DNA of 64,000 nucleotides from Candidatus Magasanikbacteria bacterium RIFCSPHIGHO2_01_FULL_41_23. Lineage in GTDB: Bacteria; Patescibacteriota; Patescibacteriia; Magasanikbacterales; UBA922. The stretch lies in contig MFPT01000002.1 in NCBI GenBank assembly GCA_001782805.1, positions 69,401 to 133,400 of the forward strand, in the 5' to 3' direction. Shown here one piece after another: positions 1 through 64,000 of this stretch (positions are counted from its first letter, which is position 1; each line of letters opens with the position of its first letter). Both the position numbers and the translations under genes were made by a program. Under the pieces are notes generated by a model. The model saw nothing but the letters and a program-made list of their open reading frames with translations. It did not search any database and was not told the origin of the DNA.

Positions 1-1
1 G

Positions 2-193
2 CTCATTGAAAAGGCGGCAGGAATTATTACTGATGAAGGCGGCATCACATCGCACGCCGCGGTGGTTTCACGCGAGTTCGGAATTCCATGTTTAGTTGGA
101 ACTCGTAGGGCTTCAAAAATTATCAAGACGGGAGACGAAATAGAATTAGACGCAAATACAGGGTGTATAAAAATTCTTTCAACACATAATTAA
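2..193 (+). CDS. C-terminal fragment of a PEP-utilizing enzyme (mobile phosphohistidine domain), truncated at window start
   Basis: Frame 2 translates to ...DEGGITSHAAVVSREFGIPCLVGTR..., the conserved PEP-utilizers motif (GGxTSHAAIxxRExGIPxVVG). Stop codon at 191-193. Confidence 0.6.
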   Translation, partial: LIEKAAGIITDEGGITSHAAVVSREFGIPCLVGTRRASKIIKTGDEIELDANTGCIKILSTHN

Positions 194-225
194 CCTAGAC
201 AAGCCTAACCTAGACGTTTTGCGTT

Positions 226-1644
226 ATGCAAATCAAACACATCCATTTCATCGGCATCTGCGGAGTGGCCATGAGCGCGCTGGCGATTGCGTTTCAAAAA
301 AAAGGATATAGGGTCACGGGTAGTGACGCGGGATTTTATCCGCCGGTTTCAACCATGCTTAAAAAAAACGGTGTAAAATTTTACGCCGGTTGGCATCCGG
401 AAAAAATGCTTGCCCTGAGCGAACGAAGTGAGTCGAAGGGTGATCCGAATTTAGTGATAGTCGGAAATGTGGCCTCATCAACCAATCCCGAATGGCTGGC
501 CGTGCAAGCAAAAAAAATTCCGTATCAATCATACCCAGAAGCCATTGCTGAATTTTTGGTTAAAAAAAATTCCATTGTCTGCGTCGGAACCTATGGCAAA
601 ACCACAACCAGCGCTTTGCTCGCTTGGATTTTTAGCCAATTAAATTTGTCACCAAGTTATATGTTCGGCGGTCTGGCGAATGGAAATTTTCCTTCTGCTC
701 AACTAGCCGACAGTGACTGGAGTATTGTGGAAGGCGATGAATACAAAAGCGCGCGCTGGGACAATGAACCAAAGTTCACGCATTACAAACCCACGCATCT
801 TTTATTGACGGCGTTATCTTGGGATCATCTGGATGTATATCCAACCGAAAAATCTTATTTTAAAATTTTTAATACTTTGGTTTCCCAATTGCCAAAATCC
901 GGTTTACTGCTGGCTTGCACTGATACCGAATCAGTAAAAAATATAATTAAGGAATCCTCAAGTCGTGTCATAACTTATGGTAAAAATTCCGACGCAGAAT
1001 ATCAGTATCATTCGGTCACGCAAAATAAAGATGGTCTGGCATTTTCCATTAAATATAAGGATGCAAATTTTTATATTTCCTGTCCCCTGCTTGGTTTGTA
1101 TCAAGCGGAAAATATTACGGGCGCGTTTGCGCTGGCCAATGAATTATTGGCTGAATCAAAAAAGATTAAGGAAACGATTGCGACTTTTCCCGGATTAAAG
1201 CGCCGTTTGGAAAAAAGATTGAGCGGAAAAATTACCGTAATTGACGACATTGCCCATTCTCCAGCCAAAGCGCAATCGGTTTTACAAAATTTGCGCAAAA
1301 TTTATTCCGGAAAAATTATCGCGGTTTTTGAACCAAATACGGGCAATCGCCAGACGGAATCTTTGGTATTATACAAAAACGCGTTTGACCAAGCCGACAC
1401 AGTTATAATCCCGCGTCTAACTAAAATTAAAACCAGTGTTGAAACAGTGACTCCGCCTGTGGACGGCGAAGCACTTGCCCAAGCAATCAAAACCACACAA
1501 CCAAATGTTTTGTATATTGATGATGATGCGAAATTGGTTAAACATTTTATTGAAATTGCAACCGACGACGATGTGATCGTATTTTTGGGATCGCACGGCT
1601 TTCGCGGCATGATTGAAGAATTAATTTCAAAATTAAAAATTTGA
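226..1644 (+). CDS. Mur ligase family protein (UDP-N-acetylmuramate-L-alanine ligase MurC / Mpl-like)
   Basis: N-terminal HFIGICGVAMSALA motif, GTYGKTTTSAL P-loop, Mur ligase middle and C-terminal domains; 472 aa. Confidence 0.8.
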   Translation: MQIKHIHFIGICGVAMSALAIAFQKKGYRVTGSDAGFYPPVSTMLKKNGVKFYAGWHPEKMLALSERSESKGDPNLVIVGNVASSTNPEWLAVQAKKIPYQSYPEAIAEFLVKKNSIVCVGTYGKTTTSALLAWIFSQLNLSPSYMFGGLANGNFPSAQLADSDWSIVEGDEYKSARWDNEPKFTHYKPTHLLLTALSWDHLDVYPTEKSYFKIFNTLVSQLPKSGLLLACTDTESVKNIIKESSSRVITYGKNSDAEYQYHSVTQNKDGLAFSIKYKDANFYISCPLLGLYQAENITGAFALANELLAESKKIKETIATFPGLKRRLEKRLSGKITVIDDIAHSPAKAQSVLQNLRKIYSGKIIAVFEPNTGNRQTESLVLYKNAFDQADTVIIPRLTKIKTSVETVTPPVDGEALAQAIKTTQPNVLYIDDDAKLVKHFIEIATDDDVIVFLGSHGFRGMIEELISKLKI

Positions 1645-1751
1645 CATACCTATTTTGGTTTGATATAATTTAATCATTAATTACTTCTTCGCCAACAAAA
1701 GGAGGCAAAGAATTAAAATTTTGAGAATTTTTTTATTCTTATATTTTAGTT

Positions 1752-2594
1752 ATGGAAAAAGATATTATTATCCGGCTACATAAAAATTTTGAAGAATGTG
1801 CGCACCGAGACGGCGATGTGGAATTTTGGTATGCGCGAGAGTTACAAGTTTTGTTAGGTTATGACAAATGGCAAAACTTTGAAACCGTAATTGAGAAAGC
1901 TAAAGCTGGCTGCACAAAGGCAAAACAACTCATAGACGATCATTTTGCTGACGTCAGTAAAACGATCCATATGCCCAAAGGTGCTAGCAAAGAAATACCA
2001 GACACCAAACTCACCCGCTACGCCTGTTACCTAATTGCCCAAAACGGCGATCCGCGCAAAGAAGAAATTGCCTTTGCAATGACTTATTTCGCAGTTCAAA
2101 CTCGCAAACAGGAAATCTTGGAAAAACGCTTAGCTGAATGGGAGCGCATCCAATCAAGAGAAAAATTAACTTTGTCAGAACGAGAATTGTCAGGTATACT
2201 TTTTGAACGTGGTGTTGATAATCAGGGATTCGCACGTATCCGCAGTCAAGGTGACAGCGCGCTTTTTGGTGGAAATACTACCAATGACATGAAGAAAAAA
2301 CTAAATGTACCGGACAAACGAGCTTTGGCTGATTTTTTACCCGATATTACTATTCAGGCCAAAGATTTGGCTACAAAAATAACGAACCACAATGTAAAGA
2401 AAGACGAATTTTTTGAAGGTGAGACCAAAATTGACAATGAGCATGTAAAAAATAATCGCAATATGCGCGACATGCTAATCAAAAACGGGATTTATCCTGA
2501 ATCGCTTCCGGCTGACGAAGATATAAAAAAGCTGGAGCGCCGGGTAAATTCAGAAGATAAAAAATTGCCCAAACAAATACAGAAATTAAAATAA
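1752..2594 (+). CDS. DNA-damage-inducible protein D (DinD)-like protein
   Basis: Segments TRYACYLIAQNGDP and TYFAVQTRKQE, plus N-terminal FEExxHxDGxxEFWxAREL, resemble the E. coli DinD family as recalled from memory. Confidence 0.55.
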   Translation: MEKDIIIRLHKNFEECAHRDGDVEFWYARELQVLLGYDKWQNFETVIEKAKAGCTKAKQLIDDHFADVSKTIHMPKGASKEIPDTKLTRYACYLIAQNGDPRKEEIAFAMTYFAVQTRKQEILEKRLAEWERIQSREKLTLSERELSGILFERGVDNQGFARIRSQGDSALFGGNTTNDMKKKLNVPDKRALADFLPDITIQAKDLATKITNHNVKKDEFFEGETKIDNEHVKNNRNMRDMLIKNGIYPESLPADEDIKKLERRVNSEDKKLPKQIQKLK

Positions 2595-2601
2595 ATTTTT
2601 T

Positions 2602-3159
2602 ATGAAAATTCCCGAACAGGCAAAATGTGTTTTTAAAGGAAAAATTTTTGATACGTATCAATGGGAGCAAACAATGTTTGATGGCTCAACTGAAACATTT
2701 GAAATGTTGAAACGCGCCACAGCCATAGAAATTATTCCCGTAAAAGATAATAAAATTTTTTATGCTGATCAGGAACAGCCGTCCAAGGGCAGATTTTTTT
2801 CACTTTTTGGCGGCCGAGTGGAAGATGGGGAAAATTGGTTAAGCGCGGCCAAACGAGAATTGCGCGAAGAAGCGGGTATGGAATCCGATGATTGGGAATT
2901 ATTAACCGTATTTGAGCCGTATACAAAAATTGATTGGGAAATCCCATTATATGTCGCGCGCAATGCGCATTTCATTGGCGCGCAAAATCTGGATGCCGGA
3001 GAAAAAATTACTGTTAAGGAATGTTTATTTGAAGAATTGCCTGATATTCTTACAGACAAAAAATTCCGCGGAAATGAGTTTGCTTTTAATTTTCTCAAAA
3101 TGAAATTTCTTGAACCGGCAAAATTTGAAGAATTCAAAAAAAAATTGGGTCTTAATTAA
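2602..3159 (+). CDS. NUDIX hydrolase
   Basis: Nudix box GGRVEDGENWLSAAKRELREEAG. Starts 8 bp after the DinD-like gene, so probably co-transcribed. Confidence 0.8.
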   Translation: MKIPEQAKCVFKGKIFDTYQWEQTMFDGSTETFEMLKRATAIEIIPVKDNKIFYADQEQPSKGRFFSLFGGRVEDGENWLSAAKRELREEAGMESDDWELLTVFEPYTKIDWEIPLYVARNAHFIGAQNLDAGEKITVKECLFEELPDILTDKKFRGNEFAFNFLKMKFLEPAKFEEFKKKLGLN

Positions 3160-3196
3160 TTTATTTTTACTCATTTTGCATAATACGGCATTCTGT

Positions 3197-3361
3197 TTAT
3201 TTTCCCTCATCCACAATTTCCGCCGTAACTTCGTCACCGGAAATATTTTCAATTCCCAACGTAATTCCGCAATCTTGACATTCAATGATGTCAGCCGGCG
3301 CCAAATTGGGATAGCGCGTGAGATTCACCTGATTTTTGCATTCTGGACAAATTAGCTTCAT
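3197..3361 (-). CDS. small zinc-ribbon protein (LysW-like fold, function unknown)
   Basis: MKLICPECKN...ECQDCGIT has two CxxC pairs. The internal ATG at 3361 is the more plausible start than the ORF-track start at 3412. Confidence 0.45.
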   Translation of the reverse strand: MKLICPECKNQVNLTRYPNLAPADIIECQDCGITLGIENISGDEVTAEIVDEGK

Positions 3362-3400
3362 ACTGTTATTATTATAAATTACTGCGTATTTATACGATAT

Positions 3401-4573
3401 ATGAAATCCCAAAAAATATCAAGCGGGTTTATCCTCGGCGCCATACTCTTAAACTTGGTTTTGGGATTGCCGACAAAAGCCACTGATTGCCCGCTGACTG
3501 CGCAAACCGCGTATAAAACCAAATTGTCATCGGCAGTTTATTATATAACCAGACAATGCACCAAACGCGTTTTTCTGAATGAAACAACCTATTTTGCGTA
3601 TTTTTCTTTGTGGAATCAAGTTAAAATTGTAAACGATACAGCGCTCGCCAATATTCCCGATGACGCACGCGGTCCAATGCGTCTAAAAACTGATGCGCCT
3701 GTTTTAACCGTTCCGACTAATCAACCAAAATCAGAGGAAAAGGAAGTGAAAACACCAAGAATACTGGAAACAAAACCAATACCAATTGTAAAATCAGACG
3801 CAGAAAACAAAATTTCAACTGAAACCAAAAATCCACATCCCGCGGTCACTGTCCCCACAAAAATAAATATAATTACTGAATTTTTGAATTGTCCAACCGA
3901 GGCTGAACGCGCTAAGAGTGAAAATGATTTTGTAATCAATTGGAATAATGATTGGAACTCATATCCATTTTCTTGTGAATATAAAAATACCAAAGCTACT
4001 CACTTGCCGTTGTATGGAACACTCAGACTCTTAAAAAATATTTCATTTACCAAACCATTGCCGTTTACTTCCGAAATCGGACTCTATGAATACCTAACGG
4101 CCACAAAACTATCACTGACACCACGGCAAAATTGCGCGGATTATTCCACTGGTTGGAATTATACAATTAATTTGGGCGGAACATTCGCGCACACGCATGC
4201 GGTAAAATCCGGATCAGCGAATTGCGAGCCAAGTACAGGAAGCGGAGCCGATCTGCTGGACGGATTTGTCTATAATCCAATTTACAAAGCCGCGACATTT
4301 GTGCATGAAGCCCATCATGCGATCAATGCCAGCACACACACGGGCAAAAACGGCGAAGATAAAGATATTAATGAAAACAGTGCTTGGGCAGCGCAATTTT
4401 ATTTTTACGCGTGGATCAATTTGTACGGCGAAAATGTTGACGCGACAACCAAACTATTGGCCAAAAACGCGGCCGCGGACATTTTGAATAATCGATTTTC
4501 GGAAAATAAATGTCCGACTGACGCGGATTTGAAAAATGTTGTCAATACGATTGTGCCAAATATTTGTAAATAA
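3401..4573 (+). CDS. secreted hypothetical protein with HExxH-like motif
   Basis: N-terminal signal peptide (hydrophobic stretch followed by a Thr/Lys-rich linker). HEAHH matches HExxH. No other family recognised. Confidence 0.5.
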   Translation: MKSQKISSGFILGAILLNLVLGLPTKATDCPLTAQTAYKTKLSSAVYYITRQCTKRVFLNETTYFAYFSLWNQVKIVNDTALANIPDDARGPMRLKTDAPVLTVPTNQPKSEEKEVKTPRILETKPIPIVKSDAENKISTETKNPHPAVTVPTKINIITEFLNCPTEAERAKSENDFVINWNNDWNSYPFSCEYKNTKATHLPLYGTLRLLKNISFTKPLPFTSEIGLYEYLTATKLSLTPRQNCADYSTGWNYTINLGGTFAHTHAVKSGSANCEPSTGSGADLLDGFVYNPIYKAATFVHEAHHAINASTHTGKNGEDKDINENSAWAAQFYFYAWINLYGENVDATTKLLAKNAAADILNNRFSENKCPTDADLKNVVNTIVPNICK

Positions 4574-4578
4574 ATATT

Positions 4579-5529
4579 ATGAAAACTCCACAAGAAAATA
4601 TTCCCGCGTTAGCCGAATCGCTTGGCCTAAAAGAATTATGGTTTAAACGCGAGGATCTTCATCATTTTGGTTCCCACAAAGGCCGTTCTATTCCTGTTAT
4701 GATGGATCACTATATTCATAAAGAAGGCAAACTAAATTTTGTCATTTCCTCATCGGGAAACGCGGCTTTGTCCGCGACATTGTATACGCGTGATCATAAT
4801 AAAAATAACCCAGATAAAAAAATAAAATTACAAATTTTTGTCGGCACGCGTGTTAATAATGCAAAACTAGCACGACTACAATCTTTGACAAACGAATCAA
4901 TTTCAATAACGCAGACTGCCAAACCAAAACAAGCCGCGTTTGCGATGGAAAAAAATGGTTCTACACATTCGGCAAGCTCAGTGCAAGCAGGCTCACCACA
5001 AGCTGGTTTTATTTTTCTACGCCAATCAACTGATAATCTGGCTTTGTTAGGCTATTATGAATTGGCCAAAGAATTGGATCACATCCCAAACTTAAAAGCG
5101 ATTTTTATTCCGACTTCTTCCGGCACAACCGCGCAAGCGCTGGCCGAATCATTCCAAAATTTAACGCAAAAACCGGAAATCCATATTGTGCAAACTACCG
5201 CTGTTCACCCGATTGCTGATAGTTTTCAAAATCCGCTTTGCCCGACTTTTGCCGAAACTAATAACGCGCCAAACACTTCAACCGCCAGCGCGATTGTTGA
5301 TCGTGTTGCGCACCGAAAATTTGCCGTTGTGGACGCAGTTCTTAAATCAGGTGGCACCGGCTGGATTGTGAATGACGATGAAATTCTCATAGCCATTGAT
5401 CTGGTAAAAAAAATCAGTGGAATTGAAATTTCTCCAAATAGCGCGCTCTCAGTCGCTGGCCTTACGCTCGCCATTCAAAACGGTAAAAAGTGGGATGGCG
5501 TTGTGGTATGTTTGATTACAGGAATGTAA
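4579..5529 (+). CDS. pyridoxal-phosphate-dependent enzyme (fold-type II, TrpB/threonine synthase-like)
   Basis: KREDLHHFGSHKGR resembles the PLP-lysine motif (..GSFKDR) of the PALP family. Gly-rich SSGTTAQA loop. 316 aa. Confidence 0.5.
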   Translation: MKTPQENIPALAESLGLKELWFKREDLHHFGSHKGRSIPVMMDHYIHKEGKLNFVISSSGNAALSATLYTRDHNKNNPDKKIKLQIFVGTRVNNAKLARLQSLTNESISITQTAKPKQAAFAMEKNGSTHSASSVQAGSPQAGFIFLRQSTDNLALLGYYELAKELDHIPNLKAIFIPTSSGTTAQALAESFQNLTQKPEIHIVQTTAVHPIADSFQNPLCPTFAETNNAPNTSTASAIVDRVAHRKFAVVDAVLKSGGTGWIVNDDEILIAIDLVKKISGIEISPNSALSVAGLTLAIQNGKKWDGVVVCLITGM

Positions 5530-5559
5530 AGTCAGATTAATTGTTTGTCACTAAAAAAA

Positions 5560-5775
5560 TTATTTATTTTTTATTCTCCATAAATCCCAAACTGCAGAAA
5601 TTACAAAAATAATTTGTAAAATAATAAAAATAAGATCCCCAATATAAATACTGTACGCTTCCAGTGCGAGCCCACCAAAAATATATAACGTATCCTGTTT
5701 TTTTCTCTCTTTAAAAATAATCCCAAGGGAAATAAGTAATAATCCAAACGCGCCGATTAATTTCATTATTTCCAT
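5560..5775 (-). CDS. small hydrophobic membrane protein (hypothetical)
   Basis: Two predicted TM helices. Directly downstream of and abutting the Nramp-like gene. Confidence 0.3.
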   Translation of the reverse strand: MEIMKLIGAFGLLLISLGIIFKERKKQDTLYIFGGLALEAYSIYIGDLIFIILQIIFVISAVWDLWRIKNK

Positions 5776-5776
5776 A

Positions 5777-7153
5777 TTAAAATAAATTTTTAAGTACAAT
5801 AAAACTAAATCCGCCGAAAAAAATAAAAATAACTCCCAAAATAATTCGGCGCCACAATGTTGGTTGAAATGCTCTCGGTAAAGTCCGATAATTTAACCAC
5901 GAAACCAAACCAATATGCACAAACATAGCCACCGCGTTCAGCACTGCTCCGGCCACGATTAATTTTTTAGGTTCGTGAATCCCGAACGCAAACAAAACAC
6001 AACCAAAAACTATTTGCGACCACAAAAAAGTCGCGTAAATCTTGGATAAATTTTTGGCATGCGAAACCCCGGTACGCAACGCCCAATTTTCCGCCATAAT
6101 TCGCGACGTGGAATCCATTACTCCCAGTTGAGTTTGGAACAACATAATTCCAGCCGCAATTAAAAACAATGTTCCCACAATGGGAAAAGTAATTGTCCCC
6201 AAAACGCGCGCTTCATTAATCACAAACATTATTCCTTGAGCGTTATTGGGCGATCCATACGCGGTGGCGTATGACAAAAGCATAAGCAAAAGCATGGCCA
6301 ATGTGCCCATTCCCCAAAAAACCAGCGCGTGCTCAGCGTTGACAAGCTTCCACCACAAACCAAATCGCTGACGATTCTCGGCAGTATCAGTCGCGGCCAC
6401 TCCGTCCAATTGAATTGGTTCACTCGCTCCCCGATGAAATAAACCGGCAATTTTTTGCGCGAACGCGCCCATGCCATAACCTTTTTCTTTAATATAAATT
6501 GATTGCGTTAAATTTAAATTTCCGCCCGCGCCAGAATAGGCGAACGCGCCTAAAAAAGTCGCCAGAATAATTCCTTCGGGCAGCCAATTATACCCATTGC
6601 CGCGGCCGATAATTCCTAAAGCCAACGCACTCCAATCAGTTTTGGTACTGACCCAAATCGCCAAAAATAAAATAAACGGCACACCAACCATAATTACGGT
6701 TTTAGTAATACGCTCCATCAATCCATACACTGTTTTGCCCAGACTTAAAATTAAACCGATACAGACCAAAAATACCGCGGCCAAAATTTTATAATCAGTC
6801 CAGCCGGCGGCGCTGGCCAAAAGTTGTGCCGAGGCCGCGATAATTCCGGGCAAACCAAAACCGAGAAAAGTGGAAAATATAAACCACAACGGTAAAATAC
6901 GAGATTGTTTGGCCAATCCTACAAAAACACTTTCACCCCGCACCAAAGCATAGCGTTCAATTTCCAGATTAATAAAAAATTGACAAGTAATTCCCAAAAC
7001 CGCTCCCCACGCAATTCCCAAACCATAATTCGCCACCAAATACGGCCACAAAATAACTTCGCCCGATCCCAATCCCAACGCTAAAATAATAAAACTGGGA
7101 CCAATCATTTTTTTTAAAGGAATCGGTTGGGGAAATTCAGTGGGATTGGACAT
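5777..7153 (-). CDS. Nramp-related (divergent) metal ion transporter family membrane protein
   Basis: About 11 predicted TM helices. N-terminal IGPSFIILALGLGSGEVILWPYLVANYG aligns with the Nramp TM1 region, with GSGE replacing DPGN. Confidence 0.5.
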   Translation of the reverse strand: MSNPTEFPQPIPLKKMIGPSFIILALGLGSGEVILWPYLVANYGLGIAWGAVLGITCQFFINLEIERYALVRGESVFVGLAKQSRILPLWFIFSTFLGFGLPGIIAASAQLLASAAGWTDYKILAAVFLVCIGLILSLGKTVYGLMERITKTVIMVGVPFILFLAIWVSTKTDWSALALGIIGRGNGYNWLPEGIILATFLGAFAYSGAGGNLNLTQSIYIKEKGYGMGAFAQKIAGLFHRGASEPIQLDGVAATDTAENRQRFGLWWKLVNAEHALVFWGMGTLAMLLLMLLSYATAYGSPNNAQGIMFVINEARVLGTITFPIVGTLFLIAAGIMLFQTQLGVMDSTSRIMAENWALRTGVSHAKNLSKIYATFLWSQIVFGCVLFAFGIHEPKKLIVAGAVLNAVAMFVHIGLVSWLNYRTLPRAFQPTLWRRIILGVIFIFFGGFSFIVLKNLF

Positions 7154-7231
7154 ATTTAAATTTATTCTAATGCCTAAGTATAGTGCACGAATTAATTAAA
7201 AGCAAACTACAATTAATTTATTTTTATATAT

Positions 7232-7945
7232 TTAAAGTTTACTTATGATACTAATAATATTTCCACCCTCCTCAATCCCCACTCGCGCGCCTTTTTTACT
7301 ATAGTATTGATCTTCAATTTTAAATCCAACCGCATTAAATAAATTCATTAATTCCGGAATCGTAAAACCGTGGTAATATCGCTCACCCAAAATCTGACCC
7401 TCTGAATTTTTCCACGGAACCATGATGTCAATTCCAATGGAATTTTTTATATCAGGCAAAATTTTCCAGCAATGCTTTTTTATATTTTCTTGCGCACTCC
7501 GAGAATGCAGATTCCAATTAGTCATAAATAGATGCCCGCCTAATTTTAAAACGCGCCGCATTTCCTGCAAACACTGAATCTGCAAATCTTCTCCCGGAAT
7601 ATGATTAAACGCGGCAATACAAAAAATATCATCAAACATTTCCGCGGAAAAATTAAGCGCGGACATTTCACCCACGACAAATTCCGCGTCTGGATATTTT
7701 TTTTTGGCCAGAGTAATTAATTCTTCGCTTTGATCAACACCGACATATTCCACTTGTTTTTTAGCGAGCATCTGATATAATCTACCATTCCCGCAACCAA
7801 GGTCTAACACGGTGTCGCTCGGTTTGGTATAATCAACCAGCGCAATAACATCAGCCCAATTATACTCGCGCGTTGCAGAAAAATGCTCGGCAATACGATT
7901 GTAAACAACGCGATTGTGTTTAATTAAATCAGTGGAATCCGACAT
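7232..7945 (-). CDS. class I SAM-dependent methyltransferase
   Basis: VLDLGCGNGRL motif I and a downstream acidic motif II; 237 aa. Its start abuts the divergent Elp3-like gene. Confidence 0.75.
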   Translation of the reverse strand: MSDSTDLIKHNRVVYNRIAEHFSATREYNWADVIALVDYTKPSDTVLDLGCGNGRLYQMLAKKQVEYVGVDQSEELITLAKKKYPDAEFVVGEMSALNFSAEMFDDIFCIAAFNHIPGEDLQIQCLQEMRRVLKLGGHLFMTNWNLHSRSAQENIKKHCWKILPDIKNSIGIDIMVPWKNSEGQILGERYYHGFTIPELMNLFNAVGFKIEDQYYSKKGARVGIEEGGNIISIISKL

Positions 7946-7947
7946 AC

Positions 7948-9654
7948 ATGAAAAATTCAATTGAAATTATTTTGCAATCAATTCTCGCGGCTCGGCTCAA
8001 AACCAAGAGCCAGTTTGACGACGCGCGCCGCATCGCGGCCAATGGTTTGAAAGTGCGTCAGCCCGGCAATCGCGCGCTCCTCGTATGCTACCAAAATTAT
8101 CTTAAAAAAACCAGAGAGAAAGCCGATCAAACATTATTACAATTAATTCGCAAAGCCAGTGTGCGCAGTCAATCCGGCATTGCGGTCGTGACTTCGCTCG
8201 TCAAACCATATATGTGTCCTGGTAAATGCGTGTATTGTCCCACGGAAGCGCGTATGCCCAAAAGTTATATTGCCACCGAACCGGCCGCGGCACGAGCGCT
8301 CGCGCTGAATTTTAATCCGTATGAGCTGATGCGCCAACGGATTATTATGCTCCAAGAAAACGGCCATCCGACAGATAAAATTGAATATATTATAAAAGGC
8401 GGCACCTGGAACGCCTATACTCTTGGTTACCAGTATTGGTATATTTTGGAATCTTTTAAAGCGTGCAATGAAATGAACAAAAATTCAAAACGTAAAAATA
8501 AAAAACCCAAACAAAAAATAAAAACAAAAAAACTTTCTGAACATTCGTCACTTAAAGATTTGCAAAATGCGCTGGCAATTGAGCAAAAGAAAAATGAAAC
8601 TGCGCAACATCGGATTATCGGTCTAACTTTGGAAACGCGTCCGGATGCGATTTCACCCAAAACAATTTGGCACATGCGCCAACAAGGCTGTACGCGCATT
8701 GAATTGGGATTACAAACTCCGGACGATAAAATTTTAGCACTAATCAAACGCGGACACACGGTTCAACAATTTCGTGATGCCATGTTTTTATTACGTCAGG
8801 CGGGATTCAAAGTTGATTTGCATTATATGCCGGATTTGCCCGGCACTACGCCCGATCATGATGTGGAAATGTACAAAGAAATTTTTGCTGATTCGGGTTT
8901 ACGACCCGACATGGTCAAGATTTATCCCAACACGGTTATCAAAAGCGCGGAATTATACCAATGGTTTCTGGATGGCCGTTATGTTCCCTATGGCGACACG
9001 CCGGCCATGACTGACGCGTTAATAAAAATGAAATTGGCCACGCCACGTTATTGTCGTATTTCGCGTTTGATTCGTGATATTCCGGCCACGGAAATTGAAG
9101 GCGGAAATAGAGTCACCAATCTGCGTGAATTGTTGGAAAAAAAAATCCATGACCAAGGAAAATTATGCGTGTGTTTGCGCTGTCGGGAAATTTCGCGACA
9201 AATTAAAAATTTACCAAAAAATACCAGACCGCGACTTTTTATTGATAGGTATGAAACGATTGGCGGCACAGAATATTTTTTAAGTTTTGAAGATAAAAAA
9301 CGCGTGGCGGTTTTTGGATTTCTGCGTTTAAGAATTCCCAAAAAAATAACAAATAATTCATATCAAATAAAAAATAATACTAAACAATTAGACGAGGTTT
9401 TACCCGTTACCAAAGATACGGCGTTTATTCGTGAACTCCATGTCTACGGCCAAATGGTGGAAATTGGCAAGCAAACCAAAAATGCCAGTCAACACACTGG
9501 TCTGGGCAAAAAATTAATGATCGCGGCGGAAAAAATTGCGCGGCAAAATAATTTTAAAAAAATAACTGTAATTTCCGGTGTTGGTGTGCGCGATTATTAC
9601 CGACATTTGGGATATCGATTAAAGGATACATATTTGACGAAAAGTTTAAAATAA
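7948..9654 (+). CDS. Elp3-like radical SAM / GNAT acetyltransferase (tRNA uridine-34 modification family)
   Basis: CPGKCVYCP radical-SAM cysteine cluster, conserved Elp3 core (IIKGGTWNAY, TLETRPD), C-terminal GNAT region. Contains a Lys-rich low-complexity insert. Confidence 0.75.
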   Translation: MKNSIEIILQSILAARLKTKSQFDDARRIAANGLKVRQPGNRALLVCYQNYLKKTREKADQTLLQLIRKASVRSQSGIAVVTSLVKPYMCPGKCVYCPTEARMPKSYIATEPAAARALALNFNPYELMRQRIIMLQENGHPTDKIEYIIKGGTWNAYTLGYQYWYILESFKACNEMNKNSKRKNKKPKQKIKTKKLSEHSSLKDLQNALAIEQKKNETAQHRIIGLTLETRPDAISPKTIWHMRQQGCTRIELGLQTPDDKILALIKRGHTVQQFRDAMFLLRQAGFKVDLHYMPDLPGTTPDHDVEMYKEIFADSGLRPDMVKIYPNTVIKSAELYQWFLDGRYVPYGDTPAMTDALIKMKLATPRYCRISRLIRDIPATEIEGGNRVTNLRELLEKKIHDQGKLCVCLRCREISRQIKNLPKNTRPRLFIDRYETIGGTEYFLSFEDKKRVAVFGFLRLRIPKKITNNSYQIKNNTKQLDEVLPVTKDTAFIRELHVYGQMVEIGKQTKNASQHTGLGKKLMIAAEKIARQNNFKKITVISGVGVRDYYRHLGYRLKDTYLTKSLK

Positions 9655-10914
9655 AAAACTCCAAAAAAGCCCAATTGATGCCCCGCCCATAATGAGCGTA
9701 ATAACCCAACCTAAAATATTTGACGCGCGCGAATTAACATATTCCCCCATTATTTTTTTATTGTTGGCAATGCGCAAAATCACGATCATGAGAATCGGCG
9801 CAATCGCGCCATTCACCACCGCCGTATAATACAGCATTTTGAAAGGCGGAATCTTGGTAAAATTCACCAACAATCCCACGACTGTGGCAATCATAATTAC
9901 CATATAAAATCCATGAGCATCGGAAAATTTCCGATACAAACCTTCTTTCCAATTGAAACTTTCGCTGACCGCGTACGAAGCCGAGCCAGCCAAAATCGGC
10001 ACGGCCAAAAGTCCGGTGCCAATAATTCCAACGGTAAATAACAAGTAGGCAAAGTTTCCCGCCAAAGGTTTCAAAGCCAATGCCGCATCGGCCGCAGTTT
10101 GAATATCAGCGATACCGTGCACACCAAGCGTGGTAGCGGCAGTGGCAATAATAAAAAAAGTAATGAGATTGGAAAAAAACATCCCAAAAAAAGTATCCAA
10201 TCGCATTCGACGGACATCACAATGCCTAATTTTTGGTTTGCCCGCGCCAAAATCTTTAATTTTATTGTGCGCGACTTCTTCTTCCACTTCTTCACCGGTT
10301 TGCCAAAAAAATAAATACGGAGAAATAGTTGTTCCCAACAAGGCAATGATATTTAATAAATATTCGCGCGTAAACGAAATATGCGGTACTAATGTGGCGA
10401 ACAGTATTGTCCCCCAATCCATTTTGACGACAAACGCCGTGGCAATATAGGCCAAAAGTGATAAGGCAAAATACTTTAAATATTTTAGGTATACTTTATA
10501 CGAAACAAAAATTTCCAAAAATAAAATCGTGAAGGTAAAAATTAAAATTAAAATGGAAAAAGAAACGCGTGGAAATAACAATTGTGCGGCCGCGGCCATG
10601 GCACCCAAATCAGCCCCGATATTTATGGTGTTGGCGATCAATAACAAACTAACTGAAAAAAATAAAAGTTTTTTACTGAAATGATTGCGGATTACGCCGG
10701 CCAATCCTTGACCGGTCACGAGTCCTATCCGACCGCACATTTCTTGCACCACGGTCATGAAGGGAAAAGTATAAAGGGCTGTCCATAATTGGGTCAATCC
10801 AAATTGGGCGCCGGTTTGGGTATACGTCGCGATTCCCGATGGATCATCATCGGACGCTCCGGTGATAAATCCCGGACCGAGTTTTTTTAAAAAATGTTTG
10901 ATTTTTTGGTTCAT
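9646..10914 (-). CDS. mntH: Nramp family divalent metal cation transporter (MntH-like)
   Basis: GPGFITGASDDDPSGIATYTQTGAQFG matches the Nramp TM1 consensus (GPGFL..DPGN..T..GA.FG). About 11 TM helices. Confidence 0.65.
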   Translation of the reverse strand: MNQKIKHFLKKLGPGFITGASDDDPSGIATYTQTGAQFGLTQLWTALYTFPFMTVVQEMCGRIGLVTGQGLAGVIRNHFSKKLLFFSVSLLLIANTINIGADLGAMAAAAQLLFPRVSFSILILIFTFTILFLEIFVSYKVYLKYLKYFALSLLAYIATAFVVKMDWGTILFATLVPHISFTREYLLNIIALLGTTISPYLFFWQTGEEVEEEVAHNKIKDFGAGKPKIRHCDVRRMRLDTFFGMFFSNLITFFIIATAATTLGVHGIADIQTAADAALALKPLAGNFAYLLFTVGIIGTGLLAVPILAGSASYAVSESFNWKEGLYRKFSDAHGFYMVIMIATVVGLLVNFTKIPPFKMLYYTAVVNGAIAPILMIVILRIANNKKIMGEYVNSRASNILGWVITLIMGGASIGLFWSFLF

Positions 10915-10978
10915 ATAAATTAAAAATTGCAGTGTTTACAGGATAATGATACCATAATGAAGATAACAAAGAAATCAT

Positions 10979-11380
10979 ATGTATCTCCCCTCAAACACCA
11001 TTATCGCGGCCGGACCGGTCATTATTGAAGATGGCCAAGTTTTGTTGAATCGCGAACGCAAGTCCGATGGCACAGCCAGCGAATGGTGGATGTTTCCTGG
11101 TGGCGGAGCTGAGGATTTTGACATTAGCTTGGAAGAAGTTTGTCGTCGTGAAGCTAAAGAAGAAATGGGAATTGATATTGAAATTATTAAACCATTGCGC
11201 ACACTTTTGGTAAAACGACCAGATAAAGAAGGACTGGCGATTCTTGTTCACTATTTAGCCAAACGTATCGGTGAAATTCAGCCCGGACTGGAAACGTTGG
11301 AGTGGGCTTGGTTTCCCTTAAATGAATTGCCGGAAAAATCCGCGCCAAATGTTGTTAAAATTATAAAAGATTTTTTATGA
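10979..11380 (+). CDS. NUDIX hydrolase
   Basis: Nudix box GGGAEDFDISLEEVCRREAKEEMG; 133 aa. Confidence 0.8.
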   Translation: MYLPSNTIIAAGPVIIEDGQVLLNRERKSDGTASEWWMFPGGGAEDFDISLEEVCRREAKEEMGIDIEIIKPLRTLLVKRPDKEGLAILVHYLAKRIGEIQPGLETLEWAWFPLNELPEKSAPNVVKIIKDFL

Positions 11381-11651
11381 TTTTTGAGTCGCTGGAATTT
11401 AAATAAATTCGTTCGGTGTCAATCATCCCAACCGCGCCGCTCATTAGGTTGTCATCATGTCAGTCAGCGCCGCTCACTCGCAGATAAACTCACTGAATGG
11501 CTCGCTCACTACATTGTCCGCTCGGCTTTGATTATTTACAGTATTACATCAGCCTCGCGTCCAAATCCCGACATGTCGGGACTGACTGACATGAATGCCA
11601 ACCTCACTAATGTCAATGTGAAAAATTCGGTCTACTGAATAAGTAAACTGG

Positions 11652-11709
11652 AGCGAGATCTTTTTCTCGATGCCCGAGCTCGGTCGAGTGGTCGAGAAAA
11701 AGATCTCGC
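11652..11709 (+). terminator. perfect 18-bp stem hairpin immediately upstream of MITE copy A
   Basis: gcgagatctttttctcga ... tcgagaaaaagatctcgc with a 22-nt GC-rich loop. Confidence 0.5.
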
Positions 11710-11712
11710 GAA

Positions 11713-11824
11713 GTTTGCTTAAGACTTAGAAAGCTGAGTATAATGACTTGTTGAGAATGCATAATCCGTCAGACTATCAGTTGAACAAAAGGATATCGTC
11801 GAATTTTGCTTAAGAGTTAGAAAA
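11713..11824 (+). repeat. MITE-like promoter-bearing repeat, copy A (partly degenerate), upstream of glyA
   Basis: Shares the about 55-nt core gctgagtataatgacttgttgagaatgcataatccgtcagactatcagttgaa with copies B-D, in reverse complement. Flanked by direct repeats ttgcttaagaNttagaaa. Confidence 0.7.
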
Positions 11825-11849
11825 AATGAAGTTTATTTAAAAAATTTAT

Positions 11850-13121
11850 ATGTCCCTCCAAACCCAAGACCCTGACATCTACAATTTAATCCAAAAAGAA
11901 ATCGCCCGCCAAAGCGAAGGCTTGGAAATGATTCCATCCGAAAATCACACTTCCGGCGCAGTCTTGGAAGCTCTCGGATCTCGTCTCACCGACAAATACT
12001 CCGAAGGCTATCCGGGACAGCGCTATTATGGGGGTTGTGAAAATGTGGATGTAGTGGAAAATCTGGCGCGCTACCGTGCCAAGGAATTATTCGGCGCCAC
12101 GCACGCCAATGTCCAGCCTCATTCCGGCTGTCCAGCCAACCTTGCTGTGTATTTTGCCTTACTAAACCCAGGTGATACGGTACTTGGCTTGAATCTACAA
12201 CACGGCGGACACATGACTCATGGCTTGAAATTAAATTTTTCCGGTACGATTTACCATAGTGTCCAGTATACTTGTCGTCCGGACGGCTACATTGATCACG
12301 ATCAAATGCGCGCATTGGCCTTGGAACACAAACCAAAAATGATTATCGGTGGCGGAAGCGCCTATTCACGAATTTATGAATGGGCTAAATACAAAGAAAT
12401 TGCCGATGAAGTGGGCGCATTTTTACTCGCAGACATGAGTCATGTCGCCGGACTGGTGGCCGGAGGCGTATATCCGAATCCGGTCGGTATCGCTGATGTG
12501 GTTACCACGACCACGCACAAAACTTTGCGCGGTCCACGTGGTGCGATTATTCTTGCTAATGGTTTGCCCGCCACACCACTCAAAAAAGTGGAACGGACAA
12601 AAGAAAATATTCCGACTCTAATTGATCGTGCCATTATTCCCGGAATTCAAGGCGGTCCGCACAATCACCAAACCGCCGGCATTGCCGTGGCGCTCAAAGA
12701 AGCAATGCAACCGGAATTCAAGGTGTATGCGCAACAAATTTTGACCAACGCAAAATTATTGGCAGACGAACTAATGCAACGCGGTTATTCCATTGTCACC
12801 GGAGGCACGGAATCGCATTTGATGCTGATTGATTTGACCAATAAAAATTTAACCGGAAAAATTGCCGAAGCCACACTTGGAAAAGCGGGTATTACGGTCA
12901 ACAAAAATACCATTCCCTTTGATCCGCGTCCCCCATTTGACCCTTCCGGCATTCGTCTCGGCACACCGGCCTTGACCACGCGGGGCATGAAAGAAGCGGA
13001 AATGAAAATAATTGCCGGTTTTATTGACCGTGCGCTTGGGAATGCGGAAAATGAGATTGAACTTGCCAAAATTCGAGGAGAGGTGATGGAGATGTGTAAA
13101 TCATTTCCGTTGCCCATATAA
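11850..13121 (+). CDS. glyA: serine hydroxymethyltransferase
   Basis: Full-length SHMT with PLP-lysine region TTTTHKTLRGPRGA and other conserved blocks. Confidence 0.95.
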   Translation: MSLQTQDPDIYNLIQKEIARQSEGLEMIPSENHTSGAVLEALGSRLTDKYSEGYPGQRYYGGCENVDVVENLARYRAKELFGATHANVQPHSGCPANLAVYFALLNPGDTVLGLNLQHGGHMTHGLKLNFSGTIYHSVQYTCRPDGYIDHDQMRALALEHKPKMIIGGGSAYSRIYEWAKYKEIADEVGAFLLADMSHVAGLVAGGVYPNPVGIADVVTTTTHKTLRGPRGAIILANGLPATPLKKVERTKENIPTLIDRAIIPGIQGGPHNHQTAGIAVALKEAMQPEFKVYAQQILTNAKLLADELMQRGYSIVTGGTESHLMLIDLTNKNLTGKIAEATLGKAGITVNKNTIPFDPRPPFDPSGIRLGTPALTTRGMKEAEMKIIAGFIDRALGNAENEIELAKIRGEVMEMCKSFPLPI

Positions 13122-13142
13122 GATCTATCAATTGAACAAGAT

Positions 13143-14153
13143 ATGGCAAATAAAAATAATTCCGTTGGGATAATTATCTATGAAGGTGCGGATGGAGCAC
13201 CTAGTATTGATGTACGTGTTGAAAATGAAACCGTATGGCTTACGCAGGCCCAACTTGCGGAGCTATTCAATACATCTCGCCCCAATATCACGATGCATAT
13301 TAAAAACATCTTTGATGAAGGTGAATTGAGTGAGGTTTCAGTATGTAAGGATTTCTTACACACTGCTACTGATGGCAAGAAATATAACACCAAATCTTAT
13401 AACCTCGATCTTATAATTTCTCTTGGATACAGGATAAAATCTGATATTGCCACTCGCTTTCGCCAATGGGCAACCGAACGTCTTCGTGAGTACCTCATCA
13501 AAGGCTTTACGATGAATGACGAGTTTCTCAAAGAAAATGGCGGGGGCAAATATTGGTATGAACTGCTTGATCGTATTCGTGATATTCGTAGTAGTGAAAA
13601 AGTTTTATATCGTCAGGTGCTCGACCTGTACGCCACGAGTATTGATTACAATCCCAAAGCCTTGGAATCTATTAAGTTTTTTAAGATTGTACAAAATAAA
13701 CTGCACTACGCTGCCCACGGGAACACTGCTGCTGAGGTGATTGTTGCACGAGCAAACGCCGGTAAGCCATTTATGGGTTTGCTGAGTTTTTCAGATGGAG
13801 GGGTAAGTAAAAAAGATATTGCTATTGCAAAAAATTACCTTGATGAGAAAGAGTTAAAAGTGTTGAACAATATTGTCTCTGCGTTTTTTGACTTGGCAGA
13901 AGTGAGAGCAATGGAACATGAGCCAATGTATATGAAAGATTGGATTGCCCAACTCGATAAATTGATTGGTGTATTTGACAAAAAAGTCCTGACGGAGGCT
14001 GGTTCTGTGAGCCATAGTGAGGCGCTGAAAAAAGCTGAAGTGGAGTATAAAAAATTTCAAGCCAAAACGCTTTCTCCCGTCGAAAAAGCCTATCTGGAAA
14101 ATATTAAATTGCTGGAAAAAAAGGTAGAGAAAAAAATAAAAGATAAAAATTAG
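13143..14153 (+). CDS. RhuM family (virulence-associated / DNA-binding) protein
   Basis: N-terminal ETVWLTQAQLAELFNTSRPNITMHIKNIFDEGEL matches the RhuM family signature. Codon usage visibly differs from its neighbours. Confidence 0.65.
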   Translation: MANKNNSVGIIIYEGADGAPSIDVRVENETVWLTQAQLAELFNTSRPNITMHIKNIFDEGELSEVSVCKDFLHTATDGKKYNTKSYNLDLIISLGYRIKSDIATRFRQWATERLREYLIKGFTMNDEFLKENGGGKYWYELLDRIRDIRSSEKVLYRQVLDLYATSIDYNPKALESIKFFKIVQNKLHYAAHGNTAAEVIVARANAGKPFMGLLSFSDGGVSKKDIAIAKNYLDEKELKVLNNIVSAFFDLAEVRAMEHEPMYMKDWIAQLDKLIGVFDKKVLTEAGSVSHSEALKKAEVEYKKFQAKTLSPVEKAYLENIKLLEKKVEKKIKDKN

Positions 14154-14201
14154 TAATTAATTCAGATATGCCGTAACGTTCAAGGACTTATTGAATTACA
14201 A

Positions 14202-14633
14202 ATGGCAAAATTCATATCTAAATCAAATACCGAAACCATTTCTATTGCCAAAAAATTCGCCGGCATTCTTCTTGGCGGTGAAGTCATCACTCTGTCCGGC
14301 GAATTGGGAACAGGCAAAACCGTCTTTGTCAAAGGTTTGGCACAAGCATTGGGAGTGACGAAGGAAATTGTCAGTCCGACTTTTGCGATTATGAATATGC
14401 TGCCGGCAAACAAAAACAAAATAAAAGCACTGGTCCATGTGGATACTTATCGTTTGAAAAATGAAAAAGAGTTGAAGGAAATCGGATTCGGTGATTACCT
14501 GGGCGCGTCCGATACGGTCTGCGTAATTGAATGGCCGGAACTGGCGAAGGGATTACTACCAAAAAAAATAATCTCCGTTACAATTACACACGGAGATAAT
14601 CAGAATGTACGAAACATCACAATCAAAAAATAA
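14202..14633 (+). CDS. tsaE: tRNA threonylcarbamoyladenosine biosynthesis ATPase TsaE
   Basis: SGELGTGKTVFVKG P-loop and VSPTF motif typical of YjeE/TsaE; 143 aa. Confidence 0.8.
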   Translation: MAKFISKSNTETISIAKKFAGILLGGEVITLSGELGTGKTVFVKGLAQALGVTKEIVSPTFAIMNMLPANKNKIKALVHVDTYRLKNEKELKEIGFGDYLGASDTVCVIEWPELAKGLLPKKIISVTITHGDNQNVRNITIKK

Positions 14634-14670
14634 TCCATCCACTTCAGACTTCGGAGCATCCTTGAATTTT

Positions 14671-15762
14671 TTATTTCACCCCAAAAAAAGCCTGATAAAC
14701 CTTCAACGCCATCCACTCCTTAAATTTTCGCCACCGACCGCGCGCGACCCATTGCTTATCTTCCAAAATTTTCGCGTCGTCAATCCATTCCAACACAATT
14801 TCTTTTATTTTTTTGACAAATTTAGGATCGCGCGTCAAAAGATTGGCTTCGTGATTGTAAAAAAAACTGTTTTGATCAATGTTACTGCTCCCCACCATCG
14901 TCCAATCATCGTCCACAATCAGTCCTTTACCATGCATCATTTTGTTCAAAAAATGAATCCGCACACCGGCGCGACGCATGATGCCAAACCAGGTAAACGC
15001 GGCCGCGGTCGCGATCCGCAAATCGCTGCGAAATGGAATTAGCAGATCAACGCGCACTCCCCTTTTTTTTGCTTGCCACAAAGCCTTCAAAAAACCCAAA
15101 TCCGGAAAATAATAGGGAGAAAATAAAATCACCCGTTCACGCGCCTTGTACAGCGCGCGCAGATATTGATCCCGTACCCGCGAGCCTTTCGTATTCGGCT
15201 CATCGTAAATGATATCAAACTCATCATGCATCACTCGAAAGCGATATTTCAGCAAATGCCGAACCGCATTTTTATCGCCACCGCAAATAATATATGATTT
15301 TGCAAATGAACGCAAAAGCGATCGAACGACTTTTCCCTCCAGTCGAACATGGATATCCAGCCAATCGCGCATGGAATGATTAACATTGACTCCCCCGATA
15401 AAACCAACAGTTTCGTCCACAATCAAAATTTTGCGATGAGTACGCGAGGAAAAAATTCCCCACCACACCAAATGTCGCCGTTTTTTATCTTCAAAAAGTC
15501 GAATGTCAATGCCCAAAGCACGCAATTCAGCAATTTTTTTATTTGATATGGCGAGACTACCCCAATAATCAAAAATTAATTTGATATCTACTCCCGCCTT
15601 CGCTTTTTCAATTAAAATCGCCAAAAATTCCCGACCGATTTCATCATCGGTAAACAAATAAACTTCCCAATATATGGAACGCGTAGCCGCGCGCAAAGAC
15701 GTAGCCATGGCCGTCCAAGCTTCTTTGGTGGTGGAATAAATTTGATAATTTGATGTTGCCAC
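14671..15762 (-). CDS. cls: phospholipase D family protein (cardiolipin synthase-like)
   Basis: Two HKD motifs: HRKILIVD and HGKGLIVDDDWTMVGSSNID. Confidence 0.8.
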   Translation of the reverse strand: MATSNYQIYSTTKEAWTAMATSLRAATRSIYWEVYLFTDDEIGREFLAILIEKAKAGVDIKLIFDYWGSLAISNKKIAELRALGIDIRLFEDKKRRHLVWWGIFSSRTHRKILIVDETVGFIGGVNVNHSMRDWLDIHVRLEGKVVRSLLRSFAKSYIICGGDKNAVRHLLKYRFRVMHDEFDIIYDEPNTKGSRVRDQYLRALYKARERVILFSPYYFPDLGFLKALWQAKKRGVRVDLLIPFRSDLRIATAAAFTWFGIMRRAGVRIHFLNKMMHGKGLIVDDDWTMVGSSNIDQNSFFYNHEANLLTRDPKFVKKIKEIVLEWIDDAKILEDKQWVARGRWRKFKEWMALKVYQAFFGVK

Positions 15763-15783
15763 AATTATTGATTGTGAGAATGA

Positions 15784-17415
15784 TTATTTTTTAGCCGCTT
15801 TTATAAATTCCCGAAACAGAGGATGCGGGCGCATGGGACGCGATTTGAATTCCGGATGAAATTGCGTGCCCACAAAAAAAGGATGATCAGATAACTCAAC
15901 AATTTCCACCAAATCAGTTTCCGGATTTATTCCTACCACTTGCAATCCGGCCGCATCCATTTCCGCGCGATAGGCATTATTAAATTCATAACGATGCCGA
16001 TGACGCTCGGAAATCAAATCCATTTCGTAAGCTTTTTGCGTTTTGGTTCCCTGCCGAAGCGCGCAATCATACGCTCCCAAGCGCATGGTTCCTCCATATT
16101 TATTAGTGCGTACATTTTTGGCCTGCACCGGATTGATGAATATAATCGGATCCGTTGTTTGTGGATTGACTTCCACTGTATTCGCGTCTTTTTTCCCCAA
16201 AACATTACGCGCAAATTCTATAGTCGCGAGTTGCATACCATAACACAAACCCAAAAAAGGAATTTTATGTTCTCGCGCGTATTGGATGGCGCGAATAATT
16301 CCTTCAATTCCCCGCGTGCCAAATCCGCCCGGCACAATAACCCCATCATATCTGGAAAGTTTTTTAATACTATTTTCATCGCGTTCAAATTCTTCAGAAT
16401 CAATCCAATCTAAAATTGGTTTACGATCATTGAACCATGCCGCGTGTTTGATTGATTCAATGACCGAATGATACGAATCAGCCAATGTATAATCTCCCGT
16501 GCCAAAATATTTTCCCACCACGGCAATTTTTACTTCACGCGTGGAAGATTGAATTCTTTTGAGAAAATCCTGCCATGGCTTAAGATTACTTGGTCTGGTT
16601 TTAAGATTAAGAATTTTTAATAATTTATTGCCTAAATTTTGCTCCTCCAAAGTCAAAGGGATTTGATAAATTGAGGGAACATCGGGCGCGGAAATACAAT
16701 GCTCCGGCTTGACGCCGCAAAAAACCGCCAATTTTTCCAAACGCGGTTTGTCCAGCGCATATTCGCCACGCGCGATAATCACATCCGAATTTATGCCCAC
16801 GCTATTGAGCGCTCGCGCCGCGTGTTGTGTTGGTTTGGTTTTCATTTCTCCCAAATGCGAGGGAATGGGTAAATAACTGACCAAAACAAACGCCACATCC
16901 GCGGGATTGGCCAGCTTCATCATGCGCGCCGCTTCCAAAAATAAAATATTTTCATATTCCCCCACTGTTCCGCCCACTTCAATTATCGTTATTTCGGCGC
17001 GATGATTTTTCGCCGCGGTGGCAATGCGCCTAATTACTTCTTTGGGAACATCCGGCACCACTTGTACGCATTTTCCCTTATATTTCATCGCACGTTCATT
17101 TTCAATGACGGTCAAATACACTCGACCAGTAGTCATATAACTGTTGGAATCAAGATCAACATCCAAAAATCGCTCGTAATTCCCCATATCCTGATCGGTT
17201 TCATCCCGATCATCAGTCACAAACACTTCACCGTGTTCAATGGGGTTCATCGTGCCTGCATCGACATTAACATAAGGATCAATTTTCAGAGCAGTCACGC
17301 GCATTCCTTTGGCTTTAAAAATTGCACCGAGAGAGGCAGTGGTCACGCCTTTTCCTACTCCGGACAAAACACCGCCGACCACGAAAATAAACTTAGGATG
17401 ATGTGATTTTGACAT
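15784..17415 (-). CDS. pyrG: CTP synthase
   Basis: N-terminal FVVGGVLSGVGKG and C-terminal glutamine amidotransferase domain (GLCYGMQ); 543 aa. Confidence 0.95.
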   Translation of the reverse strand: MSKSHHPKFIFVVGGVLSGVGKGVTTASLGAIFKAKGMRVTALKIDPYVNVDAGTMNPIEHGEVFVTDDRDETDQDMGNYERFLDVDLDSNSYMTTGRVYLTVIENERAMKYKGKCVQVVPDVPKEVIRRIATAAKNHRAEITIIEVGGTVGEYENILFLEAARMMKLANPADVAFVLVSYLPIPSHLGEMKTKPTQHAARALNSVGINSDVIIARGEYALDKPRLEKLAVFCGVKPEHCISAPDVPSIYQIPLTLEEQNLGNKLLKILNLKTRPSNLKPWQDFLKRIQSSTREVKIAVVGKYFGTGDYTLADSYHSVIESIKHAAWFNDRKPILDWIDSEEFERDENSIKKLSRYDGVIVPGGFGTRGIEGIIRAIQYAREHKIPFLGLCYGMQLATIEFARNVLGKKDANTVEVNPQTTDPIIFINPVQAKNVRTNKYGGTMRLGAYDCALRQGTKTQKAYEMDLISERHRHRYEFNNAYRAEMDAAGLQVVGINPETDLVEIVELSDHPFFVGTQFHPEFKSRPMRPHPLFREFIKAAKK

Positions 17416-17569
17416 ATAAATTTGTTATTTTTTATGGCACAATTATACCATGTTTCAAAAAATAAGAAACCATCGCAGGAAGGGTTTAAATGTCAGAAAA
17501 TGACACAGAAAATGAGGTCTTGAAAAAATGGCTAAGATACGGTACTATAGAGATTATCTATAAATTTTT

Positions 17570-18421
17570 ATGAAATCAGGTTTTGCTATTCTTATCGGTC
17601 GATCAAACGTGGGCAAGTCCACACTCATGAACACATTGGTAGGAACCAAAATTTCCGCGACCAGTTTTCGCGCCCAAATGACCCGTGATATTATTCATGG
17701 CGTGGTAAATAGTCCTGAAGGACAAGCGGTTTTTATTGACACACCGGGAATTTTTAAGGATAAAAAAAGCTCATTAAGCGGCAAATTAGTCAATAAAGCC
17801 GAAACCGCAATCGAGGGAGTGGACGTTATTATTTATGTAGTAGATCCCACGCGCGAAATTGGACCGGAAGAACGCGCGACGTTTGGCATCATCAGGCATT
17901 TACAAATTCCCAAAATTTTAGTTATCAATAAAAGTGATTTACCTTTGGATGAACGCAAATACCAGGCTGATTACGAAGCCATGGGACGAGATGTGAGTGC
18001 GGTTTATTCTTTGTCAGCCTTGCGCGCCCGCCATATTGAACCACTAAAAGAAAAAATAATCAGTCTTTTGCCCGAAGGCGAGCCAATGTATCCCGAAGGA
18101 CAGTTAACTAATGTCGATAATCACTTTTGGGTGGCTGAGCTTATTCGGGAAAAAGTTTTTTCCGTGTTGGATAAAGAAGTACCCTATTCAATTACGGTAA
18201 AAACTGAATCAATTGAGGAAAAAGAAGGGGTGATGGTTATAAGCGCAAAAATTTTAACTGATGAAGAGCGCTACAAACGGATTATTATTGGCACGCGTGG
18301 TGCGCGAATTAAGGAAATCGGTCAACTTGCTCGCCGCGAATTGGAACAAGCACTCGGCACAAAAATATTTTTGGAGCTGGAAGTAGAAGTGGATAAACAC
18401 TGGATAGAACGGGTGGAATAG
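17570..18421 (+). CDS. era: GTPase Era
   Basis: G1 GRSNVGKST, G3 DTPG, G4 NKSD, C-terminal KH domain; 283 aa. Confidence 0.9.
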   Translation: MKSGFAILIGRSNVGKSTLMNTLVGTKISATSFRAQMTRDIIHGVVNSPEGQAVFIDTPGIFKDKKSSLSGKLVNKAETAIEGVDVIIYVVDPTREIGPEERATFGIIRHLQIPKILVINKSDLPLDERKYQADYEAMGRDVSAVYSLSALRARHIEPLKEKIISLLPEGEPMYPEGQLTNVDNHFWVAELIREKVFSVLDKEVPYSITVKTESIEEKEGVMVISAKILTDEERYKRIIIGTRGARIKEIGQLARRELEQALGTKIFLELEVEVDKHWIERVE

Positions 18422-18485
18422 CAATTGACAGCCGAATTTTAAATGATATACTAAATTATACCATTTATTTATTTTAAGGAGGAAT

Positions 18486-18893
18486 ATGTCAAAAGATACT
18501 ATAACCAAGTCAGAAATCACTACCATCCAGAGTGATATTAAAGTTATTAAAAAATCCGTTTGCCAAGTAGAAAAAAAAATTGATGGTTTGGAAAAGCGAT
18601 TTGACGTGCTAGAAACACGAGTTAGCGTTGTGGAGACTAAACTTGATTTTGTTATTGATGAAGTCGGCGTTTTGAAGGAAGATATGGAATATGTTAAAGA
18701 TTTTCTGGCGAACGAGGTAATGACCAAGCAGGACAAAAATGAAATTATGTCGACTTTAGATGTATTGGTCGGTTTTTATAAAAAATCAGAACAGGAACAA
18801 ACACTCCAAACCTACCGAATTCGAGAACATACAGAAATATTAGAAAAACATGATAAAGAGATTAAAAATCTGCAATTGGCTGTTGCCACATAA
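18486..18893 (+). CDS. coiled-coil hypothetical protein
   Basis: Strong RBS (AAGGAGG 6 nt upstream). Heptad-repeat sequence. Stop codon 3 bp before the next gene. Confidence 0.45.
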   Translation: MSKDTITKSEITTIQSDIKVIKKSVCQVEKKIDGLEKRFDVLETRVSVVETKLDFVIDEVGVLKEDMEYVKDFLANEVMTKQDKNEIMSTLDVLVGFYKKSEQEQTLQTYRIREHTEILEKHDKEIKNLQLAVAT

Positions 18894-18896
18894 TCT

Positions 18897-19592
18897 ATGG
18901 CCAGCTTCTCCTCCAATCCTGGAAAAAATATTGTCATTGAAGTAGCGGGGATACAGTACGAACGGTATCCAATAAAAACCCATGTTATAAAGATCAAGGA
19001 AAATTTGACCGAAATTTTAAAACAATATGTTGCTCCGCATCTCCAGCCAGGAGACTTAATTTTCATCAGTGAAAAAATCGTGGCAATTTCTCAAGGACGT
19101 TCATATCCGATTGCGGAAATTAAAGTGAGTAAAATTGCCACATTCTTATCAGGCAAGGTATACAAATCTCCGTATGGAATTGGCCTGGGTAGTCCTTGGA
19201 CAATGCAACTGGCATTGAACGAAGTGGGATATGGACGAATTGGTTTGGGAATTCTCGTTCATCTTTTGTTTAAACCGTTTGGTATCAAAGGAATGTTTTA
19301 TCGCGTTGTTGGTCGAACAGTTGCCGCGATTGATGGCCCCTGCGATTATACGCTTCCGCCGTACAACAAATACGCCAAGCTGGGACCAAAAGATCCGGAT
19401 AAAGTCGCTCAACAATTAAAAAATTACATTGGCCACGATGTTGTAATAATCGACGCCAATGATTTGGGAGTGAATATTTTAGGAAGTTCAACAAAAAATA
19501 TCCAGCGAGAAACTTTAGCTGCTATTTTCAAAGATAATCCTTTGGGACAAACCAGTGAACAAACACCGATTGCGATTGTACGAAAAATTTAA
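18897..19592 (+). CDS. CofE/F420-0 gamma-glutamyl ligase-like domain protein
   Basis: PGDLIFISEKIVAISQGR resembles the PF01996 core (GDxVxVxxKxVSKAEGR); 231 aa. Family assignment is tentative. Confidence 0.35.
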   Translation: MASFSSNPGKNIVIEVAGIQYERYPIKTHVIKIKENLTEILKQYVAPHLQPGDLIFISEKIVAISQGRSYPIAEIKVSKIATFLSGKVYKSPYGIGLGSPWTMQLALNEVGYGRIGLGILVHLLFKPFGIKGMFYRVVGRTVAAIDGPCDYTLPPYNKYAKLGPKDPDKVAQQLKNYIGHDVVIIDANDLGVNILGSSTKNIQRETLAAIFKDNPLGQTSEQTPIAIVRKI

Positions 19593-19601
19593 AATAAAAA
19601 A

Positions 19602-19841
19602 TCAAAGATTCTTTAAAAAATTCTCTAATAACTCTTCTCCGCCCATTTTTTTTAATTCTTTCAAAATTGCTTTTTGACAATGAATCACATTGTGGCGCGG
19701 GACAGTAATAAAAGGAGGATTACTGTTCAAAATTGGACTTAAAAATTTATCATGAGAGCCCGAAGAATTTTTATTTAAAATAAAACCGATTCGAGTAAGT
19801 GCTCGAATACATTGCAGACGATTAAAATTATTCCCTCCCAT
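19602..19841 (-). CDS. hicA: HicA family toxin (type II TA mRNA interferase)
   Basis: SGSHDKF...ITVPRHNVIHCQKAILKELKKMG matches the HicA/YcfA signature (GSHxxF...TVPxH..K...GTL..ILKQ). Confidence 0.65.
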   Translation of the reverse strand: MGGNNFNRLQCIRALTRIGFILNKNSSGSHDKFLSPILNSNPPFITVPRHNVIHCQKAILKELKKMGGEELLENFLKNL

Positions 19842-19862
19842 AACCCCTCCTTAATAATTAGA

Positions 19863-20147
19863 TTAGACGGTATTACAAATTAAACGTGAAGAACTTTCAA
19901 ATTTTGATTCTATGTGATTATTTGGAACATCAAAATAAGTTAAGAGAGCATCTTCAATCATATAAAGGAGTTCCTGTTTATCTTTCCCCTCTGTTATAAG
20001 TCCGGGCAAATCAGTCGATGTGGCAACAAACCAGCCCTCAGGTGTTTTTTCAATTTGAAATAAGAAAAATTCAGGTAATTTATAATTAACTGATTTCTCA
20101 ATCGCTTCTTTTATATTTTTTAAATTGAAATTAATTTGTAACAACAT
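19863..20147 (-). CDS. hicB: HicB family antitoxin (UPF0150 N-terminal domain)
   Basis: GWFVATSTDLPGLITEGKDKQELLYMIEDAL matches the HicB motif DLPGCxTQGxTxEEAxxN. Immediately upstream of hicA on the same strand. Confidence 0.6.
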   Translation of the reverse strand: MLLQINFNLKNIKEAIEKSVNYKLPEFFLFQIEKTPEGWFVATSTDLPGLITEGKDKQELLYMIEDALLTYFDVPNNHIESKFESSSRLICNTV

Positions 20148-20235
20148 ATATTTTTATACTATCAGAAAAAAATATCATTGTCAAAAATATCTGTGAAAAA
20201 TTAGTTTAAACCAACTTTATTCTATTTCTATTTAA

Positions 20236-21057
20236 TTATCCTCCAGCCTTAATAACTTCAGTACTTGTTAGGACAGACCATCCTTCACCATTTTTATATG
20301 CAACACCTAATCTAGTTATTATGTATTCGGGTTGAGGACCACCTGCTGTGGTTCCGGCTATTTGCATCCAGACTCTCCGATATTCCGCATTTAAATTTTG
20401 GAGGTCAGAACTACGTATAGTACGTCTATCTGGTTTTAAGAAATAATCAATTTCGTCACAGAGGAGATTGCGATCAGCCTCACTAAGACTCCCGACATTT
20501 GTACCTGAAACTACAGTTGTAAAACCTTCCATACCATCACCATCCTCTGTAGGATTCGGAGATCTAGCAATTAAGGCTCTATCAATTCTATAATTACTGC
20601 GTGCACCCATTTTATAAAGACGATCAAGTAATACTTGGAATCTTTCCCAAAGCTGCTTTGTTTCCTCAGATGTTGGATAATCTACAGTAATTGTTTTTAT
20701 TAACTGATCAGCTATTAACCTTAACTTTTCAGGAGTAATTTCATATAATTTATCATTTTGAAGTTGACCTAATATGGTTTTGACAATTCCCGCAGGAGAA
20801 GGATCTAACTTTTCTACAGATGCTTCTTGTGCGACAGGAATTTCTTCAGCTGTTGATGTATTATCTGTTGAACCAGACAACTCCTCTGTGTGTCTTTTAC
20901 CATATTTTTCATAAATCATGTCAGCCAATGCCAACTGGATTACTCCTATCTGTCTAGGGGTGTCTGTATCTCTAAAACCCCGTTCAAGATCCTCAAATCG
21001 GATCTCAGCGATTTCCTTAGGAGGAAAATCTATCATACGTCTTTCGGCCATATACAT
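20236..21057 (-). CDS. hypothetical protein with atypical composition
   Basis: 273-aa ORF with no recognisable motif. More balanced base composition than its neighbours. A G9 tract lies about 35 nt upstream of the start. Confidence 0.45.
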   Translation of the reverse strand: MYMAERRMIDFPPKEIAEIRFEDLERGFRDTDTPRQIGVIQLALADMIYEKYGKRHTEELSGSTDNTSTAEEIPVAQEASVEKLDPSPAGIVKTILGQLQNDKLYEITPEKLRLIADQLIKTITVDYPTSEETKQLWERFQVLLDRLYKMGARSNYRIDRALIARSPNPTEDGDGMEGFTTVVSGTNVGSLSEADRNLLCDEIDYFLKPDRRTIRSSDLQNLNAEYRRVWMQIAGTTAGGPQPEYIITRLGVAYKNGEGWSVLTSTEVIKAGG

Positions 21058-21087
21058 AAATAATAAATAAATTACTTATTAAGTATG

Positions 21088-21096
21088 CCCCCCCCC
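21088..21096 (-). promoter_or_regulatory. homopolymeric G9 tract (C9 on the + strand) about 35 nt upstream of the hypothetical gene 20236..21057
   Basis: Directly visible as ccccccccc at 21088-21096. Confidence 0.6.
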
Positions 21097-21113
21097 ACTT
21101 GCTTCTGTCAAAT

Positions 21114-21587
21114 TTAGGTTTTATTCTTTTTAAGCAATCCCATGGCCACTCCTGCTTCCCCCCAAAAATACCCATGGTTATTTTCTCCCACAGAACGATC
21201 AATGGCTTGTTTTTCAATCTGACAAGTAAGCACGCCAAAAATTACAGGCACTCCTGTTTCAAGTCCAAGACGCATTATTCCTTGACTCACGGCTTGAGCG
21301 ATATATTCATCATGCCGTGTTTCGCCTTTTATTAAACAACCAAGAACAATTACCACGTCAACTCTCTTTTCTTTAATAATTTTCTGCGCACTAAAAGGCA
21401 ATTCAAATGAGCCGGGAACTTCCAAAACAAAAATATTTTTCTTGTTCACTCCGGCATTGGACAATGATTTCAAACAGCCGGCCAACAAATTATCCGTTAT
21501 ACTATTGTTCCACTGTGCTTTTACAATTCCAATTCTTAATTTATTGCCGTTCAATTTTTTATGTTCGATTATTTTTTTTGAGATCAT
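21114..21587 (-). CDS. ribH: 6,7-dimethyl-8-ribityllumazine synthase
   Basis: Conserved lumazine synthase blocks (GIVKAQWN, VPGSFELP, GCLIKGET, HGYFW). Confidence 0.9.
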   Translation of the reverse strand: MISKKIIEHKKLNGNKLRIGIVKAQWNNSITDNLLAGCLKSLSNAGVNKKNIFVLEVPGSFELPFSAQKIIKEKRVDVVIVLGCLIKGETRHDEYIAQAVSQGIMRLGLETGVPVIFGVLTCQIEKQAIDRSVGENNHGYFWGEAGVAMGLLKKNKT

Positions 21588-21625
21588 ATTATTTTTTTAA
21601 TTTAAATCGTAATTAATTTCGTTTT

Positions 21626-21812
21626 TCCTAAGTCTTAATCAAACTCCTTTTTCTAAGTCTTAATCAAACTTCACTGATCCTCTTTTTTTCAACTGATAGT
21701 CTAACGGATTATGCATTCTCAACAAGTTAGTATACTCAGCTTTCAGAAAAAGAGGATTCAGTTCCAGTTTGATTATTAGTATATTGGATGTTTCGCTGTT
21801 GCATATGTTGAA
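21626..21812 (-). repeat. MITE-like repeat, copy B (intact, about 28-bp terminal inverted repeats), upstream of ribH
   Basis: 21657-21778 is nearly identical to 55747-55862. TIRs are taatcaaacttcactgatcctcttttt / aaaaagaggattcagttccagtttgatta. The left end carries an 18-bp tandem duplication. Confidence 0.75.
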
Positions 21813-21830
21813 TTAAATAAACAGTGCGTT

Positions 21831-21935
21831 GATTAAAATAAAAATGGAACGGATGTAGCTTTTTTGAGTCCGTCCCGGTCGGGCGGATCTCAGAAAAAGA
21901 TACGCAGTGAATTTTTATTTTAATTTCCTGACGTG
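21831..21935. repeat. about 100-nt long-hairpin repeat element (copy 1), between ribE and MITE copy B
   Basis: Ends taaaataaaaatgga ... gaatttttattttaatttcct are inverted repeats. Internal gctttttt / aaaaagata arms. Homologous to 50090-50190. Confidence 0.65.
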
Positions 21936-21947
21936 TTTATCGAATCG

Positions 21948-22535
21948 TTATTTCTTTAAAAACTTTTCAACATATTTCCCGATCACATCAACCTCCACAT
22001 TCACCAATTGCCCAACCGCAATATTTTTCCATGTTGTCCGTGCCATTGTTTCTTTAATCAAAGAAACTGTTACCAAATTCCCTTGCAATCGCGCCACAGT
22101 TAAACTAATTCCATCGAAAGTAATCGATCCATGAAGAATAACATATTTTTTTAATTTTGCCGGCAATTTAACGCCAACTAAAGTGGTTTTACCATCAAAT
22201 TCAACAAATACCACCGATGCAAGCGCATCAACATGACCTTGAACCATATGTCCGCCCAGCCGATCGCCCACGCGCAAAGCTAATTCCAAATTAAAATGAT
22301 CATTTTTTTTAAGCTTTACCAAAGTAGTCTTACGCTTTGTCTCCGGCATCACTTCAAACATCAAGTCGAACTTTAATTTCTTAACCAAAGTCAGGCAGAC
22401 GCCGCTGATAGAAACACTATCGCCCACTCTAATATGTCCAATCTTATTTTTTGGTTTAAGGCTAATATACGCACGCTCTTTTTTCTCAATTAAGCCAGTT
22501 ACAAGACCAACGGTTTGTACAATTCCCGTAAACAT
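21948..22535 (-). CDS. ribE: riboflavin synthase alpha subunit
   Basis: MFTGIVQ start, two lumazine-binding repeats (GDSVSISGVCLT / HGSITFDGISLT). The internal ATG at 22535 is the preferred start. Confidence 0.85.
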   Translation of the reverse strand: MFTGIVQTVGLVTGLIEKKERAYISLKPKNKIGHIRVGDSVSISGVCLTLVKKLKFDLMFEVMPETKRKTTLVKLKKNDHFNLELALRVGDRLGGHMVQGHVDALASVVFVEFDGKTTLVGVKLPAKLKKYVILHGSITFDGISLTVARLQGNLVTVSLIKETMARTTWKNIAVGQLVNVEVDVIGKYVEKFLKK

Positions 22536-22536
22536 A

Positions 22537-22902
22537 TTATTTTTTTCGTGCTGTTCGTTCGGCAAAAAATTCATTGACCAAACGGACATCAATCGCAATT
22601 TTTTCTTTTAACTCATCGACTGAATCATAGTGCTCTAACTGGCTCACTTTTTGAATAGGCGAAACACGAATCTCTTCACCATAAAAATCCGGTCCCGTAT
22701 AATTAATAAAATAAACCTCAACCTTCCACGGATTATCATTAATTACGAGAGCACCATAATAAACTGAATCCCGCAATACCGCTTCGGCCGCATACACGCC
22801 AACGGCAAATTTTACCTCTGTCGGATGAACATTAAGATTGGCCGTAGGATAACCCAGACCTCTGCCAAATCCATCACCCTGAACTACAATCCCGCGCAAC
22901 AT
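22537..22902 (-). CDS. riboflavin kinase (stand-alone RibF C-terminal domain)
   Basis: GFGRGLGYPTANL motif of the riboflavin kinase domain; 121 aa. Confidence 0.75.
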   Translation of the reverse strand: MLRGIVVQGDGFGRGLGYPTANLNVHPTEVKFAVGVYAAEAVLRDSVYYGALVINDNPWKVEVYFINYTGPDFYGEEIRVSPIQKVSQLEHYDSVDELKEKIAIDVRLVNEFFAERTARKK

Positions 22903-22903
22903 A

Positions 22904-24169
22904 TTATTTATTAAGTTTTTCCAGAGCCGCTTTTAAACCCTTGTCGATAAACGCATCAGACGAAGACGCAGTCATGCCCGGTTTTTGTTCAAACATTTTT
23001 TCAATGATCGTGTCCGGCTCAATTCCCTTGCCGTCAATTTCACGATTCAGCGGAGTCAGCCACTTGGCAATGGTTAACTTAAGAGCGGAGCCATCGGGCA
23101 ATGGTTCCACATCTTGCACCGAACCTTTGCCAAAAGTTTTTTTGCCCAATAATGTCGCGACTTTATAATCTTGCAATGCTCCGGCCACAATTTCCGCGGC
23201 CGAAGCCGTGCCTTCATCAACCAAGATTATCGTGGGAATAGCGCCGAATACATATGGACCACTCGTGCGAATATCACGCATTTGGGCATCGGAAGAACGT
23301 TCACGCAAAACTACTTTGTTGTCCAACCAAGCGCTAGCCACATAGACTGATTGATCCAAAATTCCGCCCGGATTACTCCGCAAATCCAAGACAATTCCCT
23401 GTGGTCGATTAAGCGTTCGGCGAATATCGCGCACCACGGCATCAAATTCCTGACTGGTTTTATCATTAAAATAACCAATCCGAATATAGGCGATATTCTT
23501 TTCTTCTTGTTTCCACGTCACACTAGGAACAATAATTGCCGCTCGCACAACAGAAACATCGTGCGTTTGTTTCGCTCCACTCGACAAAATAGTTAATTTA
23601 ACACTACTGGCTTTTGGGCCACGAATTTTCCCCACTGCTTCGCTCAGCGACAAGCCAAATGTTTCTTTATCATCAATCGCCACAATTACATCTTGCGGTT
23701 TTATTCCCGCGCGTTCAGCGGGCGAACCGGGAATTGGAGCAACCACAATAATTTGATCTTTTTGCATGCCGACTTCCATCCCCACACCTTCAAATTCACC
23801 GGACAATTCTTTCACAAATTCTTCGGCTTTAACCGGAGGAAAATACATTGAATACGGATCACCCAATCCGTTAACCATGCCTTGAATCGACGCGTAAAAA
23901 ATTTTTACATCGTCAACCGGCTGACCAACATATTTTTTCTTAATTTTATTCCAAACATCCCAATATTGATCAAAACTAACTTGAGGCGAACGAGTCCGAC
24001 TATAAAGATCAATCACGCGACTAATTTCCACTTTTTGACCGCTTCCCGTAATTTGCTCGCGCACTAAGCGTGATGTTCCTAACCACCAACCAGCCACAAA
24101 ACCAACCACAATAAGACAAAAAGTTTTTATATAGCGAGACAGGGCAGTCGTATTAGAATGAGATAACAT
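22904..24169 (-). CDS. ctpA: C-terminal processing peptidase (S41 family)
   Basis: PDZ domain plus the S41 catalytic region LDLRSNPGG; N-terminal TM anchor. Confidence 0.85.
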   Translation of the reverse strand: MLSHSNTTALSRYIKTFCLIVVGFVAGWWLGTSRLVREQITGSGQKVEISRVIDLYSRTRSPQVSFDQYWDVWNKIKKKYVGQPVDDVKIFYASIQGMVNGLGDPYSMYFPPVKAEEFVKELSGEFEGVGMEVGMQKDQIIVVAPIPGSPAERAGIKPQDVIVAIDDKETFGLSLSEAVGKIRGPKASSVKLTILSSGAKQTHDVSVVRAAIIVPSVTWKQEEKNIAYIRIGYFNDKTSQEFDAVVRDIRRTLNRPQGIVLDLRSNPGGILDQSVYVASAWLDNKVVLRERSSDAQMRDIRTSGPYVFGAIPTIILVDEGTASAAEIVAGALQDYKVATLLGKKTFGKGSVQDVEPLPDGSALKLTIAKWLTPLNREIDGKGIEPDTIIEKMFEQKPGMTASSSDAFIDKGLKAALEKLNK

Positions 24170-24170
24170 A

Positions 24171-25457
24171 TTATGATTGTGAACGAATTATTTTGGCTCC
24201 AAGACTCTGTAAAGTGGTTTCAATCATTGGATATCCGCGATCAATGTGCTCGACTGCTTCTACAGTAGTATTCCCATGAGCGATGAGGCCGGCCGCCACA
24301 TGAGCCATGCCTGCCCGCAAATCAGGGGCAAATAATTTTCCACCACGCAAAATGCTTGATCCATTCACAATCACGCGATGCGGATCGGCAATCACAATAT
24401 TCGCGCCCAGACCATTTAAATAATCCGCAAAAAACATTCTGCCCGGATACATTTTTTCAAAAAACAACATTGAACCTTTTACTTGAGTGGCGAGTACGAT
24501 CATCAAACTCATCATATCACTGGGAAAACAGGGCCATGGTTGGGAATAAATTCCTTTGGTTCTTGCCCAAACCGGATCAGTAATTTTTTTAGTTTGTCGA
24601 CTAGGCACAATTAAAACATTCTCTTGAAAATGCCAACGCGCGCCCAGCTTACCAAAAAAATATTCAAACGGTTTTATATCGGCCGCTGACACATTGCGAA
24701 TTTTAAGTTCTCCGCCCGTTATAATCGCGAGTACGATCATAGTTCCGATATAAATAAAATCCGGCGGCGTTGTTACCGTGGTGCCGGCTATTTTTTTTAC
24801 TCCTTCAATTATAAGTCTATTGGTTCCCGCCCCTTGAATTTTTGCACCCATTGAATTTAACATTTCCGCCAGTGCTCGGACATGCGGTTCAGCCGCCGCA
24901 TTATCCACCGTGGTTGTGCCCGACGTCAAAACCGCGGCCAGCATAACATTTTCTGTTGCCGTTACACTAGGTTCATACAAAAAAACCGATTGCCCGCGCA
25001 ATCGTCCTTTAAGGCAAAAAATATCGTCTGACAGAAAAGAAATATGAGCGCCGAGTTGGGATAAACCATCAAAATGCGCGTTCATTTCCCGCGGACCGAT
25101 TTTATCTCCGCCCGGTAAAGTGCTGGTGACTGTTCCAAAGCGCGCTAACAATGGCCCCAAAAGCGTATTGCTTGCCCGCAGTTTTTTCGCCAGTTCAGAT
25201 TTAATTACTGTTTTTTTAACACTAGCCGCGTTAATTTCCAATATTTTATTTTTTTTATCATGAATAACAGTCGCGCCCAAATCCTGTAAAATTTCCGCCA
25301 TAACCAAAACATCACTGATTGCCGGAACATTATTAATGATTACGGTTTCAGTGGTCAAGAGCGCAGCCGCCATCATTTTTAAGACTGCGTTTTTATTGCC
25401 GATTGGTTCGATTTCTCCATTGAGCGGTTGTCCGCCTTCAATCACGAATTTTGCCAT
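24171..25457 (-). CDS. murA: UDP-N-acetylglucosamine 1-carboxyvinyltransferase
   Basis: Full-length EPSP-synthase-fold MurA. Start at MAKFVIEGG (internal ATG). Confidence 0.9.
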   Translation of the reverse strand: MAKFVIEGGQPLNGEIEPIGNKNAVLKMMAAALLTTETVIINNVPAISDVLVMAEILQDLGATVIHDKKNKILEINAASVKKTVIKSELAKKLRASNTLLGPLLARFGTVTSTLPGGDKIGPREMNAHFDGLSQLGAHISFLSDDIFCLKGRLRGQSVFLYEPSVTATENVMLAAVLTSGTTTVDNAAAEPHVRALAEMLNSMGAKIQGAGTNRLIIEGVKKIAGTTVTTPPDFIYIGTMIVLAIITGGELKIRNVSAADIKPFEYFFGKLGARWHFQENVLIVPSRQTKKITDPVWARTKGIYSQPWPCFPSDMMSLMIVLATQVKGSMLFFEKMYPGRMFFADYLNGLGANIVIADPHRVIVNGSSILRGGKLFAPDLRAGMAHVAAGLIAHGNTTVEAVEHIDRGYPMIETTLQSLGAKIIRSQS

Positions 25458-25520
25458 AGTGTGGACAGATACAAATAATCTAGTATAATCATACTGCATT
25501 TATCCTCATTTGGCAATTGT

Positions 25521-26849
25521 ATGAAAACCCGTTCAAACGATCCGCTAATAACGCATCTAACCCAGTTTAAAAGACGTTTTATCATGATTTGTTTAATCAC
25601 TGTTTTTTTTGTTTTGTCACCCATGATTATTATGTACACGGCCGGCCTGCGCTTTAATTTTCAAACCAAAAAGCTAGAATCAACCGGAGCTTTAAATATT
25701 GATATAGAGCCCAAAAATGCTGATATATTGATAAATGATATTCGAATTACCCAAAGTATGCCGATCCGTCTAACCAGTTTAGTGCCCGGCACTTATCGAG
25801 TGAGCATCAGCCAAACGGGATTTCATTCATTAAAGAAAGATTTTTCCGTTCATTCGGGTGAAACAACGTATCTTAAAGATACTAATTTATTTAAAGTAAC
25901 TGAGCCGCAAAAAATCGCGAGACTTGATAATCCAATTACTAAGCTGTGGTTGAATGACTCGACAATTCCATTGATATACGGCTACTACAATGTGAGTAGC
26001 ACCCAATTCATGTTCAAAATATCCGGATCAGATTATTCGGAAACACCGTTGGCGTCTGAGGCAAATTTTTCTTGTTCGGCCAGCAAACGATATTGTGCCA
26101 TATTTACAAAAGCAGAAAATACCTTGACCATAATTGATACGCTTAATTCCGCCAATCAGCGTATAGTTACTGTGGCATCCAGTTCAAATCAGTTATTATG
26201 GAATCATTTTTACAAAAGTCCGCTTTTGTTTATTGGAACGAACAAAAAAATTACTCAACTGAATTCCAATTATTCTCTGACTGAACTAGCCGCACGTAAT
26301 GCTTCGATATGGTTTGTCGCGGATAATCAAACAGCCTGGATTTATAGTAGCGGAACAATTCAAAATCTGAACGATCCCAAACAAAACTTTAGTTTTAGCC
26401 ATAATCAATCATTAGAAGAAATTATTGATATCAGGAATGATTTTGCTTTGTTAAAAACAAGCAAAGATATTTTTTTGATTAAAAATCCGGGACAAACCAA
26501 TCAGACAGAAAAAAATATCGGAGCCGGAAAATGGGAGTATCATGCCCCAACCAAGGAATGGCGTCTGGTTTCGCCATGGGAAATTACGAGCATCTACAAC
26601 AATGGCGCGAGTACGGTTTTGTATCGAAGCGACTCAACAATTCAGTCAGCGCATTCATTGGACAAAAATGGCTTAATTTTAATTGTGGCGAATAATAAAT
26701 TAATTGCTTTTAATCCGGGCTATTATCTTAGTCAGGAATTGGCGGAATTTGAAACGATTGAAGCAGTTGATACTGACGAAAATGAGCGAATAATCGCCGT
26801 TGCCGGCACTTGGCGAGGTGAACGCGGGATATATACACTAGCGTATTAA
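25521..26849 (+). CDS. membrane-anchored hypothetical protein (possible PEGA-like domain)
   Basis: N-terminal TM helix. The rest of the 442-aa ORF has no clear family. Confidence 0.4.
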   Translation: MKTRSNDPLITHLTQFKRRFIMICLITVFFVLSPMIIMYTAGLRFNFQTKKLESTGALNIDIEPKNADILINDIRITQSMPIRLTSLVPGTYRVSISQTGFHSLKKDFSVHSGETTYLKDTNLFKVTEPQKIARLDNPITKLWLNDSTIPLIYGYYNVSSTQFMFKISGSDYSETPLASEANFSCSASKRYCAIFTKAENTLTIIDTLNSANQRIVTVASSSNQLLWNHFYKSPLLFIGTNKKITQLNSNYSLTELAARNASIWFVADNQTAWIYSSGTIQNLNDPKQNFSFSHNQSLEEIIDIRNDFALLKTSKDIFLIKNPGQTNQTEKNIGAGKWEYHAPTKEWRLVSPWEITSIYNNGASTVLYRSDSTIQSAHSLDKNGLILIVANNKLIAFNPGYYLSQELAEFETIEAVDTDENERIIAVAGTWRGERGIYTLAY

Positions 26850-27926
26850 TTATAATTCCACGATGGATTTGTCGCCCAAAATTAGCATGCTTGCTTCAGT
26901 CGCGCGCCGACGAATAGTGACTTTTTTACCAATTAAGCTGTGGGAAATATTTTCTTCACAATCAATGGCGCAATTGTCAAGGACAATGCTTTTGGTAATT
27001 TGGATGCCACTAAGCTCAGTCCCTTGCCCGACTGTTACGTAGGGACCAATTGTGCAATTTTCCAATACACAATTTTCACCAATAATAACCGGACCAATTA
27101 AGCGTACGCGATCGCCAACACGCGCGCCAATGCCAATGTGCACCACGCCCGAAATTTCGGCTGATCCAACTAATTCATCCGGCAATTCCCGTGATTCAAT
27201 TTTATCCAAAAGCAGTTGATTAACCAGCAGAAGATCTTCGTGCTTACCTGTATCTTTCCACCATCCGGTAATTTCTTTATGTCCAACACGACGACCGTCT
27301 TTCAAAAATAAAGAATGAATACTGGAAATTTCGTATTCGCCACGCGCGCTCTTGGTAATTTTATTGAATGCCTCAAAAAATAATTTTGGACCATATAAAT
27401 AAATTCCCGTAACCGCAAAATTATTCGGCGGATTGGCTGGTTTTTCATGCACATCAATCAGTTTTCCGGCCGAGTCAAAAATCGGCACACCAAAACGTTC
27501 CGGATCCGATACTTGTGACAGCGCGAGCAAACAATCAAAATCACCGCGATTAAATTCTTCCACCAATGGCTTTAAACTGCCCAATAAAATATTATCGGAC
27601 AAATAAAATAAAAAGGGTTCATCGCCAATAAATTGTTTGGCTTCGTTCACGACATGCGCAATTCCTTGCGGACCGCCCTTTTGTTCAAAAAATTTTATGC
27701 TAATCCCCCAATGCCCGCCATCACCGATATATTGCTCAAGTTCGGTTTCACCGGGATTCACATTAATAAAAATTTCTGTAATGCCGGCTTCGACCACTTT
27801 ATCAATGGCATGAAAAATCATGGGTTTATTTGCCAATGGCAAAAGATGTTTGTTAATGGTGGTTGTTATGGGATAGAGACGTGTCGCGCGACCACCTCCG
27901 GTTAAAATTGCTTTGCGTATTTTCAT
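26850..27926 (-). CDS. rmlA: glucose-1-phosphate thymidylyltransferase-like sugar nucleotidyltransferase (long form with LbH domain)
   Basis: AILTGGGRATRLYPIT nucleotidyltransferase motif and a C-terminal left-handed beta-helix hexapeptide region. Confidence 0.75.
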   Translation of the reverse strand: MKIRKAILTGGGRATRLYPITTTINKHLLPLANKPMIFHAIDKVVEAGITEIFINVNPGETELEQYIGDGGHWGISIKFFEQKGGPQGIAHVVNEAKQFIGDEPFLFYLSDNILLGSLKPLVEEFNRGDFDCLLALSQVSDPERFGVPIFDSAGKLIDVHEKPANPPNNFAVTGIYLYGPKLFFEAFNKITKSARGEYEISSIHSLFLKDGRRVGHKEITGWWKDTGKHEDLLLVNQLLLDKIESRELPDELVGSAEISGVVHIGIGARVGDRVRLIGPVIIGENCVLENCTIGPYVTVGQGTELSGIQITKSIVLDNCAIDCEENISHSLIGKKVTIRRRATEASMLILGDKSIVEL

Positions 27927-27949
27927 ATTATTGTACGAGCGATAAACTT

Positions 27950-29044
27950 TTACCACCAAATTAAAGTTTTAACAATCAGCCAATAATACGCCGTCATAAT
28001 AGGATTGCCAACATAATTGACGATTGGATTATCAGTCGATTTGTCTTGAAAATAAATTCCCGATGTGGCCAAATTAAGCAAATCACGATCGCGAATTTTC
28101 CGCATTGCCTGGATATGAGTGCGTTTCTTGAACCACAATTGCCAGCTCGATTTTTTAAGCCAATACGCATACACTTTTTTGCGCTCGTTCCACCAACCGC
28201 CTTTAAGGGCAAATAAAACTAATCCTAATTCAAGAATTAAAGCCATGGGCAACAGTAAAATTAAAGTTGGCCAACGAAAAAACATGAGCATGGTTCCATA
28301 ACGATTGCGTTCCATCCAAAAAAACTTGGAGATACTTCGGCTGAATTGATATTTATGATAAAAAACCGAATCGCGAACCAAGACTATTTTGTACCCAACC
28401 ATACGTAAACGAAATGACCATTCCAAATCTTCGTGATACATCCAAAAATCTTCATCCCACATCCCATACTGACGAATAGTAGCGGTACGAATAAGAAGGG
28501 CTGCTCCGCTCGCGTACGCGATTAATTTTTGCGGCGGCAAATTCAAATCTTTTAACTTATGCCGATATTCATTGCAAAAACCAAAACCCAAATAATGAAA
28601 CGCATTGCCCATACTATTAACCAACTCAGTTTCCGGATGCAAAAGCATGAGAGATTGCGCCGCGCCAATTTTGGGATTATTTTCCATTACTTGGACGATC
28701 GGCTCCAAACAATTGGCGGCCATAAAGCCGTCATTGTTATGGAAATACACATAATCAAAACCATTGTCCAAAGCCCAACGCGCACCCACATTATTGCCGG
28801 AACCAAAACCAAAATTTTCTTTTTGAGCTAAAAGTGTAACATGAGGAATTTCCCCGCCGGAAAGTGGGAAAATATTTTCTTCAATATATTTGACTGACGG
28901 CCCAAACTCCGGATGCGGATTGTCAACAATCACAAACTCCACTCGATCATGCGGATAGGTTAATTTTTTCAAGGATGAAACCACATCATCAATATATGGC
29001 TCGCAATGAAAAGATAAATAAATGATCGCGATTTTTGGTTGCAT
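27950..29044 (-). CDS. glycosyltransferase family 2
   Basis: N-terminal GT-A fold with IVDN and DxD motifs. C-terminal TM segments. Confidence 0.7.
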   Translation of the reverse strand: MQPKIAIIYLSFHCEPYIDDVVSSLKKLTYPHDRVEFVIVDNPHPEFGPSVKYIEENIFPLSGGEIPHVTLLAQKENFGFGSGNNVGARWALDNGFDYVYFHNNDGFMAANCLEPIVQVMENNPKIGAAQSLMLLHPETELVNSMGNAFHYLGFGFCNEYRHKLKDLNLPPQKLIAYASGAALLIRTATIRQYGMWDEDFWMYHEDLEWSFRLRMVGYKIVLVRDSVFYHKYQFSRSISKFFWMERNRYGTMLMFFRWPTLILLLPMALILELGLVLFALKGGWWNERKKVYAYWLKKSSWQLWFKKRTHIQAMRKIRDRDLLNLATSGIYFQDKSTDNPIVNYVGNPIMTAYYWLIVKTLIWW

Positions 29045-29050
29045 ATAAAA

Positions 29051-29911
29051 TTATAATCGATAACGGCCACGCCATTTCCACAGATACCGAAACCAGCTGT
29101 TCAAATGAATACGCGCGTTCTTATTTTTGAGGAGAGCTTTAATAATCCCCGGCACTTTGGCTGAGTCACGCGCGTGCGCATGCTTAATTACAATATCATG
29201 AACATAATAAACCGGCCAATGATGCTCCCACATTGTCCGACACCAATCACAATCTTCCAAATATGCCAGATACCGTTCATCAAACCAACCGATTTCATTC
29301 ACCACTGTCTGGCGCACAATCAAAGCCGCGCCCAAAACCCAATCCACCGGCTTGGTGGAATTATGATCAAAATCTTTCAAAAGTAAACGATCGGTGTAAC
29401 GTCTAACCCAAGCATATTTTTGATCCCAATTAATTTGTTTAAGTGGTTTAATTAAAATTGACGGCCAGTCAAAACGATAACAAGAGTACTGCAATGAGCC
29501 ATCCATATTCACCAATTTAGGACCAATGCAGCCAATCTTAGGATGTTCATCCATAAAACGAATTAACCGCTCAATCGTGCGGCTGTTTTCGGGAATTATC
29601 GTATCACGATTTAAAGCAAAATAATACCGGGCTGATGTCGCTTTAAAACCAATCGTATTTCCGCGGCCAAAACCAACATTGCCACCACAATCAATATAAT
29701 TGACATCGGGAAATTCAACGTTTAAAGCTTCTTTAATACCATCACTGTTTTCCGAATTATCAGCCACGGTAATTTGAACTAGATACGGACAATCAACCAG
29801 ATCGCGTTCAATGGAATTAATCGCGTTCAAAATATCGTCCTTCATGTGCAAATTAACAAAGACGATAGTTATGTCTTTTTTGGCATCCACCATTTTCTCA
29901 TTTGTTTCCAT
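29051..29911 (-). CDS. glycosyltransferase family 2
   Basis: ITVADNSEN and other GT2 motifs. Confidence 0.65.
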   Translation of the reverse strand: METNEKMVDAKKDITIVFVNLHMKDDILNAINSIERDLVDCPYLVQITVADNSENSDGIKEALNVEFPDVNYIDCGGNVGFGRGNTIGFKATSARYYFALNRDTIIPENSRTIERLIRFMDEHPKIGCIGPKLVNMDGSLQYSCYRFDWPSILIKPLKQINWDQKYAWVRRYTDRLLLKDFDHNSTKPVDWVLGAALIVRQTVVNEIGWFDERYLAYLEDCDWCRTMWEHHWPVYYVHDIVIKHAHARDSAKVPGIIKALLKNKNARIHLNSWFRYLWKWRGRYRL

Positions 29912-30909
29912 GGGATTTTTTTATTAAAGTGAATCTGTTTTTTTTTGGTTTGTAGATTTTGACGATTTTTCCATACCTCTAACAAACCGTCAATAACGCG
30001 TGGTTCAAACAACAAAAACCACCCAAACTTCTTTAATTCATACCACAAAATCCACGGAAAATCAAGCAGCCAATTTTGCCAGTATTCATTTTTATACAAG
30101 GTCATGAGGTGGTTTTTGTAGCTGTGATACTGTATCCAACTTGATTGTTCTTTCTTATTTTTGACCGCCGCCGCATCAGATAATTCAAGCGGACCAGCCG
30201 CGGAACGATCGTGGTACGCGACTGAATCAGTCGTTACTCCTGCCCCATATCCAGCCGCTTGCAAACGGAATGCCAAATCGACATCTTCTTTGTATGAACC
30301 GTATAAACTATCAAAAAATTCTTGTTTGGAAAAAGTCACTTCATTAATTGCCTGGCGACGAAATAAAGGCATTGTACCGGAAACCCCAAAAACTAATTTT
30401 ATTTTTTTTTCATCTGAATTTTTCCATTCTTCGCCCGATTGAATCTCAACCACGCGCCGATTACGCCAAACTTTTAGGCCAAGCGAATCAATCGTATTGC
30501 TTAAGCTGGCATCAATTCCCTGATTTATCTTAAAAAAATCCCATTTCATTAACCGCGGACTCACGACTGCGAGTTCTTGATTACTCGCGATTGCGATCAT
30601 TAATTTTTCCAAGCAATCCGGCTCCAAATACAAATCCTGATTTAATAAGACAAAATATTCACTGTTTGTTTCAGCATATAGTTGATTGTGCCCGCCCGCA
30701 AAACCATTATTCTTAGCATTTACGATTAAGCGGCTTTGAGCAGGAAAATTGATCAATTCTTTTTGAATTGATTCGACGGTATTGTCAGTTGAATTATTAT
30801 CGAGTATAAATAGTGTCCAATTTTTATTGGTCTGATTTTTTAATGACGCCAACAAAAACGGAATGTATTTCGCTCCGTTCCAGGTAACCAGATGAACTGA
30901 TAATTTCAT
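29869..30909 (-). CDS. glycosyltransferase family 2
   Basis: LVTWNGAKYIPFLLASLKNQT...ILDNNSTDNT GT2 signature. Start at the internal ATG (MKLSVHL). Confidence 0.7.
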   Translation of the reverse strand: MKLSVHLVTWNGAKYIPFLLASLKNQTNKNWTLFILDNNSTDNTVESIQKELINFPAQSRLIVNAKNNGFAGGHNQLYAETNSEYFVLLNQDLYLEPDCLEKLMIAIASNQELAVVSPRLMKWDFFKINQGIDASLSNTIDSLGLKVWRNRRVVEIQSGEEWKNSDEKKIKLVFGVSGTMPLFRRQAINEVTFSKQEFFDSLYGSYKEDVDLAFRLQAAGYGAGVTTDSVAYHDRSAAGPLELSDAAAVKNKKEQSSWIQYHSYKNHLMTLYKNEYWQNWLLDFPWILWYELKKFGWFLLFEPRVIDGLLEVWKNRQNLQTKKKQIHFNKKIPWKQMRKWWMPKKT

Positions 30910-31781
30910 ACTATATATTTGCGACGTACTTTTTCCGCAAGCCAAATCAAAGCAATTCCAAATGGTCGTACCAACGCAATCCATATCCAAATATACCACG
31001 GTTCCCATTTTTTAAAATAAATCAACATACTAGCGCTAAACTGTTTCTGTTTCCATAAAGTCGTACGCTTTTTAAAACTTTGTCCCACATAATCCACAGC
31101 CGAAATTATTGGTGTATACATCACTTCATATCCGAGCCTTTTTACTTCACGACAAATATCAACGTCTTCAAACCAAATAAAATAACGCGGATCAAACGCC
31201 CAGCCTAATTTTTCCACGATTTCACGACGCATCAACATAAACGAACCCTGCACTGAATCAACGAGCTGTTCTTTTTCCGGATTAAAATCCGCCATTAAAT
31301 AATGGTCCAAAATTTTTGGAGATAGATGAGGAATTTTTAACATGACAGCCAACTGGTCGACCAATGTCGGAAAACGACGTGGGCCAGTGGCTTGATTATA
31401 CTGCCCTTTTTCATTGGTTAATTTCGGACTAACAATTCCTACTTGAGGTTTGTCTTTCATCCATTCCAATAAAGATCGCAAACTAGCTGGCTCCAACCGC
31501 ATATCCGGATTCAAAAAAAGCAGATAGTCACCTTTAGCCATGGCCACACCCTCATTATTTGCCGCACTAAAGCCAACATTTTCTTTATTTTCTATAATGC
31601 AAAGCTGTAAATCATTTTCATTATATTTTGATTGTAACAACTCCACTGTTCCATCAGTGGAGCCGTTATCAATTATAATATGTTCGTAGTCCAAATCAGC
31701 GACCGCGGCATTTACTGACTGAATCTGGTCATCAATATTTTTTATTGAATTCCACGTTACGGTTATTATCGAAAGGTTCAT
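30906..31781 (-). CDS. glycosyltransferase family 2
   Basis: IITVTWNS...IIIDNGSTDGT GT2 signature. Overlaps the next gene by 4 nt. Confidence 0.7.
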   Translation of the reverse strand: MNLSIITVTWNSIKNIDDQIQSVNAAVADLDYEHIIIDNGSTDGTVELLQSKYNENDLQLCIIENKENVGFSAANNEGVAMAKGDYLLFLNPDMRLEPASLRSLLEWMKDKPQVGIVSPKLTNEKGQYNQATGPRRFPTLVDQLAVMLKIPHLSPKILDHYLMADFNPEKEQLVDSVQGSFMLMRREIVEKLGWAFDPRYFIWFEDVDICREVKRLGYEVMYTPIISAVDYVGQSFKKRTTLWKQKQFSASMLIYFKKWEPWYIWIWIALVRPFGIALIWLAEKVRRKYIV

Positions 31782-31889
31782 ATGATTTTTTACCCAAAAT
31801 AGTAAGCATCTGCCCATCTTTTATCACATAGACGACAACTGCCTTAATAAGTTGGGTTTCTTCTGCCATACTTCCTATGTAATTAAACG

Positions 31890-32480
31890 TTACGCCAAAC
31901 TAAAATTCCAAAATTCTTCGTGTTTCATCACAACATTAGTTAAAGCAGTAATATCTTCGTGAGTGCGTTTTTCCAGACTGTCAACTCTGCCTTCAAGGCG
32001 GTTAATATCCAGTCTTAATCGTGATTCAACTGAAGTAATCCGTTCTTGCAAGCTTTCTTCCACCATGTCTATTTTCGCGTCAAGACCAAAAATTATATTT
32101 GTGACATTTTCTTCGAGCGTCTTTATATCTTCTTTGGTCGCAAAATTCTTTAGGTCTTCTTTTGTGGCAAAATTTTTTAAATCATCTTTAGTGGCAAATT
32201 GAGTGGCAAATTCTTTTAAATCATCTTTAGTGGCAAAATTCCGAGCGTCTTCTTTTGTGAGAAAATCTTTGGCATCTTCCTTAGTAAGGAAACTTTTGGC
32301 ATCTTCTTTTGTCAAAAAACTTTTTGCGTCATCCTTGGTAAGAAAAAAAGTGGCGTCTTGTTTAGTTAAAAAATTGGCAACAAAAAATTCTTTAAAATCA
32401 ATTAAAAAACTCATTATCTCTTTGGGAGTAATCTCCTTGGTTGGCATATTAGAAAAAATAATCCCGATAGTGAAGCACAT
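31890..32480 (-). CDS. tandem nonapeptide-repeat protein with C-terminal coiled coil
   Basis: About ten FLTKEDAKS / FATKDDLKN repeats encoded by 27-bp tandem DNA repeats, followed by a coiled-coil tail. Start codon uncertain. Confidence 0.5.
   Translation of the reverse strand: MCFTIGIIFSNMPTKEITPKEIMSFLIDFKEFFVANFLTKQDATFFLTKDDAKSFLTKEDAKSFLTKEDAKDFLTKEDARNFATKDDLKEFATQFATKDDLKNFATKEDLKNFATKEDIKTLEENVTNIIFGLDAKIDMVEESLQERITSVESRLRLDINRLEGRVDSLEKRTHEDITALTNVVMKHEEFWNFSLA
32135..32385. repeat. 27-bp tandem repeat array (about 9-10 units) inside the repeat-protein CDS
   Basis: Direct reading shows repeated units such as tctttagtggcaaaatt...; both strands give periodic repeat ORFs. Confidence 0.8.
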
Positions 32481-32561
32481 CGGGGACGAATATCAAGTAC
32501 TCTTAATTATGAGTATAACACCTGAATTTTAGGCTGTCAAAAATTAAAGAATCCGCCTAAT

Positions 32562-33410
32562 TTAAGCTAAATACTCCTTCAAAGCCAACTGCCAACTGCG
32601 TTGCGCCGGCAATTTAGTGTTAATAAGTTGTGAATAATTCGGACGTTTGGCTGGCCGAGGATACGCCGTGCTCGGCACTGGATTAACAATTATAGCCAAA
32701 TTTTTCAAACGAAAAATTTCTTTAGCCCATCCGTGCCAAGTACAAACACCACTATTTGCGCCATGATAAATTCCCGGCTGACCACTTATTACCGATTTGG
32801 TAAAACGCGCCACATCAGACACATACGTTGGACTACTCAATTCTTCATCAACCAAATCAAGAAAAGTTTTACCACCTTCGGTCGCTAAATAAATCATCGT
32901 ATCCACAAAACTTTTTTTTCCTCCATCACTAATCGCCGGCTTACCAAATAATTTGGACAGACGAATAATATAATATTTTCCACCAGCTTCTGTAACTAGT
33001 GCTTCGCCTTTCGCTTTTGTTTCCCCATATTTATTAATCGGCGCGATAGGATCGTTTTCAGTATATCCATTTTGATTGATTCCCGCAAAAACATAATCCG
33101 AAGAATAATGCACAAAAATAATTTCCCGATCCCGACACAAACGTGCCAAATTTCCGGCCGCGGACGCGTTAATTTTTAACGCGCTGTCATACAATTCTTT
33201 GGACTCTTCAATTTTATCAACCGCGTTAATCGCAACGGCGTTTATTACCAAATTCGGTTTTAATTCTTCAATTTCTTTTTTTGTTGAGTCAAAATCAGTA
33301 ATATCCAATTCTTTTTTATCGTACGCGATTACTTCGTGCTTGTCCGCCAAAAATTCACGAACCAATTCCTGCCCCAACATTCCACGCGCTCCTAAAACTA
33401 AAACTTTCAT
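32562..33410 (-). CDS. rmlD: dTDP-4-dehydrorhamnose reductase
   Basis: MKVLVLGARGMLG Rossmann start and RmlD-like length and blocks. Confidence 0.8.
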   Translation of the reverse strand: MKVLVLGARGMLGQELVREFLADKHEVIAYDKKELDITDFDSTKKEIEELKPNLVINAVAINAVDKIEESKELYDSALKINASAAGNLARLCRDREIIFVHYSSDYVFAGINQNGYTENDPIAPINKYGETKAKGEALVTEAGGKYYIIRLSKLFGKPAISDGGKKSFVDTMIYLATEGGKTFLDLVDEELSSPTYVSDVARFTKSVISGQPGIYHGANSGVCTWHGWAKEIFRLKNLAIIVNPVPSTAYPRPAKRPNYSQLINTKLPAQRSWQLALKEYLA

Positions 33411-33432
33411 AGCGAGTAAACTCTAATAAATA

Positions 33433-33849
33433 TTATTTCAAATGTTCGCCGCGTATTTTTAAATATTCTTCGTAATTTTCCAAATAATCACCACGATCCG
33501 GATTGTAATTAGTGGAAGTGAGCGCGATCATCATGCAGTCTGCGCTGGCGTTTTTAAATCCATGCCACACATAATTCGGGACATAGATTGCCGTGTTTGG
33601 TCCTTCCAAACGCATCTCTTCTTTTCCCTTTCCGCTATCAATAATCGCGGTAATTGCTCCTCTTGCTACGAAAAAAAATTCTTCTTCAACATAATGACAA
33701 TGCTCGCCCGTTTGTTTATCCGGCTTGATATCGGAAAAATAATACATGCGCTTAACATCAAACGGAATCACATCTTTAAATTCAACCGGCGTTAAATTAA
33801 AATCGCGATTGGTGAAAGTTTTTAAATCTATTTTTTGAAATTGTTTCAT
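33433..33849 (-). CDS. cupin-fold sugar 3,4-ketoisomerase / epimerase-like protein (FdtA/WxcM-like)
   Basis: 138-aa cupin with a His-containing core (HCHYVEEEFFFVARG). Sits between rmlD and rmlB. Confidence 0.55.
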   Translation of the reverse strand: MKQFQKIDLKTFTNRDFNLTPVEFKDVIPFDVKRMYYFSDIKPDKQTGEHCHYVEEEFFFVARGAITAIIDSGKGKEEMRLEGPNTAIYVPNYVWHGFKNASADCMMIALTSTNYNPDRGDYLENYEEYLKIRGEHLK

Positions 33850-33877
33850 ACTTCGGTAAAAACTCAGTATAAATAAA

Positions 33878-34933
33878 TTAGGCCGCGCTTGTCATTTGCG
33901 CATTTGATTTTTCCAATCCTTCCTGAAAAATATTCATTTCCGCGCGTTTTTTATCCCACAAATTTTCCACCCAATCCGTATTATTTTTATACCAATTAAC
34001 GGTTTCCGTCAATCCGCGCGTAAATTCAGCTCGCGTATATTCCGGTTTCCAACCCAAAGCCATAATTTTACTGGCATCAATGGCATAACGGCGATCATGT
34101 CCGGGACGATCCGTCACATATTCAATTTTTTCTTCCCCAAACCCCATTATTTCCAAAATCATTTTGGTAATTTCCAAATTACTGCGTTCATTGTCTGAAC
34201 CGATATTATAAACCTCGCCCGCCACACCCTGATGCAATAGTAAATCCAAAGCCGTCGCATGATCACGCACGTGGATCCAATCGCGGACATTTAAACCATC
34301 GCCATATACGGGCACACGCTCGCCTTTTAATAATTTAAAAATAAAAAATGGAATTACTTTTTCCGGAAATTGATACGGGCCATAATTGTTGGAACAATGC
34401 GTTACGATCACCGGAGTTTTATGCGTCACAAAATAAGCATTGCACATCAAATCGCCTCCCGCCTTGGCCGCGGCATATGGCATGTTGGGCCAAATCGGCG
34501 TGCTTTCCGTAAAAAAACGATCTTCATCAAGCGCGAGCGATCCATAGACTTCATCCGTGGAAACATTGACGAATTTTTCTACATTATTTATTCGCACCGC
34601 ATCCAAAATCATTTGCACGCCCAAAGTATTCGTCAAAACAAATTCTTTCGCTCCGCCATGAATGGAACGATCAACGTGCGTTTCCGCCGCAAAATTTATG
34701 ACATGAGTAATTTTATATTTTTTCATCACCTCATTCAGCGCGTCCAAATCCGTAATATCGCCGCGCACAAAAGTATAACGCGGATCATTTTCCACGACGC
34801 GATGATTGGCCAAATTTCCAGCGTACGTTAATTTATCAAAATTTATAATTTTGTAATCCGGATATTTGGCCAAAAAATAATGGATAAAGTTACTCCCAAT
34901 AAATCCCGCGCCGCCACATACCAGTATATTCAT
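33878..34933 (-). CDS. rmlB: dTDP-glucose 4,6-dehydratase
   Basis: MNILVCGGAGFIGSNF start and a YAAAK-type active site (YAAAKAGGD). Confidence 0.9.
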   Translation of the reverse strand: MNILVCGGAGFIGSNFIHYFLAKYPDYKIINFDKLTYAGNLANHRVVENDPRYTFVRGDITDLDALNEVMKKYKITHVINFAAETHVDRSIHGGAKEFVLTNTLGVQMILDAVRINNVEKFVNVSTDEVYGSLALDEDRFFTESTPIWPNMPYAAAKAGGDLMCNAYFVTHKTPVIVTHCSNNYGPYQFPEKVIPFFIFKLLKGERVPVYGDGLNVRDWIHVRDHATALDLLLHQGVAGEVYNIGSDNERSNLEITKMILEIMGFGEEKIEYVTDRPGHDRRYAIDASKIMALGWKPEYTRAEFTRGLTETVNWYKNNTDWVENLWDKKRAEMNIFQEGLEKSNAQMTSAA

Positions 34934-34951
34934 ATACTTTTATATTACTTT

Positions 34952-35692
34952 TTAAGCCGCTCTTTTTAAAATAAATTTATTTTCTTCGGATAACATTTCT
35001 TGCAATCCAAGTTTTACGGCATTCCTCTTAATAAATTCAGCGGCAAAATTATCAGCGTAACTTTCGTAAGGACTGGTTCTATAGGCAATTTCTTGAGCGC
35101 GTTGCAATTCGCTTAATGTTTTAATTCCCAAAAGATTAATACTTTTCCTCAAAGAAGGGAAAACAGAAAAAAATTCTTCTAAACTTTTACACCCGCTTAT
35201 TTCACTTTGTAATTCTGCTGGATCAAGTCCAGTCACGGGCAATAATAACAAATTTGCCTCATAATGTTCGCGCCACTCTTGAATTCCGCCATACTTCTCA
35301 TAATTTTTTATATAATCAGTCGCATGACCCAATTCATGGGCGATAATAAACAATCTTAAAAGTCTCGGTGTCATATTTTCAAATGAAAGTGCTAACATAC
35401 TTGCCGACATTTCAATCGAAGTCTGACGATTTTTCATCAATGCAACCATGTGATTAGTTTGTTCAGTTACAATAAATATTGTAGGAACAAATTTACCTTC
35501 GCCTAACTCAATTACATCAAAAAAACCTCCGGTATTTGGTTCCTCATCTGGTGAAATAAAATTAATTTCAACCTGAGATAAAAGGGGTTGTTCTTCTGCC
35601 ATACGCCTTAAAAAAGTTACCATGAGACTATCAACGTCTATTTCTCTTTGTACTAAAAAATCTTTCAAGGTAAGTCGATTCAATTTTTCCAT
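34952..35692 (-). CDS. hypothetical protein with HExxH zinc-peptidase-like motif
   Basis: IAHELGHA motif. A G8 tract lies in the RBS region immediately upstream. Atypical composition. Confidence 0.45.
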   Translation of the reverse strand: MEKLNRLTLKDFLVQREIDVDSLMVTFLRRMAEEQPLLSQVEINFISPDEEPNTGGFFDVIELGEGKFVPTIFIVTEQTNHMVALMKNRQTSIEMSASMLALSFENMTPRLLRLFIIAHELGHATDYIKNYEKYGGIQEWREHYEANLLLLPVTGLDPAELQSEISGCKSLEEFFSVFPSLRKSINLLGIKTLSELQRAQEIAYRTSPYESYADNFAAEFIKRNAVKLGLQEMLSEENKFILKRAA

Positions 35693-35702
35693 TTCTTTTG
35701 AA

Positions 35703-35710
35703 CCCCCCCC
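35703..35710 (-). promoter_or_regulatory. homopolymeric G8 tract overlapping the RBS of the HExxH hypothetical gene
   Basis: The minus strand reads taatgagggggggggttcaaaagaaATG. The tract sits within about 12 nt of the start codon. Confidence 0.6.
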
Positions 35711-35771
35711 TCATTAGAATGTTCTTTCGAACCATCCATATTAAAAATCTAAAAAAAATAACTTTATTATG

Positions 35772-36308
35772 CTAAGTAATAAATTGATGCCGCACCAAAC
35801 TCCACGCCGCCATCGTTTCACCATCCCAGATATCATTGCGTCGAATCATGGCCTCAACTTCATCAGGATAGCGCGCAATTATTTCCATACTTTCCGTTTC
35901 ATCTGGTTTGGAAACTCCGGCTTCGCCCACTTGCGCCATAAAAATATGCATCCGATCTTTAATCAAACCTTTTGATGGTTCAAATTCACCAACCAAAATT
36001 AATTCTTCTGCATCATAACCTGTTTCTTCTTTTAATTCAAGATTCGCGGCCTGAGTTAGCGTCATCCCATTTTTTATTCCACCACCGGGAAATTCTATGC
36101 TATGCCTATCGGTCAAATACCGATATTGACGCACTAACACGATTCTACCATCAGGCAAAACCGGCACAATCATCACACCACCCCGAGATTCAAGATAATA
36201 ATAATCCCCAGCTTTACCATTGGAAAATTTAAATTCATCATGTTTATATTCACACCACGGATTTTTATGAATTGTTTCTTCGGATATTTTTTTTATTTTA
36301 CGAGACAT
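35772..36308 (-). CDS. NUDIX hydrolase (ADP-ribose pyrophosphatase-like)
   Basis: Nudix box GGGIKNGMTLTQAANLELKEETG. Confidence 0.8.
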   Translation of the reverse strand: MSRKIKKISEETIHKNPWCEYKHDEFKFSNGKAGDYYYLESRGGVMIVPVLPDGRIVLVRQYRYLTDRHSIEFPGGGIKNGMTLTQAANLELKEETGYDAEELILVGEFEPSKGLIKDRMHIFMAQVGEAGVSKPDETESMEIIARYPDEVEAMIRRNDIWDGETMAAWSLVRHQFIT

Positions 36309-36323
36309 ACTTTAACACTAACA

Positions 36324-36725
36324 TTAACCAAACCTTTTATAAATTTCCGCCACATTAATTCCGTCATTTTTCTTCACCACCGAATGCATACTCCCTCCGC
36401 CATCACCATTCCACCGCGGAAAAATATGCACATGCCAATGCGGCACAGCTTGACCGCCAGCATCGCCATGATTCCAGCCAACAGTAAAACCTTCCGGTTG
36501 TAAAACCGTTTGCAACCGCTCCATAATTTTTTTAATCGCTCTGTGCAATTCCGCAATCATAACTTCATCATAATCAAAAATAGTTTCACCGTGTTTTTTA
36601 GGAATCACGACCGTATGTCCCACCGCATGTGGAAAAATATCCAAAAACGCCAAAATCGTCTCATCCTCATACAACGTGTAATTGGGAATTTCCTTGTCCA
36701 CGATTTTACAAAAAATGCAATCCAT
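36324..36725 (-). CDS. HIT family hydrolase
   Basis: Histidine triad HWHVHIFPR (HxHxHxx). Confidence 0.85.
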   Translation of the reverse strand: MDCIFCKIVDKEIPNYTLYEDETILAFLDIFPHAVGHTVVIPKKHGETIFDYDEVMIAELHRAIKKIMERLQTVLQPEGFTVGWNHGDAGGQAVPHWHVHIFPRWNGDGGGSMHSVVKKNDGINVAEIYKRFG

Positions 36726-36736
36726 ATATCCGTATC

Positions 36737-38404
36737 TTACTTCTTCTCTCCCAAATTTTCAACCCGCTTCACCGGGCGAAGTTCCAGATTATCCCAAACC
36801 GCGATTGGCTCAGACAAAGTCAATTCGGTCGATCGCCACTTTGTTTCCATTTCAGCTTTATCTTTTTGACTTAATTCAATGTCATACCAATACAAAGGAA
36901 AGCCGAGCATGGCCAGTTTTGCCATGGCTTGTATTTCTTCCTCACCTTGCCAATTTACCAATACACGTCGTCCGGGAAAAAGATATTTGTCTCCGTAGCG
37001 AGTTACTACAATCGCGGAACTTGGCGTTGCTTCGTATATTCTACTGCGCCAATCATAATATCCAGCCACGGTATTTTTAATTTCCGCCAAACCCTCAAAA
37101 CGTAAAAAAACCGCTTTAAAGGAAAAAAGCGCGAGCGCAAAAAAAATCATTATTGCGCATAATTGACCAGTTTTAGTCAGAGTCCATAATTTTTTTAATA
37201 AAAAAGCCACAAACGGCAATGACAAAACATATAACGGCAAAAAATAACGCGTCTGTGAACTCCCAATGGAAACTAGACCAGCCAAATTATCCGCAAAATT
37301 CCACGATCCATAATACAATAAAATTAAAAATACCACGCCTCCAAAAACTATTGAATAATATCGCCAAATTTTTTGACGTTCATACAAAGTCAGTCCGAAA
37401 CCGATGATCGCAGCCACAGTCCACGGCGCGATTAATTTAAAACCATAGTTATATATGGTTTTTAAAATAATAAGCGGATGCCAACCAAAAGGCAAAAAAA
37501 TCGCATTTAACAAAGGAATTCCTTGTGGACCACTCGTGATTAATCCGCCCGCGCCATTTAACTGTGGTCGAACATATCCACTCGCGAACAGATTTCCATA
37601 AAAAGCATTTTGCGTTACAAAAAATAATACACCAACTACACTCATACCAATTATCCCTGACAAAATTCCCGAAATATTTAATTTTGGTTTAAGGAAAATA
37701 AATAAACTAGTGAATAAAAAAAGTGTCCATAACCATTCAGTCGGACGAATATATAATGCCAATCCCCAAAAAAAAGTGAACAAAAAAAGTTGTACTGATT
37801 TATTTTTATATTTTATTAAAAAATACGTCGCAACTAAAAATAATGTCACAAATAATGTCATGTGTTGCAATGGTCGACTGGCATAATACCACCATGGCGG
37901 CAAAAAAAATAAACCAATCGCCGATAAAAACGCCAATGATCTGTCGTCAAATAAACGACGAATAATTCCGTATAAAAAAAGTGGAGCAGTAACTGCCGAG
38001 AGTGGAGTAATCATCACCACGAAATAATTAAATAAACTGCCATCATTAAAAAAAGTAATTGCTTTCATTGCGAAAGCGAGCAAAACGATAAATCCCGGAA
38101 AGCCAATCGGCATTAATTCTCCATTCACGACCGTCATACTCCGCGGGTGCAATTGATTAAGCGCCACGCCGGACAATGCTTCCTCCATGCCAATTTTATG
38201 ATGCAAAACCCATTGGCGAATAAACAAATAATTCGCCATTTCATCCGGTTGATTAAAAATCAGATAAGCCGATTCCTGCGTGGCGACATCAGCCGACAAA
38301 GGCTGAGCATAAAAGTCCCAATACAAAAATTGATAAACAACAAAAAATCCGGCCGCCAATAGCACCAAGACAACTTCAAAAATATATTTTTTAAACCAAG
38401 CCAT
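36737..38404 (-). CDS. GT-C superfamily membrane glycosyltransferase (PMT/ArnT-like)
   Basis: 555 aa, about 11-13 TM helices. Conserved acidic loop after TM1 typical of GT39/GT83 dolichyl/undecaprenyl-phosphate sugar transferases. Confidence 0.55.
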   Translation of the reverse strand: MAWFKKYIFEVVLVLLAAGFFVVYQFLYWDFYAQPLSADVATQESAYLIFNQPDEMANYLFIRQWVLHHKIGMEEALSGVALNQLHPRSMTVVNGELMPIGFPGFIVLLAFAMKAITFFNDGSLFNYFVVMITPLSAVTAPLFLYGIIRRLFDDRSLAFLSAIGLFFLPPWWYYASRPLQHMTLFVTLFLVATYFLIKYKNKSVQLFLFTFFWGLALYIRPTEWLWTLFLFTSLFIFLKPKLNISGILSGIIGMSVVGVLFFVTQNAFYGNLFASGYVRPQLNGAGGLITSGPQGIPLLNAIFLPFGWHPLIILKTIYNYGFKLIAPWTVAAIIGFGLTLYERQKIWRYYSIVFGGVVFLILLYYGSWNFADNLAGLVSIGSSQTRYFLPLYVLSLPFVAFLLKKLWTLTKTGQLCAIMIFFALALFSFKAVFLRFEGLAEIKNTVAGYYDWRSRIYEATPSSAIVVTRYGDKYLFPGRRVLVNWQGEEEIQAMAKLAMLGFPLYWYDIELSQKDKAEMETKWRSTELTLSEPIAVWDNLELRPVKRVENLGEKK

Positions 38405-38471
38405 ATTGCGTCTGCGTATAGCTTTGATACAATACCTGCAATTATAGATAATTAACGCTAAAAATTCCAGT

Positions 38472-40493
38472 ATGACGATTTTATTCCCGCTCTTGGTTTT
38501 ATTCTACTATATTGCGTTAGTATACGCTCTTCGCCGTCGCACCGGTTTTGATACGGCGAGTGTCTTGGTTAGTATCTTTTGTCTGCAATCTTTAAGCGGA
38601 TCAATTTTTTATCTTTTTGATAAAGTTTCCCCTCTTTCCATCGCCATGACCGCAACCATTCCTCTGATTCTTTTTTTAATAAAAAATAAACAACTGGCAG
38701 AAAAAGACAATTCTACAAAATCACCGCGCTTTTTGTGTATTTCCTATCTCCTTATTATAATTTTGGAATTCGGCATTATGGCCAATTTATTTTTGAACCA
38801 AACGACTGAACCAAGTCCATCGCCATGGCTTTTGGTGGGATCATCTTTTTTCTTTTTGTATTTTGTCACAATGCTTTTGGTTTTAATAACTACATGGCTA
38901 TCGCCCAACGCAAACTGGCGTCTCAATCTGACATCCCTCCATCTATTGATTACCTATAGTGTCGTCGCTATTATGTATCCGCTCGGATTTGGTTTTGATG
39001 GTCAGATTCATCGCGTTACCGAAGAATGGATAAAACTGCACGGCTTTATCGCGCCCAAATTACCGCTGTATATTGGCCAATACACGTTTGTGGTTTTTTT
39101 AAGTCATCTCACTAAAATTTCCACCAGTCTAATTGATGTTTGGTTGATTCCCATTGCGACGGCGTTTATTTTACCGCGGATTATTTCCGATTCATTAACT
39201 AAATTTTTTAGTATTCCCGAAAAGATTGCCATCAGCTTACTGTGGCTTCTGCCGTTTATTTATTTCTTCGCGTTATTTTTGACTACGCCTTTTAATGTTT
39301 TGGTTTTATTAACGATTATCGTAATTTTTTCCGGTCTGGTCTATACAAAAACAAACAAGCCGCGCGATTTTTTAGTGGCCGGCTTATCGGCTTTAGCTGG
39401 ACTTTTTATTCATCCACTTTTGGGCGCGCCTTTGGCTGTTTTTACTGTTGGACTTTTTCTTAATCAAAAAATAATCCAGACAAGTCGGGACAATAAAATA
39501 CAAAAAATATTTTTGTCCACGTATGGTTTGGTGATGACTTTTTTGGTTCCGGGATTATTCATGGCCTTTATTTATATAACACGACATATTGTTCCCACGA
39601 TTTCCAATCCGCTCACCAAAATTAATTTATTTTTAAATTATGGACGGTCGCCATTTTGGTATACATCGCATTCACTGTGGTATTGGGAAATTTTGTATCG
39701 GTGGGAATGGTTGATTCCGGTCGTGGTGTTGGCGTTATCCGGGTATGGTTTGTACAAATTTCGGGAGCGCATTAATTGGATGTACGCTACAACCGCAATT
39801 GCACTTTTCTTAAGCGCGTTTTTCTTGCGCAGCTGGGTGGTTTTTCCCGATGTTCACGCGCTGGAACAAGGCGATTACCCGTTGCGTTTACTCAAAAGTG
39901 GTTTGCTGTTTATTCTGCCGTGGGGAATGGTCGGTTCATATTATCTCGGAAACAATTTATTTAATAAAATATACACGACTAAAGTAATACGACGATTGAC
40001 ATTATTATTTTTTATGATCGCGGCCGGATTTTTAACTATTTCTTTTTATTTAAGTTATCCGCAATGGAATCAAAAAGTTAAATTTCCCGGCTACAATGTT
40101 TCCGCAGCTGACATTGAGGGCGTGCATTGGATTAAAGATGATGCTAGTACCAATGATTATATTGTTTTATCCAATCCAATTACGGCCGCGGCCGCGCTCA
40201 AAGAATTCAGTTTTGCGCGCTACTTCCCCACTGCGCACGGCGAACTATTTTATTATTCAATCCCCAGCGGTGGCGTGTTATACAATTTTTATACGGAAAT
40301 GTGGACTAACGGCCAAAAACGCAGCACCATAGAACGAGCCATGGATTTAATGGGAGTAAAGCGCGCCTATTTTGTCATCCCCTCTTATTGGACAAAATTT
40401 GATTCCATTGTGGCTGGTGCGAAGAAATCCGCGGATTGGTGGGAAGAGATTGATGGGGGGAAGATGTTTGTTTTTGGGTATGAGAAAAAATAG
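38472..40493 (+). CDS. large polytopic membrane protein (possible second GT-C/YfhO-like glycan-assembly protein)
   Basis: 673 aa with many TM helices and a C-terminal soluble domain. Divergent from the GT-C gene. Confidence 0.4.
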   Translation: MTILFPLLVLFYYIALVYALRRRTGFDTASVLVSIFCLQSLSGSIFYLFDKVSPLSIAMTATIPLILFLIKNKQLAEKDNSTKSPRFLCISYLLIIILEFGIMANLFLNQTTEPSPSPWLLVGSSFFFLYFVTMLLVLITTWLSPNANWRLNLTSLHLLITYSVVAIMYPLGFGFDGQIHRVTEEWIKLHGFIAPKLPLYIGQYTFVVFLSHLTKISTSLIDVWLIPIATAFILPRIISDSLTKFFSIPEKIAISLLWLLPFIYFFALFLTTPFNVLVLLTIIVIFSGLVYTKTNKPRDFLVAGLSALAGLFIHPLLGAPLAVFTVGLFLNQKIIQTSRDNKIQKIFLSTYGLVMTFLVPGLFMAFIYITRHIVPTISNPLTKINLFLNYGRSPFWYTSHSLWYWEILYRWEWLIPVVVLALSGYGLYKFRERINWMYATTAIALFLSAFFLRSWVVFPDVHALEQGDYPLRLLKSGLLFILPWGMVGSYYLGNNLFNKIYTTKVIRRLTLLFFMIAAGFLTISFYLSYPQWNQKVKFPGYNVSAADIEGVHWIKDDASTNDYIVLSNPITAAAALKEFSFARYFPTAHGELFYYSIPSGGVLYNFYTEMWTNGQKRSTIERAMDLMGVKRAYFVIPSYWTKFDSIVAGAKKSADWWEEIDGGKMFVFGYEKK

Positions 40494-40552
40494 CTTAATT
40501 TGTTAACAGGCCACCAGTTAATTGTTATGTTACGCAAAACTATTTATACAAA

Positions 40553-41812
40553 TTATTTTTGATACAAATGAATCAACTTACCAATATATTCTCCCAACGA
40601 CAACCCAGTCAAAGATTTTGTTGTCTGTTTACCCATCTCGGCCACTTTCGCTTGATTATTCAAACACCATTCCAATTTATTTTTCAATTCCGCCACATCG
40701 CCGGCCGGAAATGTCAGTCCGTTTTCCCCTTGCCGAATTAATTCGGCAATCCCCTCTATATCACTCGCCAACACCGGAACCGCGGCCGCGAAACTTTCAA
40801 AAATAACGGTTGGTGAATTTTCATAACACAATGACGGCACAACCGTCATATTCATGCGTGCAAAAATCGCGGGCAATTCGCGCCGATCCAAACGGCCGTA
40901 CATTTTAATTCTTTTGTCGTTTTTCGCCAAATCCGTAATTAAATTAAGTTTTGCTCCGCCACCCACAATATGCAATTCCGCTCCGGAATTTTCCAACTCA
41001 CGGAACGCTTCAACTAATTCTGCCACACCCTTATGACTTTCAATTTGACCGACATAGAGGAATCGAAATTGATTATCAGTGGTCTGAAAACTTTTTTTAA
41101 ATTTATCCTGACTTGTTCCGTTTACCCCGAGTGTAATCGAGGGAAGCAAAGTCGAGGAAGATCTGTCTAGGGACAAAACTTCAGGAAATGTTAACGGATT
41201 ACGCAACACTTCCACACGCGAACGCGAAAAAAATTCGCGCGACAAATAAAAATCCCGTAAAAATTGCGACGGCGAGATAACGGTTTCCGGTGAACCAAAA
41301 AGAATTCGCATTAATGCCGTGTATATTTTGCTCGGCCAACCCACATAGCGCCACGAATGTTCACGTTGTTTTAAAATCATCCCGCTCGGTTCAACCAACT
41401 GCACATCATGCACAGTGTGAATATGGCGAATATTCAAAATGCGAATGATCGCCGGCAGTAAAAAACTCAAACCCATTAAATTATGCGTATGCACAACATC
41501 GGGTTTTTCTTGACGCAAATTTTTTTTTATTTGCCACGCCACCTGAACATTAAAAATATCCACCACGTGCCACAAAAATCGCGCGCATATTCCATGCTCA
41601 TTCGCACTGGTATAGAAAAAAATATTCAACGGATGAATCCGATAAATAGTTAATTTATTATGATGTTCAATTTTAGACATCAACGGAGTACTCGTAATAA
41701 CCACAACCTCGTGATGCATATCTAACAAGCCTTCCACTGTTTTCACCACCACCTGTTCCGCTCCACCTCTATCATAAGGCGGATATATATTATTGATGAC
41801 CGCGACTTTCAT
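40553..41812 (-). CDS. glycosyltransferase family 4 (GT-B)
   Basis: N-terminal YPPYDRGGAEQ and a C-terminal Glyco_trans_1 domain. Confidence 0.75.
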   Translation of the reverse strand: MKVAVINNIYPPYDRGGAEQVVVKTVEGLLDMHHEVVVITSTPLMSKIEHHNKLTIYRIHPLNIFFYTSANEHGICARFLWHVVDIFNVQVAWQIKKNLRQEKPDVVHTHNLMGLSFLLPAIIRILNIRHIHTVHDVQLVEPSGMILKQREHSWRYVGWPSKIYTALMRILFGSPETVISPSQFLRDFYLSREFFSRSRVEVLRNPLTFPEVLSLDRSSSTLLPSITLGVNGTSQDKFKKSFQTTDNQFRFLYVGQIESHKGVAELVEAFRELENSGAELHIVGGGAKLNLITDLAKNDKRIKMYGRLDRRELPAIFARMNMTVVPSLCYENSPTVIFESFAAAVPVLASDIEGIAELIRQGENGLTFPAGDVAELKNKLEWCLNNQAKVAEMGKQTTKSLTGLSLGEYIGKLIHLYQK

Positions 41813-41830
41813 AAAACTACAATTACTCCG

Positions 41831-43099
41831 TTATCTGACAATTCTAGAATCCATTTGTTTTTCATCACGTAGAAAAAATAAAGCCAAAATAAATACAAAC
41901 AAATTCAGCGCGGAAAAAACCTTAAACGCAAAATCAAAACCTCCAGGCATACTTAAAAAAATTCCGCCAAATAACGGCCCTAATAAAAAACCAATGCTTA
42001 GTGTGATTTCCATAATACTGACCGAATATCCGCGATATTCTTTACCTAAATTTTTTTCAGTTAATGATTCGTACATTCCTTCCACTGCTGGCAAGGCGAT
42101 TGTAAATAATCCTAGGCTGGTAATAAAAATTAAAACACCGGATATCAAAAGTTGATCAAATATCTGTAACAAAAAAATGGAAATTGTACTTATTGCCAAT
42201 CCAATAAATATAAATTTTTTTCTACCAAAAGTATCTTCCCATTTGCCAAAACTCCGTTCAAACAATATCATAGGCAACGTATAAATCGCCAGTAAAATCC
42301 CGCCAATTATAAACTCATCAAAAAAATATCCAGTAAATTTTTTGGCAAATATGGGTTCAAAAACAAAGAAAAAACCATCAAACAAATGAACAAACGTTAA
42401 CAGGAAAATTAAAAACAATCCTTGTTTACCAATACTCTTCAATTCAAAAATAATGTCAGTATAACTTTTGGTAAAGGAAATTTTTTCTAAAGGCATTTTT
42501 CTTTCCTTTTTTTGAGCAAAAATCACAATGGCTAAAATGAGTAAAAGTCCCAAACAAAGATAAGGAATATTTTTAAGATTTAAACTGACAACAAAGCCAG
42601 CAATAATCGCTCCAATCAATAGACCAAAAGAATATAAAGATTCAAGAAACGATATATGAGTTGAACGATCTGTTTCCGTGGAGTTATCAAAAACATTCTT
42701 ATATGAAGTAATGCTAAAAAGATCAAACGCTATACCATAAATATTCGTGGCTAAAAAAAGCAGGAAAACAATACTTCCTGAATTAAGAAACAATATAATA
42801 TTCGCGCAAAATAAAAAAATAGAGACTAACAATAGAGTTTTTGGAGGGAATTTTTTTTGAATTTGCCCCAAAAACGGATCAATAAAAAAAGAAATAAACG
42901 AACTGCCACTTAAAATTATTCCAATGGTAAAAAAACTCAAATGTAATGATTCTAAATACAACGGCACAAAAAACTCAAACAAGGCAAAGGCAATTGCCCA
43001 AACCAAAAAGAAAACCGAAATCTGCATTACTTTGTAATGTCTGTCCCTTTTATAATTTCGAATAAACCGACTAAATACAATCATACTAAAATTCTGCAA
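41831..43099 (-). CDS. MFS transporter
   Basis: 12 predicted TM helices in a 6+6 arrangement with a central loop. Confidence 0.6.
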   Translation of the reverse strand: MQNFSMIVFSRFIRNYKRDRHYKVMQISVFFLVWAIAFALFEFFVPLYLESLHLSFFTIGIILSGSSFISFFIDPFLGQIQKKFPPKTLLLVSIFLFCANIILFLNSGSIVFLLFLATNIYGIAFDLFSITSYKNVFDNSTETDRSTHISFLESLYSFGLLIGAIIAGFVVSLNLKNIPYLCLGLLLILAIVIFAQKKERKMPLEKISFTKSYTDIIFELKSIGKQGLFLIFLLTFVHLFDGFFFVFEPIFAKKFTGYFFDEFIIGGILLAIYTLPMILFERSFGKWEDTFGRKKFIFIGLAISTISIFLLQIFDQLLISGVLIFITSLGLFTIALPAVEGMYESLTEKNLGKEYRGYSVSIMEITLSIGFLLGPLFGGIFLSMPGGFDFAFKVFSALNLFVFILALFFLRDEKQMDSRIVR

Positions 43100-43165
43100 G
43101 CTCTAAAGTTATTAACAAGATGTTAACAAGATATTAACCAATGGTATATTGCCCAAAAATTCACA

Positions 43166-45952
43166 TTGCTCTATTATATAGAAACTAGTCAATTAACTCA
43201 AATTAAACTTGTGACTGATTTTACTCAAGTAGAGAAAATTCCACCCCAAAATCTGGAAGCCGAGATGTCGCTTTTGGGCGCGATTTTAATTGATAAAGAA
43301 GCTTTGCTTAAAATTGCGGATATTTTGGAACCGGATGATTTTTATAAACCCGCACATGCCGAAGTATATCAAGCCATTCTTGATCTGTATGCCAAAAGCG
43401 AGCCCGTGGATATTTTAACATTATCAAATCGTTTGGAAGAACGTGGAGTTTTGGAAAAAATCGGTGGCCGAAGTTTTGTCGTCAGTCTAGCCAACACTGT
43501 TCCCACGGCTTCGCATGTTAAACATTACGCGGATATTGTCGCCCGCAAAGCCACGTTACGCAAACTCATTGGCGCGGCCAGTGAAATTTCTCGTTTGGGT
43601 TTTACGGAAGATTCCGATGAAATTGAAATGCTCCTTGATAAAGCCCAACAGCATGTCTTTAGCGTAACGCAAAAACATATTAAACAAACCTTCACGCCCA
43701 TTCGCGGAATTTTAAGCGAAGCCTTTGATCGGATTGATGAATTGCATCGCGACAAAGGCAAATTGCGCGGCGTGCCCACCGGATTTCGGGAATTGGACAA
43801 TATCTTGGCCGGTTTGCAAAAATCCGATTTGATTATTTTAGCGGCGCGGCCATCGGTCGGAAAAACTTCACTCGCGCTCGACATTGCGCGTCACGTAGCG
43901 ATTCGCGAAAAAGTGCCCGTGGGAATTTTTTCTTTGGAAATGAGCAAAGAACAATTTGTGGATCGTCTGCTGTGTGCCGAAGCCGGCGTGGATTTATGGA
44001 AAATGCGCACAGGCAATCTTTCTGATCGGCCAGATAGTGATGATTTTCCGCGCATTGGTCATGCCATGGGTGTTTTGTCCGAAGCCCCCATTTATATAGA
44101 TGATTTTCCGGGCAACAATGTAATGCAAATTCGCACCAAAGCGCGTCGTCTCAAATCCGAACATGGTCTTGGTCTTATTATTATTGATTACATGCAGTTA
44201 ATGGAATCGCATAATAATAAATACTCGGAAAATCGTGTCCAAGAAGTTTCTGAAATGAGCCGTAATTTAAAAGGGATTGCGCGTGAACTAAATGTGCCGG
44301 TTTTGGCATTGTCGCAATTATCTCGTGCGGTGGAACAAACCAAACCAGCCATTCCCAAATTGTCGCACTTACGTGAATCAGGATGTTTAACCGGAGACAC
44401 GATTATCATTCGGGCTGATACTGGCGAACCAGTCCGGCTCATTGATATTGTCACCGGTAAGATTCCAACCCCTTTACCTATATTTGCCCTCGACGAGAAC
44501 TGGAAAATCTCCCCACAAATAATGACTAAAGCCTTTTCCTCTGGTCAAAAAAAGGTATTTGAAATGCGTTTGCGAAGCGGGCGCACCATTCGCGCCTCAG
44601 CCAATCATCCATTCCGTACACTTGGAGGCTGGACAAACTTAGAAGATTTATGTCCTGGTATGCGTATTGCAGTCCCTCGTGTTTTGACACCACAAAAACC
44701 CACCAATCTTATGAACTTGGATGAGCTCGCATTACTGGCACATCTCTTGGGCGACGGATGCACAGTACCACGACAGCCAATTCATTATACCAGTGCTGAT
44801 CCGGAAAATTTAGCGGTAGTAGAGCAAACCGCTATAAAATTATTTAACATAAAACCGCGTCGAGTCAAGCAAAAAAATTGGTGGCATGTGTATCTTCCTT
44901 CACCCTACCACCTCACTCATGGAAAACATCATCCCATTACTAACTGGTTTTCGCAGTTAGGTATCGGTCTACGACACTCTTATAAAAAGGAAATACCACT
45001 TCAAGTATTCCAATCAGACAGCTCCCATATCGCGCACTTCCTCCGCCATCTATGGGCCACTGACGGTAATATTTCCTGGAAATTTATACTAGGTAGAAAA
45101 CCAGCCGGAGCAATTTATTACTCTAGCACTAGCACGGTGTTGGCAAGACAAGTCCAGCATTTACTTACTCGTTTAGGTATATTCTCAACATTACGCCTCG
45201 TGCCGCAAGGCGATCATCGACCAGCGCACCAAGTTCATGTCCAAGGAAGTACCAATCAAAAAACATTTCTTTCAGTGGTTGGTTCGGCAGGCAGTCGTGG
45301 TGATATTGTACCGGCTATGCTTACCGCCCTTCAAGAAATAACAGCAAACCCAAACCGTGACACTATTCCTCACGAGATCTGGAATAGTACCATTGAAGAA
45401 GCGAGAACCGAAGCCAATATCAGTTGGAGAGAATTATACCGCCAACTAGACAATTCTTATGCTGGTACCGTTAAGCAAAATTCTGTGGGTAGAGAACGAC
45501 TCGGTCGAATCGCAGTGGCCCTCAAAAGCAAACCATTGCAACTACTCGCCGACTCTAGTATTTTTTGGGACGAAATTGAATCCATCGTATCTCAAGGTAT
45601 GGAAGAAGTGTACGATGCCACCGTACCCAGATTTCACAATTTTGTCGCCAATGACATTATTGTCCATAATAGTATCGAACAAGACGCGGATGTGGTATTA
45701 TTCATCTATCGCAAAGCCGCGGATCGCAATTATCGTTTGGAAGATATTCCGCCGGATGAACGTCATCTGGGAGAAATTCACGTGGCCAAACATCGCAATG
45801 GTCCCACTGGCATGGCTAAAGTTTTTTTTGATGAAACGCGCGCGAGTTATCGTAATTTAGATACGCGGTATGTTCCGCCAACAGGCGGAGGACAATCGCA
45901 TGCTCCAGCCAATCTACCCAAACCAGGATCAGTCAATGTGCCAAGTTTTTAA
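43166..45952 (+). CDS. dnaB: replicative DNA helicase DnaB, interrupted by an in-frame intein
   Basis: Conserved DnaB N-terminal domain, Walker A ARPSVGKTSLAL, Walker B IIIDYMQL. The helicase sequence ...HLRESG / SIEQDADVV... is split by a 429-aa insertion. Confidence 0.9.
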   Translation: MLYYIETSQLTQIKLVTDFTQVEKIPPQNLEAEMSLLGAILIDKEALLKIADILEPDDFYKPAHAEVYQAILDLYAKSEPVDILTLSNRLEERGVLEKIGGRSFVVSLANTVPTASHVKHYADIVARKATLRKLIGAASEISRLGFTEDSDEIEMLLDKAQQHVFSVTQKHIKQTFTPIRGILSEAFDRIDELHRDKGKLRGVPTGFRELDNILAGLQKSDLIILAARPSVGKTSLALDIARHVAIREKVPVGIFSLEMSKEQFVDRLLCAEAGVDLWKMRTGNLSDRPDSDDFPRIGHAMGVLSEAPIYIDDFPGNNVMQIRTKARRLKSEHGLGLIIIDYMQLMESHNNKYSENRVQEVSEMSRNLKGIARELNVPVLALSQLSRAVEQTKPAIPKLSHLRESGCLTGDTIIIRADTGEPVRLIDIVTGKIPTPLPIFALDENWKISPQIMTKAFSSGQKKVFEMRLRSGRTIRASANHPFRTLGGWTNLEDLCPGMRIAVPRVLTPQKPTNLMNLDELALLAHLLGDGCTVPRQPIHYTSADPENLAVVEQTAIKLFNIKPRRVKQKNWWHVYLPSPYHLTHGKHHPITNWFSQLGIGLRHSYKKEIPLQVFQSDSSHIAHFLRHLWATDGNISWKFILGRKPAGAIYYSSTSTVLARQVQHLLTRLGIFSTLRLVPQGDHRPAHQVHVQGSTNQKTFLSVVGSAGSRGDIVPAMLTALQEITANPNRDTIPHEIWNSTIEEARTEANISWRELYRQLDNSYAGTVKQNSVGRERLGRIAVALKSKPLQLLADSSIFWDEIESIVSQGMEEVYDATVPRFHNFVANDIIVHNSIEQDADVVLFIYRKAADRNYRLEDIPPDERHLGEIHVAKHRNGPTGMAKVFFDETRASYRNLDTRYVPPTGGGQSHAPANLPKPGSVNVPSF
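44384..45670 (+). mobile_element. DnaB intein with LAGLIDADG-type homing endonuclease domain
   Basis: Begins with Cys (CLTGDTII) and ends ...IVHN followed by Ser. LLAHLLGDGC is a LAGLIDADG block. Sits at the canonical DnaB intein site between RESG and SIEQDAD. 1287 nt and in frame. Confidence 0.85.
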
Positions 45953-45996
45953 TTTAAAAATGAGAAAATATATATTTTCTAAAAATTTAATAAAAT

Positions 45997-46299
45997 ATGT
46001 TTAATAAATTAAAACAATTCAAAGATTTACGCGACAAAGCCAAAGATTTGCAAAATACACTGTCCAAAGAATCAGTTACTGTTGAGGCTGTTGGCGGAAA
46101 AATAAAACTCACGATGGACGGTAATTTAACACTGGCTAAAATTTTCATTGATCCAGAATTATTATCGCCCAGTAAAAAAGAAAAATTGGAAGCAGGCGTA
46201 AAAGAAGCACACGCTGACGCCATGAAAAAAATGCAGCGCATCATGGCCATGAAAATGAAAGACATGGGTGGACTGCCGAATATTCCGGGATTAAATTAA
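45997..46299 (+). CDS. ybaB: YbaB/EbfC family nucleoid-associated protein
   Basis: 100-aa protein with the conserved MQKMQ..M region, upstream of recR. Confidence 0.8.
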   Translation: MFNKLKQFKDLRDKAKDLQNTLSKESVTVEAVGGKIKLTMDGNLTLAKIFIDPELLSPSKKEKLEAGVKEAHADAMKKMQRIMAMKMKDMGGLPNIPGLN

Positions 46300-46300
46300 T

Positions 46301-46903
46301 GTGTACTCCAAGCCAATCGAAAATTTAGTGCGCGCGTTTATGCGCTTGCCGTCAGTCGGTCGTAGAACTGCCGAACGTTTTGTCTTTTATTTATTAAAAG
46401 CCGGCAAAAAAGATCCGGCGGAATTGGCGCTCGCAATTAAAACCTTAATTGCTTCGGTTAAAAGTTGCGCGATTTGTTTTGATTTTTCCGATCGTTCGCC
46501 TTGTGTGATTTGCGCTGATAAAAATCGCGACACCACTGTAATTTGTGTCGTAGCCGAACCGCAGGATGTGCAAGCAGTGGAAAGAATCGGTTCGTATCGC
46601 GGACACTATCACATTCTACGCGGACTAGTGCCGTTGGATGCAATCGCAGTTGATGAATCAATTTTAAAAATTCCCGAATTAATAACACGCGTGGAAAAGC
46701 AATTAATTAGCGAAGTAATTATCGCGCTCAATCCGGATTTGCCCGGCGAAACGACAGCCATGTATATTGAAAAATTACTGAAAGAAAAAAACGCTCAATT
46801 AAAAATCACTCGTCTCGCGCGCGGTCTCCCTATGGGCAGTGATTTGCAATATGCCGATGAAATAACTTTGGCGAGCGCGTTGAAAAATAGAACTACAGTA
46901 TAG
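46301..46903 (+). CDS. recR: recombination protein RecR
   Basis: N-terminal HhH (LPSVGRRTAERF), C4 zinc finger (CAICFDFSDRSPCVIC), Toprim domain. Confidence 0.9.
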   Translation: MYSKPIENLVRAFMRLPSVGRRTAERFVFYLLKAGKKDPAELALAIKTLIASVKSCAICFDFSDRSPCVICADKNRDTTVICVVAEPQDVQAVERIGSYRGHYHILRGLVPLDAIAVDESILKIPELITRVEKQLISEVIIALNPDLPGETTAMYIEKLLKEKNAQLKITRLARGLPMGSDLQYADEITLASALKNRTTV

Positions 46904-47055
46904 GTATGAATGATAAATTTACGATCTTTAACAAACAAACTACTACGATTGGTAGTAAAATTATGCTAAATTATTTAAACAATAAAGTCAATAAATGCCA
47001 TCAATCGTAAAATAAAAAATCCCCCGCCATTCGAAAGATTTTTTATGTCAGAATT

Positions 47056-47553
47056 TTATTGGTAACTTTTTACCGGAGCTGTTTTTGGCTGATTGAATTT
47101 CATCCCCCGTTTCATCTGTGGCCTAATTTTCATTTTTTCGCCCATTTTATTTTTCATTTCTTGCATAACAGTAAACCGCGCGTCAGCTTGAGCTTGGGTA
47201 ATATAACCCTTGTTTACCAAACTCTGCAATTCTAATTTAATTTTCGCTTCGGCCGCCGATTGCATTTTTGTTTTTAATTGTTCTTGCGTAATGCCTTTTT
47301 CCAATGCAATGTCTTGAATATTTTTTCCTTGCACCCAATATGTTTTCATTTCGTCAACCGAAATTCCCAGCAAAGACGCGTTTTGATTCATTTGTTCAGC
47401 CCATTTATCCGGGTCGGCCACACCTCCACCAAACCCTCTAAACCCGTGTAACCCTTTTGCTCCCATACCTGACGCGGAAACCGATCCGACTCCAATCAGA
47501 CCGGCAAGCACGAAGGCAGGAATAACCAAAAGATATTTTTTCTGAAACTTCAT
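47056..47553 (-). CDS. secreted LTXXQ-motif protein (Spy/CpxP-like periplasmic stress chaperone family)
   Basis: Signal peptide. ITQEQL and ITQAQA LTXXQ-like motifs. Downstream of the ECF sigma / anti-sigma pair on the same strand. Confidence 0.45.
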   Translation of the reverse strand: MKFQKKYLLVIPAFVLAGLIGVGSVSASGMGAKGLHGFRGFGGGVADPDKWAEQMNQNASLLGISVDEMKTYWVQGKNIQDIALEKGITQEQLKTKMQSAAEAKIKLELQSLVNKGYITQAQADARFTVMQEMKNKMGEKMKIRPQMKRGMKFNQPKTAPVKSYQ

Positions 47554-47611
47554 AGAAATAAAAGTTAATAAATTAATCAGCTGATATATTTAATACAAAT
47601 GATTTGATTTT

Positions 47612-48352
47612 TTATTTCACTTTTGGAACGAATTCCGGTATTGATCGGCGGATATGCGGCCGCAACACACGCAAATCCTTTGGCCGAGCCAGCTTAATAT
47701 GGCTGGCAAAAAATTCCACTCCTTGCCACTGTCCAACCGCGATAATAAAAACTCCCAGCTCTGGCTGGCGTAAATCGCGTCGCCAATTGACATTTGACGT
47801 GTTAACCATAATATCCGACCGTGGACTGCGCACAATTAAAATATTTTCCCTAACCGCAACCACTTGTCCGGCAATGCCTCTGCCGTGTTCGCCCAATCTA
47901 AAATGCATGAATGATTTCATGTATCGTTTGCTCGATATTTTTTCTCCCAAATTTGCGAAAGCAAAAATTGAACCACTGAAAAAAATTATCACCAGCACGA
48001 TAATGGACAATTTCCCAAACGAATACGCGTACGCACGTCCGGTCAAACTCAACAATCTGCCGGCCAAAAAAATCAAGAGAATGAGTGTAATAACGGGCTG
48101 AAACGGAAACGATTCCAGAAAAGCCCAAATACCCGAATTTCCAAATTCCAAATAATTTCGCGAGTCAGCGGAAACAAAATAAAATAATACAACGGTAAAT
48201 GCCAATGCCGCGAGCAAAACCGTTAAAACCACAGCGCTGCCCAAGCCTAATTTTTCCGACAAAAATAAATAGCGGGAACGAAGTTTTACTTTGCCGCTTT
48301 TAATATCAGCTATGATTATGTTCTCCAGATTGTGCATCTTTTTTTCTTCCAT
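47612..48352 (-). CDS. membrane protein, putative anti-sigma factor
   Basis: Immediately downstream of the ECF sigma gene (3-bp gap). Cytoplasmic N-terminus, several TM helices, C-terminal extracytoplasmic domain. Assignment is by position only. Confidence 0.4.
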   Translation of the reverse strand: MEEKKMHNLENIIIADIKSGKVKLRSRYLFLSEKLGLGSAVVLTVLLAALAFTVVLFYFVSADSRNYLEFGNSGIWAFLESFPFQPVITLILLIFLAGRLLSLTGRAYAYSFGKLSIIVLVIIFFSGSIFAFANLGEKISSKRYMKSFMHFRLGEHGRGIAGQVVAVRENILIVRSPRSDIMVNTSNVNWRRDLRQPELGVFIIAVGQWQGVEFFASHIKLARPKDLRVLRPHIRRSIPEFVPKVK

Positions 48353-48355
48353 ATA

Positions 48356-48907
48356 TTATTCCTGCATAATTATCTTGAGTTTTGTCTTGCCGCGAGCAAT
48401 CAGAGTCCCAACCGTGCTCACCGGCACATGCAAAATGTCACTGATTTCTTCGTATGACTTTTCTTCAAAAAAATAAAGAACAACTGGCTCGCGATATTTT
48501 TCTTTTAATTTTTGCAACGCGCGACGGATGCGTAAGGCTCCTTCTTTTTTATCTATGGAAATGCCCAGTTCCAAACGGTCATCAGCTATTTCCCATTCAC
48601 CTTCATCCAAGATCAAGGCCTCGCGCTTGAATTTTTTGCAATGATTAATGGCTTCATTATGCGCGATGCGGTAAATCCAGGATGAAAATGATCGATTGGC
48701 GTCAAAATCGAATAAATTACGATAGGCTTTAATGAATACATCCTGAAGAATATCCTCATTCGCGGTTTCACTTGTCGTAAATCGGCGGATATAACGAGTC
48801 AATTTGGCTTGATATCGTCTAATGATTTCACCATAAAGTTCGGATTCACCGTTTCGCACCAAAACTAATATTGCTTCGTCGCTCTGATTGTTGCTCGTTT
48901 CAGGCAT
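48356..48907 (-). CDS. RNA polymerase sigma-70 factor, ECF subfamily
   Basis: Region 2 (DVFIKAYRNLFDFD...FSSWIYRIAHNEAINHCKK) and region 4 HTH (SYEEISDILHVPVSTVGTLIARGK). Confidence 0.85.
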   Translation of the reverse strand: MPETSNNQSDEAILVLVRNGESELYGEIIRRYQAKLTRYIRRFTTSETANEDILQDVFIKAYRNLFDFDANRSFSSWIYRIAHNEAINHCKKFKREALILDEGEWEIADDRLELGISIDKKEGALRIRRALQKLKEKYREPVVLYFFEEKSYEEISDILHVPVSTVGTLIARGKTKLKIIMQE

Positions 48908-49052
48908 ATTCTATAGTACACTCCTTTGGCTGATTTATTTCAAATAAACTTAAAGAATCCATCCAAAAGAACCTATTCTTATTGACAAAAAATGATAAAA
49001 TAATTATTCTTACGAACAGTCTAGCGCAATCAACAGCGCTACGAGGTTAGAA

Positions 49053-49961
49053 ATGGACGGAATTCCGGTTTTGGACATGTCTGAGTTCGGGGCTCATCCC
49101 GAACAGGACAAGCGTATCGCCGACTTGATCGGCGAGAACGCGAGAACGCTCAGCTTCATGGCCATCACTGGCCACGGAGTCGAAAACTCGCTCATCAACG
49201 ACGCGTTCGAGGCCATGCGCCAGGTCTTTCAGACCGGCATGACCGAGACGGAACGTCTCCACTACGAGTTCCCCGAGATCGGGCGTCAGGTGGGCTACAC
49301 GCCACCCGACACCGAACAATCGGTGGGACACGCGCTCAAGAACCGCATGCGCTTCTGGCACGTCATGGATCCCAAGTGCGGAATCCGGAACGTGTTCCCC
49401 AGCGAGGTTCTGGAGTTCGAGCGTGTCATGCTGGATCTGCATGCTGCGCTCAAGGGATTCGCGGCCAAAGTGCTCCGAGCCGTGGCCATCCATCTCGGCC
49501 GCGACCCCGAGTTCTTCGTCCGCTGGATCGAGGATGGCGCGAACCTGCTCCGCCCCATCCACTACCCGGCCCTGAACGGCGATGAGAATGTGGAACGCTC
49601 GGGCTCTCACACCGACATCAACCTCATCACCATCCTCGCGCCGGCCACTGTTCCAGGTCTCCGAGTAATGGGACCGGACGGCCAGTGGATCGACGCCAAC
49701 AACCCGCCCGGCACGCTCATCGTCAACTTCGGGGACATGATGCACATGCACACGTTCGGCGAGTTGAAGACGACTCTCCACGAAGTGCACAATCCGGGAA
49801 CCGCGTGCCCGGATCGGTACTCCATCCCCATCTTCATCCACCCGAACGGTCGGCGCATGCTCGTGGGTACCCAAGCCTACCTGCTCCGTCGCCTTCGTCA
49901 GATCAAGCTCATCGGAGAGCTCCCGCCGAACCAGATCGACTACCAGGACATCGAGTCCTAG
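49053..49961 (+). CDS. 2-oxoglutarate/Fe(II)-dependent oxygenase (isopenicillin N synthase-like superfamily), GC-rich foreign gene
   Basis: HTD...H facial triad (SGSHTDINL ... HEVHNPG). About 62% GC against about 38% flanks. ORFs on the other strands of this region are composition artefacts. Confidence 0.7.
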   Translation: MDGIPVLDMSEFGAHPEQDKRIADLIGENARTLSFMAITGHGVENSLINDAFEAMRQVFQTGMTETERLHYEFPEIGRQVGYTPPDTEQSVGHALKNRMRFWHVMDPKCGIRNVFPSEVLEFERVMLDLHAALKGFAAKVLRAVAIHLGRDPEFFVRWIEDGANLLRPIHYPALNGDENVERSGSHTDINLITILAPATVPGLRVMGPDGQWIDANNPPGTLIVNFGDMMHMHTFGELKTTLHEVHNPGTACPDRYSIPIFIHPNGRRMLVGTQAYLLRRLRQIKLIGELPPNQIDYQDIES

Positions 49962-50089
49962 TAGCGCCCACCCCCCAATCCCACCAATCGGGCGACAACC
50001 AAAACTATGTCACCCAACCCTTATTTCTAAAGTTTGGAAATAGAGGTTGGAGGAAACGACATAGTTTTTGTTTTATTAAAATGTATTTA

Positions 50090-50190
50090 CTAAAATAAAA
50101 ATGGACTGGATATAACTTTTTTGGGCACGGAATTTATGACGTGATCCAGAAAAAGTTATGCAAGGAATTTTTATTTTAATTTCCTTAATG
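50090..50190. repeat. about 100-nt long-hairpin repeat element (copy 2), between the GC-rich oxygenase gene and rplU
   Basis: Same conserved ends as copy 1. Central stem differs but stays partly complementary (ataactttttt / aaaaagttat). Confidence 0.65.
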
Positions 50191-50197
50191 TATTATT

Positions 50198-50231
50198 AAA
50201 AAAATCCTCGTTTGATGCAAGGATTTTTTAT
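50198..50231 (-). terminator. Rho-independent terminator downstream of rplU
   Basis: aaaaaaatcctcg..caaggatttttt hairpin with flanking A/T runs, so possibly bidirectional. Confidence 0.5.
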
Positions 50232-50242
50232 TATATTTTATT

Positions 50243-50554
50243 TTAAACTTTGATAACTTTCACTTTGGTGAAATGCTGCCGATGACCAATCGTTCTCTTA
50301 TAACGAACTTTGCGTTTATATTTAACCACTAAAATTTTCTTAGCACGCCCTTGTTCCGCCACAATGGCCTCAACCGTAACACCCTCCAAATACGGAGCGC
50401 CAATTTTAACATCCGTCCCATCATCTTCAGCCGTCAGCATTACTTTATCAAAAATAATAATACCGTTAACTTCGGCCGGAAGTTTTTCCACTTTTAAGGC
50501 ATCGCCACTTTTAACCAAATATTGCTTACCACCTGTTTCAATAACTGCGAACAT
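50243..50554 (-). CDS. rplU: 50S ribosomal protein L21
   Basis: MFAVIETGGKQYLVKSGDALKVEKL is the canonical L21 N-terminus; 103 aa. Confidence 0.9.
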   Translation of the reverse strand: MFAVIETGGKQYLVKSGDALKVEKLPAEVNGIIIFDKVMLTAEDDGTDVKIGAPYLEGVTVEAIVAEQGRAKKILVVKYKRKVRYKRTIGHRQHFTKVKVIKV

Positions 50555-50628
50555 ATAAATAAATTAAGCCAAATAAATCTAAAATTAGGAATGAGCGGAT
50601 TATACGCAAATGCTTCAAAATTGTCAAG

Positions 50629-51108
50629 CTAAGGATCCCCAACAATTTCCAATCTATCTCCAATCTTCAAATCATATTTTTCAACCCATCCAGCCTCCAA
50701 TTCCAAAACCAAATTGGCTGACTTACGTGGAATATAACGTCGCAGTTCTGTTTCTTTAATATCTAGTTCAGTTGGAACATTGGGCGCAATATCCACCACT
50801 TCGCCGTTCAAAAACCACACGATATCAATGGGAAAAAGCGTATCGCGCATCACAAATCCGTATTTGTTGGGAACGGCAAACACAAATAACATTCCATCAT
50901 AAGGAGCAAGTGCTGTTCTGCCACCAAGACCTTTGTAATGCCGATACGGATTATCTGCCACCAAAACTTTCAGTGACGTATCTTTTAAAATTACCGTTGT
51001 CTTAGGCCAATAAAATTTATAAGCTTGGACACTAATAAAACCAATTAAAAAAATTACTACAATAATTTTGAAATGTCGAATTGAACGTTCTTTATTTATT
51101 TCTGACAT
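50629..51108 (-). CDS. DUF192 domain protein (membrane-anchored)
   Basis: N-terminal TM helix, then the DUF192 core (FPIDIVWFLNGEVVDI...). Confidence 0.6.
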   Translation of the reverse strand: MSEINKERSIRHFKIIVVIFLIGFISVQAYKFYWPKTTVILKDTSLKVLVADNPYRHYKGLGGRTALAPYDGMLFVFAVPNKYGFVMRDTLFPIDIVWFLNGEVVDIAPNVPTELDIKETELRRYIPRKSANLVLELEAGWVEKYDLKIGDRLEIVGDP

Positions 51109-51150
51109 ATTTCAATAATATTTACTCCAATTCATAAAAAAATAGTCTTT

Positions 51151-51330
51151 ACTCCCTCGTAATCAAACTCCGTTTTCTAAGTCTAAAGCAAAATTCAACG
51201 ATATCCTTTTGTTCAACTGATAGTCTAACGGATTATGCATTCTAAACAAGTCATTATACTCAGCTTTCAGCAAAAGTATATTCGTCTCCATTTTGCTTAT
51301 TAGTATATTGGATGTTTGGGTGTTGCATTA
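51151..51330 (-). repeat. MITE-like repeat, copy C (degenerate ends), upstream of DUF192 gene
   Basis: Same core as copy B (caactgatagtctaacggattatgcattctaaacaagtcattatactcagctttc) and the same downstream block attagtatattggatgttt. Confidence 0.7.
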
Positions 51331-51344
51331 GGTGTTGCCTTTGT

Positions 51345-51535
51345 GGGTAATTTCAGTAGTGGGTAATTTTATTTTTCAGTAATGTGTATGAGCATCCTTT
51401 CTACTGGCTTGGTTAGAGTAGATTAGATGTCAATAAAGCATAGACTGGGAGGGTAAAAGAATAGCGAGTTTTACTGAAAAAGAAAATTATCTACTACTGA
51501 AATTCATGTTGATTTAAATTGAGTTGATTTATTTT
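51345..51535. repeat. degenerate long-hairpin element upstream of MITE copy C
   Basis: Long-range inverted repeats tttcagtagt / actactgaaa and ttttcagtaatg / ttactgaaaa. Ends with ttttaatttcct, as in the other hairpin elements. Confidence 0.4.
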
Positions 51536-51542
51536 AATTTCC

Positions 51543-52586
51543 TCAAAGTATTTGGGATTTATTTTTATTCCGTTTTGACAAAAAAGTAGACAGGCCAAAC
51601 ATAATCGCGCCCAGAATCACAAAAGCCAACAATTTATACCGATTCGACAAAAACAACGCCGATAAACCAAACACCAAAGCGATGCTATACATTACCAGCA
51701 CCGCCTCACGTTGAGTTAGACCGGAATTTAATAATTTAAAATGCAAATGTTCACTGTCTCCGACAAAAATCGGCTTACCCTTATACCAGCGTTCAAAAAT
51801 TACCCGCGCCACATCCAAAGCCGGCAAACCCAAAACCAACAACGTTGTAATAATTTTGCTACCGGAAATAACCGCGATAATGGCCAACAAATAACCGGTC
51901 AATAAACTGCCGCCCTCACCCAAAAAAATTTTAGCCGGATGAAAATTCCAAACCAAAAATCCCATACATGAACCGGCCAGAAGCAATGCCAAAAAACTAA
52001 CCTCGGGCTGAAACCATGCCGACTGTTGCGTTAAAAAATAAATAATAATCGCGCCAATCGCCACCATCCCTGATACCAAACCATCCAAACCATCCAAAAA
52101 TTTGGTCGTAAACATCATGCCCATTAACCAAAAAAATAAAATAATATCAGCCCCGGCAAACCATTGACTTAGATTGATTGAACCACCAAGCGGATTAGTG
52201 ATTGCTGTCGGTCCCATACCAACATACACCAAAATTAAACTGGCGATAATTGGACAAATTATTTGCACACTGGGTGGCAATTGATATTTATCATCAAACC
52301 AACCGCCAATCATCAGAATGCTTGCGCCAAGCCACACTGCCACAATATGATAAAAAGGAATTTCAACAAAAATAACCAAACGAATGACGATTGACAAAAA
52401 TAACAAACCAAAAAAAGTCAGATAAATTACCCAACCACCACCCAAAGGAATAGCGCGATCATGAATTTTTCTCCCTTGTTTTTGCGGTCGATCGATTATG
52501 CCAAAACGTCTCATTGCCCAAGCCACAAACGGAGACAAAATACAGGCCACAATCCCAGCCATCCACAAAGTTGCTAAACGAATCAT
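51543..52586 (-). CDS. glycosyltransferase family 4 polyprenyl-phosphate sugar-1-phosphate transferase (WecA/TagO/MraY family)
   Basis: 10-11 TM helices. DRPQKQGRKIHDRAIPLGGG resembles the WecA N-terminal motif. DDKYQ-type cytoplasmic loops. Confidence 0.7.
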   Translation of the reverse strand: MIRLATLWMAGIVACILSPFVAWAMRRFGIIDRPQKQGRKIHDRAIPLGGGWVIYLTFFGLLFLSIVIRLVIFVEIPFYHIVAVWLGASILMIGGWFDDKYQLPPSVQIICPIIASLILVYVGMGPTAITNPLGGSINLSQWFAGADIILFFWLMGMMFTTKFLDGLDGLVSGMVAIGAIIIYFLTQQSAWFQPEVSFLALLLAGSCMGFLVWNFHPAKIFLGEGGSLLTGYLLAIIAVISGSKIITTLLVLGLPALDVARVIFERWYKGKPIFVGDSEHLHFKLLNSGLTQREAVLVMYSIALVFGLSALFLSNRYKLLAFVILGAIMFGLSTFLSKRNKNKSQIL

Positions 52587-52609
52587 ATTATTTTTTTGAT
52601 ACTATCATT

Positions 52610-55369
52610 TCAAGTCGGCAAAGGCAATCCAGCGCGTTCAATTGAAATTTTTGCATTTTCTCCAACAACAATGATATCACGTCGTTGCAATTTCCCACTC
52701 AAAATTAATTCAGCCAATTGGTCTTCCACATGTTCTTGAATCGCGCGACGCATCGGACGCGCGCCAAATTCCGGATCATATCCAATTTGGGACAATGCCT
52801 CGAGTCCGGCATCTTCCACGCGCAAATCAATCCCTCGCGCTTCCAAATCTTTGGCCACGCGCTTTAACATAAAGCCGGCAATTTGTTTAATTTCTTCCCG
52901 ATTCAATGGCGTAAATACTATAATACCATCAAAGCGATTCAAAAATTCCGGCCGATAATAATTTTTTAATTCCGAGCGTAATAATTTTTCCCGAATCTGA
53001 TCAGTCGGTGTTCCCGCCCGCACTGCTTCTTGAATAAAAGTAGTTCCCGCATTTGATGTCGCGATAATAATCGTATTGGTAAAATCAATCACGCGACCAA
53101 TACTATCAGTCAAACGTCCGTCATCAAAGACTTGCAAAAATAAATTCAACACATTGGGATCGGCTTTTTCCAACTCATCCAACAAAATTAAAGAAAATGG
53201 TTTTTCACGCACAGCTTCGGTCAAAAGTCCGGTGCCTTGTTGACCAATCTGACCAATCAAACGATAAATTCCGCTTTTGTCCTGATATTCACTCATGTCC
53301 ACGCGAATCATTCGGTCTTCGCGGCCAAAATAGACATCAGCGATTGTTTTGGCCAATTCAGTTTTACCAACTCCGGTCGGACCTAAAAATAAAAAATTCG
53401 CGATTGGCCGGCCTTTGGAACGAATTTCCGCTCGCGCTCGACGAAGTGCGCTTGCCACCATAACCACGGCTTCGTTTTGTCCCACCACCCGTTTATGCAT
53501 TTCGGTTTCCAGACGCAACAGTTTACTGGATTCATCTTCGCTAATACTCGTTGCGGGAATCCCGGTTTTTTGTCCAATCACAGCCGCTACATCATCGGTC
53601 GTAACCAATGGTTTTGCCGGATGTTTGCTATGAGCCAAACTCGCGCTTTCGGAAAATAAAGTCAATGCACTTTCGGGCAAATACTGATCATGCAAATAAC
53701 GATTGGCATGTTGAACACAACGCGCCAGCGCATCATAGGAAAAAAATACATTATGCTTATACTCCACCTGTCCGGCCTTTGATTCCAAAACTTGAATCGC
53801 TTGATTTTCATCCATTATGGAAATTTCCACTTTGGCAAAAATAGAGCTTAATTCAGAATTGGCAATATGTTTGTGATAGGCATCAGGTTGAGTCGTGGCC
53901 AAAGTTAAAAAATGGCCGCCACTTAAATATTCAGCCAAAGTTCCGGCCACATTCATACCTGATTCTTGTTGCGCATCTTCCCCACCGATCAAATCAGTGA
54001 CATTATTGATTACCAAAATAATATTCCGCGCGCGCGCCAGCTCATTCATAATTTTAATCAATCGTTCCTGCGCTCCGGAAACAGTCGTCCCGGCCAAAAG
54101 CGATGAAGTAGAAACTTGGACGAGTCGTTTATCTTTTAAACGATCCGGCACACGATCTTGCACCATACGTTCGGCAATCCCTTCAATGATACTCATTTTC
54201 CCCACTCCGGGAGAGCCCACCAAAAGCACACTCTGTTGTCCACCTTCAATGATTCTAAAAATTGCGTCAATTTCATTATCGCGCGCCACGCACGGATACA
54301 AATATCCCAATTGTGCTTTAAGCGTTAAATCCTCGCTAAAACTATTTAAAAACGGAGTAGCCACCGCAGTCATGGCTCGGTCAATCCCATGAGTATCCCG
54401 ATGCGCCGAGGCTTGGCGTAACGCCAAATAATCTTCGCGTAATTGTTCACGAATTCGTACCCAAGCCACGACATTGTCCAGTTTAACACTGTCAATATTC
54501 AAATCATATAAAATTTCTTGCAAAGCCGGCCACGCCCGAACCGTTGCCAAAAGCAAAGCGCTTTCCCGGACATGCGAATCATGAGTTTTGGCCGAAATTT
54601 CGTACGCCGCAAATAAAATTTGCTCAAAAATATCGGACATGACCGGCTCAATAGTATTTTTTGTTTTTGTTATTTCAAAAGTAGAAACTCTGACTTTAAC
54701 TGTTTCCGGTGAAATCCCCAGACGAATAAACATGTTACCCACCATTGGTTGATCGATTAAAGCCAAAAATAGATGTTTTGGTTCAATCATTGCTGACTTT
54801 TCTGTCACTGCCAACTTAAAAGCGGTATCAAGTGTGTGTTTGGCAGTGACGGTAAACGTTTCCGAAATATTTAATGATCTAACTTTTGGTATTTTTTTTA
54901 ATTGCTCCCAATCTAATTGGACAATTTCTGGCGCTTCATCGTTGGTATAATTTCGTAATAAGGCAATTGGCTTATTTGATTGAACAATCCGATACCACAC
55001 ATAACTGAACGCGCCAATGCCTAACCAAAAAAATGATTTGGTCCACAAATGTCGCCGCGACCAAAAATCAAATGAAAATAAATCCAACCAAAAATCCATT
55101 CGATAAATATCCCAAAAAAATAAACCAACAAATCCCAGACCAAAAATCAAAGCGGTCATGATTTGAAAAGCATTTAAAAAATCTCGACCGCGACGAAGCG
55201 CGATATCATAAGCTGACAATGGCCAAGTCCAATACCAAAATTCATTATACAAAAAAAATCCACGCCCACGTCCCAGACAAAACGAACATTTGAATAAACC
55301 TTTAAGACCGGTTGCACTACAGTTCGCACACCGGATAACATTAAATTTTTCGTTTTGAGAAAATTGCAT
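52610..55369 (-). CDS. membrane-anchored ClpB/ClpC-like AAA+ ATPase with N-terminal DnaJ-type zinc finger
   Basis: N-terminal CxxC..CxxCxGxG, about 3 TM helices, two Clp_N repeats. D1 has GSPGVGKMS (Lys followed by Met) and VINN in place of DE. D2 is canonical (GPTGVGKTELAK, LLDELEKA, GARPMRR). No IGF loop and no long M-domain. Confidence 0.75.
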   Translation of the reverse strand: MQFSQNEKFNVIRCANCSATGLKGLFKCSFCLGRGRGFFLYNEFWYWTWPLSAYDIALRRGRDFLNAFQIMTALIFGLGFVGLFFWDIYRMDFWLDLFSFDFWSRRHLWTKSFFWLGIGAFSYVWYRIVQSNKPIALLRNYTNDEAPEIVQLDWEQLKKIPKVRSLNISETFTVTAKHTLDTAFKLAVTEKSAMIEPKHLFLALIDQPMVGNMFIRLGISPETVKVRVSTFEITKTKNTIEPVMSDIFEQILFAAYEISAKTHDSHVRESALLLATVRAWPALQEILYDLNIDSVKLDNVVAWVRIREQLREDYLALRQASAHRDTHGIDRAMTAVATPFLNSFSEDLTLKAQLGYLYPCVARDNEIDAIFRIIEGGQQSVLLVGSPGVGKMSIIEGIAERMVQDRVPDRLKDKRLVQVSTSSLLAGTTVSGAQERLIKIMNELARARNIILVINNVTDLIGGEDAQQESGMNVAGTLAEYLSGGHFLTLATTQPDAYHKHIANSELSSIFAKVEISIMDENQAIQVLESKAGQVEYKHNVFFSYDALARCVQHANRYLHDQYLPESALTLFSESASLAHSKHPAKPLVTTDDVAAVIGQKTGIPATSISEDESSKLLRLETEMHKRVVGQNEAVVMVASALRRARAEIRSKGRPIANFLFLGPTGVGKTELAKTIADVYFGREDRMIRVDMSEYQDKSGIYRLIGQIGQQGTGLLTEAVREKPFSLILLDELEKADPNVLNLFLQVFDDGRLTDSIGRVIDFTNTIIIATSNAGTTFIQEAVRAGTPTDQIREKLLRSELKNYYRPEFLNRFDGIIVFTPLNREEIKQIAGFMLKRVAKDLEARGIDLRVEDAGLEALSQIGYDPEFGARPMRRAIQEHVEDQLAELILSGKLQRRDIIVVGENAKISIERAGLPLPT

Positions 55370-55370
55370 A

Positions 55371-55730
55371 TTAGGGACTGAAGCTGGAAATGATCAGCAT
55401 ATAAATCACAAATACGGGCATAACTAACCACAATAAAAATAAAACCAAAACTACAAAAAACCAAACTAATAAACATAACGTGCGGCCAATCACATTGGTC
55501 AAACGCACGATAAAACTGATCAGTCTTCCCTGCCAATCATGCTGACCAAACATCGGCACAAAAACATTTTTGAGCCACAATCTTGGAGCCAATAAATTAT
55601 TGGCCGCAGACAACAAATTTAGACACGCGCGCAAGGTGTGCATCATGCCGCTGGTATACCACCAAAAGGGAAAATAAAAAATATCGAAAATAAATTCGAT
55701 GAATAATCTTTGTAAAACTAGAAGATGCAT
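55371..55730 (-). CDS. small membrane protein (hypothetical)
   Basis: 119 aa, about 3 TM helices. Ends 1 bp before the Clp ATPase gene, so probably co-transcribed. Confidence 0.4.
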   Translation of the reverse strand: MHLLVLQRLFIEFIFDIFYFPFWWYTSGMMHTLRACLNLLSAANNLLAPRLWLKNVFVPMFGQHDWQGRLISFIVRLTNVIGRTLCLLVWFFVVLVLFLLWLVMPVFVIYMLIISSFSP

Positions 55731-55746
55731 ACGTTTTTACTAACTC

Positions 55747-55900
55747 GTAATCAAACTTCACTGATCCTCTTTTTTTCAACTGATAGTCTAACGGATTATG
55801 CATTCTCAGTAAGTCAATATACTCAGCTTTCAGAAAAAGAGGATTCAGTTCCAGTTTGATTCAAAGATTAATTGAATGTTTTGGTGTTGCACTCGTGAGA
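55747..55900 (-). repeat. MITE-like repeat, copy D (intact), upstream of membrane-protein/Clp operon
   Basis: Nearly identical to copy B over about 115 nt, including both terminal inverted repeats. Confidence 0.75.
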
Positions 55901-55927
55901 TTGGTATTAGTATACCATTTTTTAAAA

Positions 55928-55963
55928 ATAAAAAAATCCCGAAATGATCGGGACTTTATTTTA
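55928..55963 (-). terminator. Rho-independent terminator after ftsL-like gene
   Basis: tcccga aatga tcggga stem-loop flanked by A/T runs. Confidence 0.5.
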
Positions 55964-56302
55964 TCGTTTGGCGACGATCGCGGATTCAACCGACGCATAT
56001 TCAACCTGATCAACCGGTACATATCCTTTGTCAGCCAATTCATCATTCAAGCGCGTAATTGATTGTGCTTCGGCCAAAAAAACATCCAATTGGCGATTGT
56101 CAACTTGAAGTGTTTTGATTTGCTTGTTTAATTGACTAACGGCATATCCACTGGCAGTAACCTGATTGGTTTGAAACACATAAAAAAAAGCGGCGGCCAC
56201 AACCACACTAATAAATGCCACGCGAACAGGCAATTTTTGAGTAATGGATTCAATTTTTAACCACCAAGAATCTGGAGTGTGCCGACGAGAGTGGTAATAC
56301 AT
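55961..56302 (-). CDS. ftsL: FtsL-like cell division protein
   Basis: Single TM helix plus coiled coil. Sits downstream of rsmH in the mraZ-rsmH-ftsL order. Confidence 0.5.
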   Translation of the reverse strand: MYYHSRRHTPDSWWLKIESITQKLPVRVAFISVVVAAAFFYVFQTNQVTASGYAVSQLNKQIKTLQVDNRQLDVFLAEAQSITRLNDELADKGYVPVDQVEYASVESAIVAKR

Positions 56303-56331
56303 AGTGACAGGCTCGTATTAACAATTAATAA

Positions 56332-57237
56332 TTAATTTTTTTGGATAACACGAAGTTTGGCTGATCGCGCGCGCGGATTTGCTTTATATTCTTCTTCGCC
56401 ACATACAATTGGTTTTTTGGTAATAATCGTTGCGCTATTTTTTTGTTCCAAATCTTTAAAATAATGTTTGACTATTCTGTCTTCCAACGAATGAAAAGTG
56501 ATAACTGCCAATCGTCCGCCTGAAGCTAGGACTTTTATGGCTTGGGGTAAAACTTCTTCTATGACTTCCAATTCCCGATTAACCGCGATGCGCAAAGCCT
56601 GAAATATTTTTGTGGCCGGATGTAGTCCTCCAATCCAAGGAATTTCTTTATCGGTTTTTAATTTTTTCCGATATGTTGCTAAAATTATTTCCGTCAATTG
56701 TCCGGTTTGTTTAATTGGCTCGCCTTGGCGATACGAAATTATCGCGCTCACTATTTCTTTACTTAAATTTTCTTCGCCATATTCCCGAAAAATTTGTTCC
56801 AGTTCATTAGCATCAAATGTATTAACAATTTCCGTGGCTGTAATTTCTTCCCTACCACTATACGTCATGTTCAATGGTTCATCAGTCAAAAAACTGAATC
56901 CTCGACCGCGCTCGGCGAATTGCGGACTGGACCAACCCAGATCAAGCAGAATTCCCTTAATTTCACCAATCGGATTTTCCGCGACAATTTTTTCCAGCTC
57001 GGAAAAATTTCCCCGCACAAACGTAACTCTGTTCGCGAACGAATACAGATATTGCTTGGCGCGTAACAATGATTCCGGATCCGCGTCAATCGCCAATAAT
57101 TGCCCGTTTGGCGCAGTCGCTTCCAGAATTTTTTCACTATGTCCGCCATCACCAACTGTACAATCAATGACATTATCATTAGACTTAAGTTGTAAAGATT
57201 CCAAAACCTCATTCAGTAATACCGGAATATGGCGCAT
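56332..57237 (-). CDS. rsmH: 16S rRNA (cytosine1402-N4)-methyltransferase
   Basis: MRHIPVLLNEVLE start and DCTVGDGGHS SAM motif. Confidence 0.9.
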   Translation of the reverse strand: MRHIPVLLNEVLESLQLKSNDNVIDCTVGDGGHSEKILEATAPNGQLLAIDADPESLLRAKQYLYSFANRVTFVRGNFSELEKIVAENPIGEIKGILLDLGWSSPQFAERGRGFSFLTDEPLNMTYSGREEITATEIVNTFDANELEQIFREYGEENLSKEIVSAIISYRQGEPIKQTGQLTEIILATYRKKLKTDKEIPWIGGLHPATKIFQALRIAVNRELEVIEEVLPQAIKVLASGGRLAVITFHSLEDRIVKHYFKDLEQKNSATIITKKPIVCGEEEYKANPRARSAKLRVIQKN

Positions 57238-57246
57238 ACAATTATT

Positions 57247-57678
57247 CTAAACTCCCAATTGACCCATCTGCTCGGCAATCGTGGTACTTTCGGCTTCCGT
57301 GCGTTTGGTGTATTCACTCCATTTGCCCGCGTCCCACAGTTCCAGCCGATTGTACAAACCAGCTACGACCACATCTTTTTTGAGCGTGGCGTACGAACGC
57401 AAATACTCGGGCAAAATTATGCGACCTTGTTTATCCACTTCCACATCCATAGCACCAGCCAGCATTAAACGCGCGAACGCTCGTGTGTTGGCTTGAGCAA
57501 ATGGCAGATTGGCCAATTTTTCTGCCAGTTTTGCCCACTCAACTTTGGTGTACAAAAACAAGCAGTTATCCAAACCACGCGTGACAAACGCTCCTTTGGC
57601 CAAAGCATTCCGAAATTTTTTCGGAACTGACAGCCGACCCTTATCATCGAGGCTATGTGAATATTCGCCGATAAACAT
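57247..57678 (-). CDS. mraZ: transcriptional regulator MraZ
   Basis: MFIGEYSHSLDDKGRLSVP start and two MraZ repeats. Confidence 0.9.
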   Translation of the reverse strand: MFIGEYSHSLDDKGRLSVPKKFRNALAKGAFVTRGLDNCLFLYTKVEWAKLAEKLANLPFAQANTRAFARLMLAGAMDVEVDKQGRIILPEYLRSYATLKKDVVVAGLYNRLELWDAGKWSEYTKRTEAESTTIAEQMGQLGV

Positions 57679-57810
57679 ATTTGGGGATTAATTAGGAATA
57701 CAAGCATTTTTCCCACTTTTCCCCACTTGTTTCCATTATATACCACAATAAAACACACAACAATCCCTTTATCCCCTATTTATCCACACCTCGACTCACT
57801 CCGTTCGCTC

Positions 57811-57893
57811 GGGTGGAAACAAAAAATCACCCGACGCCAATTAAAATTCCAATTCATTGGAGTTTTAAGGAGGTTGCGGGTGGTTTTTTGACT
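57811..57893. repeat. about 80-bp direct repeat R1 (hairpin-forming), left flank of NYN / GC-rich-ORF cassette
   Basis: aaaaaatcacccgacgcc ... aggagg..cgggtggtttttt is homologous to 59056-59131. Confidence 0.6.
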
Positions 57894-57989
57894 TTATACT
57901 TTTTATTGTTATAATTAATGTATAGGAGGGAGTCAAAATTATTTTTTGTAACTCCTTTGACGGAGTTTTTATTTTTGATTAAAAAATTT

Positions 57990-58478
57990 ATGATACAAAA
58001 AGGAGGGAATAATTTTGCGTTTATTGATAGTCAAAATGTTTATCAAGGTACTAAAGAACTTGGTTGGCGTTTAGATTGGCATCGATTCAGGATATATTTA
58101 CGAGAAAAATATGAAGTCAGCCGAGCGTATTTATTTTTAGGTTATATTCCAAAAAATGAAAAAATGTATAAATGGCTGGAAAATGCCGACTTTGTTTTAT
58201 GTTTCAAAAAAGTAACTAATGTACACGGTGAAATAAAAGGAAATGTTGATGTTAATTTAACATTGAAGGCAATTCTGGAGAAAGATAATTATGACCAAGC
58301 AATTTTAGTAACGAGTGATGGAGATTTCTATCCGTTAGTTGAATATCTTACAAGCATTAATAAACTTTACACAATTCTGAGTCCTTGCGAAACAACTTGT
58401 TCAAAATTACTAAAAGAATCTGCGAAAAAAAGAATTTATTTTATGCAGAGATTAAAAGATAAAATTGGTCAAAAATGA
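57990..58478 (+). CDS. NYN domain (LabA/PIN-like) protein
   Basis: FAFIDSQNVY...VDVNLTL...ILVTSDGDFYPLV are the NYN acidic motifs. Start at the internal ATG. About 30% GC. Confidence 0.6.
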   Translation: MIQKGGNNFAFIDSQNVYQGTKELGWRLDWHRFRIYLREKYEVSRAYLFLGYIPKNEKMYKWLENADFVLCFKKVTNVHGEIKGNVDVNLTLKAILEKDNYDQAILVTSDGDFYPLVEYLTSINKLYTILSPCETTCSKLLKESAKKRIYFMQRLKDKIGQK

Positions 58479-58710
58479 AAAAGCACCTCTGTGGGAAAGA
58501 CCGCATAGAAGTGCCTTTTCGTCGTATGTGCCCCGGCAGGGGTAAGTGAGAGAGGACTGCTTAAAGACGAAACAATAAGAAGGACTCACTCGTAATATGT
58601 ATTTACACAATACAATAAAGAAAACTATTTGTCAAATTTAAAAAACACCAAAAAACTTATTGACATCATCACCTAAAAAATATACGCTTAAATCAAACTG
58701 GGAGGAGTTT

Positions 58711-59040
58711 ATGTCACAAAGAAATCGAGGGGTGGAACTCAACTTCTGGGGAGATATGTCGTTTTCTGTTGGTGCGGAATGCACTGACATGAATCCGTTC
58801 CTGCAAGCCTTGGTTTTGGCGCAACATGGAATGACTTTGGAGGACATTAAACCGCCAAAGAAAAGCCCTGAAGAACGGATTGAGACTGTCTTCATTGAAG
58901 GTCTCACGGATGATGAGCTGAGGATCATCAAACAACTGTTCGATGAAGGTCGACATAATAACTTGACCGGACGCATGATTCTCTCTGCCTACCGCGCCGG
59001 ACGCAGGGACGAGAAGGAGGACAACAGACGTCGGTCATGA
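58711..59040 (+). CDS. hypothetical 109-aa protein, GC-rich (about 50%) foreign-looking gene
   Basis: GGGAGGAG RBS 4 nt before the ATG. Composition differs sharply from its flanks. No recognisable motif. Confidence 0.45.
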   Translation: MSQRNRGVELNFWGDMSFSVGAECTDMNPFLQALVLAQHGMTLEDIKPPKKSPEERIETVFIEGLTDDELRIIKQLFDEGRHNNLTGRMILSAYRAGRRDEKEDNRRRS

Positions 59041-59055
59041 AGATGACGCAAGGCT

Positions 59056-59131
59056 AAGGAGGAAAAAACCACCCGACGCCTGTTGAGATTCTAAATAATT
59101 AGAGTTTCAGCAGGAGGATAACGGGTGATTT
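59056..59131. repeat. about 80-bp direct repeat R2 (hairpin-forming, terminator-like), right flank of NYN / GC-rich-ORF cassette
   Basis: aaaaaaccacccgacgcc ... aggagg..cgggtgattttttt. The A-run/stem/T-run geometry suggests a bidirectional terminator between convergent genes. Confidence 0.6.
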
Positions 59132-59134
59132 TTT

Positions 59135-59776
59135 TTATGGACGAAAACCGGTTTTGATTAAATTTTGAATAGGCAAAAATAATGGCTGTGGCAATTCATC
59201 CCAGGCAAACCAATTCCAACATTCCAATTTTTGCGGTTCCATATTTACCACTTCACCGGCATCATAATCTGCAACAACATAAATAGTAATATAGTGCTTA
59301 TCTTCAGTTTCAAATACATCATTGGTCGCGGTGATAAAACGAATATTTTTGATGGTAATACCGACTTCTTCCATAGTTTCTCGTTTCGCGCAGTCTTCGT
59401 ATGATTCACCAAATTCAAGATGTCCGCCTGGAAAACCCCATGTTCCGTTTCCGTGAGCATTTTTTCTTTGTCCAAGTAAAACTTTACTATCTTTTACGAT
59501 AATTACACCTAATCCGACTTTTGGTCTTTTTAGTTGTTGCTCTGTATTAATTTCTTCAATAAATAAAAATCGCGGCCGATTTCCCCATTCCCATTCCACA
59601 TTTTCCAAAAACACTTCAGCCGGACGGACCATAAATTTGCAATCCAGCGGAGTATCGTAAAGCGCTTCGTACAACACCATGCCTCCCCCATCCCAATCTT
59701 CGGAATTTTTGACGACTTTATGAACACGATACAAATTGCCTTTGTAATGACGATAGATTCCTGATTTTATTTCCAT
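59135..59776 (-). CDS. DUF1653-NUDIX hydrolase fusion protein
   Basis: N-terminal YRHYKGNLYRV (DUF1653-like). C-terminal Nudix box GFPGGHLEFGESYEDCAKRETMEEVG. Confidence 0.65.
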   Translation of the reverse strand: MEIKSGIYRHYKGNLYRVHKVVKNSEDWDGGGMVLYEALYDTPLDCKFMVRPAEVFLENVEWEWGNRPRFLFIEEINTEQQLKRPKVGLGVIIVKDSKVLLGQRKNAHGNGTWGFPGGHLEFGESYEDCAKRETMEEVGITIKNIRFITATNDVFETEDKHYITIYVVADYDAGEVVNMEPQKLECWNWFAWDELPQPLFLPIQNLIKTGFRP

Positions 59777-59806
59777 AACACAAAGTGAGTTTTTTTGATT
59801 TCAACT

Positions 59807-61183
59807 TTATTTTAATTTTCGCAAACTGCGTTGAAACGTAATCGCGAACCGATGCGCTTCATCGCGCACGCTAATCAGAAGTGCTTGATTTTGACTTACC
59901 CATTGTACAACAGCTCGTTCTTTATTGCCACTTGTTCCGAGCGGACTTGTGGTGAGCGAAGTTGAACCAGTCGAGGGAAAATAAAAATCATTACGTTTAC
60001 GCTCCGGACCTTTGGCAATGCCGACCACGGGAATGGCGATTTTTAATTCTTGCAAAATTTTCACCACGCGATTAACTTGTGGCGCGCCACCATCAATTAA
60101 AAAAATATTCGGATATGGCCATTCCGTATGATGCAGGCGCCGACGAATCACTTCATCCAAACAATCCACATCACTTTGGCCAACGACCGTGCGAATTTTA
60201 AATTTACGATATTGTGATTTGAGCGGTTCGCGAGAATTGAATACGACCATACTTCCCACTTTTCCGGTTGTGCCTAAATTGGAAATATCATAGCCTTCAA
60301 TACGAATATTTTTTGTTTCATTTTTTTGTTCCAAATCAAAAAAATTAAATGGCTTGTCCTGACTTGTACCGAGCGAAGTCGAGGTAGCCATGTCGAAGGA
60401 AAAAAAATCTTTGTTAATGAGCGCCACATCTTGAATTGCGTTAAGCGCGCGCAATTGATTACGCAAACGTCCCGCCTCTTCATATTCTTGCGAAGTGCTG
60501 GCCTGTTTCATAGCGCGTTCAAACGTCCGAATCACACTTTGTTTTTTTCCGTCTAAAAATAAAACCAACGGCCGAATTACTTTTTTATTATATTCACGTG
60601 CGCTGATTTCATTCGTGCAAACACCCAAACATTGACCGAGTTGATAATAAAAACATGGTTTGATCGCTTTTAATTTTTGGGTTTTGAATAATGAATTTTT
60701 CTGACAAGTGGAAAAATAAAACAAACGCCGCAAAATTTTCATTACTTCGCGTGTGTTTAATCCTGGATACGGACCAAATACTGCGCGAAATTCTTTTTTA
60801 TTTTGGTGCAATTCGTGCTGTCGTAATGTGCCGACTAGCGGATACGCGTCATTGCTAATCGTAATATAATTCCAGCTCTTATTATCTTTGCCCAGCACAT
60901 TATATTTAGGCTGAAATTTTTTAATGTAGACTGCTTCCAAAATCACTGCCTCCAAAACCGAATCAGTTGTTTTCCATTTGATATCCGCGATTTCATGAAG
61001 CATCTGTTCAATCGGACGAATTGTTTTTTTACCGATAAAATAACTGCGCACTCTATTTTTGAGCGATGTGGCTTTGCCCACATAAATCAATTCACCGTTT
61101 GCATGATAATACAGATAAATGCCAGCTAGGTCAGGAACAATTTTAATACAATCTAAAATTTTTCTGGAAATGGGAAAATTCAT
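59807..61183 (-). CDS. uvrC: UvrC-like excinuclease (GIY-YIG plus RNase H-like endonuclease domains; lacks C-terminal HhH)
   Basis: GIY-YIG (GIYLYYHANGELIYVGKATSLKNR..Y), central Cys-containing UvrC region, endonuclease domain (EGYDISN..GKVGSMVVF ... RDEAHRFAITF). 458 aa is short for UvrC. Confidence 0.7.
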   Translation of the reverse strand: MNFPISRKILDCIKIVPDLAGIYLYYHANGELIYVGKATSLKNRVRSYFIGKKTIRPIEQMLHEIADIKWKTTDSVLEAVILEAVYIKKFQPKYNVLGKDNKSWNYITISNDAYPLVGTLRQHELHQNKKEFRAVFGPYPGLNTREVMKILRRLFYFSTCQKNSLFKTQKLKAIKPCFYYQLGQCLGVCTNEISAREYNKKVIRPLVLFLDGKKQSVIRTFERAMKQASTSQEYEEAGRLRNQLRALNAIQDVALINKDFFSFDMATSTSLGTSQDKPFNFFDLEQKNETKNIRIEGYDISNLGTTGKVGSMVVFNSREPLKSQYRKFKIRTVVGQSDVDCLDEVIRRRLHHTEWPYPNIFLIDGGAPQVNRVVKILQELKIAIPVVGIAKGPERKRNDFYFPSTGSTSLTTSPLGTSGNKERAVVQWVSQNQALLISVRDEAHRFAITFQRSLRKLK

Positions 61184-61418
61184 AAAATTGCAAAATTACC
61201 TCCATTCATCTCATCATTTAATATCATAAAAACTATCTTGTCAAAAAAAGCAACTTTTATTCCGAACAAATATTATCCACAGCCATAACTGGACATTAAC
61301 AAAATTACTGGTATATTTCTTATATATGAAGTTAACAAGCGCCAATCACAATTCTTATTTTGCATGGTATTGGATCCCCCATAACGCTTGGTGCGATTAG
61401 TTTTTTTATAAAAGTTTA

Positions 61419-61459
61419 AAAAAATCGTCCCGAGCATAGTCGAAGGACGATTTTTTATT
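61419..61459. terminator. bidirectional Rho-independent terminator-like hairpin
   Basis: aaaaaaatcgtcc..ggacgattttttatt: a GC stem flanked by an A-run and a T-run. Confidence 0.45.
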
Positions 61460-61539
61460 GTAAAGAGAATTTTTTTAGTCTCAACAGCACAGGGTTGTCG
61501 GGACAAAAGATAGTTCTTTTGGAAAAGGAGTGGGAAAAG

Positions 61540-62067
61540 ATGAAAGGAATCACAGTTTCCTTGCCGGTTCAGATTGGAATCGGCCTCGGGATTGAATACT
61601 TCGGAATGGTCCCGGTTGAACCACAAGTTCAGCTGGACTCAATACGAGTTTATCCTGTTAGTGAGAATGGTGAGTCCGGACGGGTGACTCATTCCAACCG
61701 GATCGTGGTTGATCCGAATGATCAGAACTACGTTGCAGTGGTGAAGGCCATTCACAAGGTTCGTGATCGAAAGGATTTGAACTTCGGCCATGTGATCAAA
61801 GTCGCGTTGCCGAATCCAATCGGTTACTCGACCGGAGAGAAGATCATGTTCGTGGTCGTTCGTGAAGTAAGCTTTACGACCCGCGTCTGCCATGACATCA
61901 AGAACCGAGATGGTGTATCGGGCAAACATGCTGATGAAACCGTCCGGATGGCGATGCGACCGCGATCCAAATGCGCCAACTGGCACGCAATCGTGGATGC
62001 CTTGGCTAAAACGCTTCCGCAAGGAAACAAGACAGACAAAGGAGAAGCAGGCTATGCATCTCTCTGA
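61540..62067 (+). CDS. hypothetical 175-aa protein, GC-rich (about 52%) foreign-looking gene
   Basis: AAAGGAG RBS. Clear compositional shift from its flanks. No motif recognised. Confidence 0.45.
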   Translation: MKGITVSLPVQIGIGLGIEYFGMVPVEPQVQLDSIRVYPVSENGESGRVTHSNRIVVDPNDQNYVAVVKAIHKVRDRKDLNFGHVIKVALPNPIGYSTGEKIMFVVVREVSFTTRVCHDIKNRDGVSGKHADETVRMAMRPRSKCANWHAIVDALAKTLPQGNKTDKGEAGYASL

Positions 62068-62278
62068 AATTCTCCCGCCAGGTCTCCTCTCCGGAGACAA
62101 TAACAGTATCTTTCTGTCATGCCGGTGTCCTACCTGCAACAAAAAGCATCTGCCCGGCCAACTCAGGTTGATCGTCGCCGGAGCCCAACGCGGACTCATT
62201 GTCTGCGCGCATCACACTGATCCAGTCGCCGCGATCGAAATCGATCACGAGCTGCGCTGGTACATCGGTGTGATATGA
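62054..62278 (+). CDS. hypothetical 74-aa Cys/His-rich protein (possible zinc-binding), overlaps the previous gene by 14 nt
   Basis: AGGAGAAG RBS. CRCPTC...CAHH motif. Same GC-rich block. The overlap suggests translational coupling. Confidence 0.35.
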
Positions 62279-62330
62279 CGGTTTGGTGTTTCCCGTTCAA
62301 AACACCAGTTCCAACGCGCACCGATATGTT

Positions 62331-63602
62331 ATGGATGCGCTGAGAATTAAAAATATGAATTTATTTTTTAAAACAAGTTATGACGCTAACCACGCTGGTT
62401 ATTTTGGTGAATTTGGCGCCAGCTTTGTACCTGAGTTATTATCTCCTGCCCTAAAAAAATTAACAATTGAATATGAAAAAATAAAAATCGATCCTATTTT
62501 TAAAAAAGAATTAATGGATTTATACCAAAACTATTCCGGCCGTCCCACACCATTATATTTCGCGGAAAATTTAAGCAAAGAATTGGGCGGCGCGAAAATT
62601 TATTTAAAAAATGAAGGATTAAATCACACGGGCGCACATAAAATAAATCATTGTTTGGGTCAAGCCTTGCTGGCCAAACGAATGGGTAAAACCAGATTGA
62701 TTGCTGAAACCGGCGCCGGCCAACACGGGCTGGCGACAGCAACCGTAGCCGCGAAATTTGGTTTTAAATGCACGGTTTATATGGGCGCTGTTGACGTCGA
62801 ACGTCAGAGGCCAAATGTACTGTGGATGGAACAATTAGGTGCGGAAGTAATTCCGGTTGAGTATGGGAGCCAACGACTCAAAGACGCGGTCATGGCAGCA
62901 CTTCAAGACTGGATCACGCATGTGGATGACAGTTATTATTTGCTTGGTTCAGTGCTCGGGCCGCATCCATATCCATCAATGGTACGCGATTTTCAAAGTA
63001 TTGTTGGTTTGGAAGTGAAAGAACAAATTCAAAAAAAAGAAGGCCGTTTGCCGGATTATCTAATTGCCTGTGTTGGTGGTGGCAGTAACGCGATTGGTTT
63101 GTTTAATGCCTTTTTAGATGATAAAAATGTTCAAATGATCGGCGTTGAAGCCGGAGGAAAAGGAATTGAAAAAATCGGCGAACACGCTGCGCGTTTGCAA
63201 GGAACACAGCGAAAAGGCGTAGTGGAGGGATTCAAATCATTTTTTCTGACTGATGCTGATGGGCAAGTCCAACCAACACACAGTATTTCCGCAGGATTGG
63301 ATTACGCGGGTATCGGTCCCCAACATGCGCATTTATTTGACCAAAAACGCGTGATATACCACTACGCCACTGACGGCGAGGTAGTTTCCGCGTTTCAAAA
63401 ATTGACCAAAACTGAAGGTATTTTCCCCGCACTGGAATCAGCGCACGCAGTTGCGGAAGCGATCAAGTTGGCGCCAACATTATCAAAAGATAAAATAATT
63501 GTCGTAAATATTTCCGGACGCGGCGACAAAGATATTTTTACGATTGGAAAAATAATGGGTGATGAAAAATGGAAAACATATTTACGAACCATTTCAGAAT
63601 AA
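62331..63602 (+). CDS. trpB: tryptophan synthase beta chain
   Basis: [13 protein letters not shown]-terminus, PLP-lysine [17 protein letters not shown]. The start could be TTG 62283, ATG 62331 or ATG 62355. Confidence 0.9.
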
Positions 63603-63605
63603 CCA

Positions 63606-64000
63606 TATGCAAAAATTGAAATTGATGACGCATGCCGTGATTGGATACCCGACACTGGCAAAAACTCGCGAGCTTATAAAAGTTATGGCCGCGAGCGATG
63701 TTGATTACATTGAATTACAAATCCCTTTTTCCGATCCATTGGGAGATGGTCCAGTCATTCGGCGCGCAAACACCGTGGCTCTGCAACAAAAAACCAGAGT
63801 TGAAGATGCCTTTATTTTGGTCACGCAATTACGAACAGAGGATAAAATTGCGACTCCATTTTTTTTCATGACATACTTTAATATAATTTTTTCATATGAT
63901 CCTGAAAAATTTTGCGCGCGTGCAGCGAGTTGTGGCGTCCAAGGCTTGATTGTCCCGGATTATAATCCTGATTTAGATACACGGGAAAAATTACAAAGCA
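63606..64000 (+). CDS. trpA: tryptophan synthase alpha chain (truncated by window end)
   Basis: ELQIPFSDPLGDGPVI is the TrpA active-site region. Starts 3 bp after trpB. Confidence 0.85.

Follow-up and report, generated by a model that had tools for sequence, protein, structure and literature searches.

Clp/Hsp100 proteins are textbook soluble threading machines, with tyrosine-bearing pore loops, two active ATPase rings, and ClpP or DnaK as partners. Other AAA+ hexamers are anchored in membranes and extract proteins from them: FtsH, which has two transmembrane (TM) helices per subunit and a fused protease, and Msp1/ATAD1. These are single-ring enzymes with aromatic pore loops and are not Hsp100 kin. 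NSF and PEX1/PEX6 have two rings, one of which is a scaffold and the other a motor. The residues with which ClpB grips its substrate are Y251 and Y653/V654, and the Y653A mutation is the more severe one (PMC6546751). Torsins are Clp/Hsp100-related, membrane-associated proteins that lack aromatic pore loops and need membrane-protein cofactors (PMC5425593).

We analyzed a window of 64,000 nt from contig MFPT01000002.1 (GCA_001782805.1; Candidatus Magasanikbacteria) that encodes a class I Clp/Hsp100-like ATPase with a predicted membrane anchor. Coordinates are window positions throughout, and all features described lie on the minus strand (-).

Results

The ATPase gene (52610..55369) is a 919-aa open reading frame, as the first-pass annotation had reported, and we characterized its product by Pfam, PDB alignment, homologue comparison, AF2 modeling, and Foldseek. 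The protein (P0001) is identical to NCBI "hypothetical protein A2821_00605" from Candidatus Magasanikbacteria. The same protein was found on 15-23 independent public contigs, which excludes a frameshift or sequencing error as the source of the substitutions in its first AAA+ module. Pfam matches, all above their gathering scores, were AAA_2 (168.6 bits), ClpB_D2-small (85.9), AAA_lid_9 (40.2), and Clp_N (26.2); there was no protease domain among them. The combination of Clp_N, a D1 module with AAA_lid_9, and an AAA_2-type D2 module with ClpB_D2-small assigns the protein to Clp/Hsp100 class I at the superfamily level. Every curated NCBIfam family cutoff was missed, including those of the ClpB model TIGR03346 (546.9 bits versus 1232.1) and the ClpA model TIGR02639 (463.9 versus 993). 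In the PDB the best sequence matches were S. aureus ClpC and E. coli ClpB, with HSP101 also among the matches, and Foldseek with the AF2 model (pLDDT 77.8) likewise returned ClpC/ClpB as best matches (E values of 1e-45 to 1e-55). The domain order is a Cys4 zinc ribbon, a two-TM hairpin, a linker of ~40 aa, a Clp_N domain, D1, and D2.

Family statistics were taken from two sets, 120 close homologues and ~102-103 representatives of 50%-identity clusters from Patescibacteria. The features of the ATPase are conserved in the 120 close homologues and, with variations, in at least 100 of the cluster representatives. By sequence, the protein thus belongs to a large, Patescibacteria-wide, undescribed subfamily of class I Clp/Hsp100. 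A literature search on the family found no publication, and the public label "ATP-dependent Clp protease ATP-binding subunit ClpA/ClpC" carried by family members is misleading. The overall architecture proposed earlier (a membrane-tethered class I Clp/Hsp100 protein whose D1 is dead and which lacks both the ClpP loop and the M-domain) is therefore that of the family.

The D1 module (aa 345-588; 53606..54337) is predicted to be noncatalytic on the basis of its translation, alignment to ClpC, and family statistics. Its Walker A, GSPGVGKMS (54191-54217), aligns to GEPGVGKTA of S. aureus ClpC, and its Walker B, ILVINN (54002-54019), aligns to ILFIDE of the same protein, in agreement with the GKM and NN substitutions noted in the first-pass annotation. 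The degeneracy goes further than that annotation claimed. Alignment to ClpC shows that the pore-loop Tyr is gone (KYR to TVS, within AGTTVSGAQER at 54062-54094), as are the Arg fingers (RR to SI, within ELSSIFAKV at 53828-53854). Where a competent D1 has GK[T/S], hhhhDE, and Arg fingers, this protein has GKM, NN, and SI, and the same holds across its clade. Orthologues with a normal D1 would have weakened the case; upon inspection of the family table, a DE Walker B was present in 0 of 120 close homologues and 1 of 103 representatives, and none of 223 family sequences had an aromatic residue in the D1 pore loop. D1 is still under purifying selection: within the clade, conservation is 77% for D2, 63% for D1, and 40% for the N-domain.

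The D2 module (aa 589-905; 52655..53605) was delimited by Pfam, ClpC alignment, family statistics, and translation. Its ATPase motifs are intact: Walker A (53357-53383), Walker B (53174-53191), sensor 1 (53045-53068), the Arg finger (52925-52951), and sensor 2 (52742-52768). The KT, DE, sensor 1 Asn, and Arg finger are each found in 100-103 of 103 representatives. The earlier description of D2 as fully canonical therefore holds for the ATPase motifs but not for the pore loop, GQIGQQGTG (53228-53254), which replaces a 13-residue GYVG-type stretch of ClpC and is 4 residues shorter, with no Tyr. The polar loop is conserved in the clade (consensus, GQPGQQGTG), the aromatic-hydrophobic motif having been removed by the 4-residue deletion. 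A pore aromatic in D2 is found in 0 of 120 close homologues and 12 of 102 representatives and so is absent in about 90% of the wider family; GAPPGY/F is still present in D2 of a minority of distant members. The ATPase thus has neither of the aromatic pore loops looked for, KYR in D1 and GYVG in D2. The D2′ loop (SEYQDKS) is kept, and it might still touch substrate.

Two further absences reported in the first-pass annotation were confirmed. The segment of D2 at 52952-53053 (aa 773-806) has no ClpP-docking tripeptide, with an alignment gap at the position of the ClpC loop, and a search for an IGF-like tripeptide was positive in only 1 of 120 close homologues and 2 of 102 representatives. Similarly, there is no counterpart of ClpC residues 411-470, the coiled-coil M-domain that is inserted in the small subdomain of D1, and D1 passes into D2 over a few residues. 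The Walker A motifs of D1 and D2 lie ~270 aa apart in 117 of 120 close homologues and 95 of 102 representatives.

The N terminus carries the motif C14xxC17-x10-C28xxC31xG33xG35 (aa 14-35, CANCSATGLKGLFKCSFCLGRG; 55265..55330), read from the translation as a Cys4 zinc ribbon in a region that is beta-rich in the AF2 model. It had been described as a DnaJ-type zinc finger, and the CxxC..CxxCxGxG motif is indeed present; however, it is DnaJ-type at the motif level only. PF00684 (DnaJ_CXXCXGXG) scored ~19.2 bits against the family consensus, below its gathering score of 32.7, and gave no match to the N terminus of the ATPase itself at E ≤ 10. Since there are just two CxxC motifs, the protein can have one zinc center at most, compared to the two centers formed by the four CxxCxGxG repeats of DnaJ. 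We rejected a true DnaJ cysteine-rich domain on these grounds. The extension is conserved in part: all four Cys residues are kept in 83 of 120 close homologues and 62 of 102 representatives, but the ribbon is absent in ~1/3 of family sequences. Some of these are truncated gene calls, and elsewhere the loss of Cys is genuine (e.g., P0091), which means that the ribbon cannot be essential for the core mechanism.

An Arg-rich cytoplasmic stretch precedes TM helix 1 (aa 67-90; 55100..55171), assigned from hydropathy in both the protein and the family alignment and contained in AF2 helix 53-90. An aromatic/acidic outside loop of ~19 aa (55043-55099) leads to TM helix 2 (aa 110-131; 54977..55042), for which family hydropathy and AF2 helix 110-131 agree. 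With two hydrophobic helices of ~20 aa and Arg/Lys-rich cytoplasmic flanks, the anchor has the properties of an integral membrane hairpin, inferred to be N-in/C-in; a membrane anchor had been proposed previously, with about three helices rather than the two that hydropathy and AF2 predict. Among the representatives, all those with a length of 840 aa or more carry one or more predicted TM segments within the first 200 aa. The Clp_N-type N-domain that follows (aa 173-323; 54401..54853) was proposed to consist of two Clp_N repeats. The first matches Pfam (aa 183-227; 26.2 bits versus a cutoff of 20.7); the second does not, and it is backed by the ClpA model, which aligns from aa 175, and by the eight helices of the AF2 N-domain (pLDDT of about 90).

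Directly upstream of the ATPase gene is an open reading frame for a 119-aa protein, p119 (55371..55730), which ends 1 nt short of the ATPase ATG. The AF2 model (pLDDT 87.7; helices 2-47 and 66-117) predicts a two-helix membrane hairpin with an invariant loop at the nonmembrane end, and the conserved cytoplasmic tip reads LWLKNxFVPMFGQxDWQGRxISFxxR. Searches of p119 against Pfam, NCBIfam, PADLOC, and the PDB gave no match. By comparison of upstream loci, a p119 homologue was found directly upstream of the ATPase gene at 79 of 80 GTDB loci (median gap, 1 nt) and at 5 of 5 distant loci from Parcubacteria, Uhrbacteria, and other Patescibacteria; the intergenic gap in related loci is mostly a few bases or a slight overlap. 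We conclude that p119 is the single universal partner of the ATPase gene (84 of 85 loci). Its earlier description as a co-transcribed neighbor was incomplete.

The other neighbors are more variable. A 347-aa polyprenyl-phosphate sugar-1-phosphate transferase gene (GT4; 51543..52586; Pfam Glycos_transf_4) begins 23 nt past the ATPase stop codon. Its product missed both NCBIfam equivalog cutoffs, scoring 83.3 bits with WecA (cutoff, 326) and 47.8 with MraY (cutoff, 192). It is nearer to WecA/TagO than to MraY and is assigned at the Glycos_transf_4 superfamily level only. GT4 is downstream of the ATPase gene at 67 of 80 loci and at a distant Parcubacteria locus (L084), and it is absent from beside the ATPase gene at the other 13 of 80 loci and at 4 of 5 distant loci. 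Further downstream are a Pfam-assigned DUF192 gene (50629..51108), whose product has an N-terminal TM segment, and rplU (50243-50554). The DUF192 gene is a frequent downstream neighbor and is also found downstream in the distant Parcubacteria genome. Upstream are dcw-type genes (55961..57678), assigned by Pfam and synteny: mraZ (57247-57678; upstream at 70 of 80 loci), rsmH (56332-57237; 73 of 80), and an ftsL-like gene (55961-56302; 50 of 80). Most of 80 Magasanikbacteria-level genomes retain the order mraZ-rsmH-ftsL-p119-ATPase-GT4-DUF192. At 4 of 5 distant loci the dcw genes are absent, and tgt is the commoner upstream neighbor. The genes for the WecA-like GT4 and the dcw proteins therefore accompany the ATPase gene at the clade level only, and conserved gene order in genomes that are small and stable is only weakly indicative of function. 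PADLOC gave generic AAA-domain matches for the ATPase and none for p119, GT4, or DUF192; with no specific match and synteny of the housekeeping type, we rejected an anti-phage defense system.

Between the ftsL-like gene and the p119 gene is an imperfect-palindrome repeat of 157 bp (55735..55891), previously called MITE copy D; the annotation of a repeated element upstream of p119 was correct. There are four copies with 79-90% identity and an internal imperfect palindrome, each 5′ of a gene and in the orientation of that gene. A second copy (79% identical; 51173..51327) lies between the GT4 and DUF192 genes. The repeat is missing from the syntenic loci of relatives. The proposal that this element drives the transcription unit was not supported: no sigma-70 consensus site was found within the repeat at 55735..55891, and a terminator-like hairpin of 10 pairs plus a T run (55933..55957), directly after the ftsL-like gene, and a TGnTATACT box lie upstream of it.

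Discussion

We propose, with about an even chance of being right, that the ATPase forms with p119 a stand-alone, D2-driven machine for membrane remodeling or extraction that represents a Patescibacteria-wide Clp/Hsp100 subfamily. The hexamer would hang beneath the membrane on its cytoplasmic side, and its zinc ribbon, N-domain, and D1 ring would lie closest to the bilayer. The D1 ring would be a nonhydrolyzing scaffold, comparable to D2 of NSF or D1 of PEX1/PEX6, leaving D2 as the sole motor, and the machine would operate without ClpP and without coupling to DnaK. The conserved cytoplasmic loop of p119 would be displayed to the N-domain or the zinc ribbon, and p119 could be an adaptor, a regulator, or itself the client. 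ATP would be spent on remodeling or pulling a specific membrane-embedded client; given the neighboring genes, the client may act in division or envelope synthesis. The loss of the pore tyrosines suggests short-range, specialized remodeling rather than processive general unfolding. Indeed, since neither ring has an aromatic pore loop, pulling on a polypeptide may be inefficient, and "extraction" could be wrong. The label "unfoldase" used in the first-pass annotation is likewise doubtful for a protein whose sole active ring lacks the pore aromatic, as it does in all close homologues and most of the wider family. It is still reasonable to infer that the protein may serve membrane quality control or envelope biogenesis.

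Several other explanations bear on the same data. Conservation data refute the idea that the D1 changes reflect sequencing or assembly error or a decaying gene, which has a negligible probability. Unusual motifs alone speak for it, whereas the identical protein occurs on many independent contigs, the substitutions are kept with intact reading frames in 120 close and ~100 distant homologues, and D1 and D2 are both well conserved in the clade. A dead D1 kept across a large Patescibacteria family indicates that the degeneracy was selected. The protein could instead be a general quality-control unfoldase or disaggregase, a functional analogue of FtsH or ClpB that processively threads damaged proteins through its pore, which was the main reading of the first-pass annotation. 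The class I Hsp100 fold with a D2 that is active by its motifs, the membrane anchor, the resemblance of the N-terminal motif to a zinc finger that in DnaJ binds nonnative proteins, and GAPPGY/F in D2 of some distant members are all consistent with such a function. We nevertheless consider it quite unlikely, as the D1 pore aromatic is missing family-wide and that of D2 clade-wide, the M-domain for Hsp70 coupling and the ClpP loop for degradation are both lacking, and an obligate, sequence-conserved p119 speaks for a specific and not a general task.

A nonthreading mechanism, in which the ring acts as an ATP-dependent switch or assembly factor that binds and releases a p119-containing membrane complex, would account for two pore loops without aromatics, a conserved replacement loop, and a universal p119, and it has a precedent in the Torsins (PMC5425593). 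However, unlike Torsin, the ATPase has an Arg finger of its own in D2, where every catalytic motif is kept; the two rings, N-domain, and D2′ loop of a translocase are all retained; and some family members have a GYxG-type loop. We judge this mechanism unlikely. The position after ftsL in a dcw slot, conserved in gene order through most of the 80 genomes, and the GT4 and DUF192 genes downstream even in a distant Parcubacteria genome raise the possibility of a dedicated division or envelope factor that controls or assembles the WecA-like GT4 or the FtsL divisome. This is decidedly improbable: GT4 is not adjacent at 13 of 80 loci and 4 of 5 distant loci, and at 4 of the 5 distant loci the dcw genes are missing and tgt is commoner. 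More speculative, and very improbable, is that the ATPase and p119 are the core of a new Patescibacteria membrane machine whose polar, Gln-rich loops move or remodel cargo other than hydrophobic polypeptide, e.g., a lipid-linked glycan or glycosylated envelope precursor from the WecA-like transferase, or cargo that is drawn into these host-dependent cells through their membrane. If true, Clp/Hsp100 motors would have a substrate class, or act in a direction, that is new for them.

This conserved branch departs from the textbook Hsp100 proteins in several ways: it is predicted to be anchored in the membrane, it keeps one active ring, and the gripping tyrosines are gone from both rings. Both known partner interfaces have also been lost, and an obligate small membrane partner has been added. 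The branch occurs widely in Patescibacteria, a group in which the envelope and cell division are poorly understood, and in one large clade the gene sits between ftsL and a WecA-like transferase. Characterization of the ATPase could reveal how far the Hsp100 scaffold can be repurposed and could identify a lineage-specific envelope or division factor.

The closest relatives are ClpA, ClpC, and ClpB, with which the ATPase shares Clp_N, two AAA+ modules, AAA_lid_9, and ClpB_D2-small. Its D2 is 40-50% identical to those of ClpC and ClpB, and its domains, with no M-domain among them, follow the order of ClpA, to which the protein aligns in a single stretch. It differs from all three in the added N-terminal zinc ribbon and two-TM anchor, the dead D1, and the lack of a pore-loop Tyr in D1 and, in its clade, in D2; it also lacks the M-domain of ClpB and ClpC and the ClpP loop of ClpA and ClpC. 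Like ClpE and ClpX, it is a Clp ATPase with a Cys4 motif at the N terminus, and the family consensus fits the CxxCxGxG spacing of DnaJ; in contrast to all of these, it has one zinc center and TM helices after the motif, and the motif is absent from about a third of the family. With FtsH and Msp1/ATAD1 it shares an N-terminal TM anchor that would turn the substrate-entry face of the ring toward the cytoplasmic side of the membrane, but it has no protease domain such as that of FtsH. Like NSF and PEX1/PEX6, it would pair a noncatalytic ring with a motor ring, although those proteins are soluble, belong to another AAA clade, and carry aromatic pore loops in their active ring. Torsin with LAP1/LULL1 is also a membrane-associated Hsp100 relative with no aromatic pore loops and a membrane-protein cofactor; Torsins, however, are single-ring eukaryotic proteins of the ER lumen without an Arg finger of their own, whereas the ATPase has two rings, one of them dead, and an Arg finger in D2. 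Plasmodium PTEX HSP101 and chloroplast Hsp93/ClpC-Tic similarly place an Hsp100 ring at a membrane with dedicated membrane proteins, but these are soluble motors docked to a channel, with canonical D1, D2, and pore loops. Because the ATPase is anchored by its own N terminus, its entry side, and not its exit side, would face the membrane.

Results

An intact gene for a derived Clp/Hsp100 protein

The ATPase, a membrane-anchored class-I Clp/Hsp100-like protein of 919 amino acids (aa), is encoded by an unbroken open reading frame (ORF) on the minus strand (52610-55369). It is 100% identical to the public "hypothetical protein A2821_00605" of Candidatus Magasanikbacteria bacterium RIFCSPHIGHO2_01_F.... 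The same protein is present on 15 to 23 independent contigs, so a frameshift or assembly error, which could have explained the unusual motifs of its first AAA+ module (D1), is excluded; conservation of the motifs likewise rules out sequencing error. Pfam domains are Clp_N (aa 183-227), AAA and AAA_16 (around aa 360-405), AAA_lid_9 (aa 521-615), AAA_2 (aa 654-814), and ClpB_D2-small (aa 822-901). The NCBIfam models for ClpB, ClpA, ClpG, ClpK, and ClpV all match, far under their curated cutoffs (ClpB, 547 bits versus 1232; ClpA, 464 bits versus 993, in a single stretch, aa 175-897). The nearest solved structures by sequence comparison with the PDB are S. aureus ClpC, B. subtilis ClpC, and E. coli ClpB, and an AlphaFold2 (AF2) model of the ATPase (pLDDT, 77.8) matched the same ClpC/ClpB structures by fold. 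An anti-phage defense system was ruled out, since a PADLOC search gave generic AAA matches only.

D1 has lost its catalytic motifs, and the D2 pore loop is not canonical

We compared the motifs with those of S. aureus ClpC, with coordinates confirmed by translation. The alignment bore out the two D1 substitutions reported in the first-pass annotation: Walker A is GSPGVGKMS (GEPGVGKTA in ClpC), and Walker B is ILVINN (ILFIDE in ClpC). The D1 pore loop reads AGTTVSGAQER, compared to AGTKYRGEFEER in ClpC, replacing Tyr with Val, and ELSSIFA stands where ClpC has its D1 Arg fingers (ALERRFQ); both of these losses had been missed. The second module (D2) had been described as fully canonical. This description holds for Walker A (GPTGVGKTE), Walker B (LILLDE), sensor 1 (TSN), the Arg finger (NRFD), and sensor 2 (GARPMRRA) but not for the pore-1 loop, RLIGQIGQQGTGLLTE, which has no aromatic residue and is four residues shorter than that of ClpC. 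The D2′ loop is retained (SEYQDKS, compared to what we take to be EFMEKHS in ClpB). In ClpB, the substrate backbone is clamped by Y653/V654, which match the D2 pore position, and Y653A does more harm than Y251A in D1 (PMC6546751); the missing D2 aromatic residue therefore matters for the earlier proposal of an unfoldase.

Two predicted absences were confirmed. D1 runs into D2 with nothing to match ClpC residues 411-470, and the ATPase therefore has no M-domain. At the ClpP-binding loop of ClpC there is an alignment gap, and no [IV]G[FL] tripeptide was found in aa 773-806, in agreement with the reported lack of a ClpP-docking loop.

The motif states are conserved in close and distant homologues

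A search of 5.8 billion proteins yielded 120 full-length close homologues (53 to 71% identity); almost all of those with an organism name are labeled Magasanikbacteria or Patescibacteria. Met follows the D1 Walker A Lys in 111 of them. D1 Walker B is NN, KN, HN, DN, or similar and is DE in none of the 120, and no aromatic residue occupies the D1 pore position, which is V, I, T, A, L, or M. All 120 proteins share the D2 KT and DE, the sensor-1 Asn, the Arg finger, and the sensor-2 Arg. Their D2 pore loop has 8 residues (consensus, GQPGQQGTG), with an aromatic residue in 0/120. Mean identity within this Magasanikbacteria-level clade is 40% for the N-domain, 63% for D1, and 77% for D2. The value for D1 argues for a conserved pseudo-ATPase domain rather than a decaying one.

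For the wider family, we searched 1.84 billion representatives of 50%-identity clusters exhaustively with HMMER, using aa 1-600 as the query, and obtained 378 matches at an E value of ≤1e-30. Members that carry a name belong to "Patescibacteria group," Parcubacteria, and Uhrbacteria, and annotations are generic, e.g., "ATP-dependent Clp protease ATP-binding subunit ClpA/ClpC." Motifs were counted in 102 to 103 full-length representatives. The D2 catalytic residues are kept in 100 to 103 of these, whereas inspection of the motif table showed a D1 Walker B of DE in a single representative (P0211); D1 RR fingers persist in nine, and an aromatic D1 pore residue occurs in none. An aromatic D2 loop (GAPPGY/F-type or other) persists in 12, and the length of this loop ranges from 12 residues down to 3 to 8. 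Taking 12 residues to be the ancestral length, we infer that, at the origin of the family, D1 was already weakened and the D2 pore loop still intact and that most lineages, including that of the window, later lost the aromatic motif by deletion.

Most of the best 150 of the 378 matches align from approximately residue 5 to 15 onward. Every full-length representative has at least one predicted transmembrane (TM) segment in its first 200 aa, and the four Cys are kept in 62.

A predicted two-helix membrane anchor

Residues 14-35 of the ATPase are CANCSATGLKGLFKCSFCLGRG, originally described as a DnaJ-type zinc finger. The resemblance exists at the level of the motif but not of the profile: the family-consensus N terminus, CDTCKGSGYVGFRKCSECKGMS, matches DnaJ_CXXCXGXG weakly (E value, 0.0014; 19 bits versus a cutoff of 32.7), and the ATPase's own N terminus does not match this profile. 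The topology of about three TM helices proposed earlier was ruled out. Hydropathy, both of the ATPase and averaged over the 120 homologues, gives two hydrophobic helices (approximately aa 67-90 and 110-131). In the AF2 model, short β strands (aa 12-47) precede helices at aa 53-90 (long), 100-104 (short), and 110-131. An Arg-rich stretch lies ahead of TM1 and basic residues lie after TM2, as seen in the hydropathy and alignment data; the loop of ~19 aa between them is rich in aromatic and acidic residues. Since the body of the ATPase is necessarily cytoplasmic, the predicted anchor is an N-in/C-in two-TM hairpin with a zinc ribbon that is also cytoplasmic.

The linker between the N-domain and D1 (aa 324-344; window positions 54338-54400), GIDRAMTAVATPFLNSFSEDL, ranks with the best-conserved stretches of the ATPase (77% mean identity in the clade). 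AF2 confidence for it is very low (pLDDT, 43 to 50). The linker is a candidate interaction or regulatory segment.

The ATPase is paired with a small membrane protein

The minus strand carries, in order, mraZ (57247-57678), rsmH (56332-57237), an FtsL-like gene with a weak FtsL_2 match (55961-56302), directly after it a terminator-like hairpin with a 10-bp stem and a T run (55933-55957), a 157-bp repeat (55735-55891), a gene for a 119-aa membrane protein (55371-55730), the ATPase gene, GT4, which encodes a WecA-like polyprenyl-phosphate sugar-1-phosphate transferase (51543-52586), a second repeat copy (51173-51327), a DUF192 gene (50629-51108), and rplU (50243-50554). One nucleotide separates the stop of the 119-aa gene from the ATG of the ATPase gene, and GT4 begins 23 nt past the ATPase stop, a spacing compatible with the previously suggested cotranscription of the three genes. 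A TGnTATACT extended −10-like box is located ~15 nt further downstream of the hairpin. Because the hairpin and this box follow the ftsL-like gene, the 119-aa/ATPase/GT4 unit may be transcribed apart from mraZ-rsmH-ftsL. No riboswitch or other known leader RNA was found by an Rfam search of positions 49900-58000.

Scanning GTDB species genomes with an alignment of the N-half, we found a relative in 160 genomes and examined 80 loci. In 79 of them, the ATPase gene is directly preceded by a homologue of the 119-aa gene; the 80th lacks DNA upstream of the ATPase gene. The gap between the two genes has a median of ~1 nt and is ≤20 nt in 62 of the 79 loci, small overlaps included. Upstream of the pair are mraZ (70 loci) and rsmH (73 loci); downstream are GT4 (67), DUF192 (65), and rplU (63). 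Five distant members from Parcubacteria, Uhrbacteria, and unclassified Patescibacteria (27 to 35% N-half identity) all have the 119-aa homologue immediately upstream (HMM E values, 1e-23 to 1e-36), whereas GT4 is downstream in one and dcw genes are nearby in one. The more usual gene upstream of the pair in distant members is tgt, encoding tRNA-guanine transglycosylase (loci L084, L085, L087, and L088); in Uhrbacteria, tgt sits between the ftsL-like gene and the pair. Given the constancy of the partner and the absence of GT4 and dcw genes from most distant loci, we conclude that the small membrane protein and the ATPase are the invariant unit and that the dcw/GT4 association is clade level. Many records of Patescibacteria-type loci (L004, L006, L012, L020, and others) are titled "uncultured Gammaproteobacteria bacterium," and one homologue is labeled "Candidatus Kapabacteria"; such names look like placeholders or taxonomic misassignments.

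The only annotation given to the 119-aa protein or any of its homologues is "hypothetical." We found no known family in Pfam, NCBIfam, or PADLOC and no PDB fold matching its model at an E value of ≤0.001 (best Foldseek E value, 3.9). Invariant residues cluster in PxWWY(T/S)xG and LWLKNxFVPMFGQxDWQGRxISFxxR. In the AF2 model (pLDDT, 87.7), the conserved loop joins two very long helices that run antiparallel (aa 2-47 and 66-117). The hydrophobic N- and C-terminal halves of the helices would sit in the membrane, and the other halves, amphipathic and bearing Arg/Lys, would act as a stalk holding the loop in the cytoplasm, probably where the N-domain and zinc ribbon of the ATPase should be.

The 157-bp repeat and other features of the window

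The repeat has four copies in the window, each immediately 5′ of a gene in the same orientation: 55735-55891 (minus; 119-aa gene), 21648-21803 (minus; ribH), 51173-51327 (minus; DUF192 gene), and a truncated copy at 11729-11826 (plus; glyA). It is an imperfect palindrome of ~157 bp with an invariant 55-nt core across the four copies, and it folds as a long imperfect hairpin (−41 kcal/mol; z, −3.5). Differences between copies in the stem arms are roughly compensatory, three copies end with the Shine-Dalgarno-like AAAAAGGAG, and Rfam gave no match to the repeat. A conserved 5′ leader RNA was ruled out because the repeat is absent from the matching intergenic regions of related genomes; it fits a lineage-specific mobile or amplifying intergenic element, MITE- or REP-like. 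The copy at 55735-55891 had been proposed to drive the ATPase unit. No sigma-70 consensus was found inside it, and the TGnTATACT box and the terminator-like hairpin both lie upstream of it.

Elsewhere on the plus strand, a 928-aa ORF (43166-45952) is a DnaB replicative helicase split by a LAGLIDADG homing-endonuclease intein, according to Pfam annotation of the same contig; at the syntenic position in the genome of a 59%-identical relative, DnaB has 481 aa and no intein. On the minus strand (47056-48907), two ORFs (246 and 165 aa) come after an ECF-type sigma factor gene (48356-48907); neither has a Pfam match, and they could encode an anti-sigma factor and an accessory protein. A gene for a 2OG-Fe(II) oxygenase (49053-49961, plus) lies within a 2-kb segment (48001-50000) with a GC content of ~0.50, compared to ~0.40 in the rest of the window, and may be horizontally acquired.

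Discussion

Judged by its motifs, the ATPase is predicted to be a membrane-tethered class-I Hsp100 with a D1 that is inactive yet conserved, a D2 with its full catalytic set, and polar pore loops. In the mechanism that we propose, twelve TM helices would suspend a hexamer beneath the membrane, its N-domain and D1 side turned to the bilayer. D1 would be a nucleotide-independent or ATP-binding-only scaffold, for which NSF D2 and PEX1/6 D1 are precedents, and D2 would be the sole motor. The machine would act by itself, passing nothing on to a protease and receiving no substrates from DnaK. The 119-aa partner would be an adaptor, regulator, or client. Since the entry face would point at the membrane, the most natural task would be extraction or remodeling of a membrane-embedded client. 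We give roughly even chances to this general statement, that the ATPase and its partner form a stand-alone, D2-driven machine for extracting or remodeling membrane clients. Any particular client is much less probable; the neighbors in the Magasanikbacteria clade suggest one in division or envelope synthesis.

The loss of both tyrosine loops, together with conservation of the replacement loop, argues against a general processive unfoldase and for a specialized client or a bind-and-release mode. A quality-control unfoldase or disaggregase of general scope, weakened further by the missing M-domain and ClpP loop and by the dedicated partner, is improbable. A non-translocating switch would fit the non-aromatic pore loops but is at odds with a fully equipped D2 and the kept two-ring translocase layout; we consider it unlikely, if less so than the unfoldase. 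The case for a dedicated division or GT4 factor comes from synteny, which does not reach the distant members, and we rate such a factor below both. The chance of a motor for a non-protein substrate, or of an import motor, is slimmer still. Conservation refutes an artifact or pseudogene, for which we see virtually no chance.

We conclude that the finding on the ATPase is real, conserved, and mechanistically puzzling. A full-text literature search found no published description of a Patescibacteria membrane-anchored degenerate Clp/Hsp100 family; the Lipocone paper, checked as a possible description, is unrelated. The family is not categorically new; it is a branch of Clp/Hsp100 that is anchored in the membrane, is strongly derived, and has a new obligate partner. 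FtsH and Msp1 likewise have their entry face towards the membrane, the orientation proposed here for the ATPase. Bind-and-release remodeling has been proposed for Torsins. These relatives of Clp/Hsp100 proteins likewise have no aromatic residues in their pore loops and require membrane cofactors (PMC5425593).

What the first reader, a model, noticed from the sequence alone, without database searches (positions are those of the whole stretch)
57811..59131. About 1.2-kb cassette (NYN-domain gene plus GC-rich 109-aa ORF) bounded by about 80-bp direct repeats
Two homologous about 80-bp sequences (57811-57893 and 59056-59131; aaaaaaYcacccgacgcc...aggagg..cgggtgRttttttt) flank a segment holding a very AT-rich NYN/LabA-like nuclease-fold gene, a region of imperfect hairpins (58480-58560), a TTGACA-containing promoter-like stretch, and a 109-aa ORF at about 50% GC with no recognisable family. 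Flanking direct repeats plus a mosaic composition between the conserved dcw promoter region and a convergent NUDIX gene are the signature of an inserted cassette, with att-like or duplicated terminator ends. NYN-domain proteins are predicted RNases, so pairing one with an unknown small protein could be a toxin/effector-partner or defence module.
Basis: partly seen in the sequence, partly recalled or inferred. Interest (0 to 1): 0.65.

Follow-up and report, generated by a model that had tools for sequence, protein, structure and literature searches.

The report
Hairpin-bounded accessory genes beside mraZ
The two 70-base repeats are real, but they are terminator-like hairpins marking module boundaries in a variable gene slot of a Candidate Phyla Radiation bacterium; the more interesting result is that the predicted RNase (NYN) gene inside always comes with a conserved, apparently undescribed antisense small-RNA gene.

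Summary
Two ~72-nt hairpin repeats (57821-57890, 59063-59134) flank an AT-rich NYN gene, a hairpin region and a GC-richer 109-aa ORF.

Five relatives keep uvrC and mraZ as neighbours, but each has different cargo between them: nothing, HicAB, PBECR3, or unrelated genes. So this DNA is accessory.

The repeats are not the ends of one cassette.
- One relative (L209) has the same hairpin at the same place next to the mraZ promoter, with unrelated genes.
- Another (L001) has 109-ORF, one hairpin, then NYN, with the 109 gene directly beside mraZ.

The hairpins look like long bidirectional terminators. Flank combinations and a reciprocal mismatch suggest recombination inside their conserved core.

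NYN and the 109-aa ORF are not a conserved pair. The ORF has only three known members and lies near none of 83 other NYN loci.

NYN's constant companion is a convergent small-RNA gene with a sigma-70 promoter and a covarying hairpin with U-tail, antisense to the NYN 3' end. It is found at about 78 of 83 NYN loci and is absent from Rfam. In the window it is tandemly duplicated (58471-58604, minus strand). A type-I-toxin-antitoxin-like module is my leading, untested, reading.

The parts
57821..57890 (+). Hairpin repeat copy 1 (HP1). It runs A6, outer stem YCACCCG/CGGGTGR, internal loop ACGCC / AGGAGG, 12-bp inner stem, then T6. It lies about 140 nt upstream of the mraZ start, between two divergent genes.
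   Evidence: (-36.3 kcal/mol, z = -6.3). L209 has a hairpin of this family at the same position and orientation.
57888..57915 (+). Near-consensus promoter of the NYN gene (TTGACT, 16 nt, TATAAT, preceded by TG). Its -35 hexamer overlaps the T-run of HP1.
   Evidence: 11 of 12 matches. The HP/-35 junction is collinear in L001.
57950..57975 (+). Short hairpin plus T-run inside the NYN 5' leader, possibly an attenuator (AACTCC...GGAGTT TTTATTTTT).
   Evidence: terminator-like site. The stem is conserved in L001 with a different loop. Function is inferred only.
57990..58478 (+). NYN/LabA-like (COG1432-type) predicted RNase, 162 aa.
   Evidence: Pfam PF01936, E = 3.7e-16. PDB 2qip, E = 2e-10. 471 homologues at E <= 1e-10, mostly Patescibacteria. 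D13, D87, D110 and D112 are invariant in the alignment.
58471..58526 (-). Promoter-distal copy of the NYN-antisense small-RNA element. It has an intact stem and U-tail and abuts the NYN stop codon. It probably acts as the terminator for both the small RNA and NYN.
   Evidence: Covariance model R1: 29.9 bits, E = 3.8e-4 on the - strand, against 15.6 bits on the + strand. Fold.
58542..58604 (-). Promoter-proximal copy of the NYN-antisense small-RNA element. It keeps the conserved loop UUUCGU at the canonical 63-nt distance from the -35, but its stem is degenerate.
   Evidence: R1: 33.2 bits, E = 6.4e-5. Spacing.
58607..58635 (-). Sigma-70-type promoter of the antisense small RNA (TTGACA, 17 nt, TATTGT), pointing toward the NYN 3' end.
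   Evidence: The same promoter sits at the same distance from the hairpin in 54 of 58 unique canonical elements.
58660..58688 (+). Promoter of the 109-aa ORF (TTGACA, 17 nt, TACGCT), back to back with the small-RNA promoter. The Shine-Dalgarno GGGAGGAG is at 58700-58707.
   Evidence: Both hexamers are conserved in L001, where this promoter directly abuts the mraZ upstream region.
58711..59040 (+). 109-aa protein confined to this lineage, with no known family.
   Evidence: Only P0001, P0002 and P0243 are known; 54-58% identity with conserved motifs. No family hit. AlphaFold2 pLDDT 47.
59063..59134 (+). Hairpin repeat copy 2 (HP2). Same architecture as HP1, but with a different 16-bp inner stem that still pairs. 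It lies between the convergent 109-aa ORF and the DUF1653-NUDIX gene, ending next to the first base of the NUDIX stop codon (59135).
   Evidence: (-35.2 kcal/mol, z = -7.5).

Best explanation
The interval between uvrC and mraZ in this Magasanikbacteria lineage is a variable cargo slot. Here it holds DUF1653-NUDIX plus two autonomous transcription units.

Unit 1 is a NYN RNase gene with its own promoter. It is followed by a convergent small-RNA gene whose terminator hairpin is antisense to the NYN 3' end.

Unit 2 is a 109-aa gene found only in this lineage, with its own promoter.

The two ~72-nt repeats are two diverged members of a lineage-specific hairpin. It is long and flanked by an A-tract and a T-tract, and it most likely works as a bidirectional Rho-independent terminator at unit boundaries. 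HP2 would stop the 109-ORF and NUDIX transcripts. The mraZ-proximal copy (HP1) would insulate the mraZ (dcw cell-division cluster) promoter.

They are not target-site duplications. Because the copies share an invariant core (CCACCCGACGC), recombination between copies has shuffled the units. The present order (HP, NYN, sRNA, 109, HP) is what a crossover between a resident mraZ-side hairpin and the hairpin of a 109-HP-NYN segment would give.

What is shown: the repeats, their folds and covariation; the variable slot; the permuted order in L001; the hairpin with other cargo in L209; and the NYN-sRNA association.

What is inferred: terminator activity; recombination through the hairpin; and the role of the small RNA. 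For the last I favour antisense control of NYN mRNA, in the manner of a type I toxin-antitoxin system.
For: Hairpin as terminator:
- The GC-rich basal stem is flanked by A6 and T6-8. Folds are far more stable than shuffles.
- Across four variants, 5 of 28 predicted pairs show compensatory changes.
- HP2 and the L001 and L209 copies sit directly after stop codons.
- In L215 a short, simple bidirectional terminator (AAAAAACACCG ATTT CGGTGTTTTT) occupies the position of HP1.

Variable slot:
-. Cargo includes HicA (E = 5.6e-16) and PBECR3.

Not a fixed cassette:
- L001 and L209.

Recombination through the hairpin:
- All four combinations of left flank (mraZ upstream region, or 109 3' end) and right flank (NYN promoter, or another gene's 3' end) are observed.
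- The outer stems of HP1 and HP2 differ at only one base pair. It reads U.G in HP1 and C.A in HP2, but C:G in L001 and L209. Swapping the 5' halves would restore U:A and C:G.

NYN-sRNA pair:
- Model R1 hits the antisense strand at the NYN 3' end in about 78 of 83 loci, at 43-84 bits, against 28-36 bits on the sense strand.
- 14 of 15 pairs covary. 93.8% of cells are paired against 80.9% in shuffles, with 0 of 500 shuffles reaching the observed values.
- The promoter is conserved in 54 of 58 unique elements, against 16% in shuffles.
- The only two significant R1 hits in the window (E < 0.01) lie at 58471-58604.
Against: - HP1 lies between divergent genes, where no annotated transcript needs a terminator, and it is much more stable on the strand that no known gene uses.
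- The internal-loop sequences (ACGCY and AGGAG) are conserved while the inner stems diverged. A plain terminator does not need that.
- Only four hairpin variants, from close relatives, are available.
- The reciprocal mismatch could be two independent substitutions (roughly 1 in 27 by position).
- L001 is a 1.6-kb contig that ends inside NYN, so its full layout is unknown.
- No transcription data exist for any element.
- I found no cognate pairing between the small RNA's 5' end and the NYN start region (p = 0.13). NYN toxicity is untested.
Confidence: 0.6

Rival explanations
1. The hairpins are true site-specific recombination sites that fold as single strands, like integron attC or the CTX-phage attP. 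On this view the NYN-sRNA-109 segment entered as a circle by crossover in the CACCCGACGCC core, catalysed by a host Xer-type or other recombinase encoded elsewhere.
For: - The outer stem and core are conserved while the inner stem is variable but still paired. There is an asymmetric internal loop and a strong strand bias in stability.
- All four flank combinations occur, and the outermost variable base pair shows a reciprocal mismatch.
- The L209 layout looks like an unoccupied attB.
Against: - No recombinase or transposase gene lies within 10 kb on either side. A weak tblastn test for a tyrosine recombinase in the window was negative.
- The attC core consensus (RYYYAAC / GTTRRRY) is absent from the sequence.
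- The genes carry their own promoters, unlike integron cassettes.
- In L001 the same genes join the mraZ side at a non-hairpin junction.
- Only two copies occur in 64 kb.
Confidence: 0.12
2. This was a purely local tandem duplication or unequal crossover. A terminator hairpin was copied together with neighbouring DNA, and the copies then diverged. On this view the hairpins play no part in mobility and the genes are vertically inherited.
For: - Both copies lie within 1.3 kb, and there are no others in 64 kb.
- The 109-HP and HP-NYN junctions are each collinear with L001, as a duplication of 109-HP-NYN followed by loss would give.
Against: - The inner stems of HP1 and HP2 differ at about a third of positions, while the outer 14 bp are identical except for the reciprocal pair. 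That is uneven for a simple duplication followed by drift.
- The slot's cargo differs completely among relatives with 85-92% MraZ identity. This argues for repeated gain and loss rather than vertical inheritance.
Confidence: 0.2
3. NYN and the 109-aa protein form a two-protein toxin/partner or anti-phage defence module carried as one cassette.
For: - The two genes are adjacent in the two lineages where the 109-aa ORF exists.
- The slot holds toxin-antitoxin-type genes in relatives.
- There is a partial PADLOC NYN hit, E = 9.7e-9.
Against: - No 109-aa homologue lies near any of 83 other NYN loci.
- The ORF family has only three members.
- The genes have separate promoters and a terminator between them, and their order is swapped in L001.
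- NYN's conserved neighbour is the small RNA.
- No complete PADLOC system is present.
Confidence: 0.06
4. The hairpins are copies of a small non-autonomous mobile repeat (MITE- or REP-like) that happened to land at both sides.
For: They are palindromic, about 70 nt long and intergenic, and they occur in more than one flank context.
Against: - Only two copies occur in 64 kb, both at this locus.
- No target-site duplication is visible around them.
- The L209 copy is at the orthologous position.
- Genome-wide copy number could not be measured, because the collection scan was swamped by chance hits.
Confidence: 0.03

Closest known systems
Bidirectional Rho-independent (intrinsic) terminators
   Same: GC-rich basal stem flanked by an A-tract and a T/U-tract. 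Placed directly after stop codons of convergent genes (HP2, and the L001 and L209 copies). The hairpin is maintained by compensatory changes.
   Different: The hairpin is unusually long (28 predicted pairs), with a conserved asymmetric internal loop (ACGCY / AGGAG). HP1 sits between divergent genes. Stability is strongly strand-biased. No activity has been measured.
Integron attC sites and the folded CTX-phage attP (hairpin recombination sites)
   Same: Structure is conserved while the inner sequence varies. There is a conserved outer box, unpaired central bases, and a mismatch pattern at the outer stem consistent with crossover near one end. Gene modules lie between sites.
   Different: The RYYYAAC / GTTRRRY cores are absent. 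No integrase is nearby. The modules have their own promoters. Only two sites are present. An A/T-tract terminator architecture is not an attC feature.
Type I toxin-antitoxin systems with 3'-overlapping antisense RNAs (B. subtilis bsrG/SR4, txpA/RatA; PMC3834814, PMC3531473)
   Same: A convergent small RNA with a strong promoter, whose 3' part is fully complementary to the 3' end of the protein-coding mRNA. The modules are patchy, often multi-copy, and located in variable regions.
   Different: The protein is a 162-aa NYN nuclease rather than a small membrane peptide. The overlap is only the ~45-nt terminator hairpin. Toxicity, RNase III dependence and antitoxin function are all untested.
LabA-like NYN proteins, COG1432 / PF01936 (PDB 2qip; PMC5499597)
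   Same: Significant Pfam and PDB matches. The acidic residues are invariant in the alignment. It is a single-domain protein of about 160 aa.
   Different: Function is unknown for the whole group (PMC5499597). The association with an antisense small RNA was not found in the literature searched or in Rfam 15.
Chromosomal integration hotspots and defence/toxin-antitoxin islands between conserved core genes
   Same: The core flanks (uvrC, mraZ) are conserved and the cargo is different in every relative, including HicAB and a PBECR3 nuclease.
   Different: The slot is very small (0.4 to about 5 kb). No integrase, tRNA or phage remnants are present. The boundary on the mraZ side lies just beyond the TTATCCACA box (57780-57788), about 100-140 nt upstream of the mraZ start.

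Membership tests
Rho-independent terminator | Stable GC-rich stem immediately followed by a U-tract | tested here: met
   Folds of -33 to -38 kcal/mol, z = -6 to -8.5. T6-T8 follows directly after CGGGTGR, with A6 on the other side for the opposite strand.
Rho-independent terminator | Located at the 3' end of a transcription unit | tested here: inconclusive
   HP2, L001 HP and L209 HP follow stop codons within 0-25 nt. HP1 lies between the divergent mraZ and NYN genes, with no upstream gene on either strand.
Rho-independent terminator | Causes transcript 3' ends in vivo or in vitro | not testable with these tools
   No transcriptome data are available.
Integron attC site | R'' (RYYYAAC) and R' (GTTRRRY) core sites at the hairpin base | tested here: not met
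   The base of the hairpin reads AAAAAAYCACCCG ... CGGGTGRTTTTTT, with no GTTRRRY core.
Integron attC site | Integron integrase, or an array of promoterless cassettes | tested here: not met
   No recombinase family appears among the genes within 10 kb on either side. NYN, the small RNA and the 109-ORF each have a promoter-like site.
Integron attC site | Structure conserved while the inner sequence varies | tested here: met
   Four variants, 28 pairs, 5 of them with compensatory changes.
Insertion with target-site duplication (IS or MITE) | Short direct duplication of target DNA flanking terminal inverted repeats, in many genomic copies | tested here: not met
   The repeats are themselves 70-nt hairpins. 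Their inner sequence differs at roughly a third of positions, so they are not a duplicated target. There are two copies in 64 kb. L209 has one copy at the orthologous site.
NYN / LabA-like nuclease (PF01936) | Profile match above the gathering score | tested here: met
   60.4 bits against a cut-off of 24.2, E = 3.7e-16. 2qip, E = 2e-10.
NYN / LabA-like nuclease (PF01936) | Conserved acidic metal-binding residues | tested here: met
   D13, D87, D110 and D112 are invariant in the 21-sequence alignment that includes the window protein. Their assignment as catalytic rests on PMC5499597.
Type I toxin-antitoxin (3'-overlap class) | Antisense RNA gene with its own promoter, complementary to the toxin mRNA | tested here: met
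   A -35/-10 promoter is present in 54 of 58 unique elements. The structured RNA lies on the strand opposite NYN and overlaps its 3' end in about 78 of 83 loci.
Type I toxin-antitoxin (3'-overlap class) | Toxin is a small hydrophobic peptide | tested here: not met
   The protein is a 162-aa soluble NYN nuclease. At most it works like a type I system. It is not a member of a known type I family.
Type I toxin-antitoxin (3'-overlap class) | Protein is toxic and the RNA neutralises it | not testable with these tools
   This needs expression experiments.
Type III toxin-antitoxin (ToxIN-like) | Tandem RNA repeats upstream of, and on the same strand as, an endoRNase toxin | tested here: not met
   The RNA is downstream and on the opposite strand. 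It is a single copy in canonical loci.
Known Rfam RNA family | Match at or near a family's gathering score | tested here: not met
   No hit in the window at gathering thresholds. No hit on the small-RNA region at E <= 10, nor at the NYN 3' ends of seven canonical loci at E <= 1. HP1 gives only a sub-threshold 'lactis-plasmid' match, 23.8 against 70 bits.
PADLOC defence system | A complete set of system proteins | tested here: not met
   Only a partial match to one NYN model (residues 151-302 of 310, E = 9.7e-9), plus weak noise for the 109-aa ORF.

The most novel reading that the evidence does not exclude
The ~72-nt hairpins are a new kind of folded-hairpin recombination site. They would be attC-like or CTX-attP-like and also act as terminators. 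Through them, self-contained modules such as the NYN nuclease with its antisense RNA would be inserted, excised and reordered in small cargo slots of Candidate Phyla Radiation genomes, using a recombinase encoded elsewhere. The NYN/antisense-RNA pair itself would be a new, widespread RNA-controlled nuclease addiction or defence module.
Probability: 0.1. Interest if true: 0.85.

Novelty: new variant of a known kind. Interest (0 to 1): 0.58.

Why it matters
Three things would matter if they hold.

1. It would give single-domain LabA-type NYN proteins their first conserved functional partner. Their function is listed as unknown in the PIN-superfamily survey (PMC5499597). The partner is a small antisense RNA present at nearly every locus of this subfamily, across Patescibacteria and several other phyla. 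This gives a directly testable hypothesis: an RNA-controlled nuclease that behaves like a toxin-antitoxin system.

2. It shows that even very small Candidate Phyla Radiation genomes keep a tiny hypervariable cargo slot next to the cell-division (dcw) promoter, filled with toxin-antitoxin-type modules.

3. The hairpins may illustrate how terminator hairpins with a conserved core can serve as portable homology for reshuffling such modules.

Tried and rejected
- **Metagenome scan for the hairpin** (CACCCGACGC N30-58 CGGGTG). It returned 120 loci, all chance matches in GC-rich contigs and none a true hairpin.
- **Rfam.** No family matches either element. A weak 'lactis-plasmid RNA' match to HP1 (23.8 bits against a gathering score of 70) was rejected as generic hairpin similarity.
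- **Structure prediction of the 109-aa protein.** Mean pLDDT was 46.8, too poor for a fold search. Sensitive HMMER searching found only three family members.
- **Pairing of the small RNA's 5' end with its own NYN translation start.** Cognate pairs scored no better than non-cognate ones (-9.1 against -8.8 kcal/mol, p = 0.13).
- **Possible paralogy in L208.** I checked whether the 175-aa slot gene duplicates the similarly sized gene beyond uvrC. There is no similarity.
- **A near-match to the hairpin core at 49282-49313.** It lies inside a GC-rich coding region and is not a hairpin copy.
- **Phages and plasmids.** No close NYN relatives were found: no phage hit at all, and only 25-27% identity on alphaproteobacterial plasmids. 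Only 3 of 2.9 million viral contigs carry one.
- **Strain-level variant L210.** It is identical across the whole segment and gave no new information.
Full report
**Source and layout.** The window comes from a Candidatus Magasanikbacteria (Candidate Phyla Radiation, CPR) genome bin from Rifle groundwater. Around the finding, the gene order is as follows.

| Feature | Coordinates | Strand |
|---|---|---|
| rsmH | 56332-57237 | - |
| mraZ | 57247-57678 | - |
| hairpin HP1 | 57821-57890 | + |
| NYN gene | 57990-58478 | + |
| hairpin region | 58471-58604 | see below |
| 109-aa ORF | 58711-59040 | + |
| hairpin HP2 | 59063-59134 | + |
| DUF1653-NUDIX | 59135-59776 | - |
| uvrC | 59807-61183 | - |

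**Checking the observation.**
- The motif CACCCG-N35-60-CGGGTG occurs twice in 64 kb, against 0.01 expected.
- The copies share AAAAAAYCACCCGACGCC at the 5' end and CGGGTGRTTTTTT at the 3' end.
- Each copy is itself a long hairpin. On the + strand the energies are -36.3 and -35.2 kcal/mol, with z = -6.3 and -7.5. The - strand folds are weaker, at -23.9 and -26.3.
- The inner stems differ between the copies, yet each pairs with itself.
- NYN is confirmed (PF01936, E = 3.7e-16). The 109-aa ORF has no family.
- GC is 0.27-0.32 over NYN and 0.47-0.51 over the ORF.

**Is it an inserted cassette bounded by the repeats?** I used MraZ homologues to fetch the orthologous locus from relatives. uvrC and mraZ remain neighbours throughout, but what lies between them differs in every case.

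| Relative | MraZ identity | Content between uvrC and mraZ |
|---|---|---|
| L215/L216 | 85% | essentially nothing (~400 bp) |
| L213/L214 | 86% | a PNP_UDP_1 gene and a 169-aa gene |
| L209 | 89% | a 1391-aa and a 170-aa gene |
| L208 | 91% | a HicB-like gene, HicA (E = 5.6e-16) and two further ORFs |
| P0129 contig | 88% | DUF1653-HD, a PBECR3 nuclease and a 144-aa gene |

- In L211/L212 (92%) the DNA upstream of the mraZ promoter is again different.
- So the segment is accessory DNA in a small hypervariable slot.
- No relative had mraZ directly beside DUF1653-NUDIX.

**The repeats are not the ends of one cassette.** Two relatives decide this.
- L209 has a hairpin of the same family: AAAAAACCACCCGACGC TTGCCAAGTTTCTCA CACGC TGAGAATTTTGACAGG AGGA CGGGTGG T7. 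It has the same orientation and the same position relative to the mraZ promoter as HP1, but it is followed by the 3' end of an unrelated 170-aa gene.
- L001 (MraZ 90%; 109-ORF homologue 58%) has the mraZ upstream region joined directly to the 109-ORF promoter. Then come the ORF, a single hairpin, the NYN promoter and NYN.
- Both junctions, 109 3' end to hairpin and hairpin to the NYN -35, are collinear with the window. The window therefore carries the same two junctions on two separate hairpin copies, and the gene order is circularly permuted.
- In L215 the position of HP1 is occupied by a short ordinary bidirectional terminator.

**What the hairpins are.**
- Architecture: A6, a 7-bp GC-rich basal stem, an asymmetric internal loop (5' ACGCY, 3' AGGAG...), a 12-16-bp inner stem, a 4-5-nt loop, then T6-8.
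- In an alignment of the four variants, RNAalifold predicts 28 pairs, 5 of them with compensatory double changes.
- The A-tract/stem/T-tract form is the usual form of bidirectional terminators in these genomes. Examples are 61424-61451 in the window, L215 and L006/L007.
- I therefore read them as long bidirectional intrinsic terminators.
- Two features go beyond what a terminator needs. The internal-loop sequences are conserved, and three of the four copies are much more stable on one strand.

**Evidence that recombination runs through the hairpin.**
- First, all four combinations of left and right flank are seen: mraZ upstream region with NYN promoter (HP1); 109 3' end with NYN promoter (L001); 109 3' end with NUDIX 3' end (HP2); and mraZ upstream region with another gene's 3' end (L209).
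- Second, the 14-bp outer stems of HP1 and HP2 differ at only one base pair. That pair reads U.G in HP1 and C.A in HP2, but C:G in L001 and L209.
- Exchanging the 5' halves would give U:A and C:G. That is the pattern expected after a reciprocal crossover within the invariant core CACCCGACGCC, between a resident hairpin (L209-like site) and the hairpin of a 109-HP-NYN segment (L001-like).
- By position alone, two independent changes hitting partner bases has a chance of roughly 1 in 27, so this is suggestive rather than proof.
- No recombinase gene lies within 10 kb on either side, and the attC core consensus is absent.
- I therefore favour homology-driven exchange between terminator copies. 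A dedicated site-specific system remains a minority rival.

**The hairpin region is a conserved antisense small-RNA gene.**
- I collected 83 loci encoding the same NYN subfamily (45-61% identity). Most are Patescibacteria, with some Bacteroidota, Chloroflexota, Gemmatimonadota and others.
- Their upstream regions are unrelated.
- The DNA at and just after the stop codon is conserved at the nucleotide level, regardless of where the stop falls.
- On the strand opposite NYN it reads: TTGAC[AT], 16-18 nt, TAnnnT (often preceded by TG), about 10 nt, AGAAUYCAYAnGAAAAAGCACC, a stem, the loop UUYCGU, the returning stem, GGUGCUUUUUC.
- 54 of 58 unique elements have the -10 hexamer at the right spacing, against 16% in shuffles.
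- In a 55-sequence alignment, 14 of 15 pairs show compensatory changes. 93.8% of cells are paired against 80.9% in shuffles. No shuffle in 500 reaches any observed measure, and slid controls fall to 47-62%.
- About 10% of cells are G.U or U.G pairs. These would be A.C mismatches on the NYN strand.
- A covariance model (R1) scores 43-84 bits on the antisense strand at about 78 of 83 loci, but only 28-36 bits on the sense strand. It finds no significant hit in the five NYN-less relatives searched.
- No Rfam family matches, and three literature searches found no description.

**The small RNA in the window.**
- R1's only hits with E < 0.01 are two adjacent minus-strand copies, at 58604-58542 (E = 6e-5) and 58526-58471 (E = 4e-4).
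- They lie downstream of a TTGACA, 17 nt, TATTGT promoter at 58635-58607.
- The promoter-proximal copy keeps the loop and the canonical promoter spacing, but its stem has decayed. The distal copy keeps the stem and U-tail and abuts the NYN stop.

**NYN and the 109-aa ORF are separate units.**
- Each has its own promoter.
- No 109-aa homologue lies near any other NYN locus.
- The ORF has only three known members, at 54-58% identity with clearly conserved motifs. It is therefore a real gene but confined to this lineage.
- Its structure could not be predicted.

**How it most likely works.**
- Shown: NYN retains the invariant acidic residues of its family, and it is accompanied almost everywhere by a convergent small RNA. 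That RNA's hairpin is the exact complement of the hairpin at the NYN mRNA 3' end.
- Inferred: the two hairpins carry complementary 6-nt loops, ACRRAA and UUYYGU. They can form a kissing complex and then a ~45-bp duplex, which would mark NYN mRNA for double-strand-specific cleavage or otherwise limit its expression.
- This is the logic of the 3'-overlapping type I systems bsrG/SR4 and txpA/RatA (PMC3834814, PMC3531473).
- Several points are consistent with a selfish toxin-antitoxin-like module. Genomic contexts are scattered. Loci are often multi-copy (L022 x3, L085 x3). Here the module sits in a slot that holds HicAB or PBECR3 in relatives.
- It fails one defining feature of known type I families, because the toxin would be a nuclease rather than a small membrane peptide. 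I claim only that it works like one, at about 40% confidence.
- Alternatives: the small RNA is a ligand, inhibitor or substrate of NYN; or the promoter-plus-hairpin merely insulates the gene.
- A test for pairing between the small RNA's 5' end and the NYN start region was negative.

**Verdict.** It is wrong that the repeats define a two-gene cassette and that NYN pairs with the 109-aa protein. The main new result is a conserved, apparently undescribed NYN/antisense-small-RNA module, sitting in a hypervariable uvrC-mraZ slot whose units are separated by recombining terminator hairpins.

Noticed in passing
window 57700-57790 (minus strand = mraZ orientation); also L001, L208, L209, L211, L213, L215: The mraZ upstream region carries three AAGTGG(G) repeats around a TATAAT box (...TAAGTGGTATATAATGGAAACAAGTGGGGAAAAGTGGGAAA...). 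These resemble MraZ operator repeats. A perfect DnaA-box-like TTATCCACA lies at 57780-57788. Both are conserved in all relatives. Homology among relatives ends just beyond the TTATCCACA box, which marks the edge of the variable slot.
   Followed up: partly
loci L012, L020, L022, L029, L032, L034, L043, L047, L058, L065, L067, L082, L086 (near the NYN/small-RNA modules): TGTGGATAA / TTATCCACA-like motifs recur in intergenic DNA next to many NYN loci of Patescibacteria. This may be a common promoter-associated or DnaA-type motif in these genomes. It was not quantified.
   Followed up: no
window 57922-57989: The NYN 5' leader contains GGAGGGAGT followed by a hairpin AACTCC...GGAGTT plus a T-run. 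The two GGAG(T/G) segments could compete for ACTCC, giving an attenuator-like alternative pairing. The stem is conserved in L001 with a different loop.
   Followed up: partly
L022 (three NYN copies within 4 kb), L085 (three), L032 and L072 (two each): NYN genes of this subfamily are often tandemly multiplied. Five of the six copies in L022 and L032 have their own antisense small-RNA hit, and one copy each in L085 and L072 does.
   Followed up: partly
L006 5493-5600 and L007 5490-5590: The two NYN loci closest to the window's NYN (57-60% identity, downstream of ribonucleotide reductase) carry a variant antisense element. It reads TACGAGAGYGAGTYC, a hairpin with loop UUAGU, and then a separate terminator. 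It shares the TACGAG(W)GAGTCC motif with the window's proximal copy, but model R1 does not recognise it.
   Followed up: partly
L002 15684-17425 (about 6 kb beyond uvrC in the source contig): A restriction-modification pair lies close to the slot. It consists of a DNA methylase with a MerR-type N-terminus and an Eco47II-family endonuclease.
   Followed up: no
window 49053-49961 and 61500-62300: These segments have markedly higher GC (about 0.5-0.6) than the ~0.38 background. Each has overlapping long ORFs on both strands. They may be foreign DNA, or unusual genes.
   Followed up: no
L005 5638-6183: In one relative, a XerC/D-type tyrosine recombinase gene lies immediately downstream of the NYN/small-RNA module. 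This is probably coincidental, but it is relevant to the recombination-site rival.
   Followed up: no

Follow-up and report, generated by a model that had tools for sequence, protein, structure and literature searches.

In E. coli, trp operons of the trpL type are controlled by leader-peptide transcription attenuation. The at operon of Bacillus subtilis consists of a leader with three Trp codons (rtpLP), rtpA, which encodes the 53-aa zinc protein anti-TRAP, and ycbK, an efflux gene; its control combines a T-box with translational coupling. Integron cassettes are promoterless ORFs with a 3′ attC hairpin, a site of 57–141 nt with paired R and L boxes (R″/L″ and L′/R′). The CPR/Patescibacteria have tiny genomes and depend on a host for most amino acids; to our knowledge almost nothing is known of how their genes are regulated, and a full-text literature search returned no account of leader-peptide attenuation in Patescibacteria. 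The locus described here, part of a 64,000-nt stretch of DNA that was analysed as a whole (the window), appears to offer a clear, testable case of ribosome-mediated attenuation in the CPR, with a leaderless leader, mixed aromatic codons and a leader type that matches the enzyme encoded downstream. Between this leader and trpBA lie two orphan genes, ORF1 and ORF2. We consider it probable (roughly 0.68) that these are genuine, coupled, lineage-restricted genes occupying the promoter-proximal part of a leader-ORF1-ORF2-trpB-trpA operon under predicted tryptophan attenuation.

As in the E. coli trpL type, the locus combines a short ORF in which Trp codons cluster, an intrinsic terminator ahead of the structural genes and, downstream, trp genes; a predicted antiterminator, in which the distal codons of the leader pair with the 5′ arm of the terminator, would exclude the terminator. 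These elements of an attenuator were all found computationally. The earlier note on this DNA had placed the gene pair where trp regulatory elements would be expected, and a trp-type leader and attenuator do lie directly upstream (61326–61459), a tryptophan-sensing leader switch that had previously gone unnoticed. The leader is preceded by TGGACA-16 nt-TATATT with a TG before the −10 hexamer (61290–61317, plus strand), a consensus match only (10/12) and, in a promoter scan, the only strong plus-strand promoter-like site in the block; sites of the form TTGCAC/TTGCCA-17 nt-TTAAAT occupy the equivalent position in three sister lineages (L004, L081 and L082). Only 8 nt separate the end of this site in the window from the leader ATG, so that a transcript starting there would be leaderless or nearly so. 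The leader ORF (61326–61400, plus strand; MKLTSANHNSYFAWYWIPHNAWCD, followed by its stop codon) has 24 codons and no Shine-Dalgarno sequence, and it contains three Trp codons (61365–61367, 61371–61373 and 61389–61391), two Tyr codons and one Phe codon, the Tyr and Phe codons being clustered with those for Trp. A homologous leader occupies the same place in L084, a second Magasanikbacteria contig (MKLRSNHISFAWYWTARNAWRG); others were found in L004, L006 and L081 (MKSKQTFNFSWYWTLHRLVR) and in L082, and the leader of L030 reads MKHNQIFASVCWFYTAP. The WYW core is kept in five aligned leaders, L030 having WFY instead, and the aromatic leader is conserved across six lineages. Leader type and downstream gene correspond: WYW stands before trpBA, and a Tyr-rich leader stands before a Phe hydroxylase gene in L001.

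The attenuator terminator (61419–61459, plus strand) has the arms AUCGUCC (61424–61430) and GGACGAU (61445–61451), followed by a U tract, with a stability of −16.5 to −19.8 kcal/mol. It had been taken for a bidirectional terminator; the strong hairpin with its A and T runs is there as described, but it does not stand alone, and it reads as the terminator of the leader-peptide attenuator. A terminator is found at the same spot in every lineage, with a different stem sequence. The competing antiterminator strand (region 2, GCUUGG-U-GCGAUU, 61386–61398, plus strand) spans the end of the leader coding sequence up to and including the first stop-codon base and is predicted to pair with 61423–61435 at −17.5 kcal/mol, a value reached by 3 of 1000 shuffles. 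Across lineages, region 2 pairs with the 5′ arm of the terminator at −15 to −17.7 kcal/mol (reached by 1–10 of 1000 shuffles), and the second antiterminator helix varies from one lineage to another (GCGAU/AUCGU, GCGG/CCGC, GCG/CGC). Pairing within a lineage is stronger than pairing across lineages both in the window (−17.5 versus −13.1 to −16.6 kcal/mol) and in L084 (−17.7 versus −14.0 to −14.8 kcal/mol); L004 and L082 share one stem, and own and cross pairing are indistinguishable there. Taken across the lineages, the computed pairings show the leader, the terminator and the predicted antiterminator to be conserved and to co-vary, the covariation resting on these own- versus cross-lineage duplex energies, as MAFFT had aligned the terminators in the wrong register. 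For the free RNA of L084, L004 and L082, MFE folding yields the complete antiterminator. When the bases under the ribosome are masked, the terminator is still preferred at equilibrium (MFE), and antitermination therefore depends on the usual kinetic argument.

We propose that transcription would begin at about 61324 and run straight into the leader, whose 24 codons include many for aromatic residues (F-A-W-Y-W ... W). With charged tRNA-Trp (and Tyr or Phe) in good supply, the ribosome would reach the leader stop codon and cover 61386–61398; the terminator (61424–61456) would then form and transcription would end. A ribosome stalled at the WYW codons (61365–61373) would instead leave 61386–61398 free to pair with 61423–61435. 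With the antiterminator formed, polymerase would continue through a conserved 5′UTR hairpin, ORF1, ORF2, a 3′ hairpin and trpBA.

The locus departs from the E. coli trpL type in several respects. The host belongs to the CPR/Patescibacteria; the leader lacks a Shine-Dalgarno sequence and is apparently leaderless; the regulatory codons form a mixed aromatic run (F-x-W-Y-W), with related leaders preceding a Phe hydroxylase gene; the attenuator is separated from trpBA by two orphan genes and two conserved hairpins; and the operon contains trpB and trpA only, no other trp gene having been called adjacent. Neither the window nor any of six related loci has an Rfam leader family (Trp_leader, Phe_leader and others) at gathering threshold; the best match below it is Phe_leader, with 20 bits where 55 are needed, and an E-value scan of the region gave matches at chance level only.

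The tryptophan synthase beta subunit gene, trpB (62355–63602, plus strand), matches TIGR00263 (E 6.8e-182, aligned from residue 15) and also PALP. The earlier note had ORF2 ending 4 nt before trpB; that frame, at 62283, is only a mechanical TTG ORF, and, judged by the TIGR00263 alignment and by the orthologue in L084, the gene starts at the ATG at 62355, with 62331, as called on contig L085, as the alternative. The spacer between ORF2 and trpB is accordingly 52–76 nt long, and it is structured. The alpha subunit gene, trpA (63607–64000, plus strand; alternative start 63562), runs off the window and is recognised by PF00290 on L085, L086 and L084. Upstream, uvrC (59807–61183, minus strand) is divergently transcribed and served as a synteny anchor: the order uvrC, leader, ORF1, ORF2, trpB, trpA is common to the window and L084. 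A simple scan found no terminator-like site between 61460 and trpB and no second promoter-like site between the pair and trpB, although an internal promoter or other regulatory device in the highly conserved 5′UTR could lie beyond the reach of such a scan. The pair therefore reads as the promoter-proximal part of an attenuated trp operon and, given the leader, the terminator and the lineage-specific compensatory pairing, ORF1-ORF2-trpBA reads as a single operon induced by tryptophan starvation. Most likely, expression of ORF1 and ORF2 rises together with that of trpBA under tryptophan shortage, with read-through and co-transcription predicted from the sequence.

ORF1 (61540–62067, plus strand) encodes a basic orphan protein of 175 aa (pI 9.3), and ORF2 (62054–62278, plus strand), which starts inside the 3′ end of ORF1, encodes 74 aa; these coordinates and the 14-nt overlap were reproduced as first reported. 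In each gene AGGAG stands 9–10 nt before the ATG, which bears out the good Shine-Dalgarno sequences described before. From the overlap, which is retained in L084 (14 and 17 nt), the two genes are predicted to be translationally coupled, as the earlier note had suggested. In an exhaustive phmmer search of 1.84 billion representative proteins, the sole homologue of ORF1 was P0002 (E 5e-13), which is encoded on L084 in identical synteny and shares the blocks ITxxLP, IGLGIEYFG, EVSFTxRV and ANWxAIV. P0002 was also the sole return when a fused two-sequence profile of ORF1 and ORF2 was run in a word-indexed protein search; there ORF1 alone had no match and ORF2 matched only itself. Back-translated scans with ORF1 of genome, viral and metagenome collections gave no match. 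The L084 orthologue of ORF2 has 76 aa and is 42% identical (tblastn E 2.5e-17). Co-occurrence of the pair in another genome, which had been proposed as a check, was thus found on L084 in the same order, and the pair is on record from these two lineages only.

Neither protein had been assigned to a nameable family, and that observation stands: no homology to a characterised protein was found, and Pfam, PHROGs, NCBIfam and PADLOC gave nothing significant for ORF1, ORF2, an antisense ORF of the region or the orphan ORFs of relatives. Profile and structure comparisons, which had also been suggested, gave no significant PDB match for either protein; for ORF2 the sub-significant ones were eS27, Tim15 and L32 (E 1.2–3.6), and Zn_ribbon_Com likewise stayed below significance (E 0.11). 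The AlphaFold2 single-sequence models are unusable (pLDDT 38 for ORF1 and 42 for ORF2), and with no profile or PDB match either, function at the protein level is a guess. Of the zinc site proposed for ORF2 (CRCPTC...CAHH), the ligand-type residues C25-P-x-C28, H32 and C51 are kept in both known sequences, as is a C-terminal WYIGV; the CAHH part is not conserved. To judge from these residues, ORF2 probably binds zinc as a small protein of CCHC type; it probably also acts with ORF1.

Such a protein behind a Trp-codon leader would recall the logic of the B. subtilis at operon, in which a small cysteine-rich (zinc) protein is made at low tRNA-Trp charging; the at operon ends in an efflux gene, and the equivalent unit in L004 ends in a LysE-type exporter. 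There is, however, no sequence similarity, no TRAP is known or seen here, and control here is by terminator and antiterminator, so that we draw an analogy and not a case of membership. As a working reading we take ORF1 and ORF2 for accessory proteins that are induced by starvation and encoded in a recombination-prone slot, rather than for enzymes of the Trp pathway. If so, this two-gene orphan family, possibly part of a wider "ANW" family, is predicted to be tied to tryptophan or aromatic starvation and may offer a handle on how these cells respond to a failing host supply. If the proteins are neutral hitchhikers, the locus amounts to no more than a trpBA operon of ordinary kind, under attenuation and carrying two uncharacterised genes.

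The position that the pair occupies is variable among relatives. In sister lineages the same leader is followed by other GC-rich orphan ORFs, a single ORF in place of the pair (ORF B in L004, L081 and L082; ORF C in L030), and the closest relative, L001, has no cassette. A long 5′UTR hairpin (61463–61520, plus strand; −20.5 kcal/mol, z −3.2) lies between the terminator and the ribosome site of ORF1, in the most conserved stretch of the locus, with analogues in L084 (z −2.1) and L081 (z −4.3). Directly 3′ of the ORF2 stop codon is a hairpin motif of about 29 nt without a U tract, CGGTTT-GGTGTTT-CCCGTTCA-AAACACC-A (62279–62307, plus strand), for which no chance occurrence is expected in the window. 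Copies were found in the window, L084, L004, L006, L081 (twice), L082 and L030, each after a different orphan ORF, and a covariance model of the motif returned this locus only (E 1e-4 to 6e-14). ORF A, ORF B and ORF C, each followed by the motif, have a GC3 of about 0.6 where measured. Between L081 and L004, ORF B carries 3 nonsynonymous and 0 synonymous changes, with a pS of 0.38 in the adjacent uvrC; between L081 and L082, ORF B is 49% and the neighbouring ORF A 88% identical. By these comparisons the slot is recombination-prone, its orphan genes turning over much faster than their neighbours: a small site bounded by conserved hairpins in which GC-rich orphan genes are in fast turnover.

One may go further and speculate that attenuator, 5′ hairpin, hypervariable GC-rich ORF(s) and 3′ hairpin together constitute an undescribed starvation-triggered CPR cassette locus. 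ORF1, ORF B and ORF C would then be one very fast-evolving ANW family and the primary regulated product (for example, an effector or regulator by which host-dependent cells obtain aromatic amino acids), with alleles swapped by recombination at the two hairpin flanks, and trpBA or Phe hydroxylase and the exporter would be optional downstream passengers. We offer this tentatively and think the odds are against it. All three proteins have ANW in their C-terminal 40%, as 0.63% of random triples do, and they share a start resembling [IV][TS]L.P at the N terminus. BLASTP, hhalign, HMM and phmmer searches nevertheless gave no support for ORF1 being homologous to ORF B or ORF C, or ORF2 to ORF A; the hhalign probability for the family was 0.6%, and the best cross-match, between ORF C and ORF B, was not significant (E 0.4–2.9). 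The arrangement also recalls integron cassettes, with unrelated-looking small ORFs in one slot, the same 3′ hairpin element and an upstream promoter. In contrast to integrons, the element here has about 29 nt and one stem of 6–7 bp, the motif is restricted to a single locus, and neither an attC site nor an IntI with attI nearby was found at the locus; homologous recombination in the conserved flanks explains the exchange equally well.

The earlier note had regarded the pair as a compact foreign module. Its GC content, given as about 52% against about 38% for the host, is confirmed as deviant (0.520, where the window averages 0.402, z 2.8; a GC content this high is reached by only 1.2% of equally long stretches), with GC3 of 0.55–0.65 against 0.36 in trpB and uvrC. 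These figures, the lack of homologues beyond two lineages, the presence of other orphan ORFs (or, in L001, none) in the slot of relatives and the signs of recombinational exchange would all suit a recently acquired two-gene module, unrelated to tryptophan in function, that landed before trpBA by chance. We judge that account distinctly unlikely. L084 has the same pair at the corresponding position, with an identity to the window of 64% in UvrC and 74% in TrpB, and the pair must therefore be at least as old as the split between the two; its high GC3 is kept in both lineages, unlike what amelioration after an old transfer would leave. The pair has no promoter of its own and sits inside an attenuated unit, tblastn searches of phage and plasmid collections gave no match, and the genes called in the roughly 4 kb to each side of the pair (NYN, NUDIX, uvrC, trpBA, a methylase and a restriction enzyme) include no mobility gene or integrase. 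No tRNA or tmRNA was found in the 64,000-nt window. The genes are thus orphan and compositionally deviant and occupy a variable slot, as a foreign module might, but they are neither self-contained nor recent; the comparison points to an old pair seated in a recombination-prone slot, so that "foreign insert" is right only in part.

The pair also brings type II toxin-antitoxin modules to mind: both genes are small, they overlap, their sequences change quickly, their distribution is patchy and their composition is unusual. Coupling to starvation, inferred from the attenuator, could suit a toxin-antitoxin-like or defence-like module that arrests growth when aromatic amino acids are exhausted. We find this improbable: PADLOC, Pfam, PHROGs and NCBIfam detect no toxin, antitoxin or defence domain, the pair lacks a promoter from which it could regulate itself, and the slot of sister lineages is filled by one orphan ORF instead of two.

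That ORF1 and ORF2 are not genes at all, being chance open frames in stop-poor GC-rich DNA that acts only as RNA or DNA, is very improbable. Three long frames do overlap in the region, including an antisense ORF of 186 aa, family searches have no match, and the noncoding flanks with the 5′UTR and 3′ hairpins are far better conserved than the ORFs (DNA identity between the window and L084 is 88–90% in the 5′UTR hairpin region and 30–60% within the ORFs). The similarity to L084 at the protein level nonetheless falls in exactly these two frames, at 32–42% identity for the pair compared with 64–74% for the flanking genes. Both genes keep their frame, their length and a GGAGG ribosome site, the start/stop overlap is retained, indels preserve the frame, and the antisense frame is broken in L084 and not conserved. 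GC at codon positions 1/2/3 is 0.59/0.39/0.55 in ORF1 and 0.61/0.44/0.65 in ORF2, GC2 being below GC1 and GC3 in both; amino-acid composition is protein-like, and dN/dS of ORF2 is about 0.37. On this pattern of conservation, ORF1 and ORF2 are real protein genes. GC does shift abruptly at both borders, as in a chimera of GC-rich foreign reads with an AT-rich CPR contig, but an assembly artefact is excluded for practical purposes by three retrieved contigs of separate ENA and Logan assemblies (L085, L086 and L087) that are 100% identical to the window over the aligning stretches, both junctions included, and further opposed by a protein index, which lists an identical ORF2 protein for 24 contigs of ENA, Logan and JGI assemblies, and by the same junctions in the diverged L084 locus.

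Several candidate hairpins and sites were rejected. A minus-strand motif match in L084 (6293–6328, E 0.014) lies inside the conserved GFG region of trpA and is due to chance, as is a haloarchaeal match in L083; a motif-like hairpin in L073 (9.5 bits, E 1.5) was not counted despite apparently compensatory stem changes (GGCCTTT/AAAGGCC). A hairpin with a downstream TATAAT was ruled out as a sigma-70 promoter because the −35/−10 spacing is 12–13 nt. The spacer between ORF2 and trpB contains a second, lineage-specific hairpin, GCGCACC...GGAUGCGC (62316–62340, plus strand); a second hairpin follows the motif in every lineage, with differing sequence.

The genes directly upstream of and including trpBA are best read as a single operon, leader-ORF1-ORF2-trpB-trpA, that would be induced by tryptophan starvation. 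The earlier note remarked that a trp leader might be expected at the position of the two ORFs; a leader-peptide attenuator is found upstream of ORF1: a leader ORF of 24 codons (61326-61400, + strand; MKLTSANHNSYFAWYWIPHNAWCD) lies between uvrC and ORF1, and homologous leaders occupy the same location in L084 (MKLRSNHISFAWYWTARNAWRG), the second lineage carrying ORF1-ORF2, and in the related contigs L004, L006 and L081 (MKSKQTFNFSWYWTLHRLVR), L082, and L030 (MKHNQIFASVCWFYTAP). Every leader has a strong hairpin and a U tract within ~25 nt downstream, and the terminator stem sequence varies from lineage to lineage. The hairpin at 61419-61459, previously described as a bidirectional terminator, is real, and its role appears to be the more specific one of attenuator terminator. 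The final leader codons (61386-61398, + strand, GCUUGG-U-GCGAUU) are predicted to act as an antiterminator by pairing with the 5′ arm and loop of that terminator (61423-61435, + strand, AAUCGU-C-CCGAGC). The first helix (GCUUGG with CCRAGC) is common to the lineages; the second co-changes with the terminator, being GCGAU/AUCGU in the window, GCGG/CCGC in L084, and GCG/CGC in L004 and L082. The duplexes have energies of −15.1 to −17.7 kcal/mol (RNAduplex), matched by 1-10 of 1000 shuffles. Own-lineage pairing is favored in the window (−17.5 versus −13.1 to −16.6 kcal/mol with strands of other lineages) and in L084 (−17.7 versus −14.0 to −14.8 kcal/mol), the only two that this comparison discriminates, since their terminator stems differ; the L004 and L082 duplexes are indistinguishable because their terminator stem is identical. 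At minimum free energy, the free RNAs of L084, L004, and L082 fold into a long antiterminator in which the entire terminator is opened. From footprint considerations, a ribosome that stalls when the second Trp codon (61371-73) occupies its A site would leave the RNA from 61386 onward exposed, and a ribosome at the leader stop codon would bury it.

The leader ATG lies 8 nt past the end of a promoter-like sequence (TGGACA-16-TATATT plus an upstream TG). Since Shine-Dalgarno sequences are also absent from all the leaders, the leader mRNA probably is leaderless. A scan from 61460 to trpB turned up neither a terminator-like site nor, on the plus strand, another convincing promoter-like one. On the minus strand, a promoter-like sequence at 61484-61457 (TTGAGA-16-TACAAT, 10/12 matches), present in the highly conserved 5′UTR and also in L084, would direct antisense transcription into the terminator of the attenuator.

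As computed from sequence, the device is of a known kind, ribosome-mediated attenuation, for which a literature search gave no description in CPR/Patescibacteria. The layout is unusual in its leaderless aromatic leader, in the orphan genes and conserved hairpins between attenuator and trpBA, and in its variable slot, and the predicted regulation is directly testable. Leader type follows the regulated gene. L001, the closest UvrC relative, has a Tyr-rich leader (MHHAHKFLKTYRLYSLSSRATWYY-stop; 6962-6888, − strand) and terminator directly before a gene for a biopterin-dependent aromatic amino-acid hydroxylase; L004 has a leader with the Trp-Tyr-Trp core (WYW), followed by an orphan ORF, the same hydroxylase, and a LysE exporter. 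The L001 leader looks like a second, Tyr-type attenuator of the same clade, one without an orphan cassette. In L084 and in L085 and L086, two contigs from separate assemblies that match the window exactly where they align with it, the operon carries trpB and trpA and no other trp gene among the adjoining called genes; the neighbors in these three gene-called contigs suggest indole salvage, not de novo tryptophan synthesis.

Two overlapping GC-rich ORFs do precede trpBA, as first described: ORF1 (61540-62067, + strand, 175 aa) and ORF2 (62054-62278, + strand, 74 aa) share 14 nt, with an AGGAG located 9-10 nt upstream of either ATG. The GC content of the 739-nt module is 52.0%, whereas the window averages 40.2% (z 2.8); only 1.2% of windows of equal size attain the module's value, the sole richer stretch being an unrelated 62% island at 49.0-50.0 kb. 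GC at codon positions 1/2/3 is 0.59/0.39/0.55 in ORF1 and 0.61/0.44/0.65 in ORF2; GC3 is 0.36 in trpB and uvrC of the window. The observation is confirmed with corrections, and its interpretation is supported in part. The trpB start once placed 4 nt past ORF2 is that of a merely mechanical TTG ORF; the TIGR00263 alignment begins at residue 15 of a TrpB starting at ATG 62355, which is equivalent to the start codon of the L084 orthologue, so that a spacer of 52-76 nt separates ORF2 from trpB. The earlier note named an assembly artefact as a possible refutation. A chimera is excluded: the exact ORF2 protein is recorded on 24 or more contigs of ENA, Logan, and JGI assemblies, and three retrieved contigs, each covering 3.6-5 kb of 59001-64000 and all spanning both GC borders, match the window there with 100% identity. 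UvrC assigns the window to Candidatus Magasanikbacteria (Patescibacteria/CPR), the top species representative being 69% identical.

Neither ORF1 nor ORF2 has a PDB match or a family match in curated libraries, neither matches phage or plasmid collections, and a word-indexed protein search with ORF1 gave no matches. Apart from a piece of ORF1, an exhaustive phmmer search of 1.84 billion representatives yielded a single true homologue: P0002 (178 aa, 36% identity, E 5e-13), which lies on the 14-kb Logan contig L084. There the order is uvrC (−), small leader ORF, terminator, P0002, an overlapping 76-aa ORF, trpB, trpA. Protein identity to the window is 63.5% for UvrC, 74.2% for TrpB, 32.3% for ORF1, and 42.1% for ORF2. 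With DNA identity of just 30-60% within the ORFs, the frames, lengths, and GGAGG sites of both are kept, with start/stop overlaps of 14 and 17 nt; the window's 186-aa antisense ORF does not stay open in L084. ORF2 has a dN/dS of ~0.37, and synonymous sites in ORF1 are saturated. The L084 copies are also GC-rich (0.56, GC3 0.62-0.64, versus GC of 0.41-0.46 for trpA, uvrC, and trpB). These comparisons indicate that ORF1-ORF2 is protein-coding, evolves much faster than its neighbors, and dates back to the split of the two lineages or earlier, these being the only two from which the pair is known.

AlphaFold models of both proteins were unusable. ORF2 retains CPxC, H, and C, the CAHH part of the proposed zinc site is not conserved between the window and L084, and all zinc-ribbon matches were sub-threshold. 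In L081 and L030 a convergent gene follows the orphan ORF, so the attenuator seems to control that ORF alone; this argues that the orphan product is itself under aromatic amino-acid control, a target and not a mere passenger. B. subtilis has an rtpLP-rtpA-ycbK operon, the nearest analogy in logic, without sequence similarity: an analogy, not membership.

Sister lineages carry different GC-rich orphan ORFs where ORF1-ORF2 would be (GC3 ~0.6 for those measured): ORF B (102 aa) in L004, L081, and L082 and ORF C (81 aa) in L030. One more orphan, ORF A (121 aa), is found beyond the leader, on its far side, in L006, L081, and L082. After ORF2 (62279-62307, + strand) and after every one of these orphans comes the same 3′ hairpin element, (A)TCGGTTW-GGTGTT(T)-loop with CCG-AACACC-A, detected by blastn, next by an exact-pattern metagenome scan, then by a covariance model, which found 8 copies at the locus (E 1e-4 to 6e-14) and no credible copy elsewhere in 0.74 Mb. 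We infer this hairpin from sequence, not covariation, because its stem is invariant among the significant copies. L001 has neither cassette nor motif. A long 5′ hairpin lies directly past the terminator (61463-61520, + strand, z −3.2), with counterparts in L084 (z −2.1) and L081 (z −4.3). DNA identity between the window and L084 reaches 88-90% in the two hairpin regions, versus 30-60% in the ORFs and ~72% in trpB and uvrC.

Past the 3′ motif, palindromes occur in L081 (4060-4090) and L082 (TGTGA-N6-TCACA) and in L084 (4405-4425, AGTAA-N6-TTACT), which look like a CRP/FNR-type operator but could instead form a second RNA hairpin; that of the window (62316-62340) differs (GCGCACC...GGATGCGC). 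An undescribed small RNA may be encoded just past the cassette hairpin of L030 (~9340-9065, − strand), where a promoter-like TTGACA leads into ~230 nt that are GC-rich, contain no ORF, have no Rfam match, and end in a clean intrinsic terminator. In L073 (2620-2400, − strand), with a homologue in L003, both further Magasanikbacteria, a 73-aa orphan ORF (GC ~65%, by eye) adjoins uvrC and precedes a hairpin like the cassette motif with compensatory stem changes, scoring just 9.5 bits in the covariance model.

Profile and HMM tests detected no common family among ORF1, ORF B, and ORF C. All contain ANW in the C-terminal 40% (ORF1 in both lineages, ORF B in both alleles), where 0.63% of random triples have any tripeptide in common, and their N-termini are similar ([IV][TS]L.P-like); spotted post hoc, these likenesses are suggestive only. 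Between L081 and L004 the leader-to-ORF B block is 96-100% identical, with 3 nonsynonymous and 0 synonymous changes in ORF B, and pS in the adjacent uvrC is 0.38; between L081 and L082, ORF B is only 49% identical and the ORF A proteins 88%. The history of the locus is decoupled from that of its flanks, and the position looks like a recombination-prone accessory slot. Either foreign origin or GC-biased gene conversion may account for the raised GC3 of its ORFs.

Recent horizontal transfer has a much stronger candidate than ORF1-ORF2 in the sharply bounded 62% GC island at 49053-49961 (+ strand; GC3 0.82, promoter-like TTGACA near 48983); located between an ECF-sigma-like gene and rplU, the island encodes a 302-aa 2OG-Fe(II) oxygenase (PF03171 1.4e-16, DIOX_N 3.4e-11). 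Downstream of trpA, past the window end, the otherwise 100% identical L085 (7570-8082) and L086 (5713-6027) differ: the former has an Eco47II-like restriction enzyme gene beside a DNA methylase and the latter a 104-aa ORF in that place, a strain-level variation in a restriction-modification system.
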